A DNA stretch of 32,000 nt. Origin: an uncultured Alphaproteobacteria bacterium. Lineage in GTDB: Bacteria; Pseudomonadota; Alphaproteobacteria; Rs-D84; CACZYB01. The notes beneath the pieces were generated by a model. It was given only the letters and a program-made list of their open reading frames with translations. It had not been told where the DNA came from and made no database searches. The position numbers were made by a program, and so were the translations under genes. This document shows positions 1 to 32,000 of this stretch, one piece after another. Positions within the stretch are counted from its first letter, which is position 1, and each line of letters opens with the position of its first letter. Location of the stretch: NCBI GenBank assembly GCA_934246625.1, contig CAKQHZ010000001.1:90001-122000 (forward strand). The letters are read 5' to 3'.

Positions 1-106
1 ATTGTTTTACTTCCTTTAGTAATTTCATTTTTGTATGCAAGAAGATAATTTTAAAATAAACAATATGGCAATTTAAGTTTTTTAAGTTGCCATTTTACTT
101 TTTATA

Positions 107-2056
107 ATGAGAAGATTTTTTTTCAAATTTTTTAATAATTTTTGTATTGTCATAACATTTATGTTTATGGCTGAAAATTCTTCTTTTGCAAAATTACCAA
201 CTGTTATTTATGACAGCGATGTTAAAAATTATAAAAAGATTTTAGAACTTCAAGAAAAGGGACGTTGGAAGGACGCCGATAAGGTTATAAAGGATATTAA
301 AAACGATACTCTTATGGGATATGTTTTGTATCAAAGATATATGAGTCCTTACTATAAAACTCCATTTAACGAAGTAAAAGAATGGTTAAATAAATATTCT
401 GATTATCCAAATGCTATTGATATTTACAATCTTGGTCTTAAAAAGGGTGCAAAAAAGGAGCTTAAACGACCTTTGCGTGAAGCATGGCGAACACAATATT
501 TCAATGATGATTATAAAAACTCCTATCAAATGATTCAAAACTCATATAAGAAGCTTCCTAAAAAAAATAAAGATGAAGTCGCATATATGATAAAGATTTT
601 TAACCGCCGATTAAAACAAGGTTATACAAAAAATGCACGTCAAATTTTGGAAAATCCTCATGCTGTAAAATTTTTTGCACGAAAAGATTATTTGCGAATG
701 GAGGCTTATCTTGCATTTACTTACTTTTTAAATGGTGAAGATGATATGGCTATTCTTTGGGCAAGAGAACCTGCTGAAGAAATAAATTTTTATCTGGCGA
801 ATTGGACTTTGGGATTGGTTTATTGGCGTCAGGGAGATTATGTAAAATCCCGTGATTATTTTAAAAATATTGCATTCACAAAGCAAATACCTGCTGAAAA
901 TTTATCGGCGGGAGCATATTGGGCATGGCGTGCAAATGAACGAATTGAAAATGACGATGACAAAGATGATGGTGAATTATTTTTGGAAACCGCAAGTAAT
1001 TATCCAAAAACTTTTTATGGAATACTTGCAAATAAAAAGTTAAACAAAAAACTTGAAATAAATTGGGAAGAACCTACCCTAACACTTCAAAATGCACGTG
1101 AAATAATTTCATGGCAAGGTGGTGTTCGTGCACTTGCCCTTTTACAAATGGATATGAAAGAAGAAGCAGGCAAGGAATTAAAATTCCTTATCCATACAGC
1201 AAGTGATGACTTTTCAAATGAACTTATTAACGCGGTGCTTGCAATTTCTGAAACTGCAAATATGCCTCAACTTTCAATGAACATTGCAAATTATAAAAAG
1301 GAGTATGCTGATTATACTACATTTGCAAGTTGCACTTATCCAACTATTGATATTGAACTTAAAGACGGATGGCAAGTTGATAAGGCTTTGGTCAATGCAT
1401 TGATACGACAGGAATCTCGTTTTAATCCAAAGGCAAAATCTGCTGTGGGAGCAAGAGGTTTAATGCAAATTATGCCTGCAACTGCATCTTTTATTACTCG
1501 TGATTTATCATTAAGGAAAAAGCAAAAATCAAAACTTTATGAAGAAGAATTAAATTTGAAAATCGGACAAATGTATATTGAACATTTGCTTGCTTTTACA
1601 AATATAAATGGAAACTTGTTTAAATTCCTTCTTGCATACAATGCTGGCCCTGGAAATCTTAAACGCCAAGAAGAAAGAATTATAAATCCAAACAATGACC
1701 CATTGTTTTTTATAGAAGCAATTAACCTTAAAGAATCTCGAATTTATATTGAACGAGTTATGGCAAACTTTTGGATTTATCGAAACAAACTTAACCAAGA
1801 ATCTGAGTCTTTGGAAGCTGTTGTAAATGATGAGTGGCCTTTGTATATAAGCAAAGGGGATATTCCTGTAAATAATTACACAGAGGAAGATATTGAATAC
1901 CTTGAAGAATATCTTGAGAAAACAGAAAAACAAACTGAAGAAGAAAACAAATTAGATGAAAAGGAACAGGATGAAGCTGAAAAAGATGGTAAATTGAATC
2001 CATCTGAAGCTGAGCAAATTTTAGATAATAGCGAAAATCTAAATCCTGAAATTTAA
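107..2056 (+). CDS. slt: Soluble lytic murein transglycosylase (Slt70-like), exported, with an acidic C-terminal tail
   Basis: 649-aa ORF with a hydrophobic N-terminus. SLT catalytic region QESRFNPKAKSAVGARGLMQIMPATA is followed by LLAYNAGPGN. The long helical N-terminal part resembles Slt70. Confidence 0.85.
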   Translation: MRRFFFKFFNNFCIVITFMFMAENSSFAKLPTVIYDSDVKNYKKILELQEKGRWKDADKVIKDIKNDTLMGYVLYQRYMSPYYKTPFNEVKEWLNKYSDYPNAIDIYNLGLKKGAKKELKRPLREAWRTQYFNDDYKNSYQMIQNSYKKLPKKNKDEVAYMIKIFNRRLKQGYTKNARQILENPHAVKFFARKDYLRMEAYLAFTYFLNGEDDMAILWAREPAEEINFYLANWTLGLVYWRQGDYVKSRDYFKNIAFTKQIPAENLSAGAYWAWRANERIENDDDKDDGELFLETASNYPKTFYGILANKKLNKKLEINWEEPTLTLQNAREIISWQGGVRALALLQMDMKEEAGKELKFLIHTASDDFSNELINAVLAISETANMPQLSMNIANYKKEYADYTTFASCTYPTIDIELKDGWQVDKALVNALIRQESRFNPKAKSAVGARGLMQIMPATASFITRDLSLRKKQKSKLYEEELNLKIGQMYIEHLLAFTNINGNLFKFLLAYNAGPGNLKRQEERIINPNNDPLFFIEAINLKESRIYIERVMANFWIYRNKLNQESESLEAVVNDEWPLYISKGDIPVNNYTEEDIEYLEEYLEKTEKQTEEENKLDEKEQDEAEKDGKLNPSEAEQILDNSENLNPEI

Positions 2057-2057
2057 A

Positions 2058-2696
2058 ATGAGTAAAATTATTTCTTTTGATATTGAAAACAGTTTCGGTG
2101 AAAATTCTATTTGCTTTGGAATTGATGAAGCTGGTCGTGGTTGTTTGGCTGGCCCTGTGGTGGCTGGGTGTGTATGGATAAACAGACATACTTTTCCAAA
2201 GGAACTTTTATCAAAAATAAATGATTCAAAAAAAATATCTGAAAAAAAACGTGAAGAAATTTATGAAGAATTGGTAAACCTTCCACAAGATGTATTTATG
2301 TATGCATGGTGTGATATTGATAACAAAATCATTGATGAAATAAATATTTTACAGGCAACTCTTCTTGCAATGAAAAATGCATATTTCAAACTTCAAGAAA
2401 AACTTTCATTAAACCCTGATATTATTTTGATTGATGGGAATAAGGCTCCTAATATATCTCCATGTAAAACAGTGATAAGTGGTGATGCACTTTCTTACTC
2501 TATTGCTACGGCGTCAATTATTGCAAAGGTTAACAAGGACAGATTGTTAAATAAAATTGGTGAAGAATATCCTCAATATCAATTTTGTAAAAACAAAGGA
2601 TATGGGACAAAGGCACACTTAAATGCACTTGAAGAATTTGGAATTTGTCCTTATCACAGAAAAAGTTATGCACCAATTAAAAAATTTGTTAAATAA
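2058..2696 (+). CDS. rnhB: Ribonuclease HII
   Basis: Motifs GIDEAGRGCLAGPVVAG, DSKKISEKKRE, LIDGN and SIATASIIAKVNKDR. ATG lies 1 nt after the slt stop. Confidence 0.9.
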   Translation: MSKIISFDIENSFGENSICFGIDEAGRGCLAGPVVAGCVWINRHTFPKELLSKINDSKKISEKKREEIYEELVNLPQDVFMYAWCDIDNKIIDEINILQATLLAMKNAYFKLQEKLSLNPDIILIDGNKAPNISPCKTVISGDALSYSIATASIIAKVNKDRLLNKIGEEYPQYQFCKNKGYGTKAHLNALEEFGICPYHRKSYAPIKKFVK

Positions 2697-5600
2697 TTTC
2701 CATAAGCTCGGCATTTTCAAACCAAAGGATAAAAGTTTTCACATTACAATTTGGATAAATTGTTTCAATTATTTTTTTATAAACTGATAATTGTTTTTTA
2801 TACTTTTGTGGAACATTATCAATATTTGGAACAGAAATATCGGTTTTATAATCAATGATTGAAATTTCATTATTTGTAATTACCAGCTTATCAATACGAT
2901 AGGTTTTATTATTGTTTGCGACCTCTACCTCTGCAAAAGTATTATCACCAAAAATGAAATCAAAATCGTGATTTAATAAAATATTTTCAATTTGTGAAAT
3001 GATTTTTTCCTTATTATCAATATTTTCTTTTTCAAGAAGTTTTAATGCAGATAATTTGAAATTTTCCAATGATGTATTATGAAAACTTTCCAAAAGTTTA
3101 TGAATAATTTTTCCCTTTTGCAAAGATTTATTTTCTTCATCTATATCATAATTAAGTGGTGAAGTTACGACTTCATTTTCAGGTAAAGGAATTGTATTTG
3201 CAGATTTTTCAAACATATATAATGGAATATGTTTTGCAACCTTTGTTTCAATAATATTTTCAACCACAACATCAGCATCAATTTTTTCTGAACCAATATA
3301 TAAAACTTTGTTATCAATAATATCTGAGCCAACCTTTGTTAAAACTTCGTCTTCCTTTTCCAAAGCATAAGATTGCATAATTTGTTTAATGCAAGAATAC
3401 CATGTTTTTTCATTACTTCCTTCGGATGAGCCCCAACCTGTGATATAAAGTTTATCCCTTGCACGGGTCATTGCAACATACAAAAGTCGATAAAATTCTT
3501 CCTCAGATGAATCCTTTGTATCAAGATATATTTTTTTCAAACAAGAGGATTTTAAATTAGTATCTTTAAATATTGGAAAGTTATCGGTCCATAAAATTTT
3601 ATCCGTTAAACTTGAATTTCTGATATTCGCATCAAATAAAAATACGATAGGTGCTTCCAATCCCTTTGACCCATGCACAGTCATAATGCGAACAACATTA
3701 TTAACTTGTTCCATATCACGCTTTACTGAAATTTCACTTGATGAAAACCAAGAATAAAAATCAAATAAAGATTTTCCCATTTTTTCCTTATCATAATAAA
3801 GGCATTTTTGCATAAACTCGTTTAAAATATCGTTTATTATATCACCAAAACGAGAAATGAAATTTTTGCGTTTATCCTTTACCTTTAAAATATAATCAAA
3901 AAATAAAAATGGCGTTTTTATTCGTGATAATGAAATGTATTCTGAAAGTTCCGCATAAATATCCTTATACTCATCATATTTATTTAATTGTTCATATAAA
4001 GTGCCATTACGTTCATAACAAAGTTTAAACAAATCATCATCATTAAGATTGAAAATTGGAGATTTTAAAACCTCTGCCAAACTTAAATCATCATAAGGAG
4101 AAAGTGTAAATTTGACAAGTGAAATCAAATCTTCAACAACTATATTATTAGATAAAATCAACTTATCTTGACCTGAAACAGGAATATTATATTCATTAAA
4201 TTTTTGAACAAGGTATTTTGCATTTTCTCGTTTTTGCACAAGTATCATTATGTCCCTTGGTTCAACCTTTCGCCTCAAAGATTTTTCCGTTTTATTATTG
4301 TCATCAAATGGTAAAAAATCATTTTGCAAAATGTGTTTAATTTTTTTTGCAACTATGTCTGATAAATCGGCAACGGAATTTGAAATATGCACAACTTCAA
4401 AAGGTGGTTTTAAATAATTTGTTTCATCATTTTCATTTTTATTGATAAGGGGAAGAAGTTCAACATAACCATCATAATCTTTTCTGTGTGGGATATGTTC
4501 AATTACTTCGTTTTGTAAAAGAACACCCTTTACAATATCAGATTCATTTAAAATTTTATCGACAAGATTTAAAATATTTTTACATGAACGGAATGAACGA
4601 TTAAGTGGTAATTCCTTAAATACAAAATTTCCATTTTCCACACGATTTTTAAAATGTTTTTTATATTTTTCAAATAATGAAACATCAGCACCTTGGAATC
4701 CAAAAATTGATTGTTTTTTATCACCAACTGAAAATATACTTTTGATATTTTTTTCGGTTTTACCAGATGTAAAAAACTCCTCGGTCAAAACATCAACTAT
4801 ATTCCATTGCAAAGGCGAAGTATCCTGTGCCTCATCAATCAAGATATGAGATATTCCACCATCCATTTTGTAAAGTATCCATTCTGAAATATTTGGTTCA
4901 TGGAAAAGATGATTCACCGTTTCAATTAAATCAGAAAAATCCATCACATTATTTTTGTTTTTTAATGACTTATAAATATTGATAAATTCAAATGCAATAT
5001 CAAGTATTGCCTCAGTTGCCCTATAAATCTTAAGACAATATACAAAATTATTTTCATATTCAATTCTGTCTGCTTCACGAACAAGATTTTCAGAAAGTTG
5101 AGGATACTTTAGTGATATACTTTTATTAAGAATTGATTTTCTTTTTTCGTTTGTCTTTGTAAGAAAAAAATATTTATACATATCAAAATTTTCAACTTGC
5201 AAATCAATATTATCAAAAGATAAAAATTTTAAAATGTTTTCATATTCTTTTGTTTTTGTATTATAACCATCTAAAATTGAAACCATTTCTTTTAAAGTTG
5301 CAAATGGTATTTTTGATATGATATTTTTTATATACTCATTTTCATCAGCATTTACATCAACATTGTCAAAATTAGAAAAGATTTTTTTCTGAAGTTGTGT
5401 TTTGACTTCTTCAGCTGTTTTATATATCTCCAAAAGTGTGTTAAAATCTTCACGTTTTTTAATTATTTCTGAAATTAATTTTTCAAAAGTATATTGTGTC
5501 AAAATGCTTGTTAGATAATCAAATTGATTTGAAATATGGACTGCATTTTCATCTTTTGAATAACGAATTTTACACAAAAAATCCTTGTATGCTTCATCAA

Positions 5601-6087
5601 GTAATTTATCAGCATCAATATCATCAATCACAGAAAAGTGTGGTGAAACCTTTGCTTCAATCGGGAAACGTTTCAACACAGATTGGCAAAATGCATGGAT
5701 TGTATAAATTTTAAGTGGTATTGGATTATCAATAAGTTTTGAAAAAAGTTTTCGTGCCTTTGTTTTAAGTGATAGCATTTCACTTTCATCAAAATCACAC
5801 TTTTCAATATCAACGAAAAAAAGTTTTTTTATTTCAATTTCTAAATCAAAATCATTTATAACTGCCCAACTTCTTGCACGTTTAAAAATTCTGTCTTGCA
5901 TTTCAATAGCACCAGCATTTGTATAAGTAAGACAAAGTATTTTTGTTGGGTCAACATCAGATAAAAATAAACGCAATAATCGAGAAACAAGAACCGTTGT
6001 TTTTCCGGTTCCAGCACTTGCCGATACCCAAACGGAATAGTTTGGATTTGCGGCTTCCTTTTGATTTTGAAAAGAATTATCTTCCAT
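2689..6087 (-). CDS. addA: AddA-type helicase-nuclease (UvrD/Rep superfamily 1 helicase with a C-terminal PD-(D/E)XK/RecB-like nuclease)
   Basis: 1132 aa. N-terminal Walker A SASAGTGKTTVL. Helicase motifs LIDEAQDTSPLQW, VGDKKQSIFGFQGA, TVHGSKGLEAPIVF and LLYVAMTRARDKLY. C-terminal nuclease motif IDKLV...IIDYKTD. Confidence 0.8.
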   Translation of the reverse strand: MEDNSFQNQKEAANPNYSVWVSASAGTGKTTVLVSRLLRLFLSDVDPTKILCLTYTNAGAIEMQDRIFKRARSWAVINDFDLEIEIKKLFFVDIEKCDFDESEMLSLKTKARKLFSKLIDNPIPLKIYTIHAFCQSVLKRFPIEAKVSPHFSVIDDIDADKLLDEAYKDFLCKIRYSKDENAVHISNQFDYLTSILTQYTFEKLISEIIKKREDFNTLLEIYKTAEEVKTQLQKKIFSNFDNVDVNADENEYIKNIISKIPFATLKEMVSILDGYNTKTKEYENILKFLSFDNIDLQVENFDMYKYFFLTKTNEKRKSILNKSISLKYPQLSENLVREADRIEYENNFVYCLKIYRATEAILDIAFEFINIYKSLKNKNNVMDFSDLIETVNHLFHEPNISEWILYKMDGGISHILIDEAQDTSPLQWNIVDVLTEEFFTSGKTEKNIKSIFSVGDKKQSIFGFQGADVSLFEKYKKHFKNRVENGNFVFKELPLNRSFRSCKNILNLVDKILNESDIVKGVLLQNEVIEHIPHRKDYDGYVELLPLINKNENDETNYLKPPFEVVHISNSVADLSDIVAKKIKHILQNDFLPFDDNNKTEKSLRRKVEPRDIMILVQKRENAKYLVQKFNEYNIPVSGQDKLILSNNIVVEDLISLVKFTLSPYDDLSLAEVLKSPIFNLNDDDLFKLCYERNGTLYEQLNKYDEYKDIYAELSEYISLSRIKTPFLFFDYILKVKDKRKNFISRFGDIINDILNEFMQKCLYYDKEKMGKSLFDFYSWFSSSEISVKRDMEQVNNVVRIMTVHGSKGLEAPIVFLFDANIRNSSLTDKILWTDNFPIFKDTNLKSSCLKKIYLDTKDSSEEEFYRLLYVAMTRARDKLYITGWGSSEGSNEKTWYSCIKQIMQSYALEKEDEVLTKVGSDIIDNKVLYIGSEKIDADVVVENIIETKVAKHIPLYMFEKSANTIPLPENEVVTSPLNYDIDEENKSLQKGKIIHKLLESFHNTSLENFKLSALKLLEKENIDNKEKIISQIENILLNHDFDFIFGDNTFAEVEVANNNKTYRIDKLVITNNEISIIDYKTDISVPNIDNVPQKYKKQLSVYKKIIETIYPNCNVKTFILWFENAELMEII

Positions 6088-6093
6088 AAAAAC

Positions 6094-6309
6094 TTATAAA
6101 CCTCTTCCTGTATCCTTGGAAAATTTAGGTTGTGTATCTTCATACAATTTCTTTTTTAAAATATTGCATGCTTGTTCGAAATTTTTTGCCTCACCAACTG
6201 CAACCAATTCATCAGCACGTTCTGAAATAAGATCCAATGCTTGTTTATCAAATGTGAATATTTTATTAAGTATTTTTTCTTTTCTTTTTTCCTTTAGGTT
6301 TTCAAACAT
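6094..6309 (-). CDS. Hypothetical 71-aa charged protein, apparently translationally coupled to addA
   Basis: AGGGGA lies 6 nt upstream of the ATG on the minus strand. Its stop is 6 nt before the addA ATG. I recognise no family. Confidence 0.45.
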   Translation of the reverse strand: MFENLKEKRKEKILNKIFTFDKQALDLISERADELVAVGEAKNFEQACNILKKKLYEDTQPKFSKDTGRGL

Positions 6310-6408
6310 AAAAAATCCCCTAATACTTTGTTATTTTTGAAAATAATTATAGCATAAAGTTTTTAAATATGCTATAGTATTTTTATTCAAATAAGAGGGG
6401 GAAAATCA

Positions 6409-8799
6409 ATGAATAAAGAATTACAAAATTTAAAATATGTAAAGGAAAGATTAACTTATTACCTTTCTAAAATCACAAAAAAAACTATAAAAAAAGCAAC
6501 AAATAAAGATTGGTATGATGCTTTTGTTGCAATGATAAATAATGAACTTTTATCAGATGCGAATGAAACCGAAAGCAAAATTTTAAACAGAAAGAATAAA
6601 TTTGTTGCATATCTTTCTATGGAATACTTGCTTGGAACTTTGGGTAATCAAACCCTTCTTAATTTAAAAGCAAAAGAAATTTTCAGACGTGCATTTGACA
6701 GTTTTGGTGTAAAACTTGATGACATACTTGCTCTTGAAAATGAAACACAACTTGGTAATGGCGGACTTGGAAGATTAGCAGCGTGTTTTTTTGAATCTCT
6801 TGCAACTCTTGACTATCCTGCATTTGGCTATGGTTTATTTTATCGTTGTGGAATTTATAAACAAATTATTCAAAAGGGTATGCAAGTTGAAAAGCCTGAC
6901 CTTTGGATAAAAAAACAAAACCTTTGTGTAGATAAAAGAAAAGACATTTCTTATGATGTAAATTTCGGTGGAAAAATTGTAAGTGGCAATACCATTGAAA
7001 CAACAAAATGGGTTCCATCTGAAACTGTGAAATGTATGGCTAATGATATTTTGCTTGCTGGATACGAAGATAAGGCGACATTAAGAGTTCGACTTTGGGA
7101 AGCAGAAAGAAAAGATAAAACTACTCCTGATATAAAAAAGACAATTACAAACATCACCGATTTTCTTTACCCACCTGATACAACAAATGAAGGAAAAAGA
7201 TTGCGTCTTCGTCAGGAATATGTTTTGGTATCAGCATCTGTTCAAGATTTATTTGTAAGATTCCGTTCAACTGGACTTTCAATAAATAAAATTGATGAGT
7301 TTATGGCAGTGCAATTAAATGATACTCACCCTACTCTTGCAATTCCTGAAATAATAAGAATTTTGATGAATGATTATTGTTTTTCATTTGATGAAGCATA
7401 TAAGAAAATGTATAAAATTTGTGCCTATACAAATCATACTTTGATGGCGGAAGCATTAGAAAAAATTGGCATAGATTTATTCAAATCAGAGCTTCCATAT
7501 CATTATATGATTATTGAAAAAATCAATTCTGATTTTATGAATATGGCAAAACAAAAAATCGCCGATTGGAAATTAAATCGTGTTGAAATTATCAATTATA
7601 AAAAAGGTTATGTAAATATGGGAAACCTTTGTATGGTGGCAACACACAAGGTTAATGGAGTTGCAGAACTTCATTCAAAACTTTTAAAGAAAAAAGAGTT
7701 CCCTCTTATATCACAACTTTTCCCACGAAAATTTATCAATGAAACAAATGGAATTACTCAACGTAAATGGCTTTTGGAATCAAATCCAGAACTTTCAAAT
7801 TTGATAAACAAAACTATTGGTGATGATTGGATAAATAATTCGTTTAAACTTAAGGGACTTTTGAAATATAAAAATGATGAAGCCTTTTTGGAAAAATTTG
7901 CAAAAGTAAAAAAGAAAAATAAAGAAAGACTTTTTGCAATGATAAAAGATGAAGTTGGTATTACTCTTTCATCTGATTTCATTTTAGATTCACAAATAAA
8001 AAGAATACACGAATATAAACGTCAATTCTTAAATATTCTTCAAGTTATTGACAGATACAATCGTATTTGTGATGGTGATATTGAAGGATTAGAACCAAAG
8101 ATTTGCTTGTTTGCTGGAAAGGCTCCTCCTACTTATGATACAGCAAAGGATATTGTATCTCTTATTAACGATGTTGCAAATGTCGTAAATAATGATAAAA
8201 GATGTAAGGATTTATTAAAGGTTGTTTTCGTTCCAAATTACAATATTGGAAAGGCTCAACTTATTATTCCTGCAACAAATATAAGTGAACAAATTTCAAC
8301 TGCGGGAAAGGAAGCAAGTGGAACTGGAAATATGAAATTTGCACTTAACGGAGCTTTGACAATTGGAACATTAGATGGTGCAAATGTTGAAATCCGTAAA
8401 AATGTTGGTACAAAAAATATCTTTATTTTCGGTCTTAAGGCAAGACAAGTTTATAGATTAAAAGAAAAGGGATATGATGCTCAAAACCTTTATAATACTA
8501 ACCCTCGAATGATAAGAATCATTGAACAAATTAAGGGTGGTGTATTTTCAAAGGGTGATAAAAATAAACACGATACTGTATTAAATGCATTCTTCAACAA
8601 TAATGACGAGTATATGGTTTTGGCTGATTTTAATAGTTATGTTGACACTCAATTAAAACTTGATAAACTTTATACAAATCAAAAATTGTGGTGGAAAAAA
8701 GCCGTTATCAATGTTGCAAATTGTGGTTTCTTTTCATCTGACAGAACGATTGAAAATTATGCAAAAGATATTTGGAAAATAAAGGAAATAAAAGAATAA
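6409..8799 (+). CDS. glgP: Glycogen/maltodextrin phosphorylase
   Basis: 796 aa. Motifs LGNGGLGRLAACF, RIHEYKRQ, GKAPPTYDTAK, and the PLP-lysine region EASGTGNMKFALNGALTIGTLDGANVEI. Confidence 0.92.
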   Translation: MNKELQNLKYVKERLTYYLSKITKKTIKKATNKDWYDAFVAMINNELLSDANETESKILNRKNKFVAYLSMEYLLGTLGNQTLLNLKAKEIFRRAFDSFGVKLDDILALENETQLGNGGLGRLAACFFESLATLDYPAFGYGLFYRCGIYKQIIQKGMQVEKPDLWIKKQNLCVDKRKDISYDVNFGGKIVSGNTIETTKWVPSETVKCMANDILLAGYEDKATLRVRLWEAERKDKTTPDIKKTITNITDFLYPPDTTNEGKRLRLRQEYVLVSASVQDLFVRFRSTGLSINKIDEFMAVQLNDTHPTLAIPEIIRILMNDYCFSFDEAYKKMYKICAYTNHTLMAEALEKIGIDLFKSELPYHYMIIEKINSDFMNMAKQKIADWKLNRVEIINYKKGYVNMGNLCMVATHKVNGVAELHSKLLKKKEFPLISQLFPRKFINETNGITQRKWLLESNPELSNLINKTIGDDWINNSFKLKGLLKYKNDEAFLEKFAKVKKKNKERLFAMIKDEVGITLSSDFILDSQIKRIHEYKRQFLNILQVIDRYNRICDGDIEGLEPKICLFAGKAPPTYDTAKDIVSLINDVANVVNNDKRCKDLLKVVFVPNYNIGKAQLIIPATNISEQISTAGKEASGTGNMKFALNGALTIGTLDGANVEIRKNVGTKNIFIFGLKARQVYRLKEKGYDAQNLYNTNPRMIRIIEQIKGGVFSKGDKNKHDTVLNAFFNNNDEYMVLADFNSYVDTQLKLDKLYTNQKLWWKKAVINVANCGFFSSDRTIENYAKDIWKIKEIKE

Positions 8800-8801
8800 A
8801 T

Positions 8802-10115
8802 ATGAGTAAAAAAGACACTATATATGCATTAAGTTCAGCTTATGGCAAGGCTGGGGTTTCTGTGTTCAGAATATCTGGGCCTATGGCTTTGCCTATAATT
8901 GAAAAACTTACAAAAGGTAAAAAAATTATACCAAACAAAATGTTTTATTCCGGATTTTATAATCCAAAAAATAATGAACTTTTGGATACTGGTATGGCTG
9001 TATTTTTTAAGGGACCAACTTCTTATACTGGAGAAGATACTGTTGAACTTTTTACCCATGGAAGTATTGCTATTGTTGATGTATTGTATAGTGTCCTTAA
9101 TACCTTTAAAGATACACGATTAGCAGAACCCGGTGAATTTACAAAGCAAGCCTTTTTAAATGGCAGACTTGATTTAACACAGGTTGAATCTATTGCTGAT
9201 TTGATTGAGGCACAAACAGAATCTCAACGCAAACTTGCCCTTAAAAATGCAAATGGTGAGGAAGCAAAACTTTATAAATCTTGGCGTGATGCTCTTGTAA
9301 AAATACTTGCATGGTATGAGGCAAGTATCGATTTTTCCGAAGATGAAATGCCAAAAGATGTAATTGAAAAATCTGATAAAAAACTTGTTGAACTTGTATC
9401 TGAAATGAACAAGCATATCAATACAGTTAATGTGGCAACACGAATCAAAAATGGTTTGAATGTAGCAATTATTGGAAAACCAAATGTCGGCAAATCATCT
9501 TTGTTTAATAAAATTATTGGCGAAAACAAGGCGATTGTATCTTCGATTGCAGGCACAACTCGTGATGTTGTTGATGCAAGTATTGATATTGACGGGTTTA
9601 AAATAAACCTTTCTGATACAGCTGGACTTAATGAAAAAACATCAGATAAGATTGAAAAAAAAGGTATTAAAAAAGCAAACCAAATTGCAAAACTTGCCGA
9701 TATAAAAATTTATGTTGTTGATAATATCAAATCCATTGATGAAAAGAAAATTGATAAGGACACAATCGTAATTTTAAATAAGATTGATAAGAAAAAAAAT
9801 ATTGATGATAATAAAAATATAATTCCTATATCCGTAAAAAGTGGTGAAAATTTTGATAAATTTTGGAAAGTATTTACAAAAAAAATCAAAGAAAAAATGT
9901 CATTTTCAAATGATATAACTATGTCACAACAACGATATAAAATTGCTCTTTCAAATTGTATGAGTGAACTTAATCAGGCAATCAAAGAACAACAAATCGA
10001 TTTGAAAGCTGAACATATAAGACTTGCGACTGAAAATATTGGAAATATTACTGGTGAAGTTTATTTTAATGAACTTCTTGATGAAATATTTTCAAGTTTT
10101 TGTTTAGGTAAATAA
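8802..10115 (+). CDS. mnmE: tRNA modification GTPase MnmE
   Basis: DTIYALSSAYGKAGVSVFRISG N-terminus. G-domain GKPNVGKSSLFN / DTAG / NKID. C-terminal CLGK. I prefer the ATG at 8802, just after the glgP stop, to the track start at 8772, which overlaps glgP. Confidence 0.9.
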   Translation: MSKKDTIYALSSAYGKAGVSVFRISGPMALPIIEKLTKGKKIIPNKMFYSGFYNPKNNELLDTGMAVFFKGPTSYTGEDTVELFTHGSIAIVDVLYSVLNTFKDTRLAEPGEFTKQAFLNGRLDLTQVESIADLIEAQTESQRKLALKNANGEEAKLYKSWRDALVKILAWYEASIDFSEDEMPKDVIEKSDKKLVELVSEMNKHINTVNVATRIKNGLNVAIIGKPNVGKSSLFNKIIGENKAIVSSIAGTTRDVVDASIDIDGFKINLSDTAGLNEKTSDKIEKKGIKKANQIAKLADIKIYVVDNIKSIDEKKIDKDTIVILNKIDKKKNIDDNKNIIPISVKSGENFDKFWKVFTKKIKEKMSFSNDITMSQQRYKIALSNCMSELNQAIKEQQIDLKAEHIRLATENIGNITGEVYFNELLDEIFSSFCLGK

Positions 10116-10120
10116 AATTT

Positions 10121-10152
10121 ATCCCCTAGCTTTTGGCTGGGGGATTTTTTTT
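10121..10152. terminator. Rho-independent terminator between convergent mnmE and rodA, plausibly bidirectional
   Basis: atcccctagc (10121-10130) pairs with gctgggggat (10136-10145), with one T-G pair and loop ttttg. It is followed by an 8-T run. The upstream flank is A-rich with a short T stretch, so the other strand also reads a T-rich tract. Confidence 0.75.
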
Positions 10153-10171
10153 ACTTGATAAAAATATCAAT

Positions 10172-11365
10172 TTACAAATAATCACTTTTCGAACTTATCA
10201 ACATATCGCTGTGAATATAACAACATTCGATTAGTCCAAATCCAAAAAACAATGTTAACATTGCTGTGCCACCATAAGACAAAAGTGGTGATGGAACACC
10301 AACAACTGGTAATAATCCCATAACCATTGCTGTGTTTATAAAGAAATAAACAAAAAAGTTTGCACCCAATCCCAAGGCAAGCAATTTTCCAAATGTATTT
10401 CGGCTTACAAATGCAACCCTATAACATTGCCAAAGTATTGCAATAATAAGTGCAAATAACATAAGACAACCAAACATACCAAATTCTTCTGCAAACATTG
10501 TAAAAATAAAATCCGTTTGTTTTTCAGGCAAAAAGTTCAAATGACTTTGGGTGCCCTGTAAATATCCCTTTCCCCAAAAACCACCTGAACCAAGTGAAAT
10601 TTTGGATTGTGTAATGTGATAACCTGAACCCATAATATCCTTTTCTGGATTCATAAAAATAACAATTCTTTGTTTTTGGTAATCGTGAAGTCCATATTGC
10701 CATATCACAGGAAATGCCACCAATAAAAGCATAAATATTGCACCAAATTTCCACCATTGAACTCCTGCAATAAAAAAGACTATACCTGAAACAAAAACAA
10801 GCATCATTGCAGTTCCCAAATCAGGTTGTAATAATACCAAAAGAACTGGAAGTCCAACTAAACCCAATGGAAATACAAGGTAATAGTTGCTTCGTATTTC
10901 ATTTATACTTAGGGCAGCGAAATATTTTGATAATGCAAGCACCAACGCAATTTTCATAAATTCAGATGGTTGAAAACGTATAAAACCTAAATTAAGCCAA
11001 CGTTGTGCACCCATTCCAACATGACCAACTATATTCACCAAAATCAATGAAACAACGCCTATACCATATATCCAATAAGCATATTTCACCCAAATTTTTA
11101 AATCAAAAACAGAAATAACAAATAAAATAAAAAAGCCAATTATAATTTTTGGAAGTTGTGAAATTGCCCATGGAGTCCATGAACCATAACTTAAAAGACA
11201 GGTTAATTTGTCGGTGCATTCTGCCTTTCCTGCACTATATAAAATAGCAAGCCCAACAGAAGACAAAAGTCCAATTAAAAAAACAAGTTTCCAATTAAGG
11301 CATAGGAATTTTGAAAGTATACTCATACGCCCACTTTTTTTCATACTTAAAGAATAATTTAACAT
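10172..11365 (-). CDS. rodA: Peptidoglycan glycosyltransferase RodA (SEDS family)
   Basis: Polytopic membrane protein. Motifs QPSEFMKIALVL, LQPDLGTA and GSGGFWGKGYLQGTQSHLNFLPEKQTDFIFTMFAEEFG. Lies downstream of mrdA. The true start may be an internal Met. Confidence 0.88.
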   Translation of the reverse strand: MLNYSLSMKKSGRMSILSKFLCLNWKLVFLIGLLSSVGLAILYSAGKAECTDKLTCLLSYGSWTPWAISQLPKIIIGFFILFVISVFDLKIWVKYAYWIYGIGVVSLILVNIVGHVGMGAQRWLNLGFIRFQPSEFMKIALVLALSKYFAALSINEIRSNYYLVFPLGLVGLPVLLVLLQPDLGTAMMLVFVSGIVFFIAGVQWWKFGAIFMLLLVAFPVIWQYGLHDYQKQRIVIFMNPEKDIMGSGYHITQSKISLGSGGFWGKGYLQGTQSHLNFLPEKQTDFIFTMFAEEFGMFGCLMLFALIIAILWQCYRVAFVSRNTFGKLLALGLGANFFVYFFINTAMVMGLLPVVGVPSPLLSYGGTAMLTLFFGFGLIECCYIHSDMLISSKSDYL

Positions 11366-11377
11366 TTTATTTTTCCT

Positions 11378-13204
11378 TTATGAATATAGTTCCAATGTTT
11401 TTATCATTAAATCCCTTGCAATAGGACCAGCGGCACTTGAACCTGACATACCATGTTCTATGACAACAGAAACGGCAAAGCGTGGATTTTTAAATGGGGC
11501 ATATCCAACAAATAACGCATGGTTTCTGTATTTCCATGGTAAATTTTCTTGCTTTATAACACCATGAAGTCGTTCTTCACGAGTAATTCGTTTAACCTGT
11601 GTTGTTCCAGTTTTTCCAGCCATTTGTTTACCATTATAAATAAATGCTGCTGTTTTTCCTGTTCCATTTGGTTTATTGACAACAGAAAACATTCCTCGTT
11701 TTACAAGATTCAAATATCGTGTATCAACATTGATTTGTGGGAAAAATAAATTCTCGTATTCTCCCCTTAAAATTCTTGGTTTCACAGCAAAGCCACCATT
11801 TGCAATACGAGAAGTCATAACGGCAAGTTGTAATGGAGTTACCAAAGTATAGCCTTGACCAATAGAGGCTGTGATAGTATCACCTGTATACCAATTATCA
11901 CTTTTGTAATTGCGTTTCCAACTTACACTTGGAACTTGCCCCTTCTTTTCATTTGCAAGTTCAATACCTGTATAATCACCAAGTCCAAATTTATATGCCA
12001 TTTCTTGGATAGAATCCATATTGATTTTCGTTGCAATATTATAGTAGAAAATATCACAAGAATGTTGCAAAGATTGTTCCAAATCCAACAAACCATGACC
12101 TGAGGTTTTCCAACAATGGTATCGACCATCACCATAATCCATATGACCTGTGCAATTTATTTTTGTGTTAGGAGTAATTTTACCATCTTGAAGTGCTGCC
12201 AATGCAGTAATCATTTTGAATGTGGACCCTGGGGCATATAGTCCTTCGATAGCCTTATTCATAAATGGATGACGAGGATTGGTAATAAGTTTTTTAAAGT
12301 CATCTGCGGAGGCATCTTCTGATAAAAAAATGTTCGGATTATATGTTGGCACAGATATCATCATAAGGATATCTCCGTTGTAAATATCCATAATGATTGC
12401 GCTGGCACTTTCTTCCTTTATTCGTTCAAGGGCATATTCTTGTAATCGTTTATCAATAGTTAAAACTATATTTTGCCCTGGTGTAGCACGTTTTTTCTTA
12501 TCATCAAGAGTTTCAATTACACGGCCTGTGGCATTAACGACTTGCATTGTTTCACCAGCAGAACCGCGAAGTTCCTTATCCATCAACTTTTCAACGCCAG
12601 CCTTTCCCGTTTTAAAATCGGGAAGTTGTAATACAGGGTCAGAATCCTCTTTTAACTCTTGTTCACTTACATCAGAAACATAACCAATTACGTGTGCAGC
12701 AACTTCGTTAAATGGATAAAAACGACGTTTTCCTTCTTCGACATATACACCTGTGAAATCAAGGTTTTTTACTTGCAATTTTGCCATTTCGTCCCAACCA
12801 AGATTATTTTTGATAAAGACTGGGAAAAAAGCCTTTTTCTTTTTTATGTTGTTTAGGACCTTTTCTTTTTCCTTTTCAGATAATGGAATAAGCTCTGAAA
12901 TGCGATTTAAAATTTCTTCCACTGAAAAGCCACGTGCGGTTACTTCCTCTGGTATCATTTGAACGCCATAGCTGTTCTTATTGATTGCCATTTCAACACC
13001 GAATCGGTCCTTTATCAATCCACGAGCAGGAGCAATAAGTTTTATTCGAACACTGTTTTTTTCAGATAGCTTTTTATATTTTGCACCATCGATAATTTGA
13101 AGTTGGTAAAGTCGTCCAGCAAGAATTGAAAATAAAAACAATTCTCCACCTGCGACAAGAAGTGCTCTTCGATTAAAAATTTTGATTAACTCTGCATCTC
13201 TCAT
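11378..13204 (-). CDS. mrdA: Penicillin-binding protein 2 (elongasome transpeptidase)
   Basis: N-terminal anchor. Active-site SxxK APGSTFKMITA, SxD HSCDIFYY, and KTG motif AGKTGTTQV. Sits between mreD and rodA. Confidence 0.9.
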   Translation of the reverse strand: MRDAELIKIFNRRALLVAGGELFLFSILAGRLYQLQIIDGAKYKKLSEKNSVRIKLIAPARGLIKDRFGVEMAINKNSYGVQMIPEEVTARGFSVEEILNRISELIPLSEKEKEKVLNNIKKKKAFFPVFIKNNLGWDEMAKLQVKNLDFTGVYVEEGKRRFYPFNEVAAHVIGYVSDVSEQELKEDSDPVLQLPDFKTGKAGVEKLMDKELRGSAGETMQVVNATGRVIETLDDKKKRATPGQNIVLTIDKRLQEYALERIKEESASAIIMDIYNGDILMMISVPTYNPNIFLSEDASADDFKKLITNPRHPFMNKAIEGLYAPGSTFKMITALAALQDGKITPNTKINCTGHMDYGDGRYHCWKTSGHGLLDLEQSLQHSCDIFYYNIATKINMDSIQEMAYKFGLGDYTGIELANEKKGQVPSVSWKRNYKSDNWYTGDTITASIGQGYTLVTPLQLAVMTSRIANGGFAVKPRILRGEYENLFFPQINVDTRYLNLVKRGMFSVVNKPNGTGKTAAFIYNGKQMAGKTGTTQVKRITREERLHGVIKQENLPWKYRNHALFVGYAPFKNPRFAVSVVIEHGMSGSSAAGPIARDLMIKTLELYS

Positions 13205-13719
13205 TGATACTTACCCACCAATCTTGTATAAAGCCAACCTAATATCCAATAAAATATTGGGTAAAAAAGAATAAGTATTGCCCAACTTAGCAAAATATTA
13301 AAGAAAGCTATATTATAAACAAATAATATTGAAATTATAAAATATTTTATAAGCATTAAAACAAATGAAACAATGCTGAATGCCAAATATGAAAAGACAA
13401 ATGAGGAATCAATGGAAAAAAACTTTTGATAATAAATCATAAAATAAAGACTTAAAAATATAAATATGTTAAGTCCAAATGGTGTGCCATCAAGGAAATC
13501 TTGAACAAAACCAAATAATAATACAGATATAAAATCAAATGATTTGACCTTCATCATACCCCAAAAGAAAATTGGTATTAAAACAAAAAGTGGCTTTGCC
13601 TCGTAAAAACCAAAATTAACAAATGATAAAAGTAATATCAAAAAGCTACTTAAAAATGGAATTTTAGTAGATATAAAAGTCAATAGCCATTTATATTTTT
13701 TTGAATACTTTACCATCAA
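13201..13719 (-). CDS. mreD: Rod shape-determining protein MreD
   Basis: 172-aa very hydrophobic protein between mreC and mrdA. It overlaps the mrdA start by 4 nt. The call rests mainly on position and topology. Confidence 0.7.
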   Translation of the reverse strand: MMVKYSKKYKWLLTFISTKIPFLSSFLILLLSFVNFGFYEAKPLFVLIPIFFWGMMKVKSFDFISVLLFGFVQDFLDGTPFGLNIFIFLSLYFMIYYQKFFSIDSSFVFSYLAFSIVSFVLMLIKYFIISILFVYNIAFFNILLSWAILILFYPIFYWILGWLYTRLVGKYQ

Positions 13720-13723
13720 AATT

Positions 13724-14623
13724 TTAATCCAATATTGGATTTTCCTTTAAAAATTTCTTTATATCTTCGGTATGTGAAGTTTTAATAACCTTTACATAGT
13801 CAATATGTGAATTATCAACATAAGGTTGAAGGACTATACCATCTTCCTCACTGATACTTCCGATAATACCAACTGGAATACCATAAGGAAGATTACCCCC
13901 CATACCAGAAGTTATTACACGATCACCAATTTGCACTGGGTCCTGATTTTCAAAATGTATAAGTTTTGGATACTTTGTATTATCACCATTTAAAAATGCA
14001 CGTGTGCCTGTGCGTTCTATTTGCACAGGAATTTTAAGTGTTGCATCGGTAATTAAAAGCATACGAGAATAATTTCTTCCAACAGAAATAATTTGTCCAA
14101 CCAAACAACCATCAACAAGAACGCCATGATATTTTTCAATACCATCTTTTGAACCAGCATCTAAAATAAAGGAATGTGAAAATGCACCACCAGATGAACC
14201 CAAAACCTTTGTTGAAAGCATATAATTTGTTCCGCCTGAAACAAAATTTGTTATACGTCTTAATTGAATATTTTCGGCTTCTATCTTTTTATAATAATTT
14301 ATTTCTTCGTTAAGATTGGAAATTTCCCTTTTAAGTTCAAGGTTTTGTTTATTAACCTTGCGGAAATTACTTATATCATTTGCAAAGGAACCAACCGCAT
14401 ATATTGGATAAGAAATAAGGGATATAATTGGAGACATAACCTGAACCACAATACCACTTGTTTTATTTATGATAAAGCTGTCTGGTTTTCCAACAAAAAT
14501 AAGTATGAAAGAAAACAAAATAAAGATGATTAAGAAAGACTTTCTTACCATTTGCTTTATTATTTGTATTTTCACATTTTTTGACTGATTTAGCTTATTC
14601 AAAATAGCCCCCATTTTTTTCAA
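13724..14623 (-). CDS. mreC: Rod shape-determining protein MreC
   Basis: N-terminal TM, coiled coil LELKREISNLNEEINYYKKIEAENIQLRR, and C-terminal GDRVITSGMGGNLPYGIPVGIIGSI. Confidence 0.85.
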   Translation of the reverse strand: MKKMGAILNKLNQSKNVKIQIIKQMVRKSFLIIFILFSFILIFVGKPDSFIINKTSGIVVQVMSPIISLISYPIYAVGSFANDISNFRKVNKQNLELKREISNLNEEINYYKKIEAENIQLRRITNFVSGGTNYMLSTKVLGSSGGAFSHSFILDAGSKDGIEKYHGVLVDGCLVGQIISVGRNYSRMLLITDATLKIPVQIERTGTRAFLNGDNTKYPKLIHFENQDPVQIGDRVITSGMGGNLPYGIPVGIIGSISEEDGIVLQPYVDNSHIDYVKVIKTSHTEDIKKFLKENPILD

Positions 14624-14691
14624 TAGTTATTTATAGCACCCATAAAAAAAATAGTCATCATTTTTTTTCAATTTTTTAATAAAAATTATAC

Positions 14692-14720
14692 TTTACAAGT
14701 GGCAAAAAAATTTTTATTAT
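14692..14720 (+). promoter_or_regulatory. Candidate sigma70-type promoter for the Bax-like gene
   Basis: TTTACA (14692-14697), 17-nt spacer, TATTAT (14715-14720). The AT-rich background makes chance matches likely. Confidence 0.35.
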
Positions 14721-14737
14721 TCCTTTAAGCTAAAAAA

Positions 14738-15736
14738 ATGATAAAACAAATACTTACTAATTTTAAAAATTTACCTTTGGCAATCAAAAACAGATTATAT
14801 ATTCTTTTTGATAATATTTTTTATAAACTTAAGGTCCTTTTTAATTTTTATTACAGAAAATTTATAAAACGTGAGTATATTCCTGTATATATAGCAATTT
14901 TAATATTCGTAATTATGTCTGTGATTTCTGGAATTATTGTTGTATATGATACAAATTCTCACATAACTTCTTATCGAAAAATGGAACAACTTTTTTTGGA
15001 AAATGATTATGATTTGGAAAAAATCAGAAACAAGGAAAAAGATGTGCCTCGAATTTTTATAAAAACTCTTCCCTCTGATTTCAATATGATAGAATCACCA
15101 AAGGAAAAGAAAGATTTGTTTATTAAGTTCCTTTTACCTCTTATTTTGAAAAAAAATGAAGAAATTATGAAGGACCGTTTGAAACTTCAGGCAATAGAGG
15201 TAAAAATCGAATCAAAAATTCCTCTTCTTGAGGAGGAAGAAAAGTTCCTTAATTTAATAAAGGATACATATAAAACTGAAACTGGCGATATAAAGGATAT
15301 TTTAGTTAAACTTGATGAAGTATCTGTATCAATGGCTTTGGGGCAAGCAATCCAAGAAACTGGCTGGGGAGAATCTCGCTTCCTTATTCAAGGAAATTCT
15401 ATATTCGCAGAATGGACTTGGGGTGGCGATGGTATGCTTCCACGTGCAAGAAAAGATGGACTTATCCACCGAATTAAAACATTTCCAACACTTTATGATT
15501 CCGTTGACAGCTATGCAAACAACCTTAATAGAACACGATATTATGCAGGGTTCAGAAGAATGCGTGCAACCTTAAGGGCTCAAGACAAACCTTTGTATGG
15601 AAGATGGCTTATGAGTTCTATGGTAAGATATTCAACACAAAAAGATGTTTATATTTTAGAAGTTAAAAAAATTATTCGTGATAACAATTTAGATGATTTT
15701 AACACAGTCAAACTTGAACCTGAAGTTAACACTTAA
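14738..15736 (+). CDS. Bax/FlgJ-related N-acetylglucosaminidase-domain protein, membrane anchored
   Basis: N-terminal TM (IPVYIAILIFVIMSVISGIIVVY). Glucosaminidase-like region MALGQAIQETGWGESRFLIQGNSIFAEWTWG. C-terminal YANNLNRTRYYAGFR, as in the E. coli Bax family. Confidence 0.7.
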   Translation: MIKQILTNFKNLPLAIKNRLYILFDNIFYKLKVLFNFYYRKFIKREYIPVYIAILIFVIMSVISGIIVVYDTNSHITSYRKMEQLFLENDYDLEKIRNKEKDVPRIFIKTLPSDFNMIESPKEKKDLFIKFLLPLILKKNEEIMKDRLKLQAIEVKIESKIPLLEEEEKFLNLIKDTYKTETGDIKDILVKLDEVSVSMALGQAIQETGWGESRFLIQGNSIFAEWTWGGDGMLPRARKDGLIHRIKTFPTLYDSVDSYANNLNRTRYYAGFRRMRATLRAQDKPLYGRWLMSSMVRYSTQKDVYILEVKKIIRDNNLDDFNTVKLEPEVNT

Positions 15737-16133
15737 TCTTTATATATTTAACTGCATTATAACCAAAATATTGATTCACACGGTCAATAATAAGTGGGTA
15801 TTGATATTGTATAACAGATGAAAAAGCCATATTTTTTATTTTAATATACAATGTGCCTTCTGACTTTTTACCAAATGGAAATGAAAGTTTGACTGGCACA
15901 GTTTTAAGGGCAACATCTTTGCCTGCAATAATGCTCCAATTAGTAATAATATCAGAATTTACAAAACCATATTTGGGTGAAAACCTTTTAATGACACTTG
16001 CTAATGTGTTTGCAAAACTGTTGGGGCCATAGGCAAATCGTTCCGAAATTGGAGTTATCGGCTTTTCCAAATAATCTTCGGACATTTCATCAATGCCTTT
16101 GTTTTGTTTTTTCAAAAGTTCTTTTTCATTCAT
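15726..16133 (-). CDS. DUF721 (DciA-like) protein
   Basis: 135 aa. Pattern NWSIIAGKDVALKTVPVKLSF...GTLYIKIKNMAFSSVIQYQYPLIIDRVNQYFGYNAVKYIKI is typical of DUF721. It is divergent from a DsbA-like gene, as is common in alphaproteobacteria. Confidence 0.6.
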   Translation of the reverse strand: MNEKELLKKQNKGIDEMSEDYLEKPITPISERFAYGPNSFANTLASVIKRFSPKYGFVNSDIITNWSIIAGKDVALKTVPVKLSFPFGKKSEGTLYIKIKNMAFSSVIQYQYPLIIDRVNQYFGYNAVKYIKIKC

Positions 16134-16197
16134 ATATATAGTATAATTCTTTTAAACAAAAAAAGCAATTTCTTTACAATAAAAAATGAAAATTTTC

Positions 16198-16226
16198 TTT
16201 ACAAGATAAGAAAAAATCTTTATAAT
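16198..16226 (+). promoter_or_regulatory. Candidate sigma70-type promoter for the DsbA-like gene
   Basis: TTTACA (16198-16203), 17-nt spacer, TATAAT (16221-16226). tttctttacaa occurs twice in the spacer region (16170-16180 and 16195-16205). Confidence 0.5.
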
Positions 16227-16266
16227 ATTTTTTGTTCATAATAACTTAATAAGGAAAGGAAAAAAT

Positions 16267-17109
16267 ATGAATACTTTAATGCTTATTTTATCCCTTATAT
16301 GGGTAATAACTTTTGTAATCTATAACAAATTAGTTGTAAAAGATGGCAAAACATATAAAAACAATGCAACAAAGGTTCTTGCTACTGTAGTTGCTCCTAT
16401 TGTTATTTTATTTTTTGCAATTTATACAACTGCTTCTTGGGTTGTAAGTTTCAAAACAAGAGATGCTATCTTGGCAAATCCAATGGTTTTAGTTGAAGCA
16501 TCTGAAAGACTTCAAGAAATTGAACAAGAAAAAGCTATGGAAGAATCAAGACAAGCTGTTAAAAATATTAAAGAAGAAGATTCTGCACATGCTCCTGTTA
16601 TTGGAAATGCAGATGGTAAAGTTGTAATTTATGAATTCTTTGACTATAACTGTGGATATTGCAAACGTGGTAATCTTGCTTTGACAGATGTTTTATCAAC
16701 AGAAAAAGATGTTAAAGTTGTTCTTAAAAACTTGCCTATCTTCCCTATTTCACAAATTCCTGCAAAAGCTGTAATTGCTGCTAAAGAACAAGGTAAATCT
16801 GCTGAATTACATGCTCTTTTATTTGAAAATCATTTAGTTCCAGAAGCAAATGAAAAGGCAACTGAACAAGATATGAATGATAAAATCAAAGCTATCGTTT
16901 TCGGTTTAGCTGAAAAAGCTGGTATTGATGTTGAAAAATTAAAGAAAGATATGGAAGCTCCTGCTGTTGAAGAAGAACTTTTAAGAACTCGTCAACTTGC
17001 AGAAAAACTTCAAATCCAAGGAACACCTGCTTTCGTTGTTGGTGATCAATTATTCCGTGGATATATTGATGCAAATCAAATGAGAAATGCAATTCAACAA
17101 TCAAGATAA
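16267..17109 (+). CDS. DsbA-family thiol:disulfide oxidoreductase with an N-terminal membrane anchor
   Basis: Two N-terminal hydrophobic segments. Thioredoxin-fold CxxC FFDYNCGYCKR. C-terminal GTPAFVVGDQLFRGY, typical of DsbA/DsbG-like proteins. Confidence 0.8.
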   Translation: MNTLMLILSLIWVITFVIYNKLVVKDGKTYKNNATKVLATVVAPIVILFFAIYTTASWVVSFKTRDAILANPMVLVEASERLQEIEQEKAMEESRQAVKNIKEEDSAHAPVIGNADGKVVIYEFFDYNCGYCKRGNLALTDVLSTEKDVKVVLKNLPIFPISQIPAKAVIAAKEQGKSAELHALLFENHLVPEANEKATEQDMNDKIKAIVFGLAEKAGIDVEKLKKDMEAPAVEEELLRTRQLAEKLQIQGTPAFVVGDQLFRGYIDANQMRNAIQQSR

Positions 17110-17133
17110 TTTAAAAAATTATTCAGATTAAAG

Positions 17134-17159
17134 TCCCTCAGTTTTGAGGGATTTTTTTT
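17134..17159 (+). terminator. Rho-independent terminator after the DsbA-like gene
   Basis: tccctca (17134-17140), loop gttt, tgaggga (17145-17151), then 8 T. Confidence 0.8.
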
Positions 17160-17160
17160 A

Positions 17161-17568
17161 TTTACTTTTTCATTATTTATGTTATATTGATTTTTAGATG
17201 CAATGAATAATTGCATTTAGTATCAGAGATGATACGGGGCCTTAAACAGCTCTTGAAACTGAACGGTGTATTTTTAACAATAGCATCGTTATGTTGCTAT
17301 TTTTTTATGCTTAAAATGTAAAAAAAATAGGAACAACTATTGTCCCAACCTTTGCGGGTTGGGAAGTCGTAGGAATGCAATAGGAGTATAATCTTTATAC
17401 TTTAAATACTACGAGATCATTGTTCAGTTTTGATTGTTTAACTTCCCGACCACTTATCTTTGATACGTGGGATTATTTTTATAAAGGGAGTAAGTTCTTC
17501 GCAATAGCAAGTTTAAAAATGCTACTGCAAGACCTTCAAACCTTTAAATAAAAAAGGGGAAGAAAACC
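17161..17568 (+). other. Unusually long hairpin-rich non-coding region upstream of the Cys-rich genes. Candidate structured leader or small RNA(s).
   Basis: No ORF of 60 aa or more. Contains a promoter-like TTTACT-16-TATATT (17161-17188), palindrome ATGCAAT-5-ATTGCAT (17198-17216), hairpin plus T-run (17279-17307), GC-rich hairpin cccaacc/ggttggg (17344-17363), long-range helix gggaagt/acttccc (17361-17367 with 17441-17447), and a second caatagca hairpin (17501-17528). Confidence 0.35.
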
Positions 17569-17985
17569 ATGAAAAACTTATCTAAAATACTTTGTATTTG
17601 TGCGGGGGCTATCTCGGCAAATCCTATTAACCTTCAGGCTAAAACTTTGCTTGAAACCTTGACTCAATACTGTGTTCCGACGGTTGGCAACTGCGACAAA
17701 AAGGCTACCTACAATACCTCTGGCAACTATTGCGATTGTGCCAACATCAACAAATTCTATAACTCTTCGAATCGTTCTTGCGAGAACTGTATCCTCGGCT
17801 CTTTCGCAACCTCAGACTATAAAACTTGTGAGCCTATTCATTGCCCTGACGGCTATGTTGCGACTTTGATTTCCAAAGGGGCGTGTCCAGATGGCTATAC
17901 TTTGCAACAAATCAATGTGGCTTCGGGTTGTGGCGAGGGTTATGCGTTGAAGAAGTATAATCCGGCGACGAAGAGTTTTAATTAA
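17569..17985 (+). CDS. Secreted cysteine-rich protein with CxxGY repeats (hypothetical)
   Basis: RBS GGGGAAG lies upstream. Sec-type signal peptide (KILCICAGAISA). 10 Cys in the mature part. Repeated CPDGYV / CPDGYT / CGEGYA units. GC-richer codons than neighbouring genes. Confidence 0.7.
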   Translation: MKNLSKILCICAGAISANPINLQAKTLLETLTQYCVPTVGNCDKKATYNTSGNYCDCANINKFYNSSNRSCENCILGSFATSDYKTCEPIHCPDGYVATLISKGACPDGYTLQQINVASGCGEGYALKKYNPATKSFN

Positions 17986-18092
17986 AGATATGGGCGGGAG
18001 TTTTTTATCATAGTCTTGCTTCCGCCCTCCCAGATTGGCACTTTTGAAGAGGGGGAGGTGTCAAGGAAGAAACACCCTCGAAGGAGAAAAAA

Positions 18093-18767
18093 ATGAAAAC
18101 CATGAAGAAAAAGAAATTAGCGGTGATAGGGATAGCGGGATTAGCGGGAATGCTTTACTCTGCGACACCTGCCTCCGCTCAAACATTTTATCAATGTATG
18201 CCTTTGAAGTGTAAAGCAGGAGAGTATGTAAGTGAAGGAGGAGAGTGTAAACGTTGCACGGGAGGTTATCGTTGCCCAGGAGATAATAAAAGGTATGCAT
18301 GCACAGGAGAATGGGAATATGCGTTTCCAGGAAGTTCAAGATGTTCAACCTTTGGCCCAAGTGATATTGAAAATATGAAATTGTTGGTTGGAGCTGGAGG
18401 TTGTTCACCGGGTAATTTCGCATCAATATATGTAAGGTTAAAGAATCTAAAAGTAGCAAATAATAGATATTACTATTTCGCTGTTAATATACCTCACTAT
18501 AAAACCCCTGCAATCCCTGAATATGTTATATATACACACTGTAACGCTGTACAAAATGATTATGAAGACCAAATATTATGTAAAGATATACAAAAAGTTA
18601 TAGTAAAAAGTAGAGGTGTTGGCGGTGGTGGCTGTTTCTCTCTTACACAAGGTAGTAAAGAGTTTCCTAATGTAGTGTTTGTTTCTGATAGCGGAAAATG
18701 TATGTCTTATTGGAAAGATGAACATGGAAGACAAAGGTTTGATACGTTGGACAAATGTAAATATTAA
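18093..18767 (+). CDS. Secreted cysteine-rich protein: N-terminal CxxGY-type repeats plus a C-terminal domain of unknown type (hypothetical)
   Basis: RBS GAAGGAG lies 7 nt upstream. Signal peptide ending ASA-QT. 13 Cys in the mature part. Units CKAGEY, CTGGYRC and CTGEWEY. Confidence 0.7.
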   Translation: MKTMKKKKLAVIGIAGLAGMLYSATPASAQTFYQCMPLKCKAGEYVSEGGECKRCTGGYRCPGDNKRYACTGEWEYAFPGSSRCSTFGPSDIENMKLLVGAGGCSPGNFASIYVRLKNLKVANNRYYYFAVNIPHYKTPAIPEYVIYTHCNAVQNDYEDQILCKDIQKVIVKSRGVGGGGCFSLTQGSKEFPNVVFVSDSGKCMSYWKDEHGRQRFDTLDKCKY

Positions 18768-18773
18768 TAAAAA

Positions 18774-18802
18774 ATCCCCCAGTAATCTGAGGGATTTTTT
18801 TT
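18774..18802. terminator. Bidirectional rho-independent terminator between the second Cys-rich gene and rpsD
   Basis: atcccccag (18774-18782), loop taat, ctgagggat (18787-18795), with one mismatch. An A-run lies upstream and 8 T downstream. Confidence 0.75.
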
Positions 18803-18818
18803 AACTCTTGTAAAGTTA

Positions 18819-19439
18819 TTACTGACGAGAGTAGAATTCCACAACCAAATTTGGTTCCATCTTTACTGGATATGGAACTTCTTCTATTGATGGGATTCTT
18901 ACATAAGTTGCTTCGAACTTTTTATCATCAACTGTTAAATAATCAGGAACTTCACGTTCTTTGTTATTTTGAGCTTGGATAACCATAGGTATAGTTCTTG
19001 CACCTTCCTTTAATGTAATAACATCACCAACACGAACTTGATATGATGGAATATTTACAGGTTTTCCATTTACAAGAATGTGTCCGTGGCTTACGATTTG
19101 TCTAGCAGCAAACACTGTTGGAACAAAATTTGCACGATAAACGATTGCATCAAGTCTTGATTCAAGTTGTGCAATAATTTCACTTGCTGTATCACCACGA
19201 CGGCGCATAGCTTCATCATAATATGAACGGAATTTCTTTTCAGAAACGTTTCCATAATATCCTTTAAGAAGTTGCTTTGCAGCTAATTGTGTTCCATAGT
19301 CAGTTCTTTTTGAATGACCAACTGGACCATGTTGTCCTGGTTTATATTTTCTTTTGTTCACAGGTGATTTAGCACGTCCCCAAGTGTTAACACCATAACG
19401 ACGGTCTAATTTATGTTTAGTTTCTAAACGTTTACTCAT
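18819..19439 (-). CDS. rpsD: 30S ribosomal protein S4
   Basis: 206 aa. [23 protein letters not shown]-terminus, and S4 RNA-binding domain [47 protein letters not shown]. Confidence 0.95.
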
Positions 19440-19589
19440 AAGAGCTCCTTTTGTTATGCCAAAATGGCGGTTATTTTACAAGGTTTTTGAGTTTAAACCT
19501 TGGGTTTGTCCGATAGTCCATATCTAAATGGCGAGGACGTTATCAGATGAGGAGTCATCTTACTCAGCCCTACTTTCTCGGTATGAGGG
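19440..19589 (-). promoter_or_regulatory. Structured 5' leader of rpsD, a candidate S4 autoregulatory element
   Basis: About 140 nt lie between the predicted -10 and the ATG. Minus-strand hairpins are gatga-ctcc-tcatc, gtcc...ggac and aaggttt-aaactca-aaacctt. SD AAGGAG lies just before the ATG. Confidence 0.4.
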
Positions 19590-19618
19590 AATATACATCT
19601 TTGGATTTAATTTGTCAA
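19590..19618 (-). promoter_or_regulatory. Near-consensus sigma70 promoter for rpsD
   Basis: The minus strand reads TTGACA (19618-19613), an exact 17-nt spacer, then TATATT (19595-19590). Confidence 0.6.
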
Positions 19619-19640
19619 GGATTTGTTTTTATTGATAATT

Positions 19641-20216
19641 TTAGCTGTGCTTTGAATTTTTAAAGCTATACACACAACCACAATAATTTTGTTCATAGAT
19701 TTGTTGTTCCTTTATTATATTATGTGTGCGTTCTTGGATACCACATTTTCGCCAATTTATATCAAGGTATGGAACATTTGTAAAATGTTCAACAAGTCGC
19801 CCTACCTTATCAACTTGGGATAAATCTTTCCAGCGGGAAAAACCAAGTGTTGATGTGAAATAATCAAATTTATGTTGGCGGGCATACAATGCTGTTTTTG
19901 TTAGACGAAGTGAAAAGCAGGCTTCGCATCTTGCCCCACGTTCAGGACAATCCCCTAACCCTTTTGTTATTTTAAAATAATCATTTGGGGTGTAGTCAGT
20001 ATCAATAAAAGGAACATTATATAAATTCGCAATGCGGATAACTTCACCCTTTCGTTTGATATATTCTTCCTGTGGATAAATATTTGGATTATAAAAAAAT
20101 AAAGTTGCATCGATTTTGTTTTCTGCCAAAAACTCAACTACTCCACAACAACAAGGAGCACAACACACAAGAACAAGCATTTTACCCTTTATATCAAGAA
20201 TATCACTACTTAACAT
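19641..20216 (-). CDS. queH: Epoxyqueuosine reductase QueH (DUF208)
   Basis: N-terminal LVCCAPCC cluster, central CPERGARCEACFSLRL, and C-terminal NYCGCVYS, all typical of QueH. Confidence 0.8.
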   Translation of the reverse strand: MLSSDILDIKGKMLVLVCCAPCCCGVVEFLAENKIDATLFFYNPNIYPQEEYIKRKGEVIRIANLYNVPFIDTDYTPNDYFKITKGLGDCPERGARCEACFSLRLTKTALYARQHKFDYFTSTLGFSRWKDLSQVDKVGRLVEHFTNVPYLDINWRKCGIQERTHNIIKEQQIYEQNYCGCVYSFKNSKHS

Positions 20217-20280
20217 TTGACAGATTCCTTTTTATATAATATGTTAGCTTTTAGTATATGTGAATAAAGGGAATTTTTCC

Positions 20281-21357
20281 ATGAAAAAATTATTTTTATT
20301 TTTGGGTTTTATACTTGCATCTCAACAATGTTTTGCAAACGATATTACTTTGTATGAAGATAGCCAAAATTCTGTTGTAATTGATGGATATTTGGCTGGG
20401 TATGCAGTATATAACGATATAAAAAGAATAGAAAAGGCAAACAAACTTGATTTTGTTGGATACGGGGAAATTCATTTCACAGCAGAAAAAAGAGTTGATG
20501 AAAATAACTCCTTTGGTGCATATATAGAGCTTGAAACAAATCCATATCATGAAAAAAAGGACCGTGTATTTGAAGAAACTTATATCTATGGCGAAGGTTT
20601 ATATGGTAGATTTGAACTTGGTAGAGCAAAAAATATTTCACGAAAAATTCATATTTCTGCACCTGATGTTGGTCTTTTGGATATCGATGGGTCCTATAGT
20701 CTTGATTACCTTTCTGTGCCAAACAATTTTACATATATAAGTTCAACTGCAATTACAACGGATAAGGAATCAAATAAAATTAACTATATTTCACCAAAAT
20801 TTTATGGATTTCAAATTGCAGGAAGTTATATTGCTGGGGCATCTGATTTAAATGGAGATAATACCTTGGAATATGACAAGTTTAAAAATGGTTATACTGT
20901 ATCACTTAAATATTCCGATGATAATTTAGGAATTTCAACTGGATATGCTCAATTTAATGATACAAATATGCCTGTTTCACAATCAGATAAGCGAAACGAA
21001 TACTCTGTGGGTGCAAAATATTACACAAGAGGTTTTCAAATTTCCGCATCTTATAAAAAAATTGATGAAGAAAATATAATGGGTGCAAGGACTCAAGATG
21101 GATATGCCTTGAATTATGGCATTGCTTATGAATTTGGACCAATAGAATTTTCACTTTCACATCATAAATCAAATGTAATGGGAGATGTGTTAAATCCGTT
21201 TGATGATACACTTAATCTTACAATACTTTCTACAAACTTTAATATATATAAGGGTGTAGATTTTGCAACTTCATTTGGAAGAATTTCTTATGATGCACAA
21301 AAAGAAATTTCCTCTACTGGCTTTCTTAGTGCAATCGGATTTATGATTACTTTTTAA
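20281..21357 (+). CDS. Outer-membrane porin (Gram-negative general porin-like beta-barrel)
   Basis: Signal peptide MKKLFLFLGFILASQQCFA-ND. Alternating beta-strand pattern and many aromatic girdle residues. C-terminal ...GFMITF ends in Phe. I prefer the ATG at 20281, with AAGGGA upstream, to the GTG at 20260. Confidence 0.65.
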   Translation: MKKLFLFLGFILASQQCFANDITLYEDSQNSVVIDGYLAGYAVYNDIKRIEKANKLDFVGYGEIHFTAEKRVDENNSFGAYIELETNPYHEKKDRVFEETYIYGEGLYGRFELGRAKNISRKIHISAPDVGLLDIDGSYSLDYLSVPNNFTYISSTAITTDKESNKINYISPKFYGFQIAGSYIAGASDLNGDNTLEYDKFKNGYTVSLKYSDDNLGISTGYAQFNDTNMPVSQSDKRNEYSVGAKYYTRGFQISASYKKIDEENIMGARTQDGYALNYGIAYEFGPIEFSLSHHKSNVMGDVLNPFDDTLNLTILSTNFNIYKGVDFATSFGRISYDAQKEISSTGFLSAIGFMITF

Positions 21358-21458
21358 AAAAATTCGCTATTTACTCATTATTTTTCTTGCAAAATCATAT
21401 TTTTAAATATAATCTTATTAAGTAGGAAAGAAATTTTATAAAAAAATTGGAGAGTTTA

Positions 21459-22190
21459 ATGAAAATATCTAATTTATCAATAGCAGTTATTGCATTGTCT
21501 GCTTTGTTGTTTTCTGGCAAAACTTATGCAGATTGGGGTGTGGAAGCATACGAGGAAGAAATCGTTGATGACAGCCCTGTTTGGCCTATGCCTTATACTG
21601 ACTCATATACAAATATAGATGAGTTGGCTGAAAATCCTGACTATACAACACAAAATGCAGAAAATGCAAACAAAGTATCTTCAAAAACTCCTGAAACTGG
21701 TTGGACAGGTGGCCCAAGTTATACTCCACCTGCTGGAAATCCTCCTGTGGTTGAAAATATTATTCCGCCAGCAGATTCAAATATGCCTTTGGCAAATAAA
21801 GATTTAATCGTTGATGATGGTGTAAGAGTGCTTTCTGCTTCTATGCCTCCTGGATACCCTCTTGTTGAATATGTTGAAACAAAGGAAGTTGTGATGGAAG
21901 ACGAAGTTAATAAAATTCTTCAAGATTCTATTCGTGATTGGGTTGCAAAGGAAGGTCAAACTCTTCGCGAAGTATTACAACAATGGGCTGATATTGAAGG
22001 TTGGGAACTTGTTTGGAATACAAAACGTGAGTATCCTTTAAAGGCATCTGCAATATTCAGAGGAAGATTTAAAGATGTTTCTTCTGCTATTATTAGAACA
22101 TTTTCAAGAGCTACACCTCAACCTTTGGCTAAATATTACTTAGGAAATAGAGTGTTAGTTGTAAAAACTTTGGAGGAAAATGATGGTTAG
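21459..22190 (+). CDS. pilL: PilL-like periplasmic protein with a TcpQ-type C-terminal domain (type IVb pilus biogenesis)
   Basis: Signal peptide without a lipobox. C-terminal RDWVAKEGQTLREVLQQWADIEGWELVWNTKREYPLKASAIFRGRFKDVSSAIIRTF...LGNRVLVV matches my memory of the TcpQ/PilL domain. It is the first gene of the cluster and overlaps pilN by 11 nt. I prefer the ATG at 21459, with GGAGAG upstream, to the TTG at 21447. Confidence 0.6.
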   Translation: MKISNLSIAVIALSALLFSGKTYADWGVEAYEEEIVDDSPVWPMPYTDSYTNIDELAENPDYTTQNAENANKVSSKTPETGWTGGPSYTPPAGNPPVVENIIPPADSNMPLANKDLIVDDGVRVLSASMPPGYPLVEYVETKEVVMEDEVNKILQDSIRDWVAKEGQTLREVLQQWADIEGWELVWNTKREYPLKASAIFRGRFKDVSSAIIRTFSRATPQPLAKYYLGNRVLVVKTLEENDG

Positions 22191-23700
22191 TAAAAAAGTT
22201 CTTCTCACATCAGTAATGCTTTCTTATGCATTAAGTGGTTGTGTGTATAATCATGAAATGGCAAGTTCTGTGAAAAATAAGGTATCTGTGGATTTTGATG
22301 AAACACAAGATGCACTTGACAGAGCAAAGGTTCCTGGTCGTCCAATATCAAAGGATATTATTTCTGTAAGTGATGATATTTGGCTTGGTGAAACAAGTAT
22401 TGTGGCAGAACATAACGACCCATTGCCAAACAGATTTGAATCTGATGAAGGTATTACTTTGATGACAGATTCAGCAGTTACCTTTGATGAAATAACAAAT
22501 CAAATTTATTATTTGACTGGAATTTCTGTTCAAATTGAAGATAGTATCAAAAAAGAAGATTTAAAGGATTTAAGTATTTCTTATACTGGTCCATTATCTG
22601 GTCTTTTGAATATGCTTGCATTAAAGGCAAACATCAATTGGAGTTATGAAGGTGGAAAGATTATTTTCTATAAATATAAGACAAGAACATTTATTCTTCA
22701 TACACTTGCAACAGAATCAACTTATTCAGCAAACATTTCTTCTGGAAGTGATGGTTCAGCAACTTTGCAAACATCATCTAATTTAAAAGAATGGACTGAA
22801 ATTGGTGATGTTTTAAAAACTATTGTAAAAGATGGTGAAGTTCAACTTTCTCCTTCTACAAATTCTATTACCGTTACTGCTACACCAAAAACATTACAAA
22901 AGGTTGAAGCATACATAAAAGAACAAAACAGAAGATTTGCAAAGCAAGTTGCTGTTACTGTTAGAGTTATGCAAGTATCTCTTTCAAAAAGCAACAATTT
23001 TGGTCTTAACCTTACTGCTTTGTTTAACAATACTTATAATTTAGTAACAAGCACATCAAATGCAAGCTCTGATGGATTGTCATTCGCAATTTTGAAAGAT
23101 TCAAATGATAAAATGGCTGGTTCATCTGCTGCTATAAAGGCATTGTCAGCACAAGGAAAAACTTCTTTGTTGACATCTGCTGTTATTACTGCAAGAAATA
23201 ATCGAGTTGTGCCAATTAACAATATTCAAACTTTCAAGTATGTAAGTTCTATTTCTACTTTGACTGAAAATACAAATTCAACAACTGAAGTAACTCCACA
23301 AGAAGAATCTGTTGGTTTCAGTATGCAAATTATGCCTAACATTCTTGAAAATGGTAAATTGATGTTGTTGTTCAATATGTCATTAAAGGAACTTATCACT
23401 ATTGACACAATGCAAGTTGGTTCAACTGTGGTTCAACTTCCAAAGATTGAACAAAGAAACTTTATGCAAGAACTTGTTATGGAATCAGGTCAAACTGCGG
23501 TTCTTACTGGATTTGAAAAAATCAGAAATGAAAATGGCAGTGAAGGTCTTGGAAAGAGTGAATTTACATACCTTGGTGGTTCACAAAGCACAGAAACAAC
23601 TCGCGATGTATTGGTTGTTATGTTGACACCTCAAGTTATTACTTCACCACTTGAAATTGAAGATAACTCTAATAATGATTGGGGTATGCCATCTTACTAA
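22180..23700 (+). CDS. pilN: Type IVb pilus secretin lipoprotein (R64 PilN family)
   Basis: Lipobox LSGC at residues 19-22. Secretin-like C-terminus: NNRVVPINNIQTFKYV, GFSMQIMPNILENGKLMLLFN and TGFEKIRNENGSEGLGKSEFTYLGG...DVLVVMLTPQVI. Confidence 0.75.
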   Translation: MMVSKKVLLTSVMLSYALSGCVYNHEMASSVKNKVSVDFDETQDALDRAKVPGRPISKDIISVSDDIWLGETSIVAEHNDPLPNRFESDEGITLMTDSAVTFDEITNQIYYLTGISVQIEDSIKKEDLKDLSISYTGPLSGLLNMLALKANINWSYEGGKIIFYKYKTRTFILHTLATESTYSANISSGSDGSATLQTSSNLKEWTEIGDVLKTIVKDGEVQLSPSTNSITVTATPKTLQKVEAYIKEQNRRFAKQVAVTVRVMQVSLSKSNNFGLNLTALFNNTYNLVTSTSNASSDGLSFAILKDSNDKMAGSSAAIKALSAQGKTSLLTSAVITARNNRVVPINNIQTFKYVSSISTLTENTNSTTEVTPQEESVGFSMQIMPNILENGKLMLLFNMSLKELITIDTMQVGSTVVQLPKIEQRNFMQELVMESGQTAVLTGFEKIRNENGSEGLGKSEFTYLGGSQSTETTRDVLVVMLTPQVITSPLEIEDNSNNDWGMPSY

Positions 23701-23723
23701 CATTTATTTAAGAGGGGAAAAAG

Positions 23724-25175
23724 TTGGTAGCAAGCAAAGATATTAAAACTGTTGATATAGCAGGAAAAACCTATGCAGTAGGTCTTTTCTGGCAACCTGT
23801 TCAAAATGAAAAAGAATATTTGAAAGAGGTAAAAGCTGCTGTTCAAACAGTTGTGGTTGGTGCAAACCTTTATTGCTTGAAAAAGGGAACTGCCTCTCAA
23901 TATGGTTTAGGTTTTACAAGCTCTGGTCAAAAAAAGGGTATGCCTGCGGGTGCATCAGGAATTGCGAACGCACTTCGTGATAAATCATCTGCGGTTTGTG
24001 TTTTTAAGGTCAATGAAGGTTGGTGGTTCATCACCATAAGAAATAACCTTATTCTTTCCGAAGAAGATACTATCTATACCGATGAAAATGAAGCAAGAGA
24101 AGCATTTAATTCTATGTTATCAATCCCAGATTGGGGATATAAGATTGCTCCTGCAGAATGGGGAATCGAAGATACAAAAGAAATAAGTGCCGTTGAATTA
24201 TTATCAAAGGGTCAATCTGTTGAATTAAAATCTATTGAAACAAACAATGCAAAAAATATTATTTTAATTCTTTTGATGGTCGGAGCTGGTTGGTATTATT
24301 ACCATTCTGAACAAGTTAAAAAAGCTGAACAAGAAAGAATTGCAAGAGAAAGAAGAATTGCTGCGGCAAAGAAAAAAATGCTACAGGAGGTTGCTCCTCC
24401 ACCTCCTCCACCTGCTCCTTTTGAAAGTTTGACTGATATAAAGGATATGGCAAAGAAATGCACTATTTTAATTGTAAATTCAACTGCAACTGTGCCAGGT
24501 TGGGAATTGGATAAATCAATTTGTATAGAAAAGGCTATGACTTCAAATTGGAAGCGTGGTTATGGAACTGCGGGTTGGATTTTCGAAGCTCAACGATATG
24601 GAAATCTTCCAAAGGAAATGGAATTGTCTGCGGATAATAGCTCTTATAATTCTGTAAGTGGAACTATCAATATTCCATTTATAAAGCATACCAACCAAGC
24701 ACCTGTTATGGAAAAAAATGAAATTCAAAAAAAGTTAAGTGATATTTTTCAATCTTTGAAACTTTCTACATTCAAACTTCATGATGGAAAGACAACTATA
24801 AAGGATAAAAATAATCCTAACTATATAATGGATTATCCATACACAAATTTTTCATTTACTGATGCGGCTTATCGTCTTCCTTTGGATTGGGTGAAATTGC
24901 TTAGCGAAATAAATTCTATTGAATTTACTTCAATAACGTGGGATAATAAGAACAGACGTTGGTCTTATGAGGGAAGAATTTATGAAAATACTCCTGCTTT
25001 GATAAAACAAGCAGAACAAAAGAAATTAGAGGAAGAAAAAAAGTTGAAAGAAGAAGAGGCAAAGAAAAAGCAACAAGAAGCTCAAAATTCTGCAACTTTA
25101 GAAAATTCTGATAAAACAAATACAGAAGGAAAAAAAGAGGGGAATACCGATGGCAATTCTAAACAATCTAAATAA
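23724..25175 (+). CDS. pilO: PilO-like bitopic pilus biogenesis protein (R64 PilO, pilin accessory protein family) with a Pro run and an E/K-rich tail
   Basis: TTG start 6 nt after GAGGGG. N-terminal GKTYAVGLFWQP region. Single TM NIILILLMVGAGWYYY. Position between the secretin gene and the pilP-like gene. The family call is from memory of PilO N-termini. Confidence 0.55.
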   Translation: MVASKDIKTVDIAGKTYAVGLFWQPVQNEKEYLKEVKAAVQTVVVGANLYCLKKGTASQYGLGFTSSGQKKGMPAGASGIANALRDKSSAVCVFKVNEGWWFITIRNNLILSEEDTIYTDENEAREAFNSMLSIPDWGYKIAPAEWGIEDTKEISAVELLSKGQSVELKSIETNNAKNIILILLMVGAGWYYYHSEQVKKAEQERIARERRIAAAKKKMLQEVAPPPPPPAPFESLTDIKDMAKKCTILIVNSTATVPGWELDKSICIEKAMTSNWKRGYGTAGWIFEAQRYGNLPKEMELSADNSSYNSVSGTINIPFIKHTNQAPVMEKNEIQKKLSDIFQSLKLSTFKLHDGKTTIKDKNNPNYIMDYPYTNFSFTDAAYRLPLDWVKLLSEINSIEFTSITWDNKNRRWSYEGRIYENTPALIKQAEQKKLEEEKKLKEEEAKKKQQEAQNSATLENSDKTNTEGKKEGNTDGNSKQSK

Positions 25176-26028
25176 AAAAAATTATATTTTATTTTTATTT
25201 ATGTTAATTTTATCATTTACCTTTAATGTTGCAAATGTAAAGGCTCAAGCAAATGATAATCAAGACGAATATTATGAAGATGACGAAGAATATGATGAGT
25301 CAGAAGAAGATGTTGCCAATGATGAAGATTTAGGTAATGAATACGATGAAGGTTCTGATTTATATGAAAATACAGTGGATATTGATGACCCAAATGGTAT
25401 GTATAAACTTGACGATTTAACTGCTTCTACATTCAAACAAATTACATCTATGGAAAGACAAAATGCCATTATGAAACTTAAAATTGAACAAGGCAAATTG
25501 AAACTTGATTTGGAAAAACAAGAAGCTGAAAAGAAAAAACTTGCTCTTAACCTTGCTGATGAAGAAAAGGCTCGTGAATTAAAACGTGAAGAACAAGAAA
25601 GAAAGATTGAAGAAACTCGTAAAAAGGCTCGTGAATTAGAAGAAAAAGAGCAAGAAGAACGTAAAAAGAAACAACAAGAAGAAGAATTAAACAGAAAAAT
25701 TATGGATAAAATCAATTCAGCAGATTTAACAAATCCTGATGATGTGCAAGCATTAAGTCAACTTTTAAGTTTGGCTGGTGGTAATACTGCAAGTCTTCAA
25801 AATAAAAATGTTAGAAAAGCTGATAATATAGAAGATAAATATGTGATTAAATCCATTGCTGGCGCTGGTGGTAATTTGGTTGCCAATATTGAAAATATTG
25901 AAAAAAAATCTACTTTTAAAGTAAGAAATGGTAGTGTGCTTGATGGCTGGCTTGTTGAAAGTGTAAAAAGCTCAAGTATCTTACTTAAAAAAGGTGGTAT
26001 TGCTAAAGTAATGTATCTTAATCAATAG
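25150..26028 (+). CDS. pilP: PilP-like pilus biogenesis protein with acidic and coiled-coil inserts
   Basis: Signal peptide ending KAQA-ND. C-terminal beta-domain-like YVIKSIAGAGGNLVANIENIEKKSTFKVRNGSVLDGWLVESVKSSSILLKKGG. GAGGGG RBS. Overlaps pilO by 26 nt. Confidence 0.55.
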   Translation: MAILNNLNKKNYILFLFMLILSFTFNVANVKAQANDNQDEYYEDDEEYDESEEDVANDEDLGNEYDEGSDLYENTVDIDDPNGMYKLDDLTASTFKQITSMERQNAIMKLKIEQGKLKLDLEKQEAEKKKLALNLADEEKARELKREEQERKIEETRKKARELEEKEQEERKKKQQEEELNRKIMDKINSADLTNPDDVQALSQLLSLAGGNTASLQNKNVRKADNIEDKYVIKSIAGAGGNLVANIENIEKKSTFKVRNGSVLDGWLVESVKSSSILLKKGGIAKVMYLNQ

Positions 26029-26036
26029 GATTTTAA

Positions 26037-27668
26037 ATGGAGGGGAATAACAACATTGATGTGGAATTAGCATCTCAACCTGCTAATCCGTTCGAGGGTT
26101 TATCTTTAAAAGATGCAACTGCAAAACTTTTTGCCAATGGGAATACATTGGAATCTGGACCAAAGGGAAAATTTCCTGTGGGTGCGGATACACAAAGTTT
26201 GCTTGCTTTGTTTGCTGATGGAACCTTTCTTGTTTCTGGAACACATAAATTTGATGGTAGAGTTTTAAGTTTCCAATCTTTGGTAAGAAAAAAGGGTGGA
26301 AAAATTGCCAGACCTATTTATGTTTCTATGAGTTTATTGAACTCTATTTATTCATCTAATGAAAAGGCGACAAGTGTAAAATCCTCCTCTGATGACAATT
26401 CATCAAACCAAATGCAAAAGGATTTTGTTGATATTGTTTATAGAGCCGCAGATTTAAAAGTTTCTGATATTCACGTTATCGTTTCTGACCATACAACTGT
26501 GTTGTTCAGAGTTTCAGGAAGTATGCAAACTATACTTGAATATGATAAAAACTGGGGTGAGGCATTTGTGCGTTCTGTGTTCGCGTCTGCGGATATTTCT
26601 GATTCAAACTATGCACAAAACGAATTCCAAGCTGGTCAAAAACTGGGTTCAACACCTCTTCGTGGTGAAAGAGATTTGTATTTGCCAGAAAATATACTTT
26701 CTATTCGTTTGCAATTTAATCCTATTGCGTTTGGTTCACGATATTTGGTTATGCGTTTGTTGTATGCAAATTCTTCTGCCTCAAATGACGATAATTTAAA
26801 AGAATTAGGATTTTCAGATTACGAAGATTCAAAACTTTATAAAATGAGAAGTTTTCCAACTGGGCTTTGTATTATTGCTGGTCCAACAGGTTCTGGTAAG
26901 TCAACAACTCTTCAACGTAATATGATTAAGATGCTTAAGGAAAAAAATTATGAACTTAACCTTATTACGGTGGAAGATCCTCCTGAATACCCTATTCCAG
27001 GTGCAAGACAATTACCTGTGACAAATGCGACAACAGAAGAAGAAAAGGAAGAGGCTTTCAACCTTGCTTTGGCGGCGGCACTTCGTTCTGACCCTGATGC
27101 AATGATGGTCGGTGAAATTCGAACACTTTCTTCTGCGGAATTGACATTCAAGGCCGCATTATCAGGACACAATGTGTGGTCAACACTTCACGCAAATTCT
27201 GCCCCTGCTATTGTGAACAGACTTTTGGATATGGGAATTGATGCGTTTAAATTAAAAGATGCAGAATTAATTCGTGGTCTTCTTTCACAAAGACTTTTTA
27301 AAAAACTATGCCCAAAATGTAGAGAAGCAATTAAAAATCACCCTGATCACCCATCTTATGAAAGATTGGAAAAGGCATTGGGCAAATATGGCATTGAACA
27401 AACTTATATAAAGGGAAAAGGTTGTCCATTTTGTGGTGGAAAGGGAATTGTCGGCCGTATTGTTGCATCTGAAATTATTATTCCTGATTCAACTTTCCTT
27501 GAAAAACTAACAAGTGGTAAAAAAAGTGATGCTGTTCATTATTGGACTAATGAACTTAGTGGTAGAACATTAAAAGAAGATGCGATTGAAAAAATGTTAA
27601 AGGGTATCATTTCCATTGATGAAGTAGAAAGATGGTGTGGTATGATTGATACAGACGCCGTTTATTAA
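26037..27668 (+). CDS. pilQ: Type IVb pilus assembly ATPase (GspE/PilB superfamily, R64 PilQ-like)
   Basis: Walker A GPTGSGKST, ITVEDPPEY, Walker B region DPDAMMVGEIR, His box GHNVWSTLHAN, and tetracysteine CPKC...CPFCGGKG. Confidence 0.85.
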   Translation: MEGNNNIDVELASQPANPFEGLSLKDATAKLFANGNTLESGPKGKFPVGADTQSLLALFADGTFLVSGTHKFDGRVLSFQSLVRKKGGKIARPIYVSMSLLNSIYSSNEKATSVKSSSDDNSSNQMQKDFVDIVYRAADLKVSDIHVIVSDHTTVLFRVSGSMQTILEYDKNWGEAFVRSVFASADISDSNYAQNEFQAGQKLGSTPLRGERDLYLPENILSIRLQFNPIAFGSRYLVMRLLYANSSASNDDNLKELGFSDYEDSKLYKMRSFPTGLCIIAGPTGSGKSTTLQRNMIKMLKEKNYELNLITVEDPPEYPIPGARQLPVTNATTEEEKEEAFNLALAAALRSDPDAMMVGEIRTLSSAELTFKAALSGHNVWSTLHANSAPAIVNRLLDMGIDAFKLKDAELIRGLLSQRLFKKLCPKCREAIKNHPDHPSYERLEKALGKYGIEQTYIKGKGCPFCGGKGIVGRIVASEIIIPDSTFLEKLTSGKKSDAVHYWTNELSGRTLKEDAIEKMLKGIISIDEVERWCGMIDTDAVY

Positions 27669-27679
27669 AGGAGAATATT

Positions 27680-28768
27680 ATGGCTATTCAAAAAGTAATT
27701 CCTTCAAATGCAACGATATTAAAATTATCTCAACTTATGGTTTTGTTGAATAATGAAAAAAGGCTTAAAATTTATTATAAATTGGCAGCCCTTCTTCGCA
27801 ATAAATTTACTTTGATGGATGCCTTAGACAGAATTTGGATGATTGAATCAAAGGACGGACAAAGTCCAGAAGAACCTATGGCTATTGCGGTGGCTTGGTG
27901 GTTAAAGGAATTGGAAAAAGGTTTGTCTTTTTCAACTGCTATAAATGGTTGGGCTCCTGTGCGTGAAAAATTGATGCTTTCTGTTGGTGATGTGTCAAAA
28001 CTTGAAAAGGCTTTACTTAATGTTATAAAGGTTTCAGAAGGTTCAAATAAAATTATTAAACCATTGATAAATGCGGTTACTTATCCGTTATTGATGATTG
28101 GACTTTCACTTCTTATTATTGTGGGTGTTGGTGTGTATATGGTTCCTCCACTTATGGAATTTGCAAAAAATGCACAATGGACAGGAAGTGCAAAATCCTT
28201 GGTTGCACTATCTAATTTTGTGAAAGTTTATTGGTGGACCTTCCCGGCTGTGCTATTTGGGATTATTTTAGTTATATATGTATCATTTGCAAACTTTACT
28301 GGACCTTTGCGTGTATCATTTGATAAATGTCCACCTTGGTCATTATACAGAATGTTCACTGGTGTGAGCTGGCTTATGAGTTTGGCTGCATTGGTAGAAT
28401 CTGGAACTCCTATTTCAAAAGCTATGCAATCATTACGTCAAAATGCTTCACCTTATTTAAGGGAACGTATTGATAAGGCATTGATGTTTATGAAAAATGG
28501 TGATAACTTAGGAACTTCACTTAAAAAATCAGGAACTCATTTCCCAGAAGACGAACTTATCGGCGATTTGGAAATTTATTCTGAACTTGATGGATTTGAA
28601 GACTCTTTAAATGCTGTTGCTTCAGATTATCTTAATACCAGTATTGAAAATATTCAAAAGCAAGCGTCTATGTTAAATTCGTTTGCATTGCTACTTGTTT
28701 CAGGTATTATTGCATGGGTTCTTCTTGGTGTGTTTGATATGCAAAACCAAGTTCAAAATGCGATGTAA
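27680..28768 (+). CDS. pilR: Type IVb pilus inner-membrane platform protein (GspF/PilC family, R64 PilR-like)
   Basis: 362 aa with three hydrophobic segments in a GspF-like arrangement. Follows the ATPase gene directly, with an AGGAG RBS. Confidence 0.75.
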   Translation: MAIQKVIPSNATILKLSQLMVLLNNEKRLKIYYKLAALLRNKFTLMDALDRIWMIESKDGQSPEEPMAIAVAWWLKELEKGLSFSTAINGWAPVREKLMLSVGDVSKLEKALLNVIKVSEGSNKIIKPLINAVTYPLLMIGLSLLIIVGVGVYMVPPLMEFAKNAQWTGSAKSLVALSNFVKVYWWTFPAVLFGIILVIYVSFANFTGPLRVSFDKCPPWSLYRMFTGVSWLMSLAALVESGTPISKAMQSLRQNASPYLRERIDKALMFMKNGDNLGTSLKKSGTHFPEDELIGDLEIYSELDGFEDSLNAVASDYLNTSIENIQKQASMLNSFALLLVSGIIAWVLLGVFDMQNQVQNAM

Positions 28769-28849
28769 AAACAATATAAAAGAAAATGCTTGAAAAAGTT
28801 ATAAATAATTGCTTTAATATGCCTAACAACTGTTAAATGAAAGAGAAAA

Positions 28850-29134
28850 ATGACAAGAAGTGATATTATAAAAAAAATATATCAACACAAATCAAACCTT
28901 TTGATTCGTGATATTGAAAAAATTGTTGATATATTAACAAATACTATATCTTCATCTTTGGCTGAAGGTCATAGAATTGAACTTCGTGGGTTTGGAGTAT
29001 TTGCTCCTAAAAAGCTCGCATCAAAAGTTGCATCAAACCCAAAGGGTGGTGCAAAAATAAATCTTCCTGAAAGAGTTTCTGTTAAATTTAAGGCAGGAAA
29101 ACTTCTTTCAAGCAAAATTAACGATAAAATTTAA
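28850..29134 (+). CDS. ihfB: HU/IHF-family DNA-binding protein, most like integration host factor beta
   Basis: 94 aa. IELRGFGVF...NPKGGAKINLPERVSVKFKAGKLL. The basic residues before NP are weaker than the canonical GRNP. Confidence 0.7.
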   Translation: MTRSDIIKKIYQHKSNLLIRDIEKIVDILTNTISSSLAEGHRIELRGFGVFAPKKLASKVASNPKGGAKINLPERVSVKFKAGKLLSSKINDKI

Positions 29135-29148
29135 GCATTATACAAATT

Positions 29149-29373
29149 ATGATTAAAACTACATTAAATTGGATAGCTTTTTTTATCTTATTTTTTATAA
29201 TAGTATTATTTTCTATTGAAAATGATAATTTGATGATATTAAGTTTATTTCCGTTCAAAGTTGGTATTGAAATGCCCGTGTATCTTTATACTATTACACT
29301 TGCTTTCATTTCATTTTTTACTGGAATAATCTTTTCAAAATTATTTTACAAATCTAAAAAAACTTATAAATAA
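29149..29373 (+). CDS. LapA-domain (DUF1049-like) small inner-membrane protein
   Basis: 74 aa with two TM segments. It lies immediately after ihfB, as in many alphaproteobacteria. Confidence 0.5.
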   Translation: MIKTTLNWIAFFILFFIIVLFSIENDNLMILSLFPFKVGIEMPVYLYTITLAFISFFTGIIFSKLFYKSKKTYK

Positions 29374-29384
29374 AGGAGTTTAAA

Positions 29385-30242
29385 GTGGTAAATTGGATTA
29401 AAGATATTATAAGACCTAAAATTAAAACTATGTTTTCAAAAATAAAAGATGTGCCTGAAAATATGTGGGTGCCATGTCCTAAATGTTCAACTCTTATGTA
29501 TAGAAAGGATTTACATAATCACCTTAACGTTTGCCCAAAATGTGATTATCATTTATTCCTTCAAGTAAATGACAGATTTGACAGTCTTTTTGATGATGCA
29601 AAGTATCAAATAATTGATGCTCCAAAGGTAAAAGAAGATCCTATTAACTTTAAAGATTTAAAGAAATATAAGGATAGATTGGAAACCTATAGAGCAAAAA
29701 CAAAAGCTCAAGATGCGATTTCTGTTGCATTTGGTAAAATTGGTAAAATTGATACTGTTGTATGTGCTTTTAATTTTGAATTTATGGGCGGAAGTATGGG
29801 AACTTTCGTTGGTGAATATATTTTAAAGGGTGCAGAATATGCAGTAAAAAAGAATGCCGCATTTATTGTTATCCCTGCTTCTGGTGGTGCAAGAATGCAA
29901 GAAAGTATGTTATCATTGATGCAAATGGCAAGAACTACACTTGCAGTTAACAAAGTCCGTGATGCTGGACTTCCTTATATCGTTGTATTTGCAAACCCAA
30001 CAATGGGTGGTGTATCTGCTTCTTTTGCAATGCTTGGCGATATTCATATTGCTGAAAAAGGTGCATTGATTGGTTTTGCTGGAAAGCGTGTTATCGAACA
30101 AACAATTAAACAAAAATTACCTCCTGAATTCCAAACTGCTGAATATTTAAAGGATCAAGGTATGGTTGATATTGTTGTTCACAGAAAAGATTTGAAAAAT
30201 ACTTTGGTAAATATCTTAAAAATGCTTATGCACAATAAATAA
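29385..30242 (+). CDS. accD: Acetyl-CoA carboxylase carboxyltransferase beta subunit
   Basis: GTG start 7 nt after AAGGAG. Zn ribbon CPKCSTLMYRKDL...CPKCDYH. Motifs FMGGSMG and SGGARMQES. Confidence 0.92.
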   Translation: MVNWIKDIIRPKIKTMFSKIKDVPENMWVPCPKCSTLMYRKDLHNHLNVCPKCDYHLFLQVNDRFDSLFDDAKYQIIDAPKVKEDPINFKDLKKYKDRLETYRAKTKAQDAISVAFGKIGKIDTVVCAFNFEFMGGSMGTFVGEYILKGAEYAVKKNAAFIVIPASGGARMQESMLSLMQMARTTLAVNKVRDAGLPYIVVFANPTMGGVSASFAMLGDIHIAEKGALIGFAGKRVIEQTIKQKLPPEFQTAEYLKDQGMVDIVVHRKDLKNTLVNILKMLMHNK

Positions 30243-30263
30243 TTTGAAAATAAGGAATTTAAA

Positions 30264-31202
30264 ATGATTTATTTAGATTTTGAAAAAAATATTAAAGAAT
30301 TAGATGTCAAAATTCAAGAACTTGAAGAAGCAAAGGAAACTGCTTCTCGTAAATCAAAACTTGAAAAATTGATTGCTAAACGTGAAGAAGAATTAAAGAA
30401 AATTTATTCAAATCTTTCTTCTTGGGACAGAGTGCAAGTTGCAAGACATGCAAATCGTCCACATGCTATTGACTACATCAATACTATGATTACAGATTTT
30501 GTTGAACTTTGTGGTGATAGAGCATTCGCAAATGATGATGCAATTATCGGTGGTATGGGATACCTTGACGATATGCCTGTTATGGTTATTGCCCAAGAAA
30601 AAGGTAGTGATACAGAATCTCGTATTAAACACAATTTCGGTATGCCAAAACCAGAAGGTTATAGAAAAGCAATAAGACTTATGGACCTTGCAAACAGATT
30701 TGGTCTTCCTGTAATTTTCTTGGTTGATACTGCTGGTGCTTTCCCAGGGGCCGATGCCGAAGCAAGAGGTCAAGCCGAAGCTATTGCTCGTTCAATACAA
30801 AAATGTTTGGATATGGAAGTTCCAACCGTTTGTGTTGTAATTGGGGAAGGTGGTTCTGGTGGTGCAATTGCTATTGCCGTTGCAAATACTATCTTTATGC
30901 TTGAAAATTCAGTTTATTCTGTGATTTCACCAGAAGGTTGTGCTTCTATTCTTTGGAGAAGTCAAGAACACAAACAAGAAGCAACAAAGGCATTGAAAAT
31001 GACTGCTGATGACCTTCTTGAACTTGGCATTATTGATAATATTATCAAGGAACCTGTTGGTGGTGCACATAGAAACAAAGAAGAAGCTATTGCAAATGTT
31101 AAATCTGCTTTGAAAGATGAACTTAAAAAACTTTCTAAATTAAGCAAAAAACAAGTAAAAGAAAAAAGACTTCAAAAATTTGAAAATATGACAAGAATAT
31201 AA
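30264..31202 (+). CDS. accA: Acetyl-CoA carboxylase carboxyltransferase alpha subunit
   Basis: Motifs RHANRPHAIDY, NFGMPKPEGYRKA, DTAGAFPGADAEARGQAEAIA and IGEGGSGGAIAI. Confidence 0.92.
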   Translation: MIYLDFEKNIKELDVKIQELEEAKETASRKSKLEKLIAKREEELKKIYSNLSSWDRVQVARHANRPHAIDYINTMITDFVELCGDRAFANDDAIIGGMGYLDDMPVMVIAQEKGSDTESRIKHNFGMPKPEGYRKAIRLMDLANRFGLPVIFLVDTAGAFPGADAEARGQAEAIARSIQKCLDMEVPTVCVVIGEGGSGGAIAIAVANTIFMLENSVYSVISPEGCASILWRSQEHKQEATKALKMTADDLLELGIIDNIIKEPVGGAHRNKEEAIANVKSALKDELKKLSKLSKKQVKEKRLQKFENMTRI

Positions 31203-31204
31203 TA

Positions 31205-31864
31205 ATGCAACTTTTCATTGTTAGACATGGTGAAACGGAACTTAATGGTCGCGGTATCATTCAATGTCAAGTGGATACCTACTCTATCAATGAAAATGGG
31301 GTGAAAGATGCCAACTATTTAGGGCAAAATCTTCCAAAAGATGTTGATATTATTGTTTCTTCACCATTGAAAAGAACTGTTGCAACAGCGTCTATTATTT
31401 CATCATATACAAATACTTCTATTGTCCTTATTGATGGATTGGAAGAAATGTTTGGTGGAAACATAAATCAAATGACAGTTTCTCAATTCGAAGCAATGAA
31501 ATTCAATCCTCCACTTTTATATAAGGGATTTATTTCTGGTAAAGATTTTATTGTGGGCGAAGGAAAAACAATAAGAGATTGTATGTTTTCAAATAATTTG
31601 GAATATCAAAATTTTGGTTATCCAAATGGTGAAACAAAAAATGATGCAAAAATACGTTTTGAAAAGGCACTTATAAATTTTGCAAATAAAAACCCTCAAT
31701 ACAAAAAAATTATCGTTGTTTCACATGGTTTTACAATAAAATCATTTATTGCAGGCATTCCTGAACTTAACGATTTTCAAATGATGCATCACAGGGATAT
31801 TTTGGAATTTGAACTTTCCAATAACAAATTTATCTTTAAAAACTATATACAGCCAAAAGAATAA
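31205..31864 (+). CDS. Histidine phosphatase family protein (GpmB/CobC-like)
   Basis: N-terminal LFIVRHGETELNG with the catalytic RHG. The second His lies in IVVSHGF. Confidence 0.75.
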   Translation: MQLFIVRHGETELNGRGIIQCQVDTYSINENGVKDANYLGQNLPKDVDIIVSSPLKRTVATASIISSYTNTSIVLIDGLEEMFGGNINQMTVSQFEAMKFNPPLLYKGFISGKDFIVGEGKTIRDCMFSNNLEYQNFGYPNGETKNDAKIRFEKALINFANKNPQYKKIIVVSHGFTIKSFIAGIPELNDFQMMHHRDILEFELSNNKFIFKNYIQPKE

Positions 31865-31865
31865 A

Positions 31866-32000
31866 CTATTCTACCTCTATCCACAAAGGTGTGTGATCAG
31901 ATGGTTTATCATTTCCACGTGGGGAAATATCGATACCGGCATTGGTAATAAGCTCTTTTGCCTTTTCATTTGTTAAGAAATAATCAAGCAAGATACCATA
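31866..32000 (-). CDS. xth: Exodeoxyribonuclease III / AP endonuclease, C-terminal 44 codons (partial, runs off the window)
   Basis: My own minus-strand translation is YGILLDYFLTNEKAKELITNAGIDISPRGNDKPSDHTPLWIEVE*. It resembles the E. coli Xth C-terminus, including the PSDH-x-P-x-W motif. Confidence 0.75.
   Translation of the reverse strand, partial: YGILLDYFLTNEKAKELITNAGIDISPRGNDKPSDHTPLWIEVE

What the first reader, a model, noticed from the sequence alone, without database searches (positions are those of the whole stretch)
17569..18767. Two tandem secreted cysteine-rich proteins with repeated CxxGY units (eukaryote-like Cys-repeat pattern) and foreign-looking GC content
Both ORFs have good RBSs and Sec signal peptides. 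Their mature parts are Cys-rich, with 10 Cys and 13 Cys respectively.

Protein 1 repeats CPDGYV / CPDGYT / CGEGYA and has CENCILGSF...C. Protein 2 has CKAGEYVSEGGECKRCTGGYRCPGDNKRYACTGEWEY. The C-x-x-G-(x)-Y ... C-x-x-C spacing reminds me of ephrin-receptor-like (GCC2_GCC3), furin-like and TNFR-like repeats from eukaryotic surface proteins. This is pattern resemblance only.

Hand counts on 60-nt lines give 40-58% GC across 17641-18420. That compares with about 23-35% in the flanking genes I sampled. Many codons are GCG, ACG, CCG or GGC, which are rare elsewhere in the window. Together this suggests horizontally acquired, exported, disulfide-bonded effectors or adhesins in a probably host-associated bacterium.
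Basis: partly seen in the sequence, partly recalled or inferred. Interest (0 to 1): 0.7.

Follow-up and report, generated by a model that had tools for sequence, protein, structure and literature searches.

The report
Recombining secreted cysteine-rich gene pair
The two genes are real exported, cysteine-rich proteins from an uncultured human-gut bacterium; they form one copy of a repeated, mix-and-match two-gene cassette controlled by a previously undescribed folded RNA, and their odd GC-rich stretch is the shared core of that cassette.

Summary
There are two tandem ORFs (17569-17985 and 18093-18767) with Sec-type signal peptides and 10 and 13 mature cysteines. GC3 is 0.47 in gene 1 and 0.39 in gene 2 codons 1-52, against 0.196±0.033 in 28 neighbouring genes.

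- **Ephrin-receptor-like repeats.** The window proteins hit no Pfam model. However, 20 of 50 gene-2 relatives and a gene-1 relative hit Ephrin_rec_like (GCC2_GCC3), several above threshold, at the aligned module.
- **No eukaryotic link.** Only 48 clusters in 1.84 billion proteins are related. Every contig whose origin I could read was bacterial, several from human gut.
- **The GC-rich stretch is a multi-copy core.** It comprises gene 1, the intergenic hairpin and the gene 2 signal peptide, and it recurs at four or more chromosomal contexts at 92-97% identity.
- **Strain variation.** A strain with 99.4% identical flanks carries a different gene-1 allele and an unrelated gene-2 C-terminal domain. 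A ~250-bp hinge stays nearly invariant.

New finding: each cassette is preceded by a structured leader RNA (17195-17482). It shows strong covariation and two mutually exclusive pairings, and it is absent from Rfam.

Protein function is unknown. My best guess is variable extracellular binding proteins.

The parts
17161..17188 (+). Promoter-like site (TTTACT, 16-nt spacer, TATATT, with TG) in front of the leader RNA
   Evidence: Consensus scan. The equivalent A/T-rich hexamers line up in the other loci. Inferred, not shown.
17195..17253 (+). Leader RNA 5' domain: three abutting hairpins. P1 is 17195-17219, P2 is GTATCA-GAGA-TGATAC at 17220-17235, and P3 is 17236-17253.
   Evidence: Seven loci with different sequences fold into the same three hairpins. 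P2 has 4 of 6 pairs with compensatory changes.
17281..17306 (+). Optional terminator-like hairpin plus T-run inside the leader
   Evidence: Present in the window, L011, L002a and L002b with compensating stems. Absent in L003, L005 and L009.
17338..17453 (+). Leader RNA 3' domain: a multi-helix junction. Segment 1 is CCCAACC (17344-17350), segment 2 is GGTTGGGAAGT (17357-17367) and segment 3 is ACTTCCC (17441-17447). Segment 2 can pair with either segment 1 or segment 3.
   Evidence: Model R1 scores 111 bits here and finds 14 further hits with E up to 0.2 in other loci (12 at or below 2e-9), all upstream of family genes, plus one weak in-window hit that I discount. 93.3% of cells are paired against 76% in shuffles and 41-49% when slid. 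Eighteen of 26 pairs show compensatory changes. The two states lie within 0.6-5.6 kcal/mol of each other in 8 sequences.
17450..17482 (+). Putative expression platform: CCAC...GTGGGA (17467-17472) followed by a T-rich run, terminator-like
   Evidence: Conserved GTGG(G) plus T-run in the aligned leaders. The L005 minus-strand copy has a clean CCACAC/GTGTGG stem followed by CTTTTTT. Function is inferred.
17569..17985 (+). Gene 1: a 138-aa secreted Cys-rich protein with divergent Ephrin_rec_like-type repeats. This is the GC-rich allele (GC3 0.47).
   Evidence: dN/dS between copies is 0-0.04.
17550..18248 (+). GC-rich shared core of the cassette
   Evidence: 97.4% identical to L005, 93.9% to L009 and 94.2% to L011, all of which lie in other chromosomal contexts.
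17950..18195 (+). Near-invariant hinge: the last codons of gene 1, the intergenic region, and the gene 2 signal peptide up to QTFYQCMP
   Evidence: 97-100% identical in 40-nt windows even to L007, whose gene-1 body is only 50-85% identical. Contigs L001, L004 and L010 start inside it, at 18005, 18000 and 17986.
17992..18027 (+). Intergenic hairpin GGGCGGGAG / CTTCCGCCC with a conserved 18-nt loop (UUUUUUAUCAUAGUCUUG), followed by the C-rich tract UCCC
   Evidence: Conserved in all pairs, including those in a 40% GC relative. 94% of cells are paired and one position shows AU, CG and UA pairs. Statistical support is modest. It has no U-tract, so gene 1 and gene 2 are probably co-transcribed (inference).
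18093..18767 (+). Gene 2: a 224-aa secreted protein. It has a family-invariant signal peptide, then QTFYQCMP, then Ephrin_rec_like-type Cys repeats (to about residue 85), then a 'type A' C-terminal domain.
   Evidence: Outside the type A/B cluster, the C-terminal domain has no clear relative among 1.84 billion representatives.
18769..18800 (.). Bidirectional terminator shared with the convergent rpsD

Best explanation
**What it is.** The region is one copy of a lineage-restricted, multi-copy two-gene cassette in the chromosome of an uncultured, low-GC bacterium. Related contigs are named after human-gut (Hadza) metagenome assemblies, and gene content suggests an alphaproteobacterium. The cassette runs: promoter, a leader RNA of about 290 nt, gene 1, a conserved intergenic hairpin, gene 2.

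**The proteins.** Both are exported through Sec and carry divergent ephrin-receptor-like (GCC2_GCC3 / TNFR-type) cysteine repeats. At this locus a DsbA gene lies just upstream, and DsbA-type enzymes would oxidise such repeats in the periplasm.

**The GC-rich stretch.** It is not a separate island. It is the shared core of the cassette: one GC-rich allele of gene 1 plus a near-invariant hinge of about 250 bp (end of gene 1, intergenic hairpin, gene 2 signal peptide). This core is found in at least four chromosomal contexts. It is decaying towards AT, so it most likely entered from a GC-richer relative and then spread between loci.

**How it varies (inferred).** Homologous recombination uses the leader, the hinge and the locus flanks as anchors. 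It swaps the body of gene 1 and the C-terminal domain of gene 2 between loci and strains. Nearly identical strains therefore display unrelated gene-2 C-terminal domains.

**How it is controlled (inferred).** Leader segment 2 pairs either with segment 1 or with segment 3. When it pairs with segment 1, segment 3 is free to form a terminator or to sequester the ribosome-binding site. When it pairs with segment 3, the junction closes and expression proceeds.

**What it does (weakest step).** The proteins are probably disulfide-stabilised, variable extracellular binding proteins aimed at host, phage or competitor surfaces. The C-terminal domain of gene 2 appears to be under relaxed or diversifying selection.
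For: **Real genes**
- Copies of gene 1 differ by 6-16 synonymous changes but only 0-2 non-synonymous ones.

**Cassette and copy number**
- The same pair architecture occurs in several contexts: dsbA/rpsD (window, L001, L004, L007), upstream of TraT (L005, L006, L009, L010), rne (L011), recR/mreB (L015), next to PFOR (L012), and a second divergent pair in L011.
- P0008 and P0022 share the same longest-contig length, 316,244 bp. P0018 and P0032 share 195,900 bp. This points to two pairs on one contig.

**Mosaic structure**.

**Composition**
- The GC3 excess is confined to the core.
- Only this gene-1 allele is GC-rich, at 0.43-0.47 across four contexts. Other alleles in the same species are 0.18-0.24.
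- Singleton changes run 16 GC-to-AT against 2 AT-to-GC.

**Repeat family**. Sub-threshold PDB matches are to thyroglobulin's GCC2/GCC3 region, ELAPOR1, EphB2, CaSR and mastigoneme.

**Leader RNA**. It also precedes a third kind of secreted Cys-repeat gene of 143 aa.

**Selection on gene 2**
- The C-terminal domain shows 7 non-synonymous and 0 synonymous differences between the window and L001.
- Six neighbouring genes together show 6 non-synonymous and 36 synonymous differences.

**Source**
- Contig names are Hadza human-gut assemblies.
- Mitofilin/Mic60, DciA and CarD-type genes are present in the window and related contigs, along with an AddA-size UvrD-family helicase that I take to be AddA-like.
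Against: - The window proteins give no significant hit in Pfam, NCBIfam, PHROGs or the PDB.
- Both AlphaFold models are unreliable, with pLDDT 45.7 and 40.3. The fold and function of the type A domain are therefore unknown.
- There is no expression data, so the signal peptides, promoter, terminator and RNA switch are all predictions.
- Differing upstream flanks at the TraT locus could be assembly chimeras at the repeat rather than real rearrangements.
- The RNA alignment behind the pair counts was fitted to the model, and it holds only 11 distinct sequences.
- The 7:0 count in gene 2 is too small to separate positive selection from relaxed selection.
- The GC excess could instead reflect GC-biased gene conversion in a multi-copy segment.
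Confidence: 0.6

Rival explanations
1. Eukaryote-derived effector. The pair was acquired from a eukaryotic host or protist and mimics ephrin-receptor or TNFR-type surface proteins.
For: - The family hits Ephrin_rec_like, TNFR_ELAPOR1_6th and NCD3G, which I recall as mainly eukaryotic families.
- Synonymous-site composition is foreign.
- Related contigs come from human-gut assemblies.
Against: - The library search found only 48 clusters at E<=1e-3. Those I inspected were short signal-peptide proteins of the same bacterial family, apart from a few long multi-repeat proteins.
- Similarity to eukaryotic chains in the PDB is far from significant, at E of 0.09-10.
- AT-rich alleles at other loci show that the family is long resident in this lineage.
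- The closest GC-richer relatives are bacterial (L002 and L003).
Confidence: 0.07
2. Polymorphic secreted toxin or bacteriocin. Gene 2 would have a conserved delivery or receptor-binding N-terminus and a swappable toxic C-terminus. Gene 1 would be an accessory or immunity factor.
For: - Gene 2 has a conserved N-terminus followed by at least six unrelated C-terminal types.
- Strains with 99.4% identical flanks carry different C-terminal types at the same locus.
- The GC-rich conserved core with AT-rich variable tips recalls what I remember of Rhs elements.
Against: - No C-terminal type hits a known toxin domain.
- No gene lies between gene 2 and rpsD that could encode immunity.
- The same 138-aa gene-1 allele pairs with gene-2 types A, C and D, so it does not co-vary as an immunity protein should.
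- One C-terminal type is a Gly_rich_2 domain, which is not a known toxin.
Confidence: 0.13
3. The GC excess comes from GC-biased gene conversion, or concerted evolution of a multi-copy segment, and not from horizontal import. This rival concerns only the origin of the composition.
For: - The GC-rich allele is the one found in four or more contexts. Alleles that I saw in only one context are AT-rich.
- The hinge, which is the most homogenised stretch, is GC-rich in every allele.
- In the 40% GC relative L002, gene 1 also exceeds its own background, at GC3 0.54 against 0.35.
Against: - Singleton changes within the GC-rich allele are 16 GC-to-AT against 2 AT-to-GC, which shows net decay. Polymorphism alone cannot exclude a bias at fixation.
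- In L003, a contig of the same MAG as L002, gene 1 matches its background.
Confidence: 0.3
4. Pilus-associated proteins. The pair would be minor pilins, adhesins or substrates of the neighbouring type IVb-pilus-like system at 21447-28768.
For: - The cluster lies 2.7 kb downstream.
- I found no pilin gene within the window.
Against: - Both proteins have classical AxA-type Sec signals, not prepilin leaders.
- Pairs at the TraT, rne, recR and PFOR contexts have no pilus genes nearby.
- rpsD, queH and a porin gene lie in between.
Confidence: 0.03

Closest known systems
Pfam PF07699 Ephrin_rec_like (formerly GCC2_GCC3), with the related TNFR_ELAPOR1_6th (PF23091) and NCD3G (PF07562) Cys-rich modules
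   Same: - The cysteine spacing matches: C-x2-G-x-[YF]-x(4-7)-C-x2-C-x2-G-x-[YF].
- Homologues score above the curated cut-off at the aligned module.
- The best, non-significant PDB alignments are to thyroglobulin's GCC2/GCC3 region, ELAPOR1, EphB2 and a mastigoneme protein.
   Different: - The window proteins fall below every threshold.
- They are small bacterial Sec-exported proteins of 138 and 224 aa with only 2-3 degenerate repeats.
- The repeats are fused to novel C-terminal domains.
- The fold could not be confirmed.
Multigene families with a conserved 5' box and variable 3' parts that vary by homologous recombination, for example Campylobacter fetus sapA homologues, Mycoplasma vsp/vlp, and the GC-rich core with AT-rich tips of Rhs elements (from my own knowledge)
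   Same: - An invariant upstream and signal-peptide region is joined to unrelated downstream domains.
- Several copies occur per genome.
- Alleles are replaced between near-identical strains.
- The conserved core is GC-richer than the variable tips.
   Different: - The unit is a gene pair, and the invariant box straddles the intergenic region.
- Every copy I examined has its own leader, with a promoter-like site in front of it in the window.
- I saw no silent cassettes, no invertible promoter and no adjacent dedicated recombinase.
- Switching within a single lineage has not been shown.
Riboswitch-type and attenuator-type cis-regulatory leader RNAs (terminator/antiterminator or SD-sequestering switches)
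   Same: - It sits in the 5' untranslated region.
- Several helices covary.
- One segment has two mutually exclusive partners, and both covary.
- A hairpin with a T-run, or an anti-SD pairing, lies downstream.
   Different: - It matches none of the 4227 Rfam 15 families.
- The ligand or trans-acting factor is unknown.
- It is tied to a family of secreted Cys-repeat proteins rather than to metabolic or transport genes.
- The terminator stems are weak in several copies.
Pfam PF21722 Gly_rich_2 proteins, which form one of the alternative gene-2 C-terminal types
   Same: Relatives with the same signal peptide and Cys module carry this domain. Examples are P0056, P0087, P0096, L002 gene 2, and probably the L007 allele at this very locus.
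   Different: The window's own C-terminal domain (type A) shows no similarity to it or to any Pfam family.

Membership tests
Ephrin_rec_like / GCC2_GCC3 (PF07699) | The protein itself scores above the curated cut-off of 23.1 bits | tested here: not met
   Neither window protein hits PF07699, even at E<=10.
Ephrin_rec_like / GCC2_GCC3 (PF07699) | Clear homologues score above the cut-off at the aligned module (transitive homology) | tested here: met
   Scores are P0041 26.8, P0026 26.3, P0091 25.1 and P0097 29.5 bits for gene-2 relatives, and P0084 27.1 bits for a gene-1 relative. Twenty of 50 gene-2 relatives hit at E<=0.01. For alignment registers.
Ephrin_rec_like / GCC2_GCC3 (PF07699) | TNFR-like disulfide-ladder fold | tested here: inconclusive
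   The AlphaFold2 models have pLDDT 45.7 and 40.3, too low for a fold search.
Sec/SPase I-exported proteins | Basic n-region, hydrophobic h-region, and small residues at -3 and -1 of the cleavage site | tested here: met
   Read directly from the translations. LQA|K and ASA|Q follow hydrophobic cores. There is no lipobox and no prepilin motif. No dedicated predictor was available, and export has not been shown.
Riboswitch/attenuator leader RNA | Conserved secondary structure supported by covariation | tested here: met
   Eighteen of 26 pairs show compensatory changes. 93.3% of cells are paired, against 76% in shuffles and 41-49% when slid. The 5' hairpins are conserved in 7 loci. Caveat: the alignment was fitted to the model.
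Riboswitch/attenuator leader RNA | Mutually exclusive alternative pairings coupled to a terminator or SD-sequestering helix | tested here: met
   Segment 2 pairs with segment 1 or with segment 3. In the L005 minus-strand copy all three segments change together (CTACCTGAC / GTCGGGTAG / CTACCCGAC). The two states lie within 0.6-5.6 kcal/mol in 8 sequences. In L015 the alternative state sequesters the SD. This is in silico only.
Riboswitch/attenuator leader RNA | Specific ligand or factor binding that changes expression | not testable with these tools
   This needs in-line probing, reporter assays or Term-seq.
Any Rfam 15 family | A match at the gathering score | tested here: not met
   No matches at gathering score across the whole window. 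At E<=10 over 17100-18120 there were only scattered chance-level hits.
Polymorphic toxin systems (Rhs/CDI/Maf-like logic) | Conserved N-terminal part with unrelated, exchangeable C-terminal domains | tested here: met
   At least six C-terminal types follow an invariant N-terminus. Different types occupy the same locus in near-identical strains.
Polymorphic toxin systems (Rhs/CDI/Maf-like logic) | A recognisable toxin domain, and a cognate immunity gene immediately downstream | tested here: not met
   No toxin family hit. Only 51 nt, holding a terminator, separate gene 2 from rpsD.
Diversity-generating retroelement target | A nearby reverse transcriptase and template repeat, with adenine-specific point variation | tested here: not met
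   No RT domain in any window ORF I scanned or in the annotated loci. Variation is replacement of whole modules. An Mtd_N tail-fibre-like gene next to the pair in L009 and L017 is the only hint.
Shufflon / invertible-element phase variation | Inverted repeats bounding the variable segment, an adjacent recombinase, and both orientations observed | tested here: not met
   The only flanking inverted repeat is the pair of terminators. No recombinase is adjacent in the window. All contigs show the same orientation.

The most novel reading that the evidence does not exclude
The leader could be a new class of ligand- or factor-sensing riboswitch-like RNA. It would be dedicated to switching on a hypervariable family of ephrin-receptor-like secreted proteins in uncultured human-gut alphaproteobacteria. 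The two proteins would act together through their conserved halves, the C-terminal part of protein 1 and the N-terminal part of protein 2. Their outward-facing variable halves would be reshuffled at an invariant hinge. Together this would amount to a regulated, recombination-driven surface or ligand variation system built from eukaryote-type cysteine repeats.
Probability: 0.2. Interest if true: 0.8.

Novelty: new variant of a known kind. Interest (0 to 1): 0.55.

Why it matters
- **A testable account of the 'foreign' GC patch.** The patch is the recombining core of a repeated cassette. This also explains why short-read assemblies of this organism break at exactly that point.
- **A new bacterial protein family.** It is an undescribed, strain-variable family of exported proteins built from ephrin-receptor-type cysteine repeats. 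It comes from a gut lineage known only from metagenomes. Such families are candidates for host, phage or competitor recognition.
- **A candidate new regulatory RNA.** The leader is supported by covariation, has a clear two-state design, and has no Rfam counterpart. It can be tested directly by probing and reporter assays. Its trigger would indicate when the bacterium deploys these proteins.

Tried and rejected
**Searches that found nothing useful**
- Pfam, NCBIfam, PHROGs and PDB sequence searches on the window proteins gave nothing significant.
- AlphaFold2 with family alignments gave pLDDT 45.7 and 40.3. I ran no fold searches, because they would have been meaningless.
- One scan of the GTDB species representatives found only two distant loci, in a MAG titled 'Bacteroidales'. 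The window's own species was not found, so I could not name the organism.
- The JGI metagenome scan with the intergenic-hairpin pattern found only one contig.
- The IMG/VR, phage and plasmid collections gave no relatives, so I rejected a mobile-element carrier.
- Rfam at gathering and at permissive thresholds gave nothing.
- Literature searches for the sample accession, Ephrin_rec_like or GCC2_GCC3 in bacteria, and gut RF32 alphaproteobacteria returned nothing relevant.

**Ideas tested and dropped**
- Folding the whole gene 1-gene 2 intergenic region gave z=-0.82, which is not exceptional. Only the first hairpin is conserved.
- Amino-acid composition or high expression as the cause of the GC excess: rejected. 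The excess is at third codon positions, and rpsD has GC3 of only 0.16.
- DGR, shufflon, a pilus link and toxin-immunity were all considered and not supported (see the membership tests).
- A conserved leader peptide in the 5' leader: I read the aligned leaders by eye and found none. The short ORF MNNCI lies in hairpin P1, whose sequence differs between loci.
Full report
**1. The observation**

Each has a purine-rich ribosome-binding site. Each has an N-terminus that reads as a classical Sec/SPase I signal, LQA|K in gene 1 and ASA|Q in gene 2. I judged this by eye, because no predictor was available.

The mature parts hold 10 and 13 cysteines, and all the quoted motifs are present.

The GC jump is real:
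- GC is 0.455 and 0.438 at 17601-18400, against about 0.31 in the rest of the window.
- The excess lies at synonymous sites. GC3 is 0.468 for gene 1 and 0.385 for gene 2 codons 1-52, against 0.196±0.033 (maximum 0.245) for 28 other genes.
- The 3' half of gene 2 (codons 110-224) is native at 0.190.
- GCG, ACG, CCG and GGC make up 10.8% of gene 1 codons, against 1.25% in the background.

**2. Context and source**

The neighbours are core chromosomal genes. Upstream lie SLT, rnhB, an AddA-size UvrD-family helicase, glgP, mnmE, rodA, pbp2, mreC, dciA and dsbA. Downstream lie rpsD, queH and a porin. Then comes a type IVb-pilus-like cluster, followed by a short ORF I take to be IHF/HU-like, accD and accA.

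Several contigs that carry the same or related genes are named after Hadza human-gut assemblies. One of them encodes a Mitofilin/Mic60 homologue. Together with DciA, a CarD-type protein and the AddA-size helicase, this points to an alphaproteobacterium. That placement is an inference, and I could not name the organism.

**3. The proteins**

Neither window protein hits Pfam, NCBIfam, PHROGs or the PDB significantly. Relatives exist only in metagenomes and MAGs:
- Gene 1 has nine clusters of relatives, counting the two searches together.
- Gene 2 has 50 clusters by word-seeded search.
- A full HMMER scan of 1.84 billion representatives found only 48 clusters at E<=1e-3.

The gene-2 family has a nearly invariant signal peptide, followed by QTFYQCMPxKCxAGEY. 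After that it splits into at least six unrelated C-terminal types. The window carries what I call type A. One other type is a Gly_rich_2 domain.

The gene-1 family is the mirror image. Its N-terminal part is variable and its C-terminal two-thirds are conserved.

- Twenty of 50 gene-2 relatives hit Ephrin_rec_like (PF07699), and 13 hit TNFR_ELAPOR1_6th.
- Several score above the curated cut-off.
- In P0041 and P0091 the hit covers the conserved module that aligns with the window sequence.
- The distant gene-1 relative P0084 scores 27.1 bits at the stretch aligned to CENCILGSF...CPDGY.

Profile and single-sequence searches of the PDB give only sub-threshold matches. They are nonetheless thematically consistent: thyroglobulin's GCC2/GCC3 region, ELAPOR1, EphB2, CaSR and a mastigoneme protein.

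The AlphaFold2 models were unusable. The Cys modules are therefore best described as divergent ephrin-receptor-like repeats. Membership is supported transitively, not directly.

**4. What the GC-rich stretch is**

At DNA level, window 17550-18248 recurs at 92-97% identity in other chromosomal contexts. It lies upstream of TraT in L005, L006, L009 and L010. It lies after rne in L011, where the shared block extends up to 17344.

More divergent pairs sit at recR/mreB (L015), next to PFOR (L012), and at a second site in L011. Two pairs appear to lie on single contigs of 316 kb and 196 kb.

L007 is the same dsbA/rpsD locus in another strain:
- Its flanks are 99.4% identical to the window.
- Its gene-1 body is only 50-85% identical.
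- Its gene-2 3' part cannot be aligned and encodes a different domain type.
- The stretch at about 17950-18195 stays 97-100% identical. This stretch holds the last codons of gene 1, the intergenic region and the gene 2 signal peptide.

Three short-read contigs begin inside this hinge, as expected for a repeat.

The GC-rich stretch is therefore the shared core of a repeated cassette. Only this particular gene-1 allele is GC-rich, with GC3 of 0.43-0.47 in four contexts. Other alleles in the same species have GC3 of 0.18-0.24.

Singleton differences within the gene-1 body are 16 GC-to-AT against 2 AT-to-GC. This fits a GC-richer import that is now decaying. GC-biased gene conversion in a multi-copy segment remains a live alternative.

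**5. Selection**

Copies of gene 1 differ almost only at synonymous sites, with dN/dS of 0-0.04, so it is a constrained, functional gene.

The gene-2 C-terminal domain differs between the window and L001 by 7 non-synonymous and 0 synonymous changes. Six neighbouring genes together show 6 non-synonymous and 36 synonymous changes. This indicates relaxed or diversifying selection. The numbers are too small to tell which.

**6. Regulatory RNAs (new)**

The 460-nt spacer upstream of gene 1 is conserved at 75% in L002, a contig of about 40% GC from a related MAG. There the coding sequence is only 65% identical.

Alignment of the upstream regions shows a structured leader:
- **5' domain.** Three abutting hairpins have different sequences but the same fold in seven loci.
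- **3' domain.** A multi-helix domain lies at 17338-17453. A covariance model built from six sequences finds 14 hits in the other held loci, 12 of them at E of 2e-9 or better, and all lie just upstream of family genes. These include a third kind of secreted Cys-repeat gene of 143 aa.
- **Pair counts.** On the model-fitted alignment, 93.3% of cells pair, against 76% in shuffles and 41-49% when slid. Eighteen of 26 pairs show compensatory changes.

One segment (GGTTGGGAAGT) can pair with an upstream partner (CCCAACC) or a downstream one (ACTTCCC). In a divergent copy all three segments change in step. The two states lie within 0.6-5.6 kcal/mol of each other in eight sequences.

The downstream partner is followed by a hairpin with a T-run. 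In L015 it pairs with the Shine-Dalgarno sequence instead. This is the design of an attenuator or riboswitch. Rfam 15 has no counterpart. The trigger is unknown.

A second element lies right after the gene 1 stop codon. It is a hairpin with a conserved loop at 17992-18027. It is conserved in all pairs, including the GC-richer relatives, with modest covariation support. It has no U-tract, so the two genes are probably co-transcribed.

**7. Mechanism proposed**

*Shown:*
- The cassette architecture.
- The copy contexts.
- The mosaic identity pattern.
- The composition.
- The covariation.

*Inferred:*
- Export and disulfide bonding.
- Exchange of modules by homologous recombination, anchored on the leader, the hinge and the locus flanks.
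- Control of expression by the leader switch.

*Conjecture:* the products are variable extracellular binding proteins.

*Rivals:*
- A polymorphic toxin reading fails on two defining features, since there is no toxin domain and no immunity gene.
- A eukaryotic origin has no support.
- Phage and plasmid carriage, DGR, shufflon and pilus links were each tested and not supported.

**8. Novelty and score**

The proteins are a new, narrow bacterial branch of a known cysteine-repeat kind. The recombining-cassette logic resembles known variable gene families, but here the unit is a gene pair with the invariant box across the intergenic region. The leader is a candidate new cis-regulatory RNA.

I rate this a new variant of a known kind, with interest 0.55. 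It is solid and testable, but function is unknown and all evidence is computational.

Noticed in passing
window 21447-28768: A type IVb-pilus-like cluster: TcpQ, secretin, PAP_PilO, an unassigned 292-aa protein, a T2SSE ATPase and T2SSF. I found no pilin or prepilin-peptidase gene within the window. The next ORF downstream is a short one that I take to be IHF/HU-like.
   Followed up: partly
window 17130-17174 and 18754-18798: A 45-nt imperfect inverted repeat (73% complementary) brackets the whole cassette. Both arms are bidirectional terminators that share GAGGGATTTTTTTT. I saw no sign of inversion.
   Followed up: partly
L009 7684-8814 (-) and L017 136-1266 (-): A 376-aa protein with an Mtd_N (phage tail-fibre / major tropism determinant N-terminal) domain lies directly upstream of the cassette in two independent contigs. 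No reverse transcriptase is nearby.
   Followed up: partly
L005/L006 15411-16000 (-), L009 15276-15863 (-), L010 5383-5970 (-): The same leader RNA precedes a single 143-aa secreted Cys-repeat gene. That gene lies at the edge of a prophage-like block with T7-type capsid, Phage_capsid_2 and nozzle genes.
   Followed up: partly
protein P0006 (155 aa, from a 10-kb metagenome contig): An in-frame fusion of the gene-1 N-terminal half to the C-terminal end of a type B gene 2. It is apparently a deletion or recombination product within a cassette.
   Followed up: no
L002 and L003 (CAZHAL01 MAG, titled 'uncultured Bacteroidales bacterium'): These contigs, of about 40% GC, carry the same gene pairs (two in tandem in L002), the same leader RNA and the same intergenic hairpin. 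L003 also shares the PriA/QueA/iPGM neighbourhood with L011. The taxonomic label or the binning looks doubtful.
   Followed up: partly
window 17481-17568: The window and L011 leaders carry about 70 extra nucleotides. They lie between an RBS-like AAAGGGAGT, which is the working RBS position in L002, and the RBS actually used. The insert includes a 10-codon mini-ORF, MLLQDLQTFK.
   Followed up: no
window 16267-17109: A membrane-anchored DsbA-family oxidoreductase with an ScsC_N-like segment lies immediately upstream of the cassette at this locus only. This may be coincidence, but it is notable next to two disulfide-rich exported proteins.
   Followed up: no
window 10118-10204: A weak hit of the leader model R1 (13.5 bits, E=0.76) lies between mnmE and rodA. 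I take it to be a chance match to a terminator-like hairpin.
   Followed up: no

Follow-up and report, generated by a model that had tools for sequence, protein, structure and literature searches.

A resident type IVb pilus assembly core, with a proposed role in attachment, in the chromosome of an uncultured gut alphaproteobacterium

The window, a 32,000-nucleotide stretch of DNA from an uncultured alphaproteobacterium, contains six co-directional open reading frames on the + strand. These overlap by 11 nt (pilL/pilN) and 26 nt (pilO/pilP), and the remaining gaps are 23, 8 and 11 nt. Upstream lie rpsD, queH and a porin gene; downstream follow ihfB, a gene for a LapA-like 74-amino acid membrane protein, accD and accA (28850..31202, + strand; NCBIfam and Pfam assignments), which we treat as context only.

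The first gene (21447..22190, + strand) probably starts at the ATG at 21459 and encodes a PilL-like periplasmic protein with a signal peptide, no lipobox and a C-terminal TcpQ domain. This assignment draws on the Pfam TcpQ family (PF10671; 66 bits, 2.4e-18, residues 163-240), on a structural match to the lipoprotein bound to the BfpB secretin (PDB 9u5s chain R, 8.4e-13) and on gene position, which is kept upstream of pilN in nearly all of 80 related loci. PilL is the predicted partner of the secretin. The secretin itself, pilN (22180..23700, + strand), is of the PilN/BfpB outer-membrane lipoprotein type, with a match to PF00263 (3e-12) and an LSGC lipobox whose Cys21 is invariant across 16 homologues. 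Its top secretin model was TIGR02520, the PilN-family T4b secretin (239 bits, below the 288-bit cut-off), compared with 89 bits for MshL, 52 for GspD and 36 for PilQ, and its sole PDB match was BfpB (9u5s_A, 2.9e-51).

The PilO/BfpC-type protein (23724..25175, + strand) combines a cytoplasmic N-terminal domain with a hydrophobic stretch near residue 180, a domain in the periplasm and a tail rich in K and E. It matched PAP_PilO (PF06864; 53 bits, 2.9e-14, residues 18-406), the BfpC N-domain structure (PDB 3vhj, 4.4e-4) and annotated PilO2 genes on Bosea, Thalassospira and E. coli plasmids. The next gene (25150..26028, + strand) encodes a PilP-like protein in which a signal or anchor is followed by an acidic segment, an extended K/E coiled coil and, at the C terminus, a conserved domain of some 65 amino acids. 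PilP is the weak point among the six assignments: the AlphaFold2 model was too poor for use, direct BLAST against plasmid PilPs gave no match, and the predicted identity rests on position and on TIGR03021 (pilP_fam), which the window protein matched weakly (E = 0.0023) and 10 of 14 positional orthologues also matched (top 4.9e-6). The gene occupies the PilP/BfpU slot, as in all comparators. The scores of both PilN and PilP lie under the curated NCBIfam cut-offs.

The PilQ/BfpD-type assembly ATPase (26037..27668, + strand) matched T2SSE (PF00437; 221 bits, 2.7e-65) and the BfpD structure (PDB 8dze; 310 bits, 2.3e-91), with PilF/GspE reaching only about 165 bits. It carries Walker A (282), the Asp box (309), Walker B (356), the His box (376) and a zinc-binding tetracysteine motif, CPKC...CPFC (425-466). 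The block ends with a PilR/BfpE/TcpE-type inner-membrane platform protein (27680..28768, + strand), which has three predicted transmembrane helices, matches T2SSF (PF00482) in two stretches (3.7e-21) and the TcpE N-domain (PDB 4hhx, 0.0096), and has a Bosea counterpart. Judged by homology, the six genes are thus a type IVb (T4b) pilus assembly core in the order L-N-O-P-Q-R. An earlier note on this DNA had proposed the same core, with the same coordinates, overlaps, gaps, LSGC lipobox, ATPase boxes and tetracysteine; all were located, and profile searches placed the proteins in T4b families through the TcpQ, secretin, PAP_PilO, T2SSE and T2SSF matches, PilP only weakly.

We compared the locus with known T4b systems. 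The closest solved structures were those of the E. coli bundle-forming pilus (BFP): BfpD, BfpB, the BfpB-bound lipoprotein and BfpC. Each of the five recognisable proteins lay nearer to alphaproteobacterial plasmid T4b systems and those of the BFP/CFA-III type than to the R64-type thin pilus. For four of the five proteins detected (PilL, PilO, PilN and PilR), an IncK R64-type operon was the farthest T4b comparator; it was the second farthest for PilQ, which scored 142 bits against it. The top non-metagenomic matches were plasmid T4b loci of Bosea sp. RAC05 (pBSY19_1) and Thalassospira xiamenensis. The Bosea locus scored highest for PilL, PilO, PilQ (38% identity, 303 bits) and PilR (221 bits), and the Thalassospira locus for PilN (200 bits). 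E. coli BFP/CFA-III-like plasmid systems reached 250-269 bits for the ATPase and 182-188 bits for the platform protein.

Annotated T4b operons on Thalassospira, Bosea and E. coli plasmids have the identical gene order, which in the first two reads TcpQ-PilN-PilO2-hypothetical protein-ATPase-platform. BFP, CFA/III and longus operons likewise encode a TcpQ-like partner, a lipoprotein secretin, BfpC/PilO, a small protein in the PilP position, an ATPase and a platform protein in sequence. Since the BFP order G-B-C-U-D-E corresponds to L-N-O-P-Q-R, gene order is not specific to R64. The R64/IncI thin pilus (pilI-V) does share the naming and order, a PilN-family lipoprotein secretin, PilO2 and PilP, but R64-type loci belong to a conjugative plasmid and have pilM between pilL and pilN, followed by pilS, pilT, pilU, pilV and a shufflon recombinase; neither pilM nor pilS, pilT, pilU or pilV was found at the window locus. 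On scores and structures, the label "R64/PAPI-1-style" used in the earlier note is therefore unsupported, PAPI-1 itself lying outside the set of comparators.

The locus also differs from its nearest relatives. BFP and CFA/III are plasmid-borne virulence operons, whereas the window locus is chromosomal, and identity to their proteins is only 25-35%. Window PilP is about twice the length of its BFP/CFA-III counterpart, with acidic and coiled-coil inserts. The BFP/CFA/III operons encode a pilin, minor pilins, a prepilin peptidase and a transglycosylase, and BFP additionally a retraction ATPase, none of which is linked to the window locus. The Bosea and Thalassospira operons adjoin replication and type IV secretion system (T4SS) genes and carry a pilin, a PilV adhesin, a prepilin peptidase and a second ATPase.

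Composition and evolutionary history both bear on whether the block is resident. GC3 was 0.210 in the pil genes versus 0.199 in the rest, and their codon usage correlated at 0.969, compared with a minimum of 0.949 and a mean of 0.983 between halves of the housekeeping set. In a relative with 54% GC, the pil block has 55.6% GC. The window contained no tRNA gene and gave no Rfam match; no integrase, relaxase or T4SS families were present among its scanned ORFs, and no att-like repeats were found at the pil block. The pil-ihfB-(lapA)-accD-accA synteny persists in at least 12 genomes, down to 38-42% PilN identity, and the ihfB/LapA-like/accD/accA order, a housekeeping anchor kept downstream of pilR across the clade, is seen in loci L001-L019, L029, L004 and L094. 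Moreover, pairwise pil and acc protein distances were tightly correlated (r = 0.964, Mantel 0/2000), dN/dS was 0.07-0.21 for the six pil genes (PilQ 0.08-0.09) versus 0.085-0.11 for accA/accD, PilQ was more conserved than AccA, and all six ORFs were intact in every relative examined. Synteny, co-divergence and purifying selection therefore indicate a resident machine and not a conjugation accessory, and the pil block is not a mobile element. This agrees with the earlier note, which had described a housekeeping setting (porin/queH/rpsD to ihfB/accD/accA), host-like composition, no mobile-element hallmarks in the 32 kb and a resident system; the synteny around ihfB in related genomes extends that picture. 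As far as sequence can establish it, the ATPase motifs, the invariant lipobox cysteine and dN/dS show an intact and functional six-gene core. We are highly confident that the machine is correctly identified, resident and functional.

Genes for a pilin, a prepilin peptidase, a minor pilin or a retraction ATPase were not found in the window, in the 10 kb before it (L100), in the 7 kb after it (L087) or at any locus of its own lineage. Some other related loci do encode such components. A PilS-domain protein in L004 matched PF08805 (34 bits, above the 22-bit cut-off), and a conserved PilS-like gene of 179-186 amino acids lies directly 3' of pilR in L090, L092, L098, L101, L102 and L105. A profile built from these proteins matched annotated major pilins of reference T4b plasmids (E 7e-16 to 1.7e-3). 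Many sister-clade PilS-like proteins, however, lack the class III signal (G, E at +5) and may polymerise in another way or not at all. In L104, whose accA is 69% identical to that of the window, the region 2-6 kb past accA encodes a canonical prepilin, G|RSMVEMLGVLAIIG, and a PilT-like ATPase. From these relatives with PilS-family pilins beside pilR or accA, we infer that the pilin is encoded elsewhere in the genome, as presumably is the prepilin peptidase.

Secretin relatives are encoded in 308 GTDB species genomes, and the best 80 are MAGs of uncultured organisms from gut, termite and sediment, among them members of the reduced-genome order Rs-D84. Enterousia-type loci keep only pilL-pilN together, and some branches of the clade may thus have altered the machine or lost part of it. 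A plasmid collection yielded 3117 matching T4b-locus records, 2513 of them conjugative, and T4b loci there are overwhelmingly plasmid-borne.

By homology to BFP, TCP and R64, PilN would form the outer-membrane channel, aided by its TcpQ-domain partner PilL, while PilO and PilP would connect the secretin to the inner-membrane platform PilR and to PilQ, the cytoplasmic ATPase. ATP hydrolysis by PilQ would then power the assembly of pilin subunits, taken from the inner membrane, into a filament that leaves the cell through PilN. Characterised T4b pili, including TCP, BFP, CFA/III and longus, the R64 thin pilus and S. Typhi PilS, mediate adhesion or aggregation. The most likely role of the filament, and the least certain step, would be contact with or attachment to host mucosa or partner cells, a role to which we give about an even chance. 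It is in keeping with the reliance on partners suggested for related lineages with reduced genomes: partner dependence is predicted for Rs-D84 relatives and, judging from them, a reduced genome is plausible for the source organism (PMC12306168). Ultra-small Saccharibacteria/CPR episymbionts and extracellular Rickettsiales such as Deianiraea similarly retain a type IV pilus machine in a reduced, partner-dependent genome, with host binding proposed or shown (PMC11623550; PMC10847448). This is a functional analogy only, and CPR organisms are unrelated to the source lineage.

Alternatively, the machine could be a competence pilus capturing extracellular DNA for ComEC/DprA and supplying nucleotides or genes to a host unable to make nucleotides, as proposed for CPR bacteria. 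Linkage in relatives lends this some weight: pilN and dprA are 1-7 kb apart in 44 Enterousia-type loci and also in L022 and L004, and in L023 comEC follows pilR after about 0.8 kb, with fabG between. However, both genes are absent from the neighbourhood of the locus in the window and in its own lineage, and the locus lacks a retraction ATPase. The plsY-dprA pair is a widely conserved housekeeping neighbourhood in alphaproteobacterial genomes, so the dprA linkage may be frozen synteny. We know of no T4b pilus with demonstrated DNA uptake, and Denise et al. list that role for Com, T4aP and archaeal T4P (PMC6668835). We consider uptake unlikely, even though Rs-D84 genomes lack nucleotide biosynthesis (PMC12306168).

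A domesticated form of the thin-pilus/conjugation partnership, in which the pilus holds a target while a chromosomal P-type (rvh-like) T4SS delivers effectors or DNA, appears improbable. Plasmid T4b loci adjoin T4SS genes, virD4 directly precedes pilL in L020 and L023, the latter with a VirB2-like gene, and in L098/L099 the pilS-like gene is followed by a 96-amino acid ORF without a Pfam match, which we take to be VirB3-like, and then by a VirB4 (CagE_TrbE_VirB) gene. Such P-type genes abutting pil in more distant relatives may point to a T4SS link for the clade as a whole. The adjacency is nevertheless limited to three distant lineages, the window and its 7-10 kb flanks contain no T4SS genes, and P-type T4SSs are not, to our knowledge, partners of T4b pili.

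Export has precedents, TCP secreting TcpF and CFA/III secreting CofJ, and a short, T2SS-like pseudopilus could push soluble proteins through PilN. Candidate cargoes would be two signal-peptide, Cys-rich proteins of no known family encoded 2.7-3.9 kb upstream (17569-17985 and 18093-18767). The pil block of L094 is flanked by genes for four secreted, Cys-rich paralogues that all end in an identical C-terminal DPNLIEY motif, and long-filament accessories (minor pilins, adhesin) are not linked to the locus. Nonetheless, the secretin and ATPase are T4b-type and not T2SS-type (GspD 52 bits against a 351-bit cut-off), the window has no GspC, GspL, GspM or pseudopilin genes, and the Cys-rich genes, one of aberrant GC3 (0.47), are not kept beside the locus in the close relatives L011 and L013, which leaves this reading distinctly improbable. 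A thin-pilus operon left by an integrated plasmid or ICE, now decaying, non-functional and stripped of pilin, peptidase and transfer genes, would suit the plasmid-borne habit of T4b loci and the lack, after pilR, of the genes for pilin, peptidase, transglycosylase and adhesin that occupy this place in R64-type operons and other T4b ones, but is largely refuted and very improbable given the intact ORFs, housekeeping-like dN/dS, an ATPase more conserved than AccA, composition fully ameliorated in 30%-GC and 54%-GC hosts, and no integrase, att repeat or tRNA.

Overall, we favour, with moderate confidence, a resident and intact T4b core serving attachment. On the evidence of sequence and synteny, the pil block belongs stably to the chromosome and is inherited vertically in an uncultured gut lineage of AT-rich alphaproteobacteria, in contrast to the plasmid- and island-borne T4b copies of gut pathogens.

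The six plus-strand ORFs of the pil block lie within positions 21447-28768 of the window, which has a G+C content of 30%, and show overlaps of 11 and 26 nt and gaps of 8-23 nt, exactly the layout that the earlier note had described. Profile searches likewise recovered the families it had proposed, with PilP being the weak one. ORF 1 (pilL) carries a TcpQ domain (66 bits), PAP_PilO covers nearly the whole product of ORF 3 (pilO; 53 bits), ORF 5 (pilQ) matches T2SSE (221 bits), and ORF 6 (pilR) encodes a platform protein with two T2SSF (PF00482) stretches and three transmembrane segments. ORF 2 (pilN) encodes a secretin whose top NCBIfam model was TIGR02520, the type IVb (T4b) PilN family, at 239 bits against a cut-off of 288; the models for MshL, GspD and PilQ gave 89, 52 and 36 bits. 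The secretin has an LSGC lipobox with a cysteine invariant in 16 homologues, and the ATPase carries Walker A, Asp box, Walker B, His box and CxxC...CxxC motifs.

The product of ORF 4 (pilP) gave a weak PilP signal and is credible as PilP only because its family matches TIGR03021. Ten of 14 positional orthologues matched this model, all below threshold (best 4.9e-6) and always through a conserved C-terminal domain of about 65 amino acids. We also utilized single-sequence AlphaFold2, run without an alignment, to predict the C-terminal 100 amino acids, and the result was too poor for use (mean pLDDT 47.8). PilP is 292 amino acids long in the window, 466-545 in the sister clades represented by loci L090, L092 and L098, and approximately 150-230 in plasmid systems. 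Long low-complexity K/E-rich inserts, with D/E-rich stretches too in PilP, occur in PilO and PilP, and the underlying DNA at 25000-25700, spanning the pilO 3' end and the middle of pilP, contains imperfect AAG/GAA-rich repeats. A promoter and terminator scan of the AT-rich sequence yielded counts near the shuffle expectation.

TXSScan defines T4bP by the mandatory genes pilB, pilC, pilQ, pilA and pilD, of which at least 4 are needed and which may be spread over several loci (PMC6668835). The window encodes a PilB-class assembly ATPase closest to T4b ATPases, a GspF/PilC-family platform protein, and a PilN/BfpB-type lipoprotein secretin, although the TIGR02520 score of the latter is under the cut-off. 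T4b-specific accessories are also present, namely a TcpQ/BfpG-like partner, a PilO2/BfpC-like protein and, below threshold only, PilP. Searches against the PDB pointed to the same class: the ATPase matched BfpD (2.3e-91, 310 bits; PilF/GspE approximately 165 bits), BfpB was the sole match of the secretin, the TcpQ-domain protein matched the lipoprotein chain of the BfpB complex (9u5s_R), the PilO N-domain matched BfpC, and the platform protein weakly matched TcpE. These family and BFP-type matches bear out the proposal of a T4b pilus assembly core, and every component is a homologue of a known T4b part. Other secretin-based machines were rejected. For a type II secretion system, the GspD score was 52 bits against a cut-off of 351, with no GspC/L/M or pseudopilin (GspG-K) families among the window ORFs; for a type IVa pilus, the TIGR02515 PilQ model gave only 36 bits and PilT-type models matched the NTPase core alone; and for a Tad pilus, the TadA-type model gave 38 bits versus 227 for GspE-class models.

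We compared the window proteins directly with annotated T4b operons from plasmids, using an IncK2/Z R64-type plasmid to stand in for R64 itself (AP005147). PilR scored 182-221 bits against the plasmid T4b platform genes. The Bosea megaplasmid system and the E. coli BFP/CFA-III-like systems were closest to the window proteins, whereas the IncK R64-type operon was the most distant for PilL, PilN, PilO and PilR and the second most distant for PilQ, the five detectable proteins. The gene content differs as well. The R64-type operon has pilM between pilL and pilN, and pilS-T-U-V plus a shufflon after pilR; in the window, an 11-nt overlap joins pilL to pilN, and ihfB comes after pilR. No pilM, pilS, pilT, pilU or pilV is present at the window locus, and searches found no homologue of PilM, PilV or the PilT transglycosylase. 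BFP (G-B-C-U-D-E) and CFA/III have the same six-gene order. By the comparator scores and the absent genes, the locus is a T4b core but not specifically an R64/PAPI-1-style one, the subtype that the earlier note had assigned.

The remaining window ORFs all have housekeeping or envelope functions: slt, rnhB, an addA-like helicase gene, glgP, mnmE, rodA, pbp2, mreDC, dciA, dsbA, rpsD, queH, a porin gene, ihfB, a gene for a LapA-like protein, accD and accA. The LapA-like candidate is a 74-amino acid protein with two transmembrane segments, encoded between ihfB and accD (29149-29373, +) and kept in relatives; its orthologue in L094, a distant relative, weakly matches LapA_dom. It is a housekeeping protein and not a part of the pilus system. 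The pil genes have a GC3 of 0.210 compared with 0.199 for the other window genes, and synonymous codon usage of the two sets correlates at r = 0.969, inside the spread of random housekeeping halves. There is no tRNA or Rfam match in the window and no integrase, relaxase or type IV secretion system (T4SS) domain among its ORFs. Repeats flanking the pil block were at chance level only, none of them convincing, and neither the window nor its 7-10 kb flanks (L100 upstream, L087 downstream) contain a relaxase, T4SS or coupling protein. The housekeeping context, host-like composition and lack of mobile-element hallmarks thus held up as first described. An integrative element or genomic island was rejected on the lack of integrase, tRNA/att sites and repeats, on the typical composition, and on distances congruent with those of the acc genes.

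To place the locus among its relatives, we analyzed homologous loci from metagenomes and genomes. Metagenomic secretin homologues range from 99% down to approximately 33% identity, and among GTDB species-representative genomes a relative of the secretin is encoded in 308. The 80 best of these 308 are without exception MAGs of uncultured organisms; they come from the rumen, from the guts of horse, chicken, rodents and termites and, in some cases, from sediment, and carry the labels Alphaproteobacteria, "Rickettsiales bacterium" or Candidatus Enterousia. Several public assemblies also contain the window organism itself, with a 100% identical PilR on contigs of up to 524 kb. Every locus of the window lineage (PilN identity 66-91%) keeps the order queH/porin, pilLNOPQR, ihfB-lapA-accD-accA. 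Comparing synteny around ihfB, as the earlier note had advised, we found pil-ihfB-accD-accA also in L029 (52% PilN identity), L094 (about 40%) and L004 (38%).

Pairwise distances of PilN/Q/R and AccA/D across 12 genomes correlate at r = 0.964 (Mantel 0/2000), and PilQ is more conserved than AccA. The pil block of a 54%-GC relative has 55.6% GC. For the six genes against three relatives, dN/dS is 0.07-0.21, the same range as for accA and accD. Taken together, synteny, distance correlation, GC and dN/dS show that the block was acquired long ago and has since been inherited vertically, with purifying selection acting on it, and synteny, composition and pil/acc co-divergence agree on residency in the chromosome. 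In one sister clade, a conserved protein of 503-538 amino acids with no known family always precedes pilL (L090 1609-3120, L092 1508-3028, L098 1629-3245), making an eight-gene block; the window has the porin gene before pilL and no equivalent.

A pilus machine requires a pilin and, as a rule, a prepilin peptidase of the A24 family. We scanned for prepilin motifs with a looser pattern, since stricter positions +1/+2 missed a real prepilin in L104, and added a PilS-family profile; both recover the control plasmid pilins. With either method, the window, L087, L100 and the loci of the window lineage yielded no major pilin carrying a class III signal peptide. Profile and single-sequence searches of approximately 1.8 Mb of loci found A24 prepilin peptidase in the control plasmids only, and no pilus-related genes occur in the 10 kb upstream or approximately 7 kb downstream of the window.

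PilS-type genes are present in other members of the clade. A gene for a PilS-like protein of 179-186 amino acids directly follows pilR in six loci (L090 11127-11672, L092 11127-11672, L098 11115-11654, L101, L102 and L105), and L004 encodes a PF08805 PilS-domain protein 8 kb upstream (1342-2091, -); the two kinds of protein are mutually alignable. A profile built from the PilS-like proteins matches, in the E. coli, Thalassospira and IncK systems, the proteins annotated as major pilins (E 7e-16 to 1.7e-3). In most of the PilS-like proteins, a plain N-terminal anchor takes the place of the G/xxxxE class III signal, with neither the Gly cleavage site nor Glu at +5; the paired C-terminal cysteines are conserved. 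In L104, a locus whose accA product is 69% identical to that of the window, three PilS paralogues are encoded 2-6 kb downstream of accA, beside a PilT-like ATPase fragment, and the site G|RSMVEMLGV... in one paralogue (3318-3926) is that of a canonical prepilin. A search for homologues of the L004 protein found two near-identical proteins, none of the window lineage, and a metagenome scan with the PilS-like alignment found five loci, all from sister clades. Given the PilS genes of the sister clades, L104 and L004 and the profile match to plasmid pilins, T4b PilS-family pilins belong to the clade's system. The pilin of the window organism must be encoded elsewhere in its genome or have been lost.

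Characterised T4b pili are known as adhesion or aggregation organelles. On indirect clues, among them this precedent and the Rs-D84 lifestyle, we favour an attachment or contact filament, in which we place about even confidence. Rs-D84 genomes are mostly <1 Mb and lack amino-acid, nucleotide and lipid biosynthesis and respiration; dependence on partner cells has been proposed, and no pili were reported for the order (PMC12306168). Two MAGs of that study are among the compared loci (L065 and L069). In Saccharibacteria, pili are predicted to aid symbiotic interactions (PMC11623550).

A role in DNA uptake is a live rival, as dprA lies 1-7 kb from pilN in 44 loci of Enterousia-type genomes (order Rs-D84) and just upstream in L004, and comEC lies just downstream in L023. 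The Enterousia-type loci (L024-L084) keep adjacency for pilL-pilN only; in L048 (9016-19444), these are followed by unknown proteins of 268 and 1037 amino acids and then plsY and dprA. The complete cluster of L098 type has a GC similar to these loci.

A contact role linked to a T4SS is also live. The pil block borders directly on P-type T4SS genes in L020 (5477-7597), L023 (6612-9215) and L098/L099 (11748-14463): virD4 is immediately upstream of pilL in L020 and L023, and in L098 the pilS-like gene is directly followed by a small ORF read as VirB3-like and then by the gene for VirB4. However, T4SS genes are adjacent only in these distant relatives. The adjacency suggests that the two machines may share an origin or be functionally linked. 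The T4SS genes are in turn surrounded by housekeeping genes, which in L020 include the dcw cluster. L023 has a VirB2-like gene, and the L098 VirB3-like ORF is 96 amino acids long with no Pfam match.

A third live rival is T2SS-like export, for which small secreted Cys-rich proteins near the pil block in the window and L094 would be possible cargo. The window encodes two, of 138 and 224 amino acids (17569-17985 and 18093-18767, both +), with signal peptides and no Pfam family; the close relatives L011 and L013 have neither gene at this site. With an aberrant GC3 of 0.47, versus approximately 0.20 in every other gene, the gene at 17569-17985 either arrived recently or, in that frame, is not a genuine gene. 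In L094, four paralogous secreted Cys-rich proteins of approximately 160 amino acids (2421-2909, 11201-11698, 14684-15157 and 18260-18760, all -) flank the pil block, and the C-terminal heptapeptide DPNLIEY, identical in all four, may be a sorting or secretion tag. The weakest alternative, a decaying relic of a mobile element, is essentially excluded.

We also consider, as an unlikely reading, an ancient lineage-defining T4b organelle of a large uncultured gut and sediment alphaproteobacterial radiation that includes the reduced-genome Rs-D84. Its source would be a module of a conjugative element, domesticated along with an rvh-like T4SS, and metabolically dependent cells would now use it as their key device for attaching to partner cells or taking DNA or nutrients from them. 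In some members of the clade, and possibly in this organism, the subunits that it polymerises may be non-canonical PilS-family proteins without a class III leader, with no prepilin peptidase needed.

Most of what is known of T4b pili concerns virulence and mating devices of Gammaproteobacteria, carried on plasmids or islands. The locus reveals no new kind of machine; its interest lies in a T4b core passed on vertically, in the manner of housekeeping genes, across a large radiation of uncultured Alphaproteobacteria, together with the question of its filament subunit. Denise et al. (2019) remarked that T4b pili had so far been described in Gammaproteobacteria alone and, in the tree of bacterial type IV filaments, placed them basally (PMC6668835). 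The T4b core described here is a stably inherited chromosomal trait of widespread uncultured gut Alphaproteobacteria, under selection as strong as that on housekeeping genes, and this deep-branching vertical lineage would be useful for reconstructing the origin of T4b. Because the core is stably inherited, while the Rs-D84 study reports no pili and proposes dependence on other cells, the locus is a concrete, testable candidate for host or partner contact by these gut Alphaproteobacteria.

Follow-up and report, generated by a model that had tools for sequence, protein, structure and literature searches.

Results

Gene content and surroundings

The window (the whole stretch of DNA analysed here, 32,000 nucleotides long) belongs to a low-GC chromosome (~31% GC in the window) and carries six pil genes, pilL-N-O-P-Q-R, which lie in one direction between positions 21459 and 28768 (Table 1). 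Judged by their family matches, these genes are best read as the core of the machinery that assembles a type IVb pilus of R64/PAPI-1 type (PilL-PilR). We placed the start of pilL at the ATG from which it is called in conspecific contigs, where its product has 243 amino acids in every case; the mechanical ORF begins at a TTG at position 21447. The secretin PilN spans most of the TIGR02520 model (239 bits, E 9.7e-71) without reaching its curated cutoff of 287.65, and it matches the Pfam Secretin family with 47 bits, above the cutoff. The match of the pilP-like gene to TIGR03021 (pilP_fam) is weak (E 0.0023, 18.9 bits, cutoff 34.65); its size and position fit, however, and the position is constant in all related clusters. 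PilQ contains the Walker A motif GPTGSGKST and four cysteines in CPKC...CPFC. The preliminary description of this DNA had the gene calls and coordinates right, including the limits of pilR and the 81-bp spacer that separates it from ihfB.

Two other kinds of machine were rejected as identities for the cluster. Matches to the type II secretion proteins GspD, GspE and GspF are distant and far under the cutoffs, and there are no pseudopilins GspG-K in the window. For the Tad/Flp pilus, no ORF of at least 40 amino acids with a Flp-type G-x4-E motif was found, and the family matches are to PilN and PilO instead.

Table 1. Positions in the window of the pil genes and of the features downstream of them.
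Feature	Coordinates	Strand	Assignment and supporting match
pilL	21459-22190	+	periplasmic TcpQ-domain protein; Pfam TcpQ PF10671, 2.4e-18, 66.4 bits (cutoff 27)
pilN	22183-23700	+	outer-membrane secretin, type IVb PilN family, lipobox LSGC
pilO	23724-25175	+	type IVb PilO accessory protein; PAP_PilO PF06864, 2.9e-14, 53.2 bits (cutoff 26.7)
pilP-like	25150-26028	+	assigned from position and weak match
pilQ	26037-27668	+	GspE/PilB-type assembly ATPase; Pfam T2SSE, 2.7e-65, 220.9 bits
pilR	27680-28768	+	inner-membrane platform protein, 362 aa; T2SSF 3.7e-21, 75.8 bits, two repeats
Probable ihfB promoter	28790-28818	+	-35 TTGAAA 28790-28795; 17-nt spacer; TTTAAT 28813-28818; TG-extended -10 TGcTTTAAT 28810-28818
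ihfB	28850-29134	+	integration host factor beta subunit; TIGR00988 7.9e-24; Pfam Bac_DNA_binding
LapA-like gene	29149-29373	+	74-aa membrane protein, named by position; no Pfam match in window
accD and accA	29385-31202	+	acetyl-CoA carboxylase carboxyltransferase subunits; TIGR00515 1.3e-108; ACCA PF03255 2.8e-140

Upstream of the pil genes lie slt, rnhB, a gene for a UvrD-like helicase, glgP, mnmE, rodA, pbp2, mreD, mreC, an amidase gene and dciA, as well as a DsbA-like gene, two genes for Cys-rich secreted proteins, rpsD and queH, with a Porin_4 gene just before pilL. Downstream, ihfB is a housekeeping gene outside the pilus system. For the LapA-like gene that follows it, the ORF at the orthologous place in locus L011 has a weak LapA_dom match. 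The accDA pair forms a conserved housekeeping flank, and a histidine phosphatase gene comes after accA. The window is free of mobile-element genes, and we did not find the setting of a conjugative plasmid or an integrative element: the window otherwise holds housekeeping genes, and the chromosomal site is conserved across species.

The gene set and order of the core are those of the R64 thin pilus and PAPI-1 pil2 clusters (PilL-PilV), which occur on IncI1 plasmids and PAPI-1-type integrative elements. Unlike these clusters, which reside on conjugative elements, the window's cluster sits between rpsD, queH and the porin gene on one side and ihfB and accDA on the other, and it is without pilS, pilT, the pilU peptidase gene, pilV and the shufflon. 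The window's secretin is only ~30% identical to plasmid PilN and falls under the TIGR02520 cutoff; its best plasmid match comes from an alphaproteobacterial cluster on a Thalassospira plasmid (L094) with exactly the same core order.

pilR is the final gene of the pil operon. The spacer behind it contains no terminator-like site, and its predicted RNA fold is weaker than that of shuffled sequences (-6.4 versus -9.1 ± 2.5 kcal/mol), which bears out the preliminary claim that there is no hairpin terminator. A promoter-like element had also been proposed in the spacer (TTGAAA-17-TTTAAT). Its position and 17-nt gap are as described, but it is not significant as a single sequence: this AT-rich region shows no enrichment of promoter-like hexamers (64 in 11.5 kb, with 50.5 ± 8.4 expected), the site fails the -10 rule of the scan tool, and the match is not above chance. 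Conservation across species does support it. When the spacers of 10 species (PilR 80-93% identical) were aligned, CTTGAAAAA and TTGC..TAAT proved invariant or nearly so and fixed in their spacing, with variable bases between and around them. Because the element is kept across these species, we read it as probably ihfB's own promoter; some transcription may also read on from pilR into ihfB.

Search for pilin, peptidase and second ATPase

The absence of a prepilin, a prepilin peptidase, PilT and PilV from the window, claimed before from the ORF list, was borne out by four kinds of scan. A six-frame search for Gly/Ala-x4-Glu followed by a hydrophobic stretch returned one spurious antisense match inside pilO and no pilin. 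R64-type pilins can lack Glu5, however, as the PilS of the Thalassospira plasmid does (...RRAG/WGIGSF), so that the motif scan alone could miss a pilin; any ORF with an N-terminal transmembrane segment was therefore scanned too. This relaxed scan of the window gave RodA, MreC, the DsbA-like protein, PilP, the LapA-like protein and short or antisense ORFs without a family match, and no pilin. HMMs of PilS and of PilS-like proteins, built on relatives, gave no match with an E-value below 4, either in the window or in the loci of its own clade (17 loci, see below). tblastn of the window with plasmid PilS, A24 peptidase, transglycosylase and second ATPase returned only cross-matches of the second ATPase to pilQ. 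An A24 peptidase HMM had no match in the window or its flanks, and no prepilin-type ORF of any size, minor pilin or PilV, is present in the window.

The missing genes might have lain immediately outside the window. We followed the flanks in conspecific human gut metagenome contigs (up to 715 kb long) and found no pilin-like gene, peptidase gene or second ATPase gene in the ~8 kb before the window or the ~10 kb after it, where housekeeping genes and genes of no assigned function lie. Altogether the search reached ~50 kb around the cluster in the window's own species and ~21 kb in each relative; no pilin, A24 peptidase or second ATPase assignable to the species or the clade was found within those distances. 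It is accordingly very improbable that a pilin lies nearby and was missed, being very short, very divergent or just past the stretch examined. The lack of Glu5 in some R64-type pilins could let one evade a motif scan, but the transmembrane scan, the PilS HMMs and tblastn came up empty in the window, as did the flanks to ~8-10 kb and 17 related loci.

More distant candidates in metagenomes were also rejected. A metagenome pattern scan for the PilS N-terminus yielded stretches of which none among those listed could be linked to the window's clade by flanking genes, sample or contig name. The second ATPase gave no handle on a relocated pilS block: the loci L217 and L218 belong to other lineages, the word-indexed matches come mostly from the sister clade described below, and a profile search found no copy assignable to the window's clade among representatives clustered at 50% identity. 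One ATPase candidate (P0245) shares 65% identity with the L082 subgroup and so does not belong to this clade. None of 106 gut A24 peptidase homologues is on a contig known to carry the species' own pilR, and contig L219 (33% GC) was dismissed as own-species DNA, its PFK being only 41% identical to that of the window species. The Cys-rich secreted proteins were set aside as a possible substrate, having no consistent linkage to the cluster across the clade.

Conservation and selection

The exact PilR protein was found in 164 collection blocks. The six pil genes have identical lengths in 6 conspecific contigs, and each of 12 related species has the six ORFs uninterrupted and nearly constant in length. 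We ran the check for relaxed selection that had been suggested for this locus, computing pairwise Nei-Gojobori dN/dS against the closest species, with accD and accA as internal control. The values are 0.06-0.09 for pilN, 0.05-0.09 for pilQ and 0.06-0.09 for pilR, next to 0.07-0.11 for accD and 0.08-0.13 for accA; dS is 0.8-1.3, near saturation, so the absolute values are rough. Those of pilL, pilO and pilP are higher (0.10-0.25) and still clearly constrained. The core is thus under strong purifying selection, at housekeeping level for pilN, pilQ and pilR, and is best read from its sequence as functional.

These results bear on the suggestion that the locus is decaying, as what is left of a mobile-element thin-pilus operon whose 3' half has gone. 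The 3' genes pilS, pilT, pilU and pilV are indeed absent, and the lineage probably has small genomes. Decay is nevertheless hardly credible: the six ORFs are intact and conserved in length, the frameshifted pil genes that erosion should leave in related genomes were not seen in any of the 6 strains and 12 species, and dN/dS of pilN, pilQ and pilR (0.05-0.09) equals that of accD and accA. Moreover, the window contains no mobile-element genes, and the junction with ihfB persists in clusters whose PilR identity is as low as 54-55%.

Related clusters

A PilR profile run over one genome per GTDB species found relatives in 424 species. The best 80 of these are almost all uncultured gut alphaproteobacterial MAGs, and they fall into two architectures. 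The window's own, which we call clade A, comprises 16 GTDB species representatives whose PilR has 54% or more identity to that of the window; they come from the guts of humans, voles, deer, ruminants and termites, and their GC contents range from 30% to 59%. Its layout is (porin)-pilLNOPQR-ihfB-(lapA)-accDA. In 17 distinct clade A loci a PilS-family gene or a second ATPase gene never occurs within 10 kb. In one lineage (loci L008 and L009) an inversion has parted pilR-ihfB-accDA from pilLNOPQ; both halves are intact, which indicates that the pil genes need not be contiguous.

The second architecture, clade B, is RF32-like and includes Candidatus Scatocola faecipullorum. Its pilLNOPQR genes are orthologous to those of the window, with PilR ~50%, PilQ ~60% and PilN ~33% identical. 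GC content alone does not discriminate between the clades; one locus at 33% GC (L162) has sister-clade neighbours. Directly 3' of pilR, clade B always has a gene for a conserved ~180-aa protein that carries two conserved cysteines and is anchored in the membrane near its N-terminus. By hhalign (99.4%, E 1.8e-21) the protein is homologous to PilS; it lacks Gly(-1)/Glu5 and has a variable N-terminus; a PilS homologue without the prepilin signal, fixed after pilR, is a new observation. Among the 41 clade B loci with at least 8 kb of sequence downstream, 14 have between one and three canonical PilS prepilins next to the cluster (leader ...NEQS-G/RSMVEMLGVLAIIGVLSVGG; Pfam PilS 3e-17, Bundlin 3e-12), and 33 have a ~320-aa PilT-like T2SSE ATPase with 38% identity to the second ATPase found in type IVb clusters on E. 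coli plasmids. VirB2/T4SS genes also lie near the clade B cluster. Thus clade B has the PilS homologue after pilR, often with prepilins and the PilT-like ATPase, whereas none of these stands beside the cluster in clade A. Since the homologue always follows pilR in the sister clade and never does so in the window's, clade A may have lost genes outright.

The preliminary description had also stated that pilS follows pilR in complete clusters. This holds in the Thalassospira plasmid cluster, in L218 (pilR-pilS-ATPase), in L217 and in the sister clade; L094, L095, L216 and L217 served as complete reference clusters. L217, a chromosomal type IVb cluster on a 1.72-Mb contig, has the order TcpQ-secretin-PilO-PilP-ATPase-platform, as in the window. 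It differs in that the cluster itself includes two canonical pilins as well as a second ATPase and minor pilins, and PilR identity to the window is only 31%. Its A24 peptidase, which reads WGDLKL, is encoded 3.4 kb downstream of the second ATPase.

In the gut clades the peptidase is placed differently. In none of the gut-clade loci does an A24 peptidase gene lie less than 10 kb from pilR, whether or not canonical prepilins are present. We detected the A24 peptidase of the gut relatives on a metagenome contig that also bears pilS (L175), where it adjoins yqeY-dnaG-rpoD; all of its 106 homologues match PF01478. Two further lineages have the gene at this conserved site, where A24-rodZ-prfA-prmC runs divergently from rpoD-dnaG-yqeY and pil genes are absent from the vicinity. 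In three lineages altogether, then, the A24 gene lies between rpoD-dnaG-yqeY and rodZ-prfA-prmC. The scan for PilS N-termini returned at least 120 stretches, and most of those listed are away from any pil cluster. In the lineages nearest the window, therefore, the genes of a single machine are already spread over at least three loci, and the peptidase at a housekeeping site together with the scattered pilS genes makes dispersal normal in this group.

Discussion

The reading we favour, and consider reasonably probable, is that the type IVb assembly core in the window is functional and fixed in the chromosome, that its operon ends at pilR, and that its pilin and peptidase are encoded elsewhere. 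Of the three options first offered for this locus (unlinked fibre and peptidase genes, a non-canonical substrate, or decay), decay falls, and unlinked genes are the best supported, by extension from the dispersal seen in the sister lineage. Given the selection on the core and the precedent in relatives, an unlinked pilin and peptidase in this genome appear most likely.

The core is fixed in the chromosome of a low-GC gut alphaproteobacterium, the operon closing at pilR with ihfB as a separate unit. On this proposal, the absent parts would be one or more PilS-type prepilins, an A24 prepilin peptidase and probably a PilT-like ATPase, and they would be sited elsewhere on the chromosome, as in the sister clade. 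The unlinked pilin would then supply the fibre, which the core would polymerise through its secretin.

The usual description of a type IVb system is of one self-contained locus, in many cases on a mobile element. In the type IVa pili of Pseudomonas and Neisseria, pilA-BCD, pilMNOPQ and pilT/U occupy separate chromosomal loci. The scattering of machine genes over the chromosome in type IVa systems resembles the dispersal proposed here, but their components belong to another family (a PilMNOP alignment complex and a PilQ secretin), with no TcpQ and no PAP_PilO protein.

An alternative is that the clade has lost all canonical prepilins together with the peptidase, and that the core either acts on a non-canonical substrate (an uncleaved PilS-like anchor, for example) or serves as a secretion or uptake conduit. 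No pilin-like gene stands near the cluster in 17 distinct clade loci, yet selection is strong. The constant gene after pilR in the sister clade is itself a PilS homologue without Gly(-1)/Glu5, so non-canonical pilin-like partners do exist in the lineage. Genomes of the order Rs-D84 are smaller than 1 Mb and gene loss in them is rampant (PMC12306168), which would also favour loss if the clade belongs there, as GC content, rod-shape genes and habitat lead us to suspect. Nevertheless, we regard this alternative as unlikely, though deserving consideration. Scattered pilS and peptidase genes are normal in the sister clade, and the Cys-rich secreted proteins show no consistent linkage to the cluster within the clade. 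Furthermore, no type IV filament machine is known to work without a pilin or pseudopilin. The fullest form of the loss reading, in which a whole reduced-genome gut clade keeps the core at housekeeping-level selection in genomes without a class III signal pilin or a prepilin peptidase, using an uncleaved PilS-like substrate or serving another transport role, we hold to be distinctly unlikely.

Whichever of these readings is right, a relative of the R64/PAPI-1 machine is a fixed chromosomal trait here, and one clade has only the six-gene core at the locus. A literature search turned up no account of type IV pili in either Rs-D84/Enterousia or RF32. Rs-D84 organisms have small genomes and possibly depend on partner cells (PMC12306168); if the window's clade is among them, a pilus kept at housekeeping-level selection would be a candidate for their attachment or exchange apparatus. 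If a pilin exists elsewhere in the genome, this would be an ordinary split-locus case; if the core-only clade is truly without a pilin, it would challenge the rule that such machines need a cleaved pilin.

A PilS homologue follows pilR in the sister clade

In the sister clade (RF32-like gut alphaproteobacteria), a PilS homologue is encoded immediately 3′ of pilR (hhalign, 99.4%), and about 56 loci, for example L036, L045 and L082 (L-numbers denote loci from related genomes or metagenome contigs), have it directly in this position. The homologue still has the body of a pilin, along with the Cys pair, but lacks Gly(-1) and Glu5 and has a variable N-terminus; it is a pilin-like protein that prepilin peptidase probably cannot cleave. 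In one sister-clade genome (L090), its place 3′ of pilR is taken by a 1024-aa protein with the canonical prepilin N-terminus G|ALMVEAIALLG, a candidate giant pilin-like adhesin. In gut alphaproteobacterial relatives, the gene for the A24 prepilin peptidase is located at a conserved site among housekeeping genes, flanked by yqeY-dnaG-rpoD and rodZ-prfA-prmC.

Coordinates of pil-associated and Cys-rich protein genes
Feature	Locus	Positions	Strand
PilS homologue (example)	L006	11127-11672	
1024-aa protein	L090	11683-14757	
A24 prepilin peptidase	L175	6593-7130	
A24 prepilin peptidase	L219	10001-10690	
A24 prepilin peptidase	L221	10001-10687	
Rearranged pil region	L008/L009	10001-20244	
Assembly ATPase	L217	4299-7091	
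TrbC/VirB2-type pilin	L058	417-758	-
TrbC/VirB2-type pilin	L053	132-563	-
VirB4-like ATPase	L033	11929-14418	
Polytopic protein	L069	13898-15646	
Polytopic protein	L053	12540-14327	
Cys-rich, Sec-signal proteins	window	17569-17985, 18093-18767	
Cys-rich, Sec-signal proteins	L092	19656-20123 and next gene	
Cys-rich paralogues	L011	2421-2909, 11201-11698, 14684-15157, 18260-18760	-

Organization and neighbours of the pil clusters

Within the window's own clade (L008/L009), an inversion has split pilR-PAP2-ihfB-accDA from pilL-N-O-P-Q, which now lie downstream of accA in the opposite orientation, every gene being intact. The complete cluster on L217, a 1.72-Mb contig of another lineage, encodes a 930-aa assembly ATPase that exceeds the window's PilQ by about 390 aa. 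In the sister clade, genes for TrbC/VirB2-type pilins are located upstream of the pil cluster and, at one locus, a VirB4-like ATPase gene lies downstream, so that the type IVb cluster there neighbours type IV secretion genes. At L069 and L053, pilS copies are separated by the gene for a roughly 590-aa polytopic protein; the Sulfatase-family domain of the L069 copy suggests a pilin-modifying (phosphoform) transferase.

Scattered around the region is one family of Cys-rich proteins with Sec signals, one of which weakly matches Ephrin_rec_like. The two window copies, upstream of rpsD, vary in length among conspecific strains, the other genes there being of equal length. Four secreted Cys-rich paralogues of about 160 aa flank the pil cluster of L011 (window's clade) on all sides, one of them between pilR and ihfB. 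All four end in ...(I/V)DPNLIEY, and a similar ending, ...YDPNMTNY, occurs in L034; this ending may be a C-terminal sorting motif.

pilS copies with no start codon nearby

Several metagenomic pilS copies (among the matches listed, those of L152, L201, L212, L108, L179, L116, L182 and L184) share the invariant N-terminus GRSM(V/I)EMLGVLAI..., with no start codon close to it. Upstream and in frame are unrelated recurring peptides, for example SGLLRVARNDICSV and RKTALDAPLYAVS. Such copies may act as silent cassettes, or mark recombination junctions, for pilin variation.
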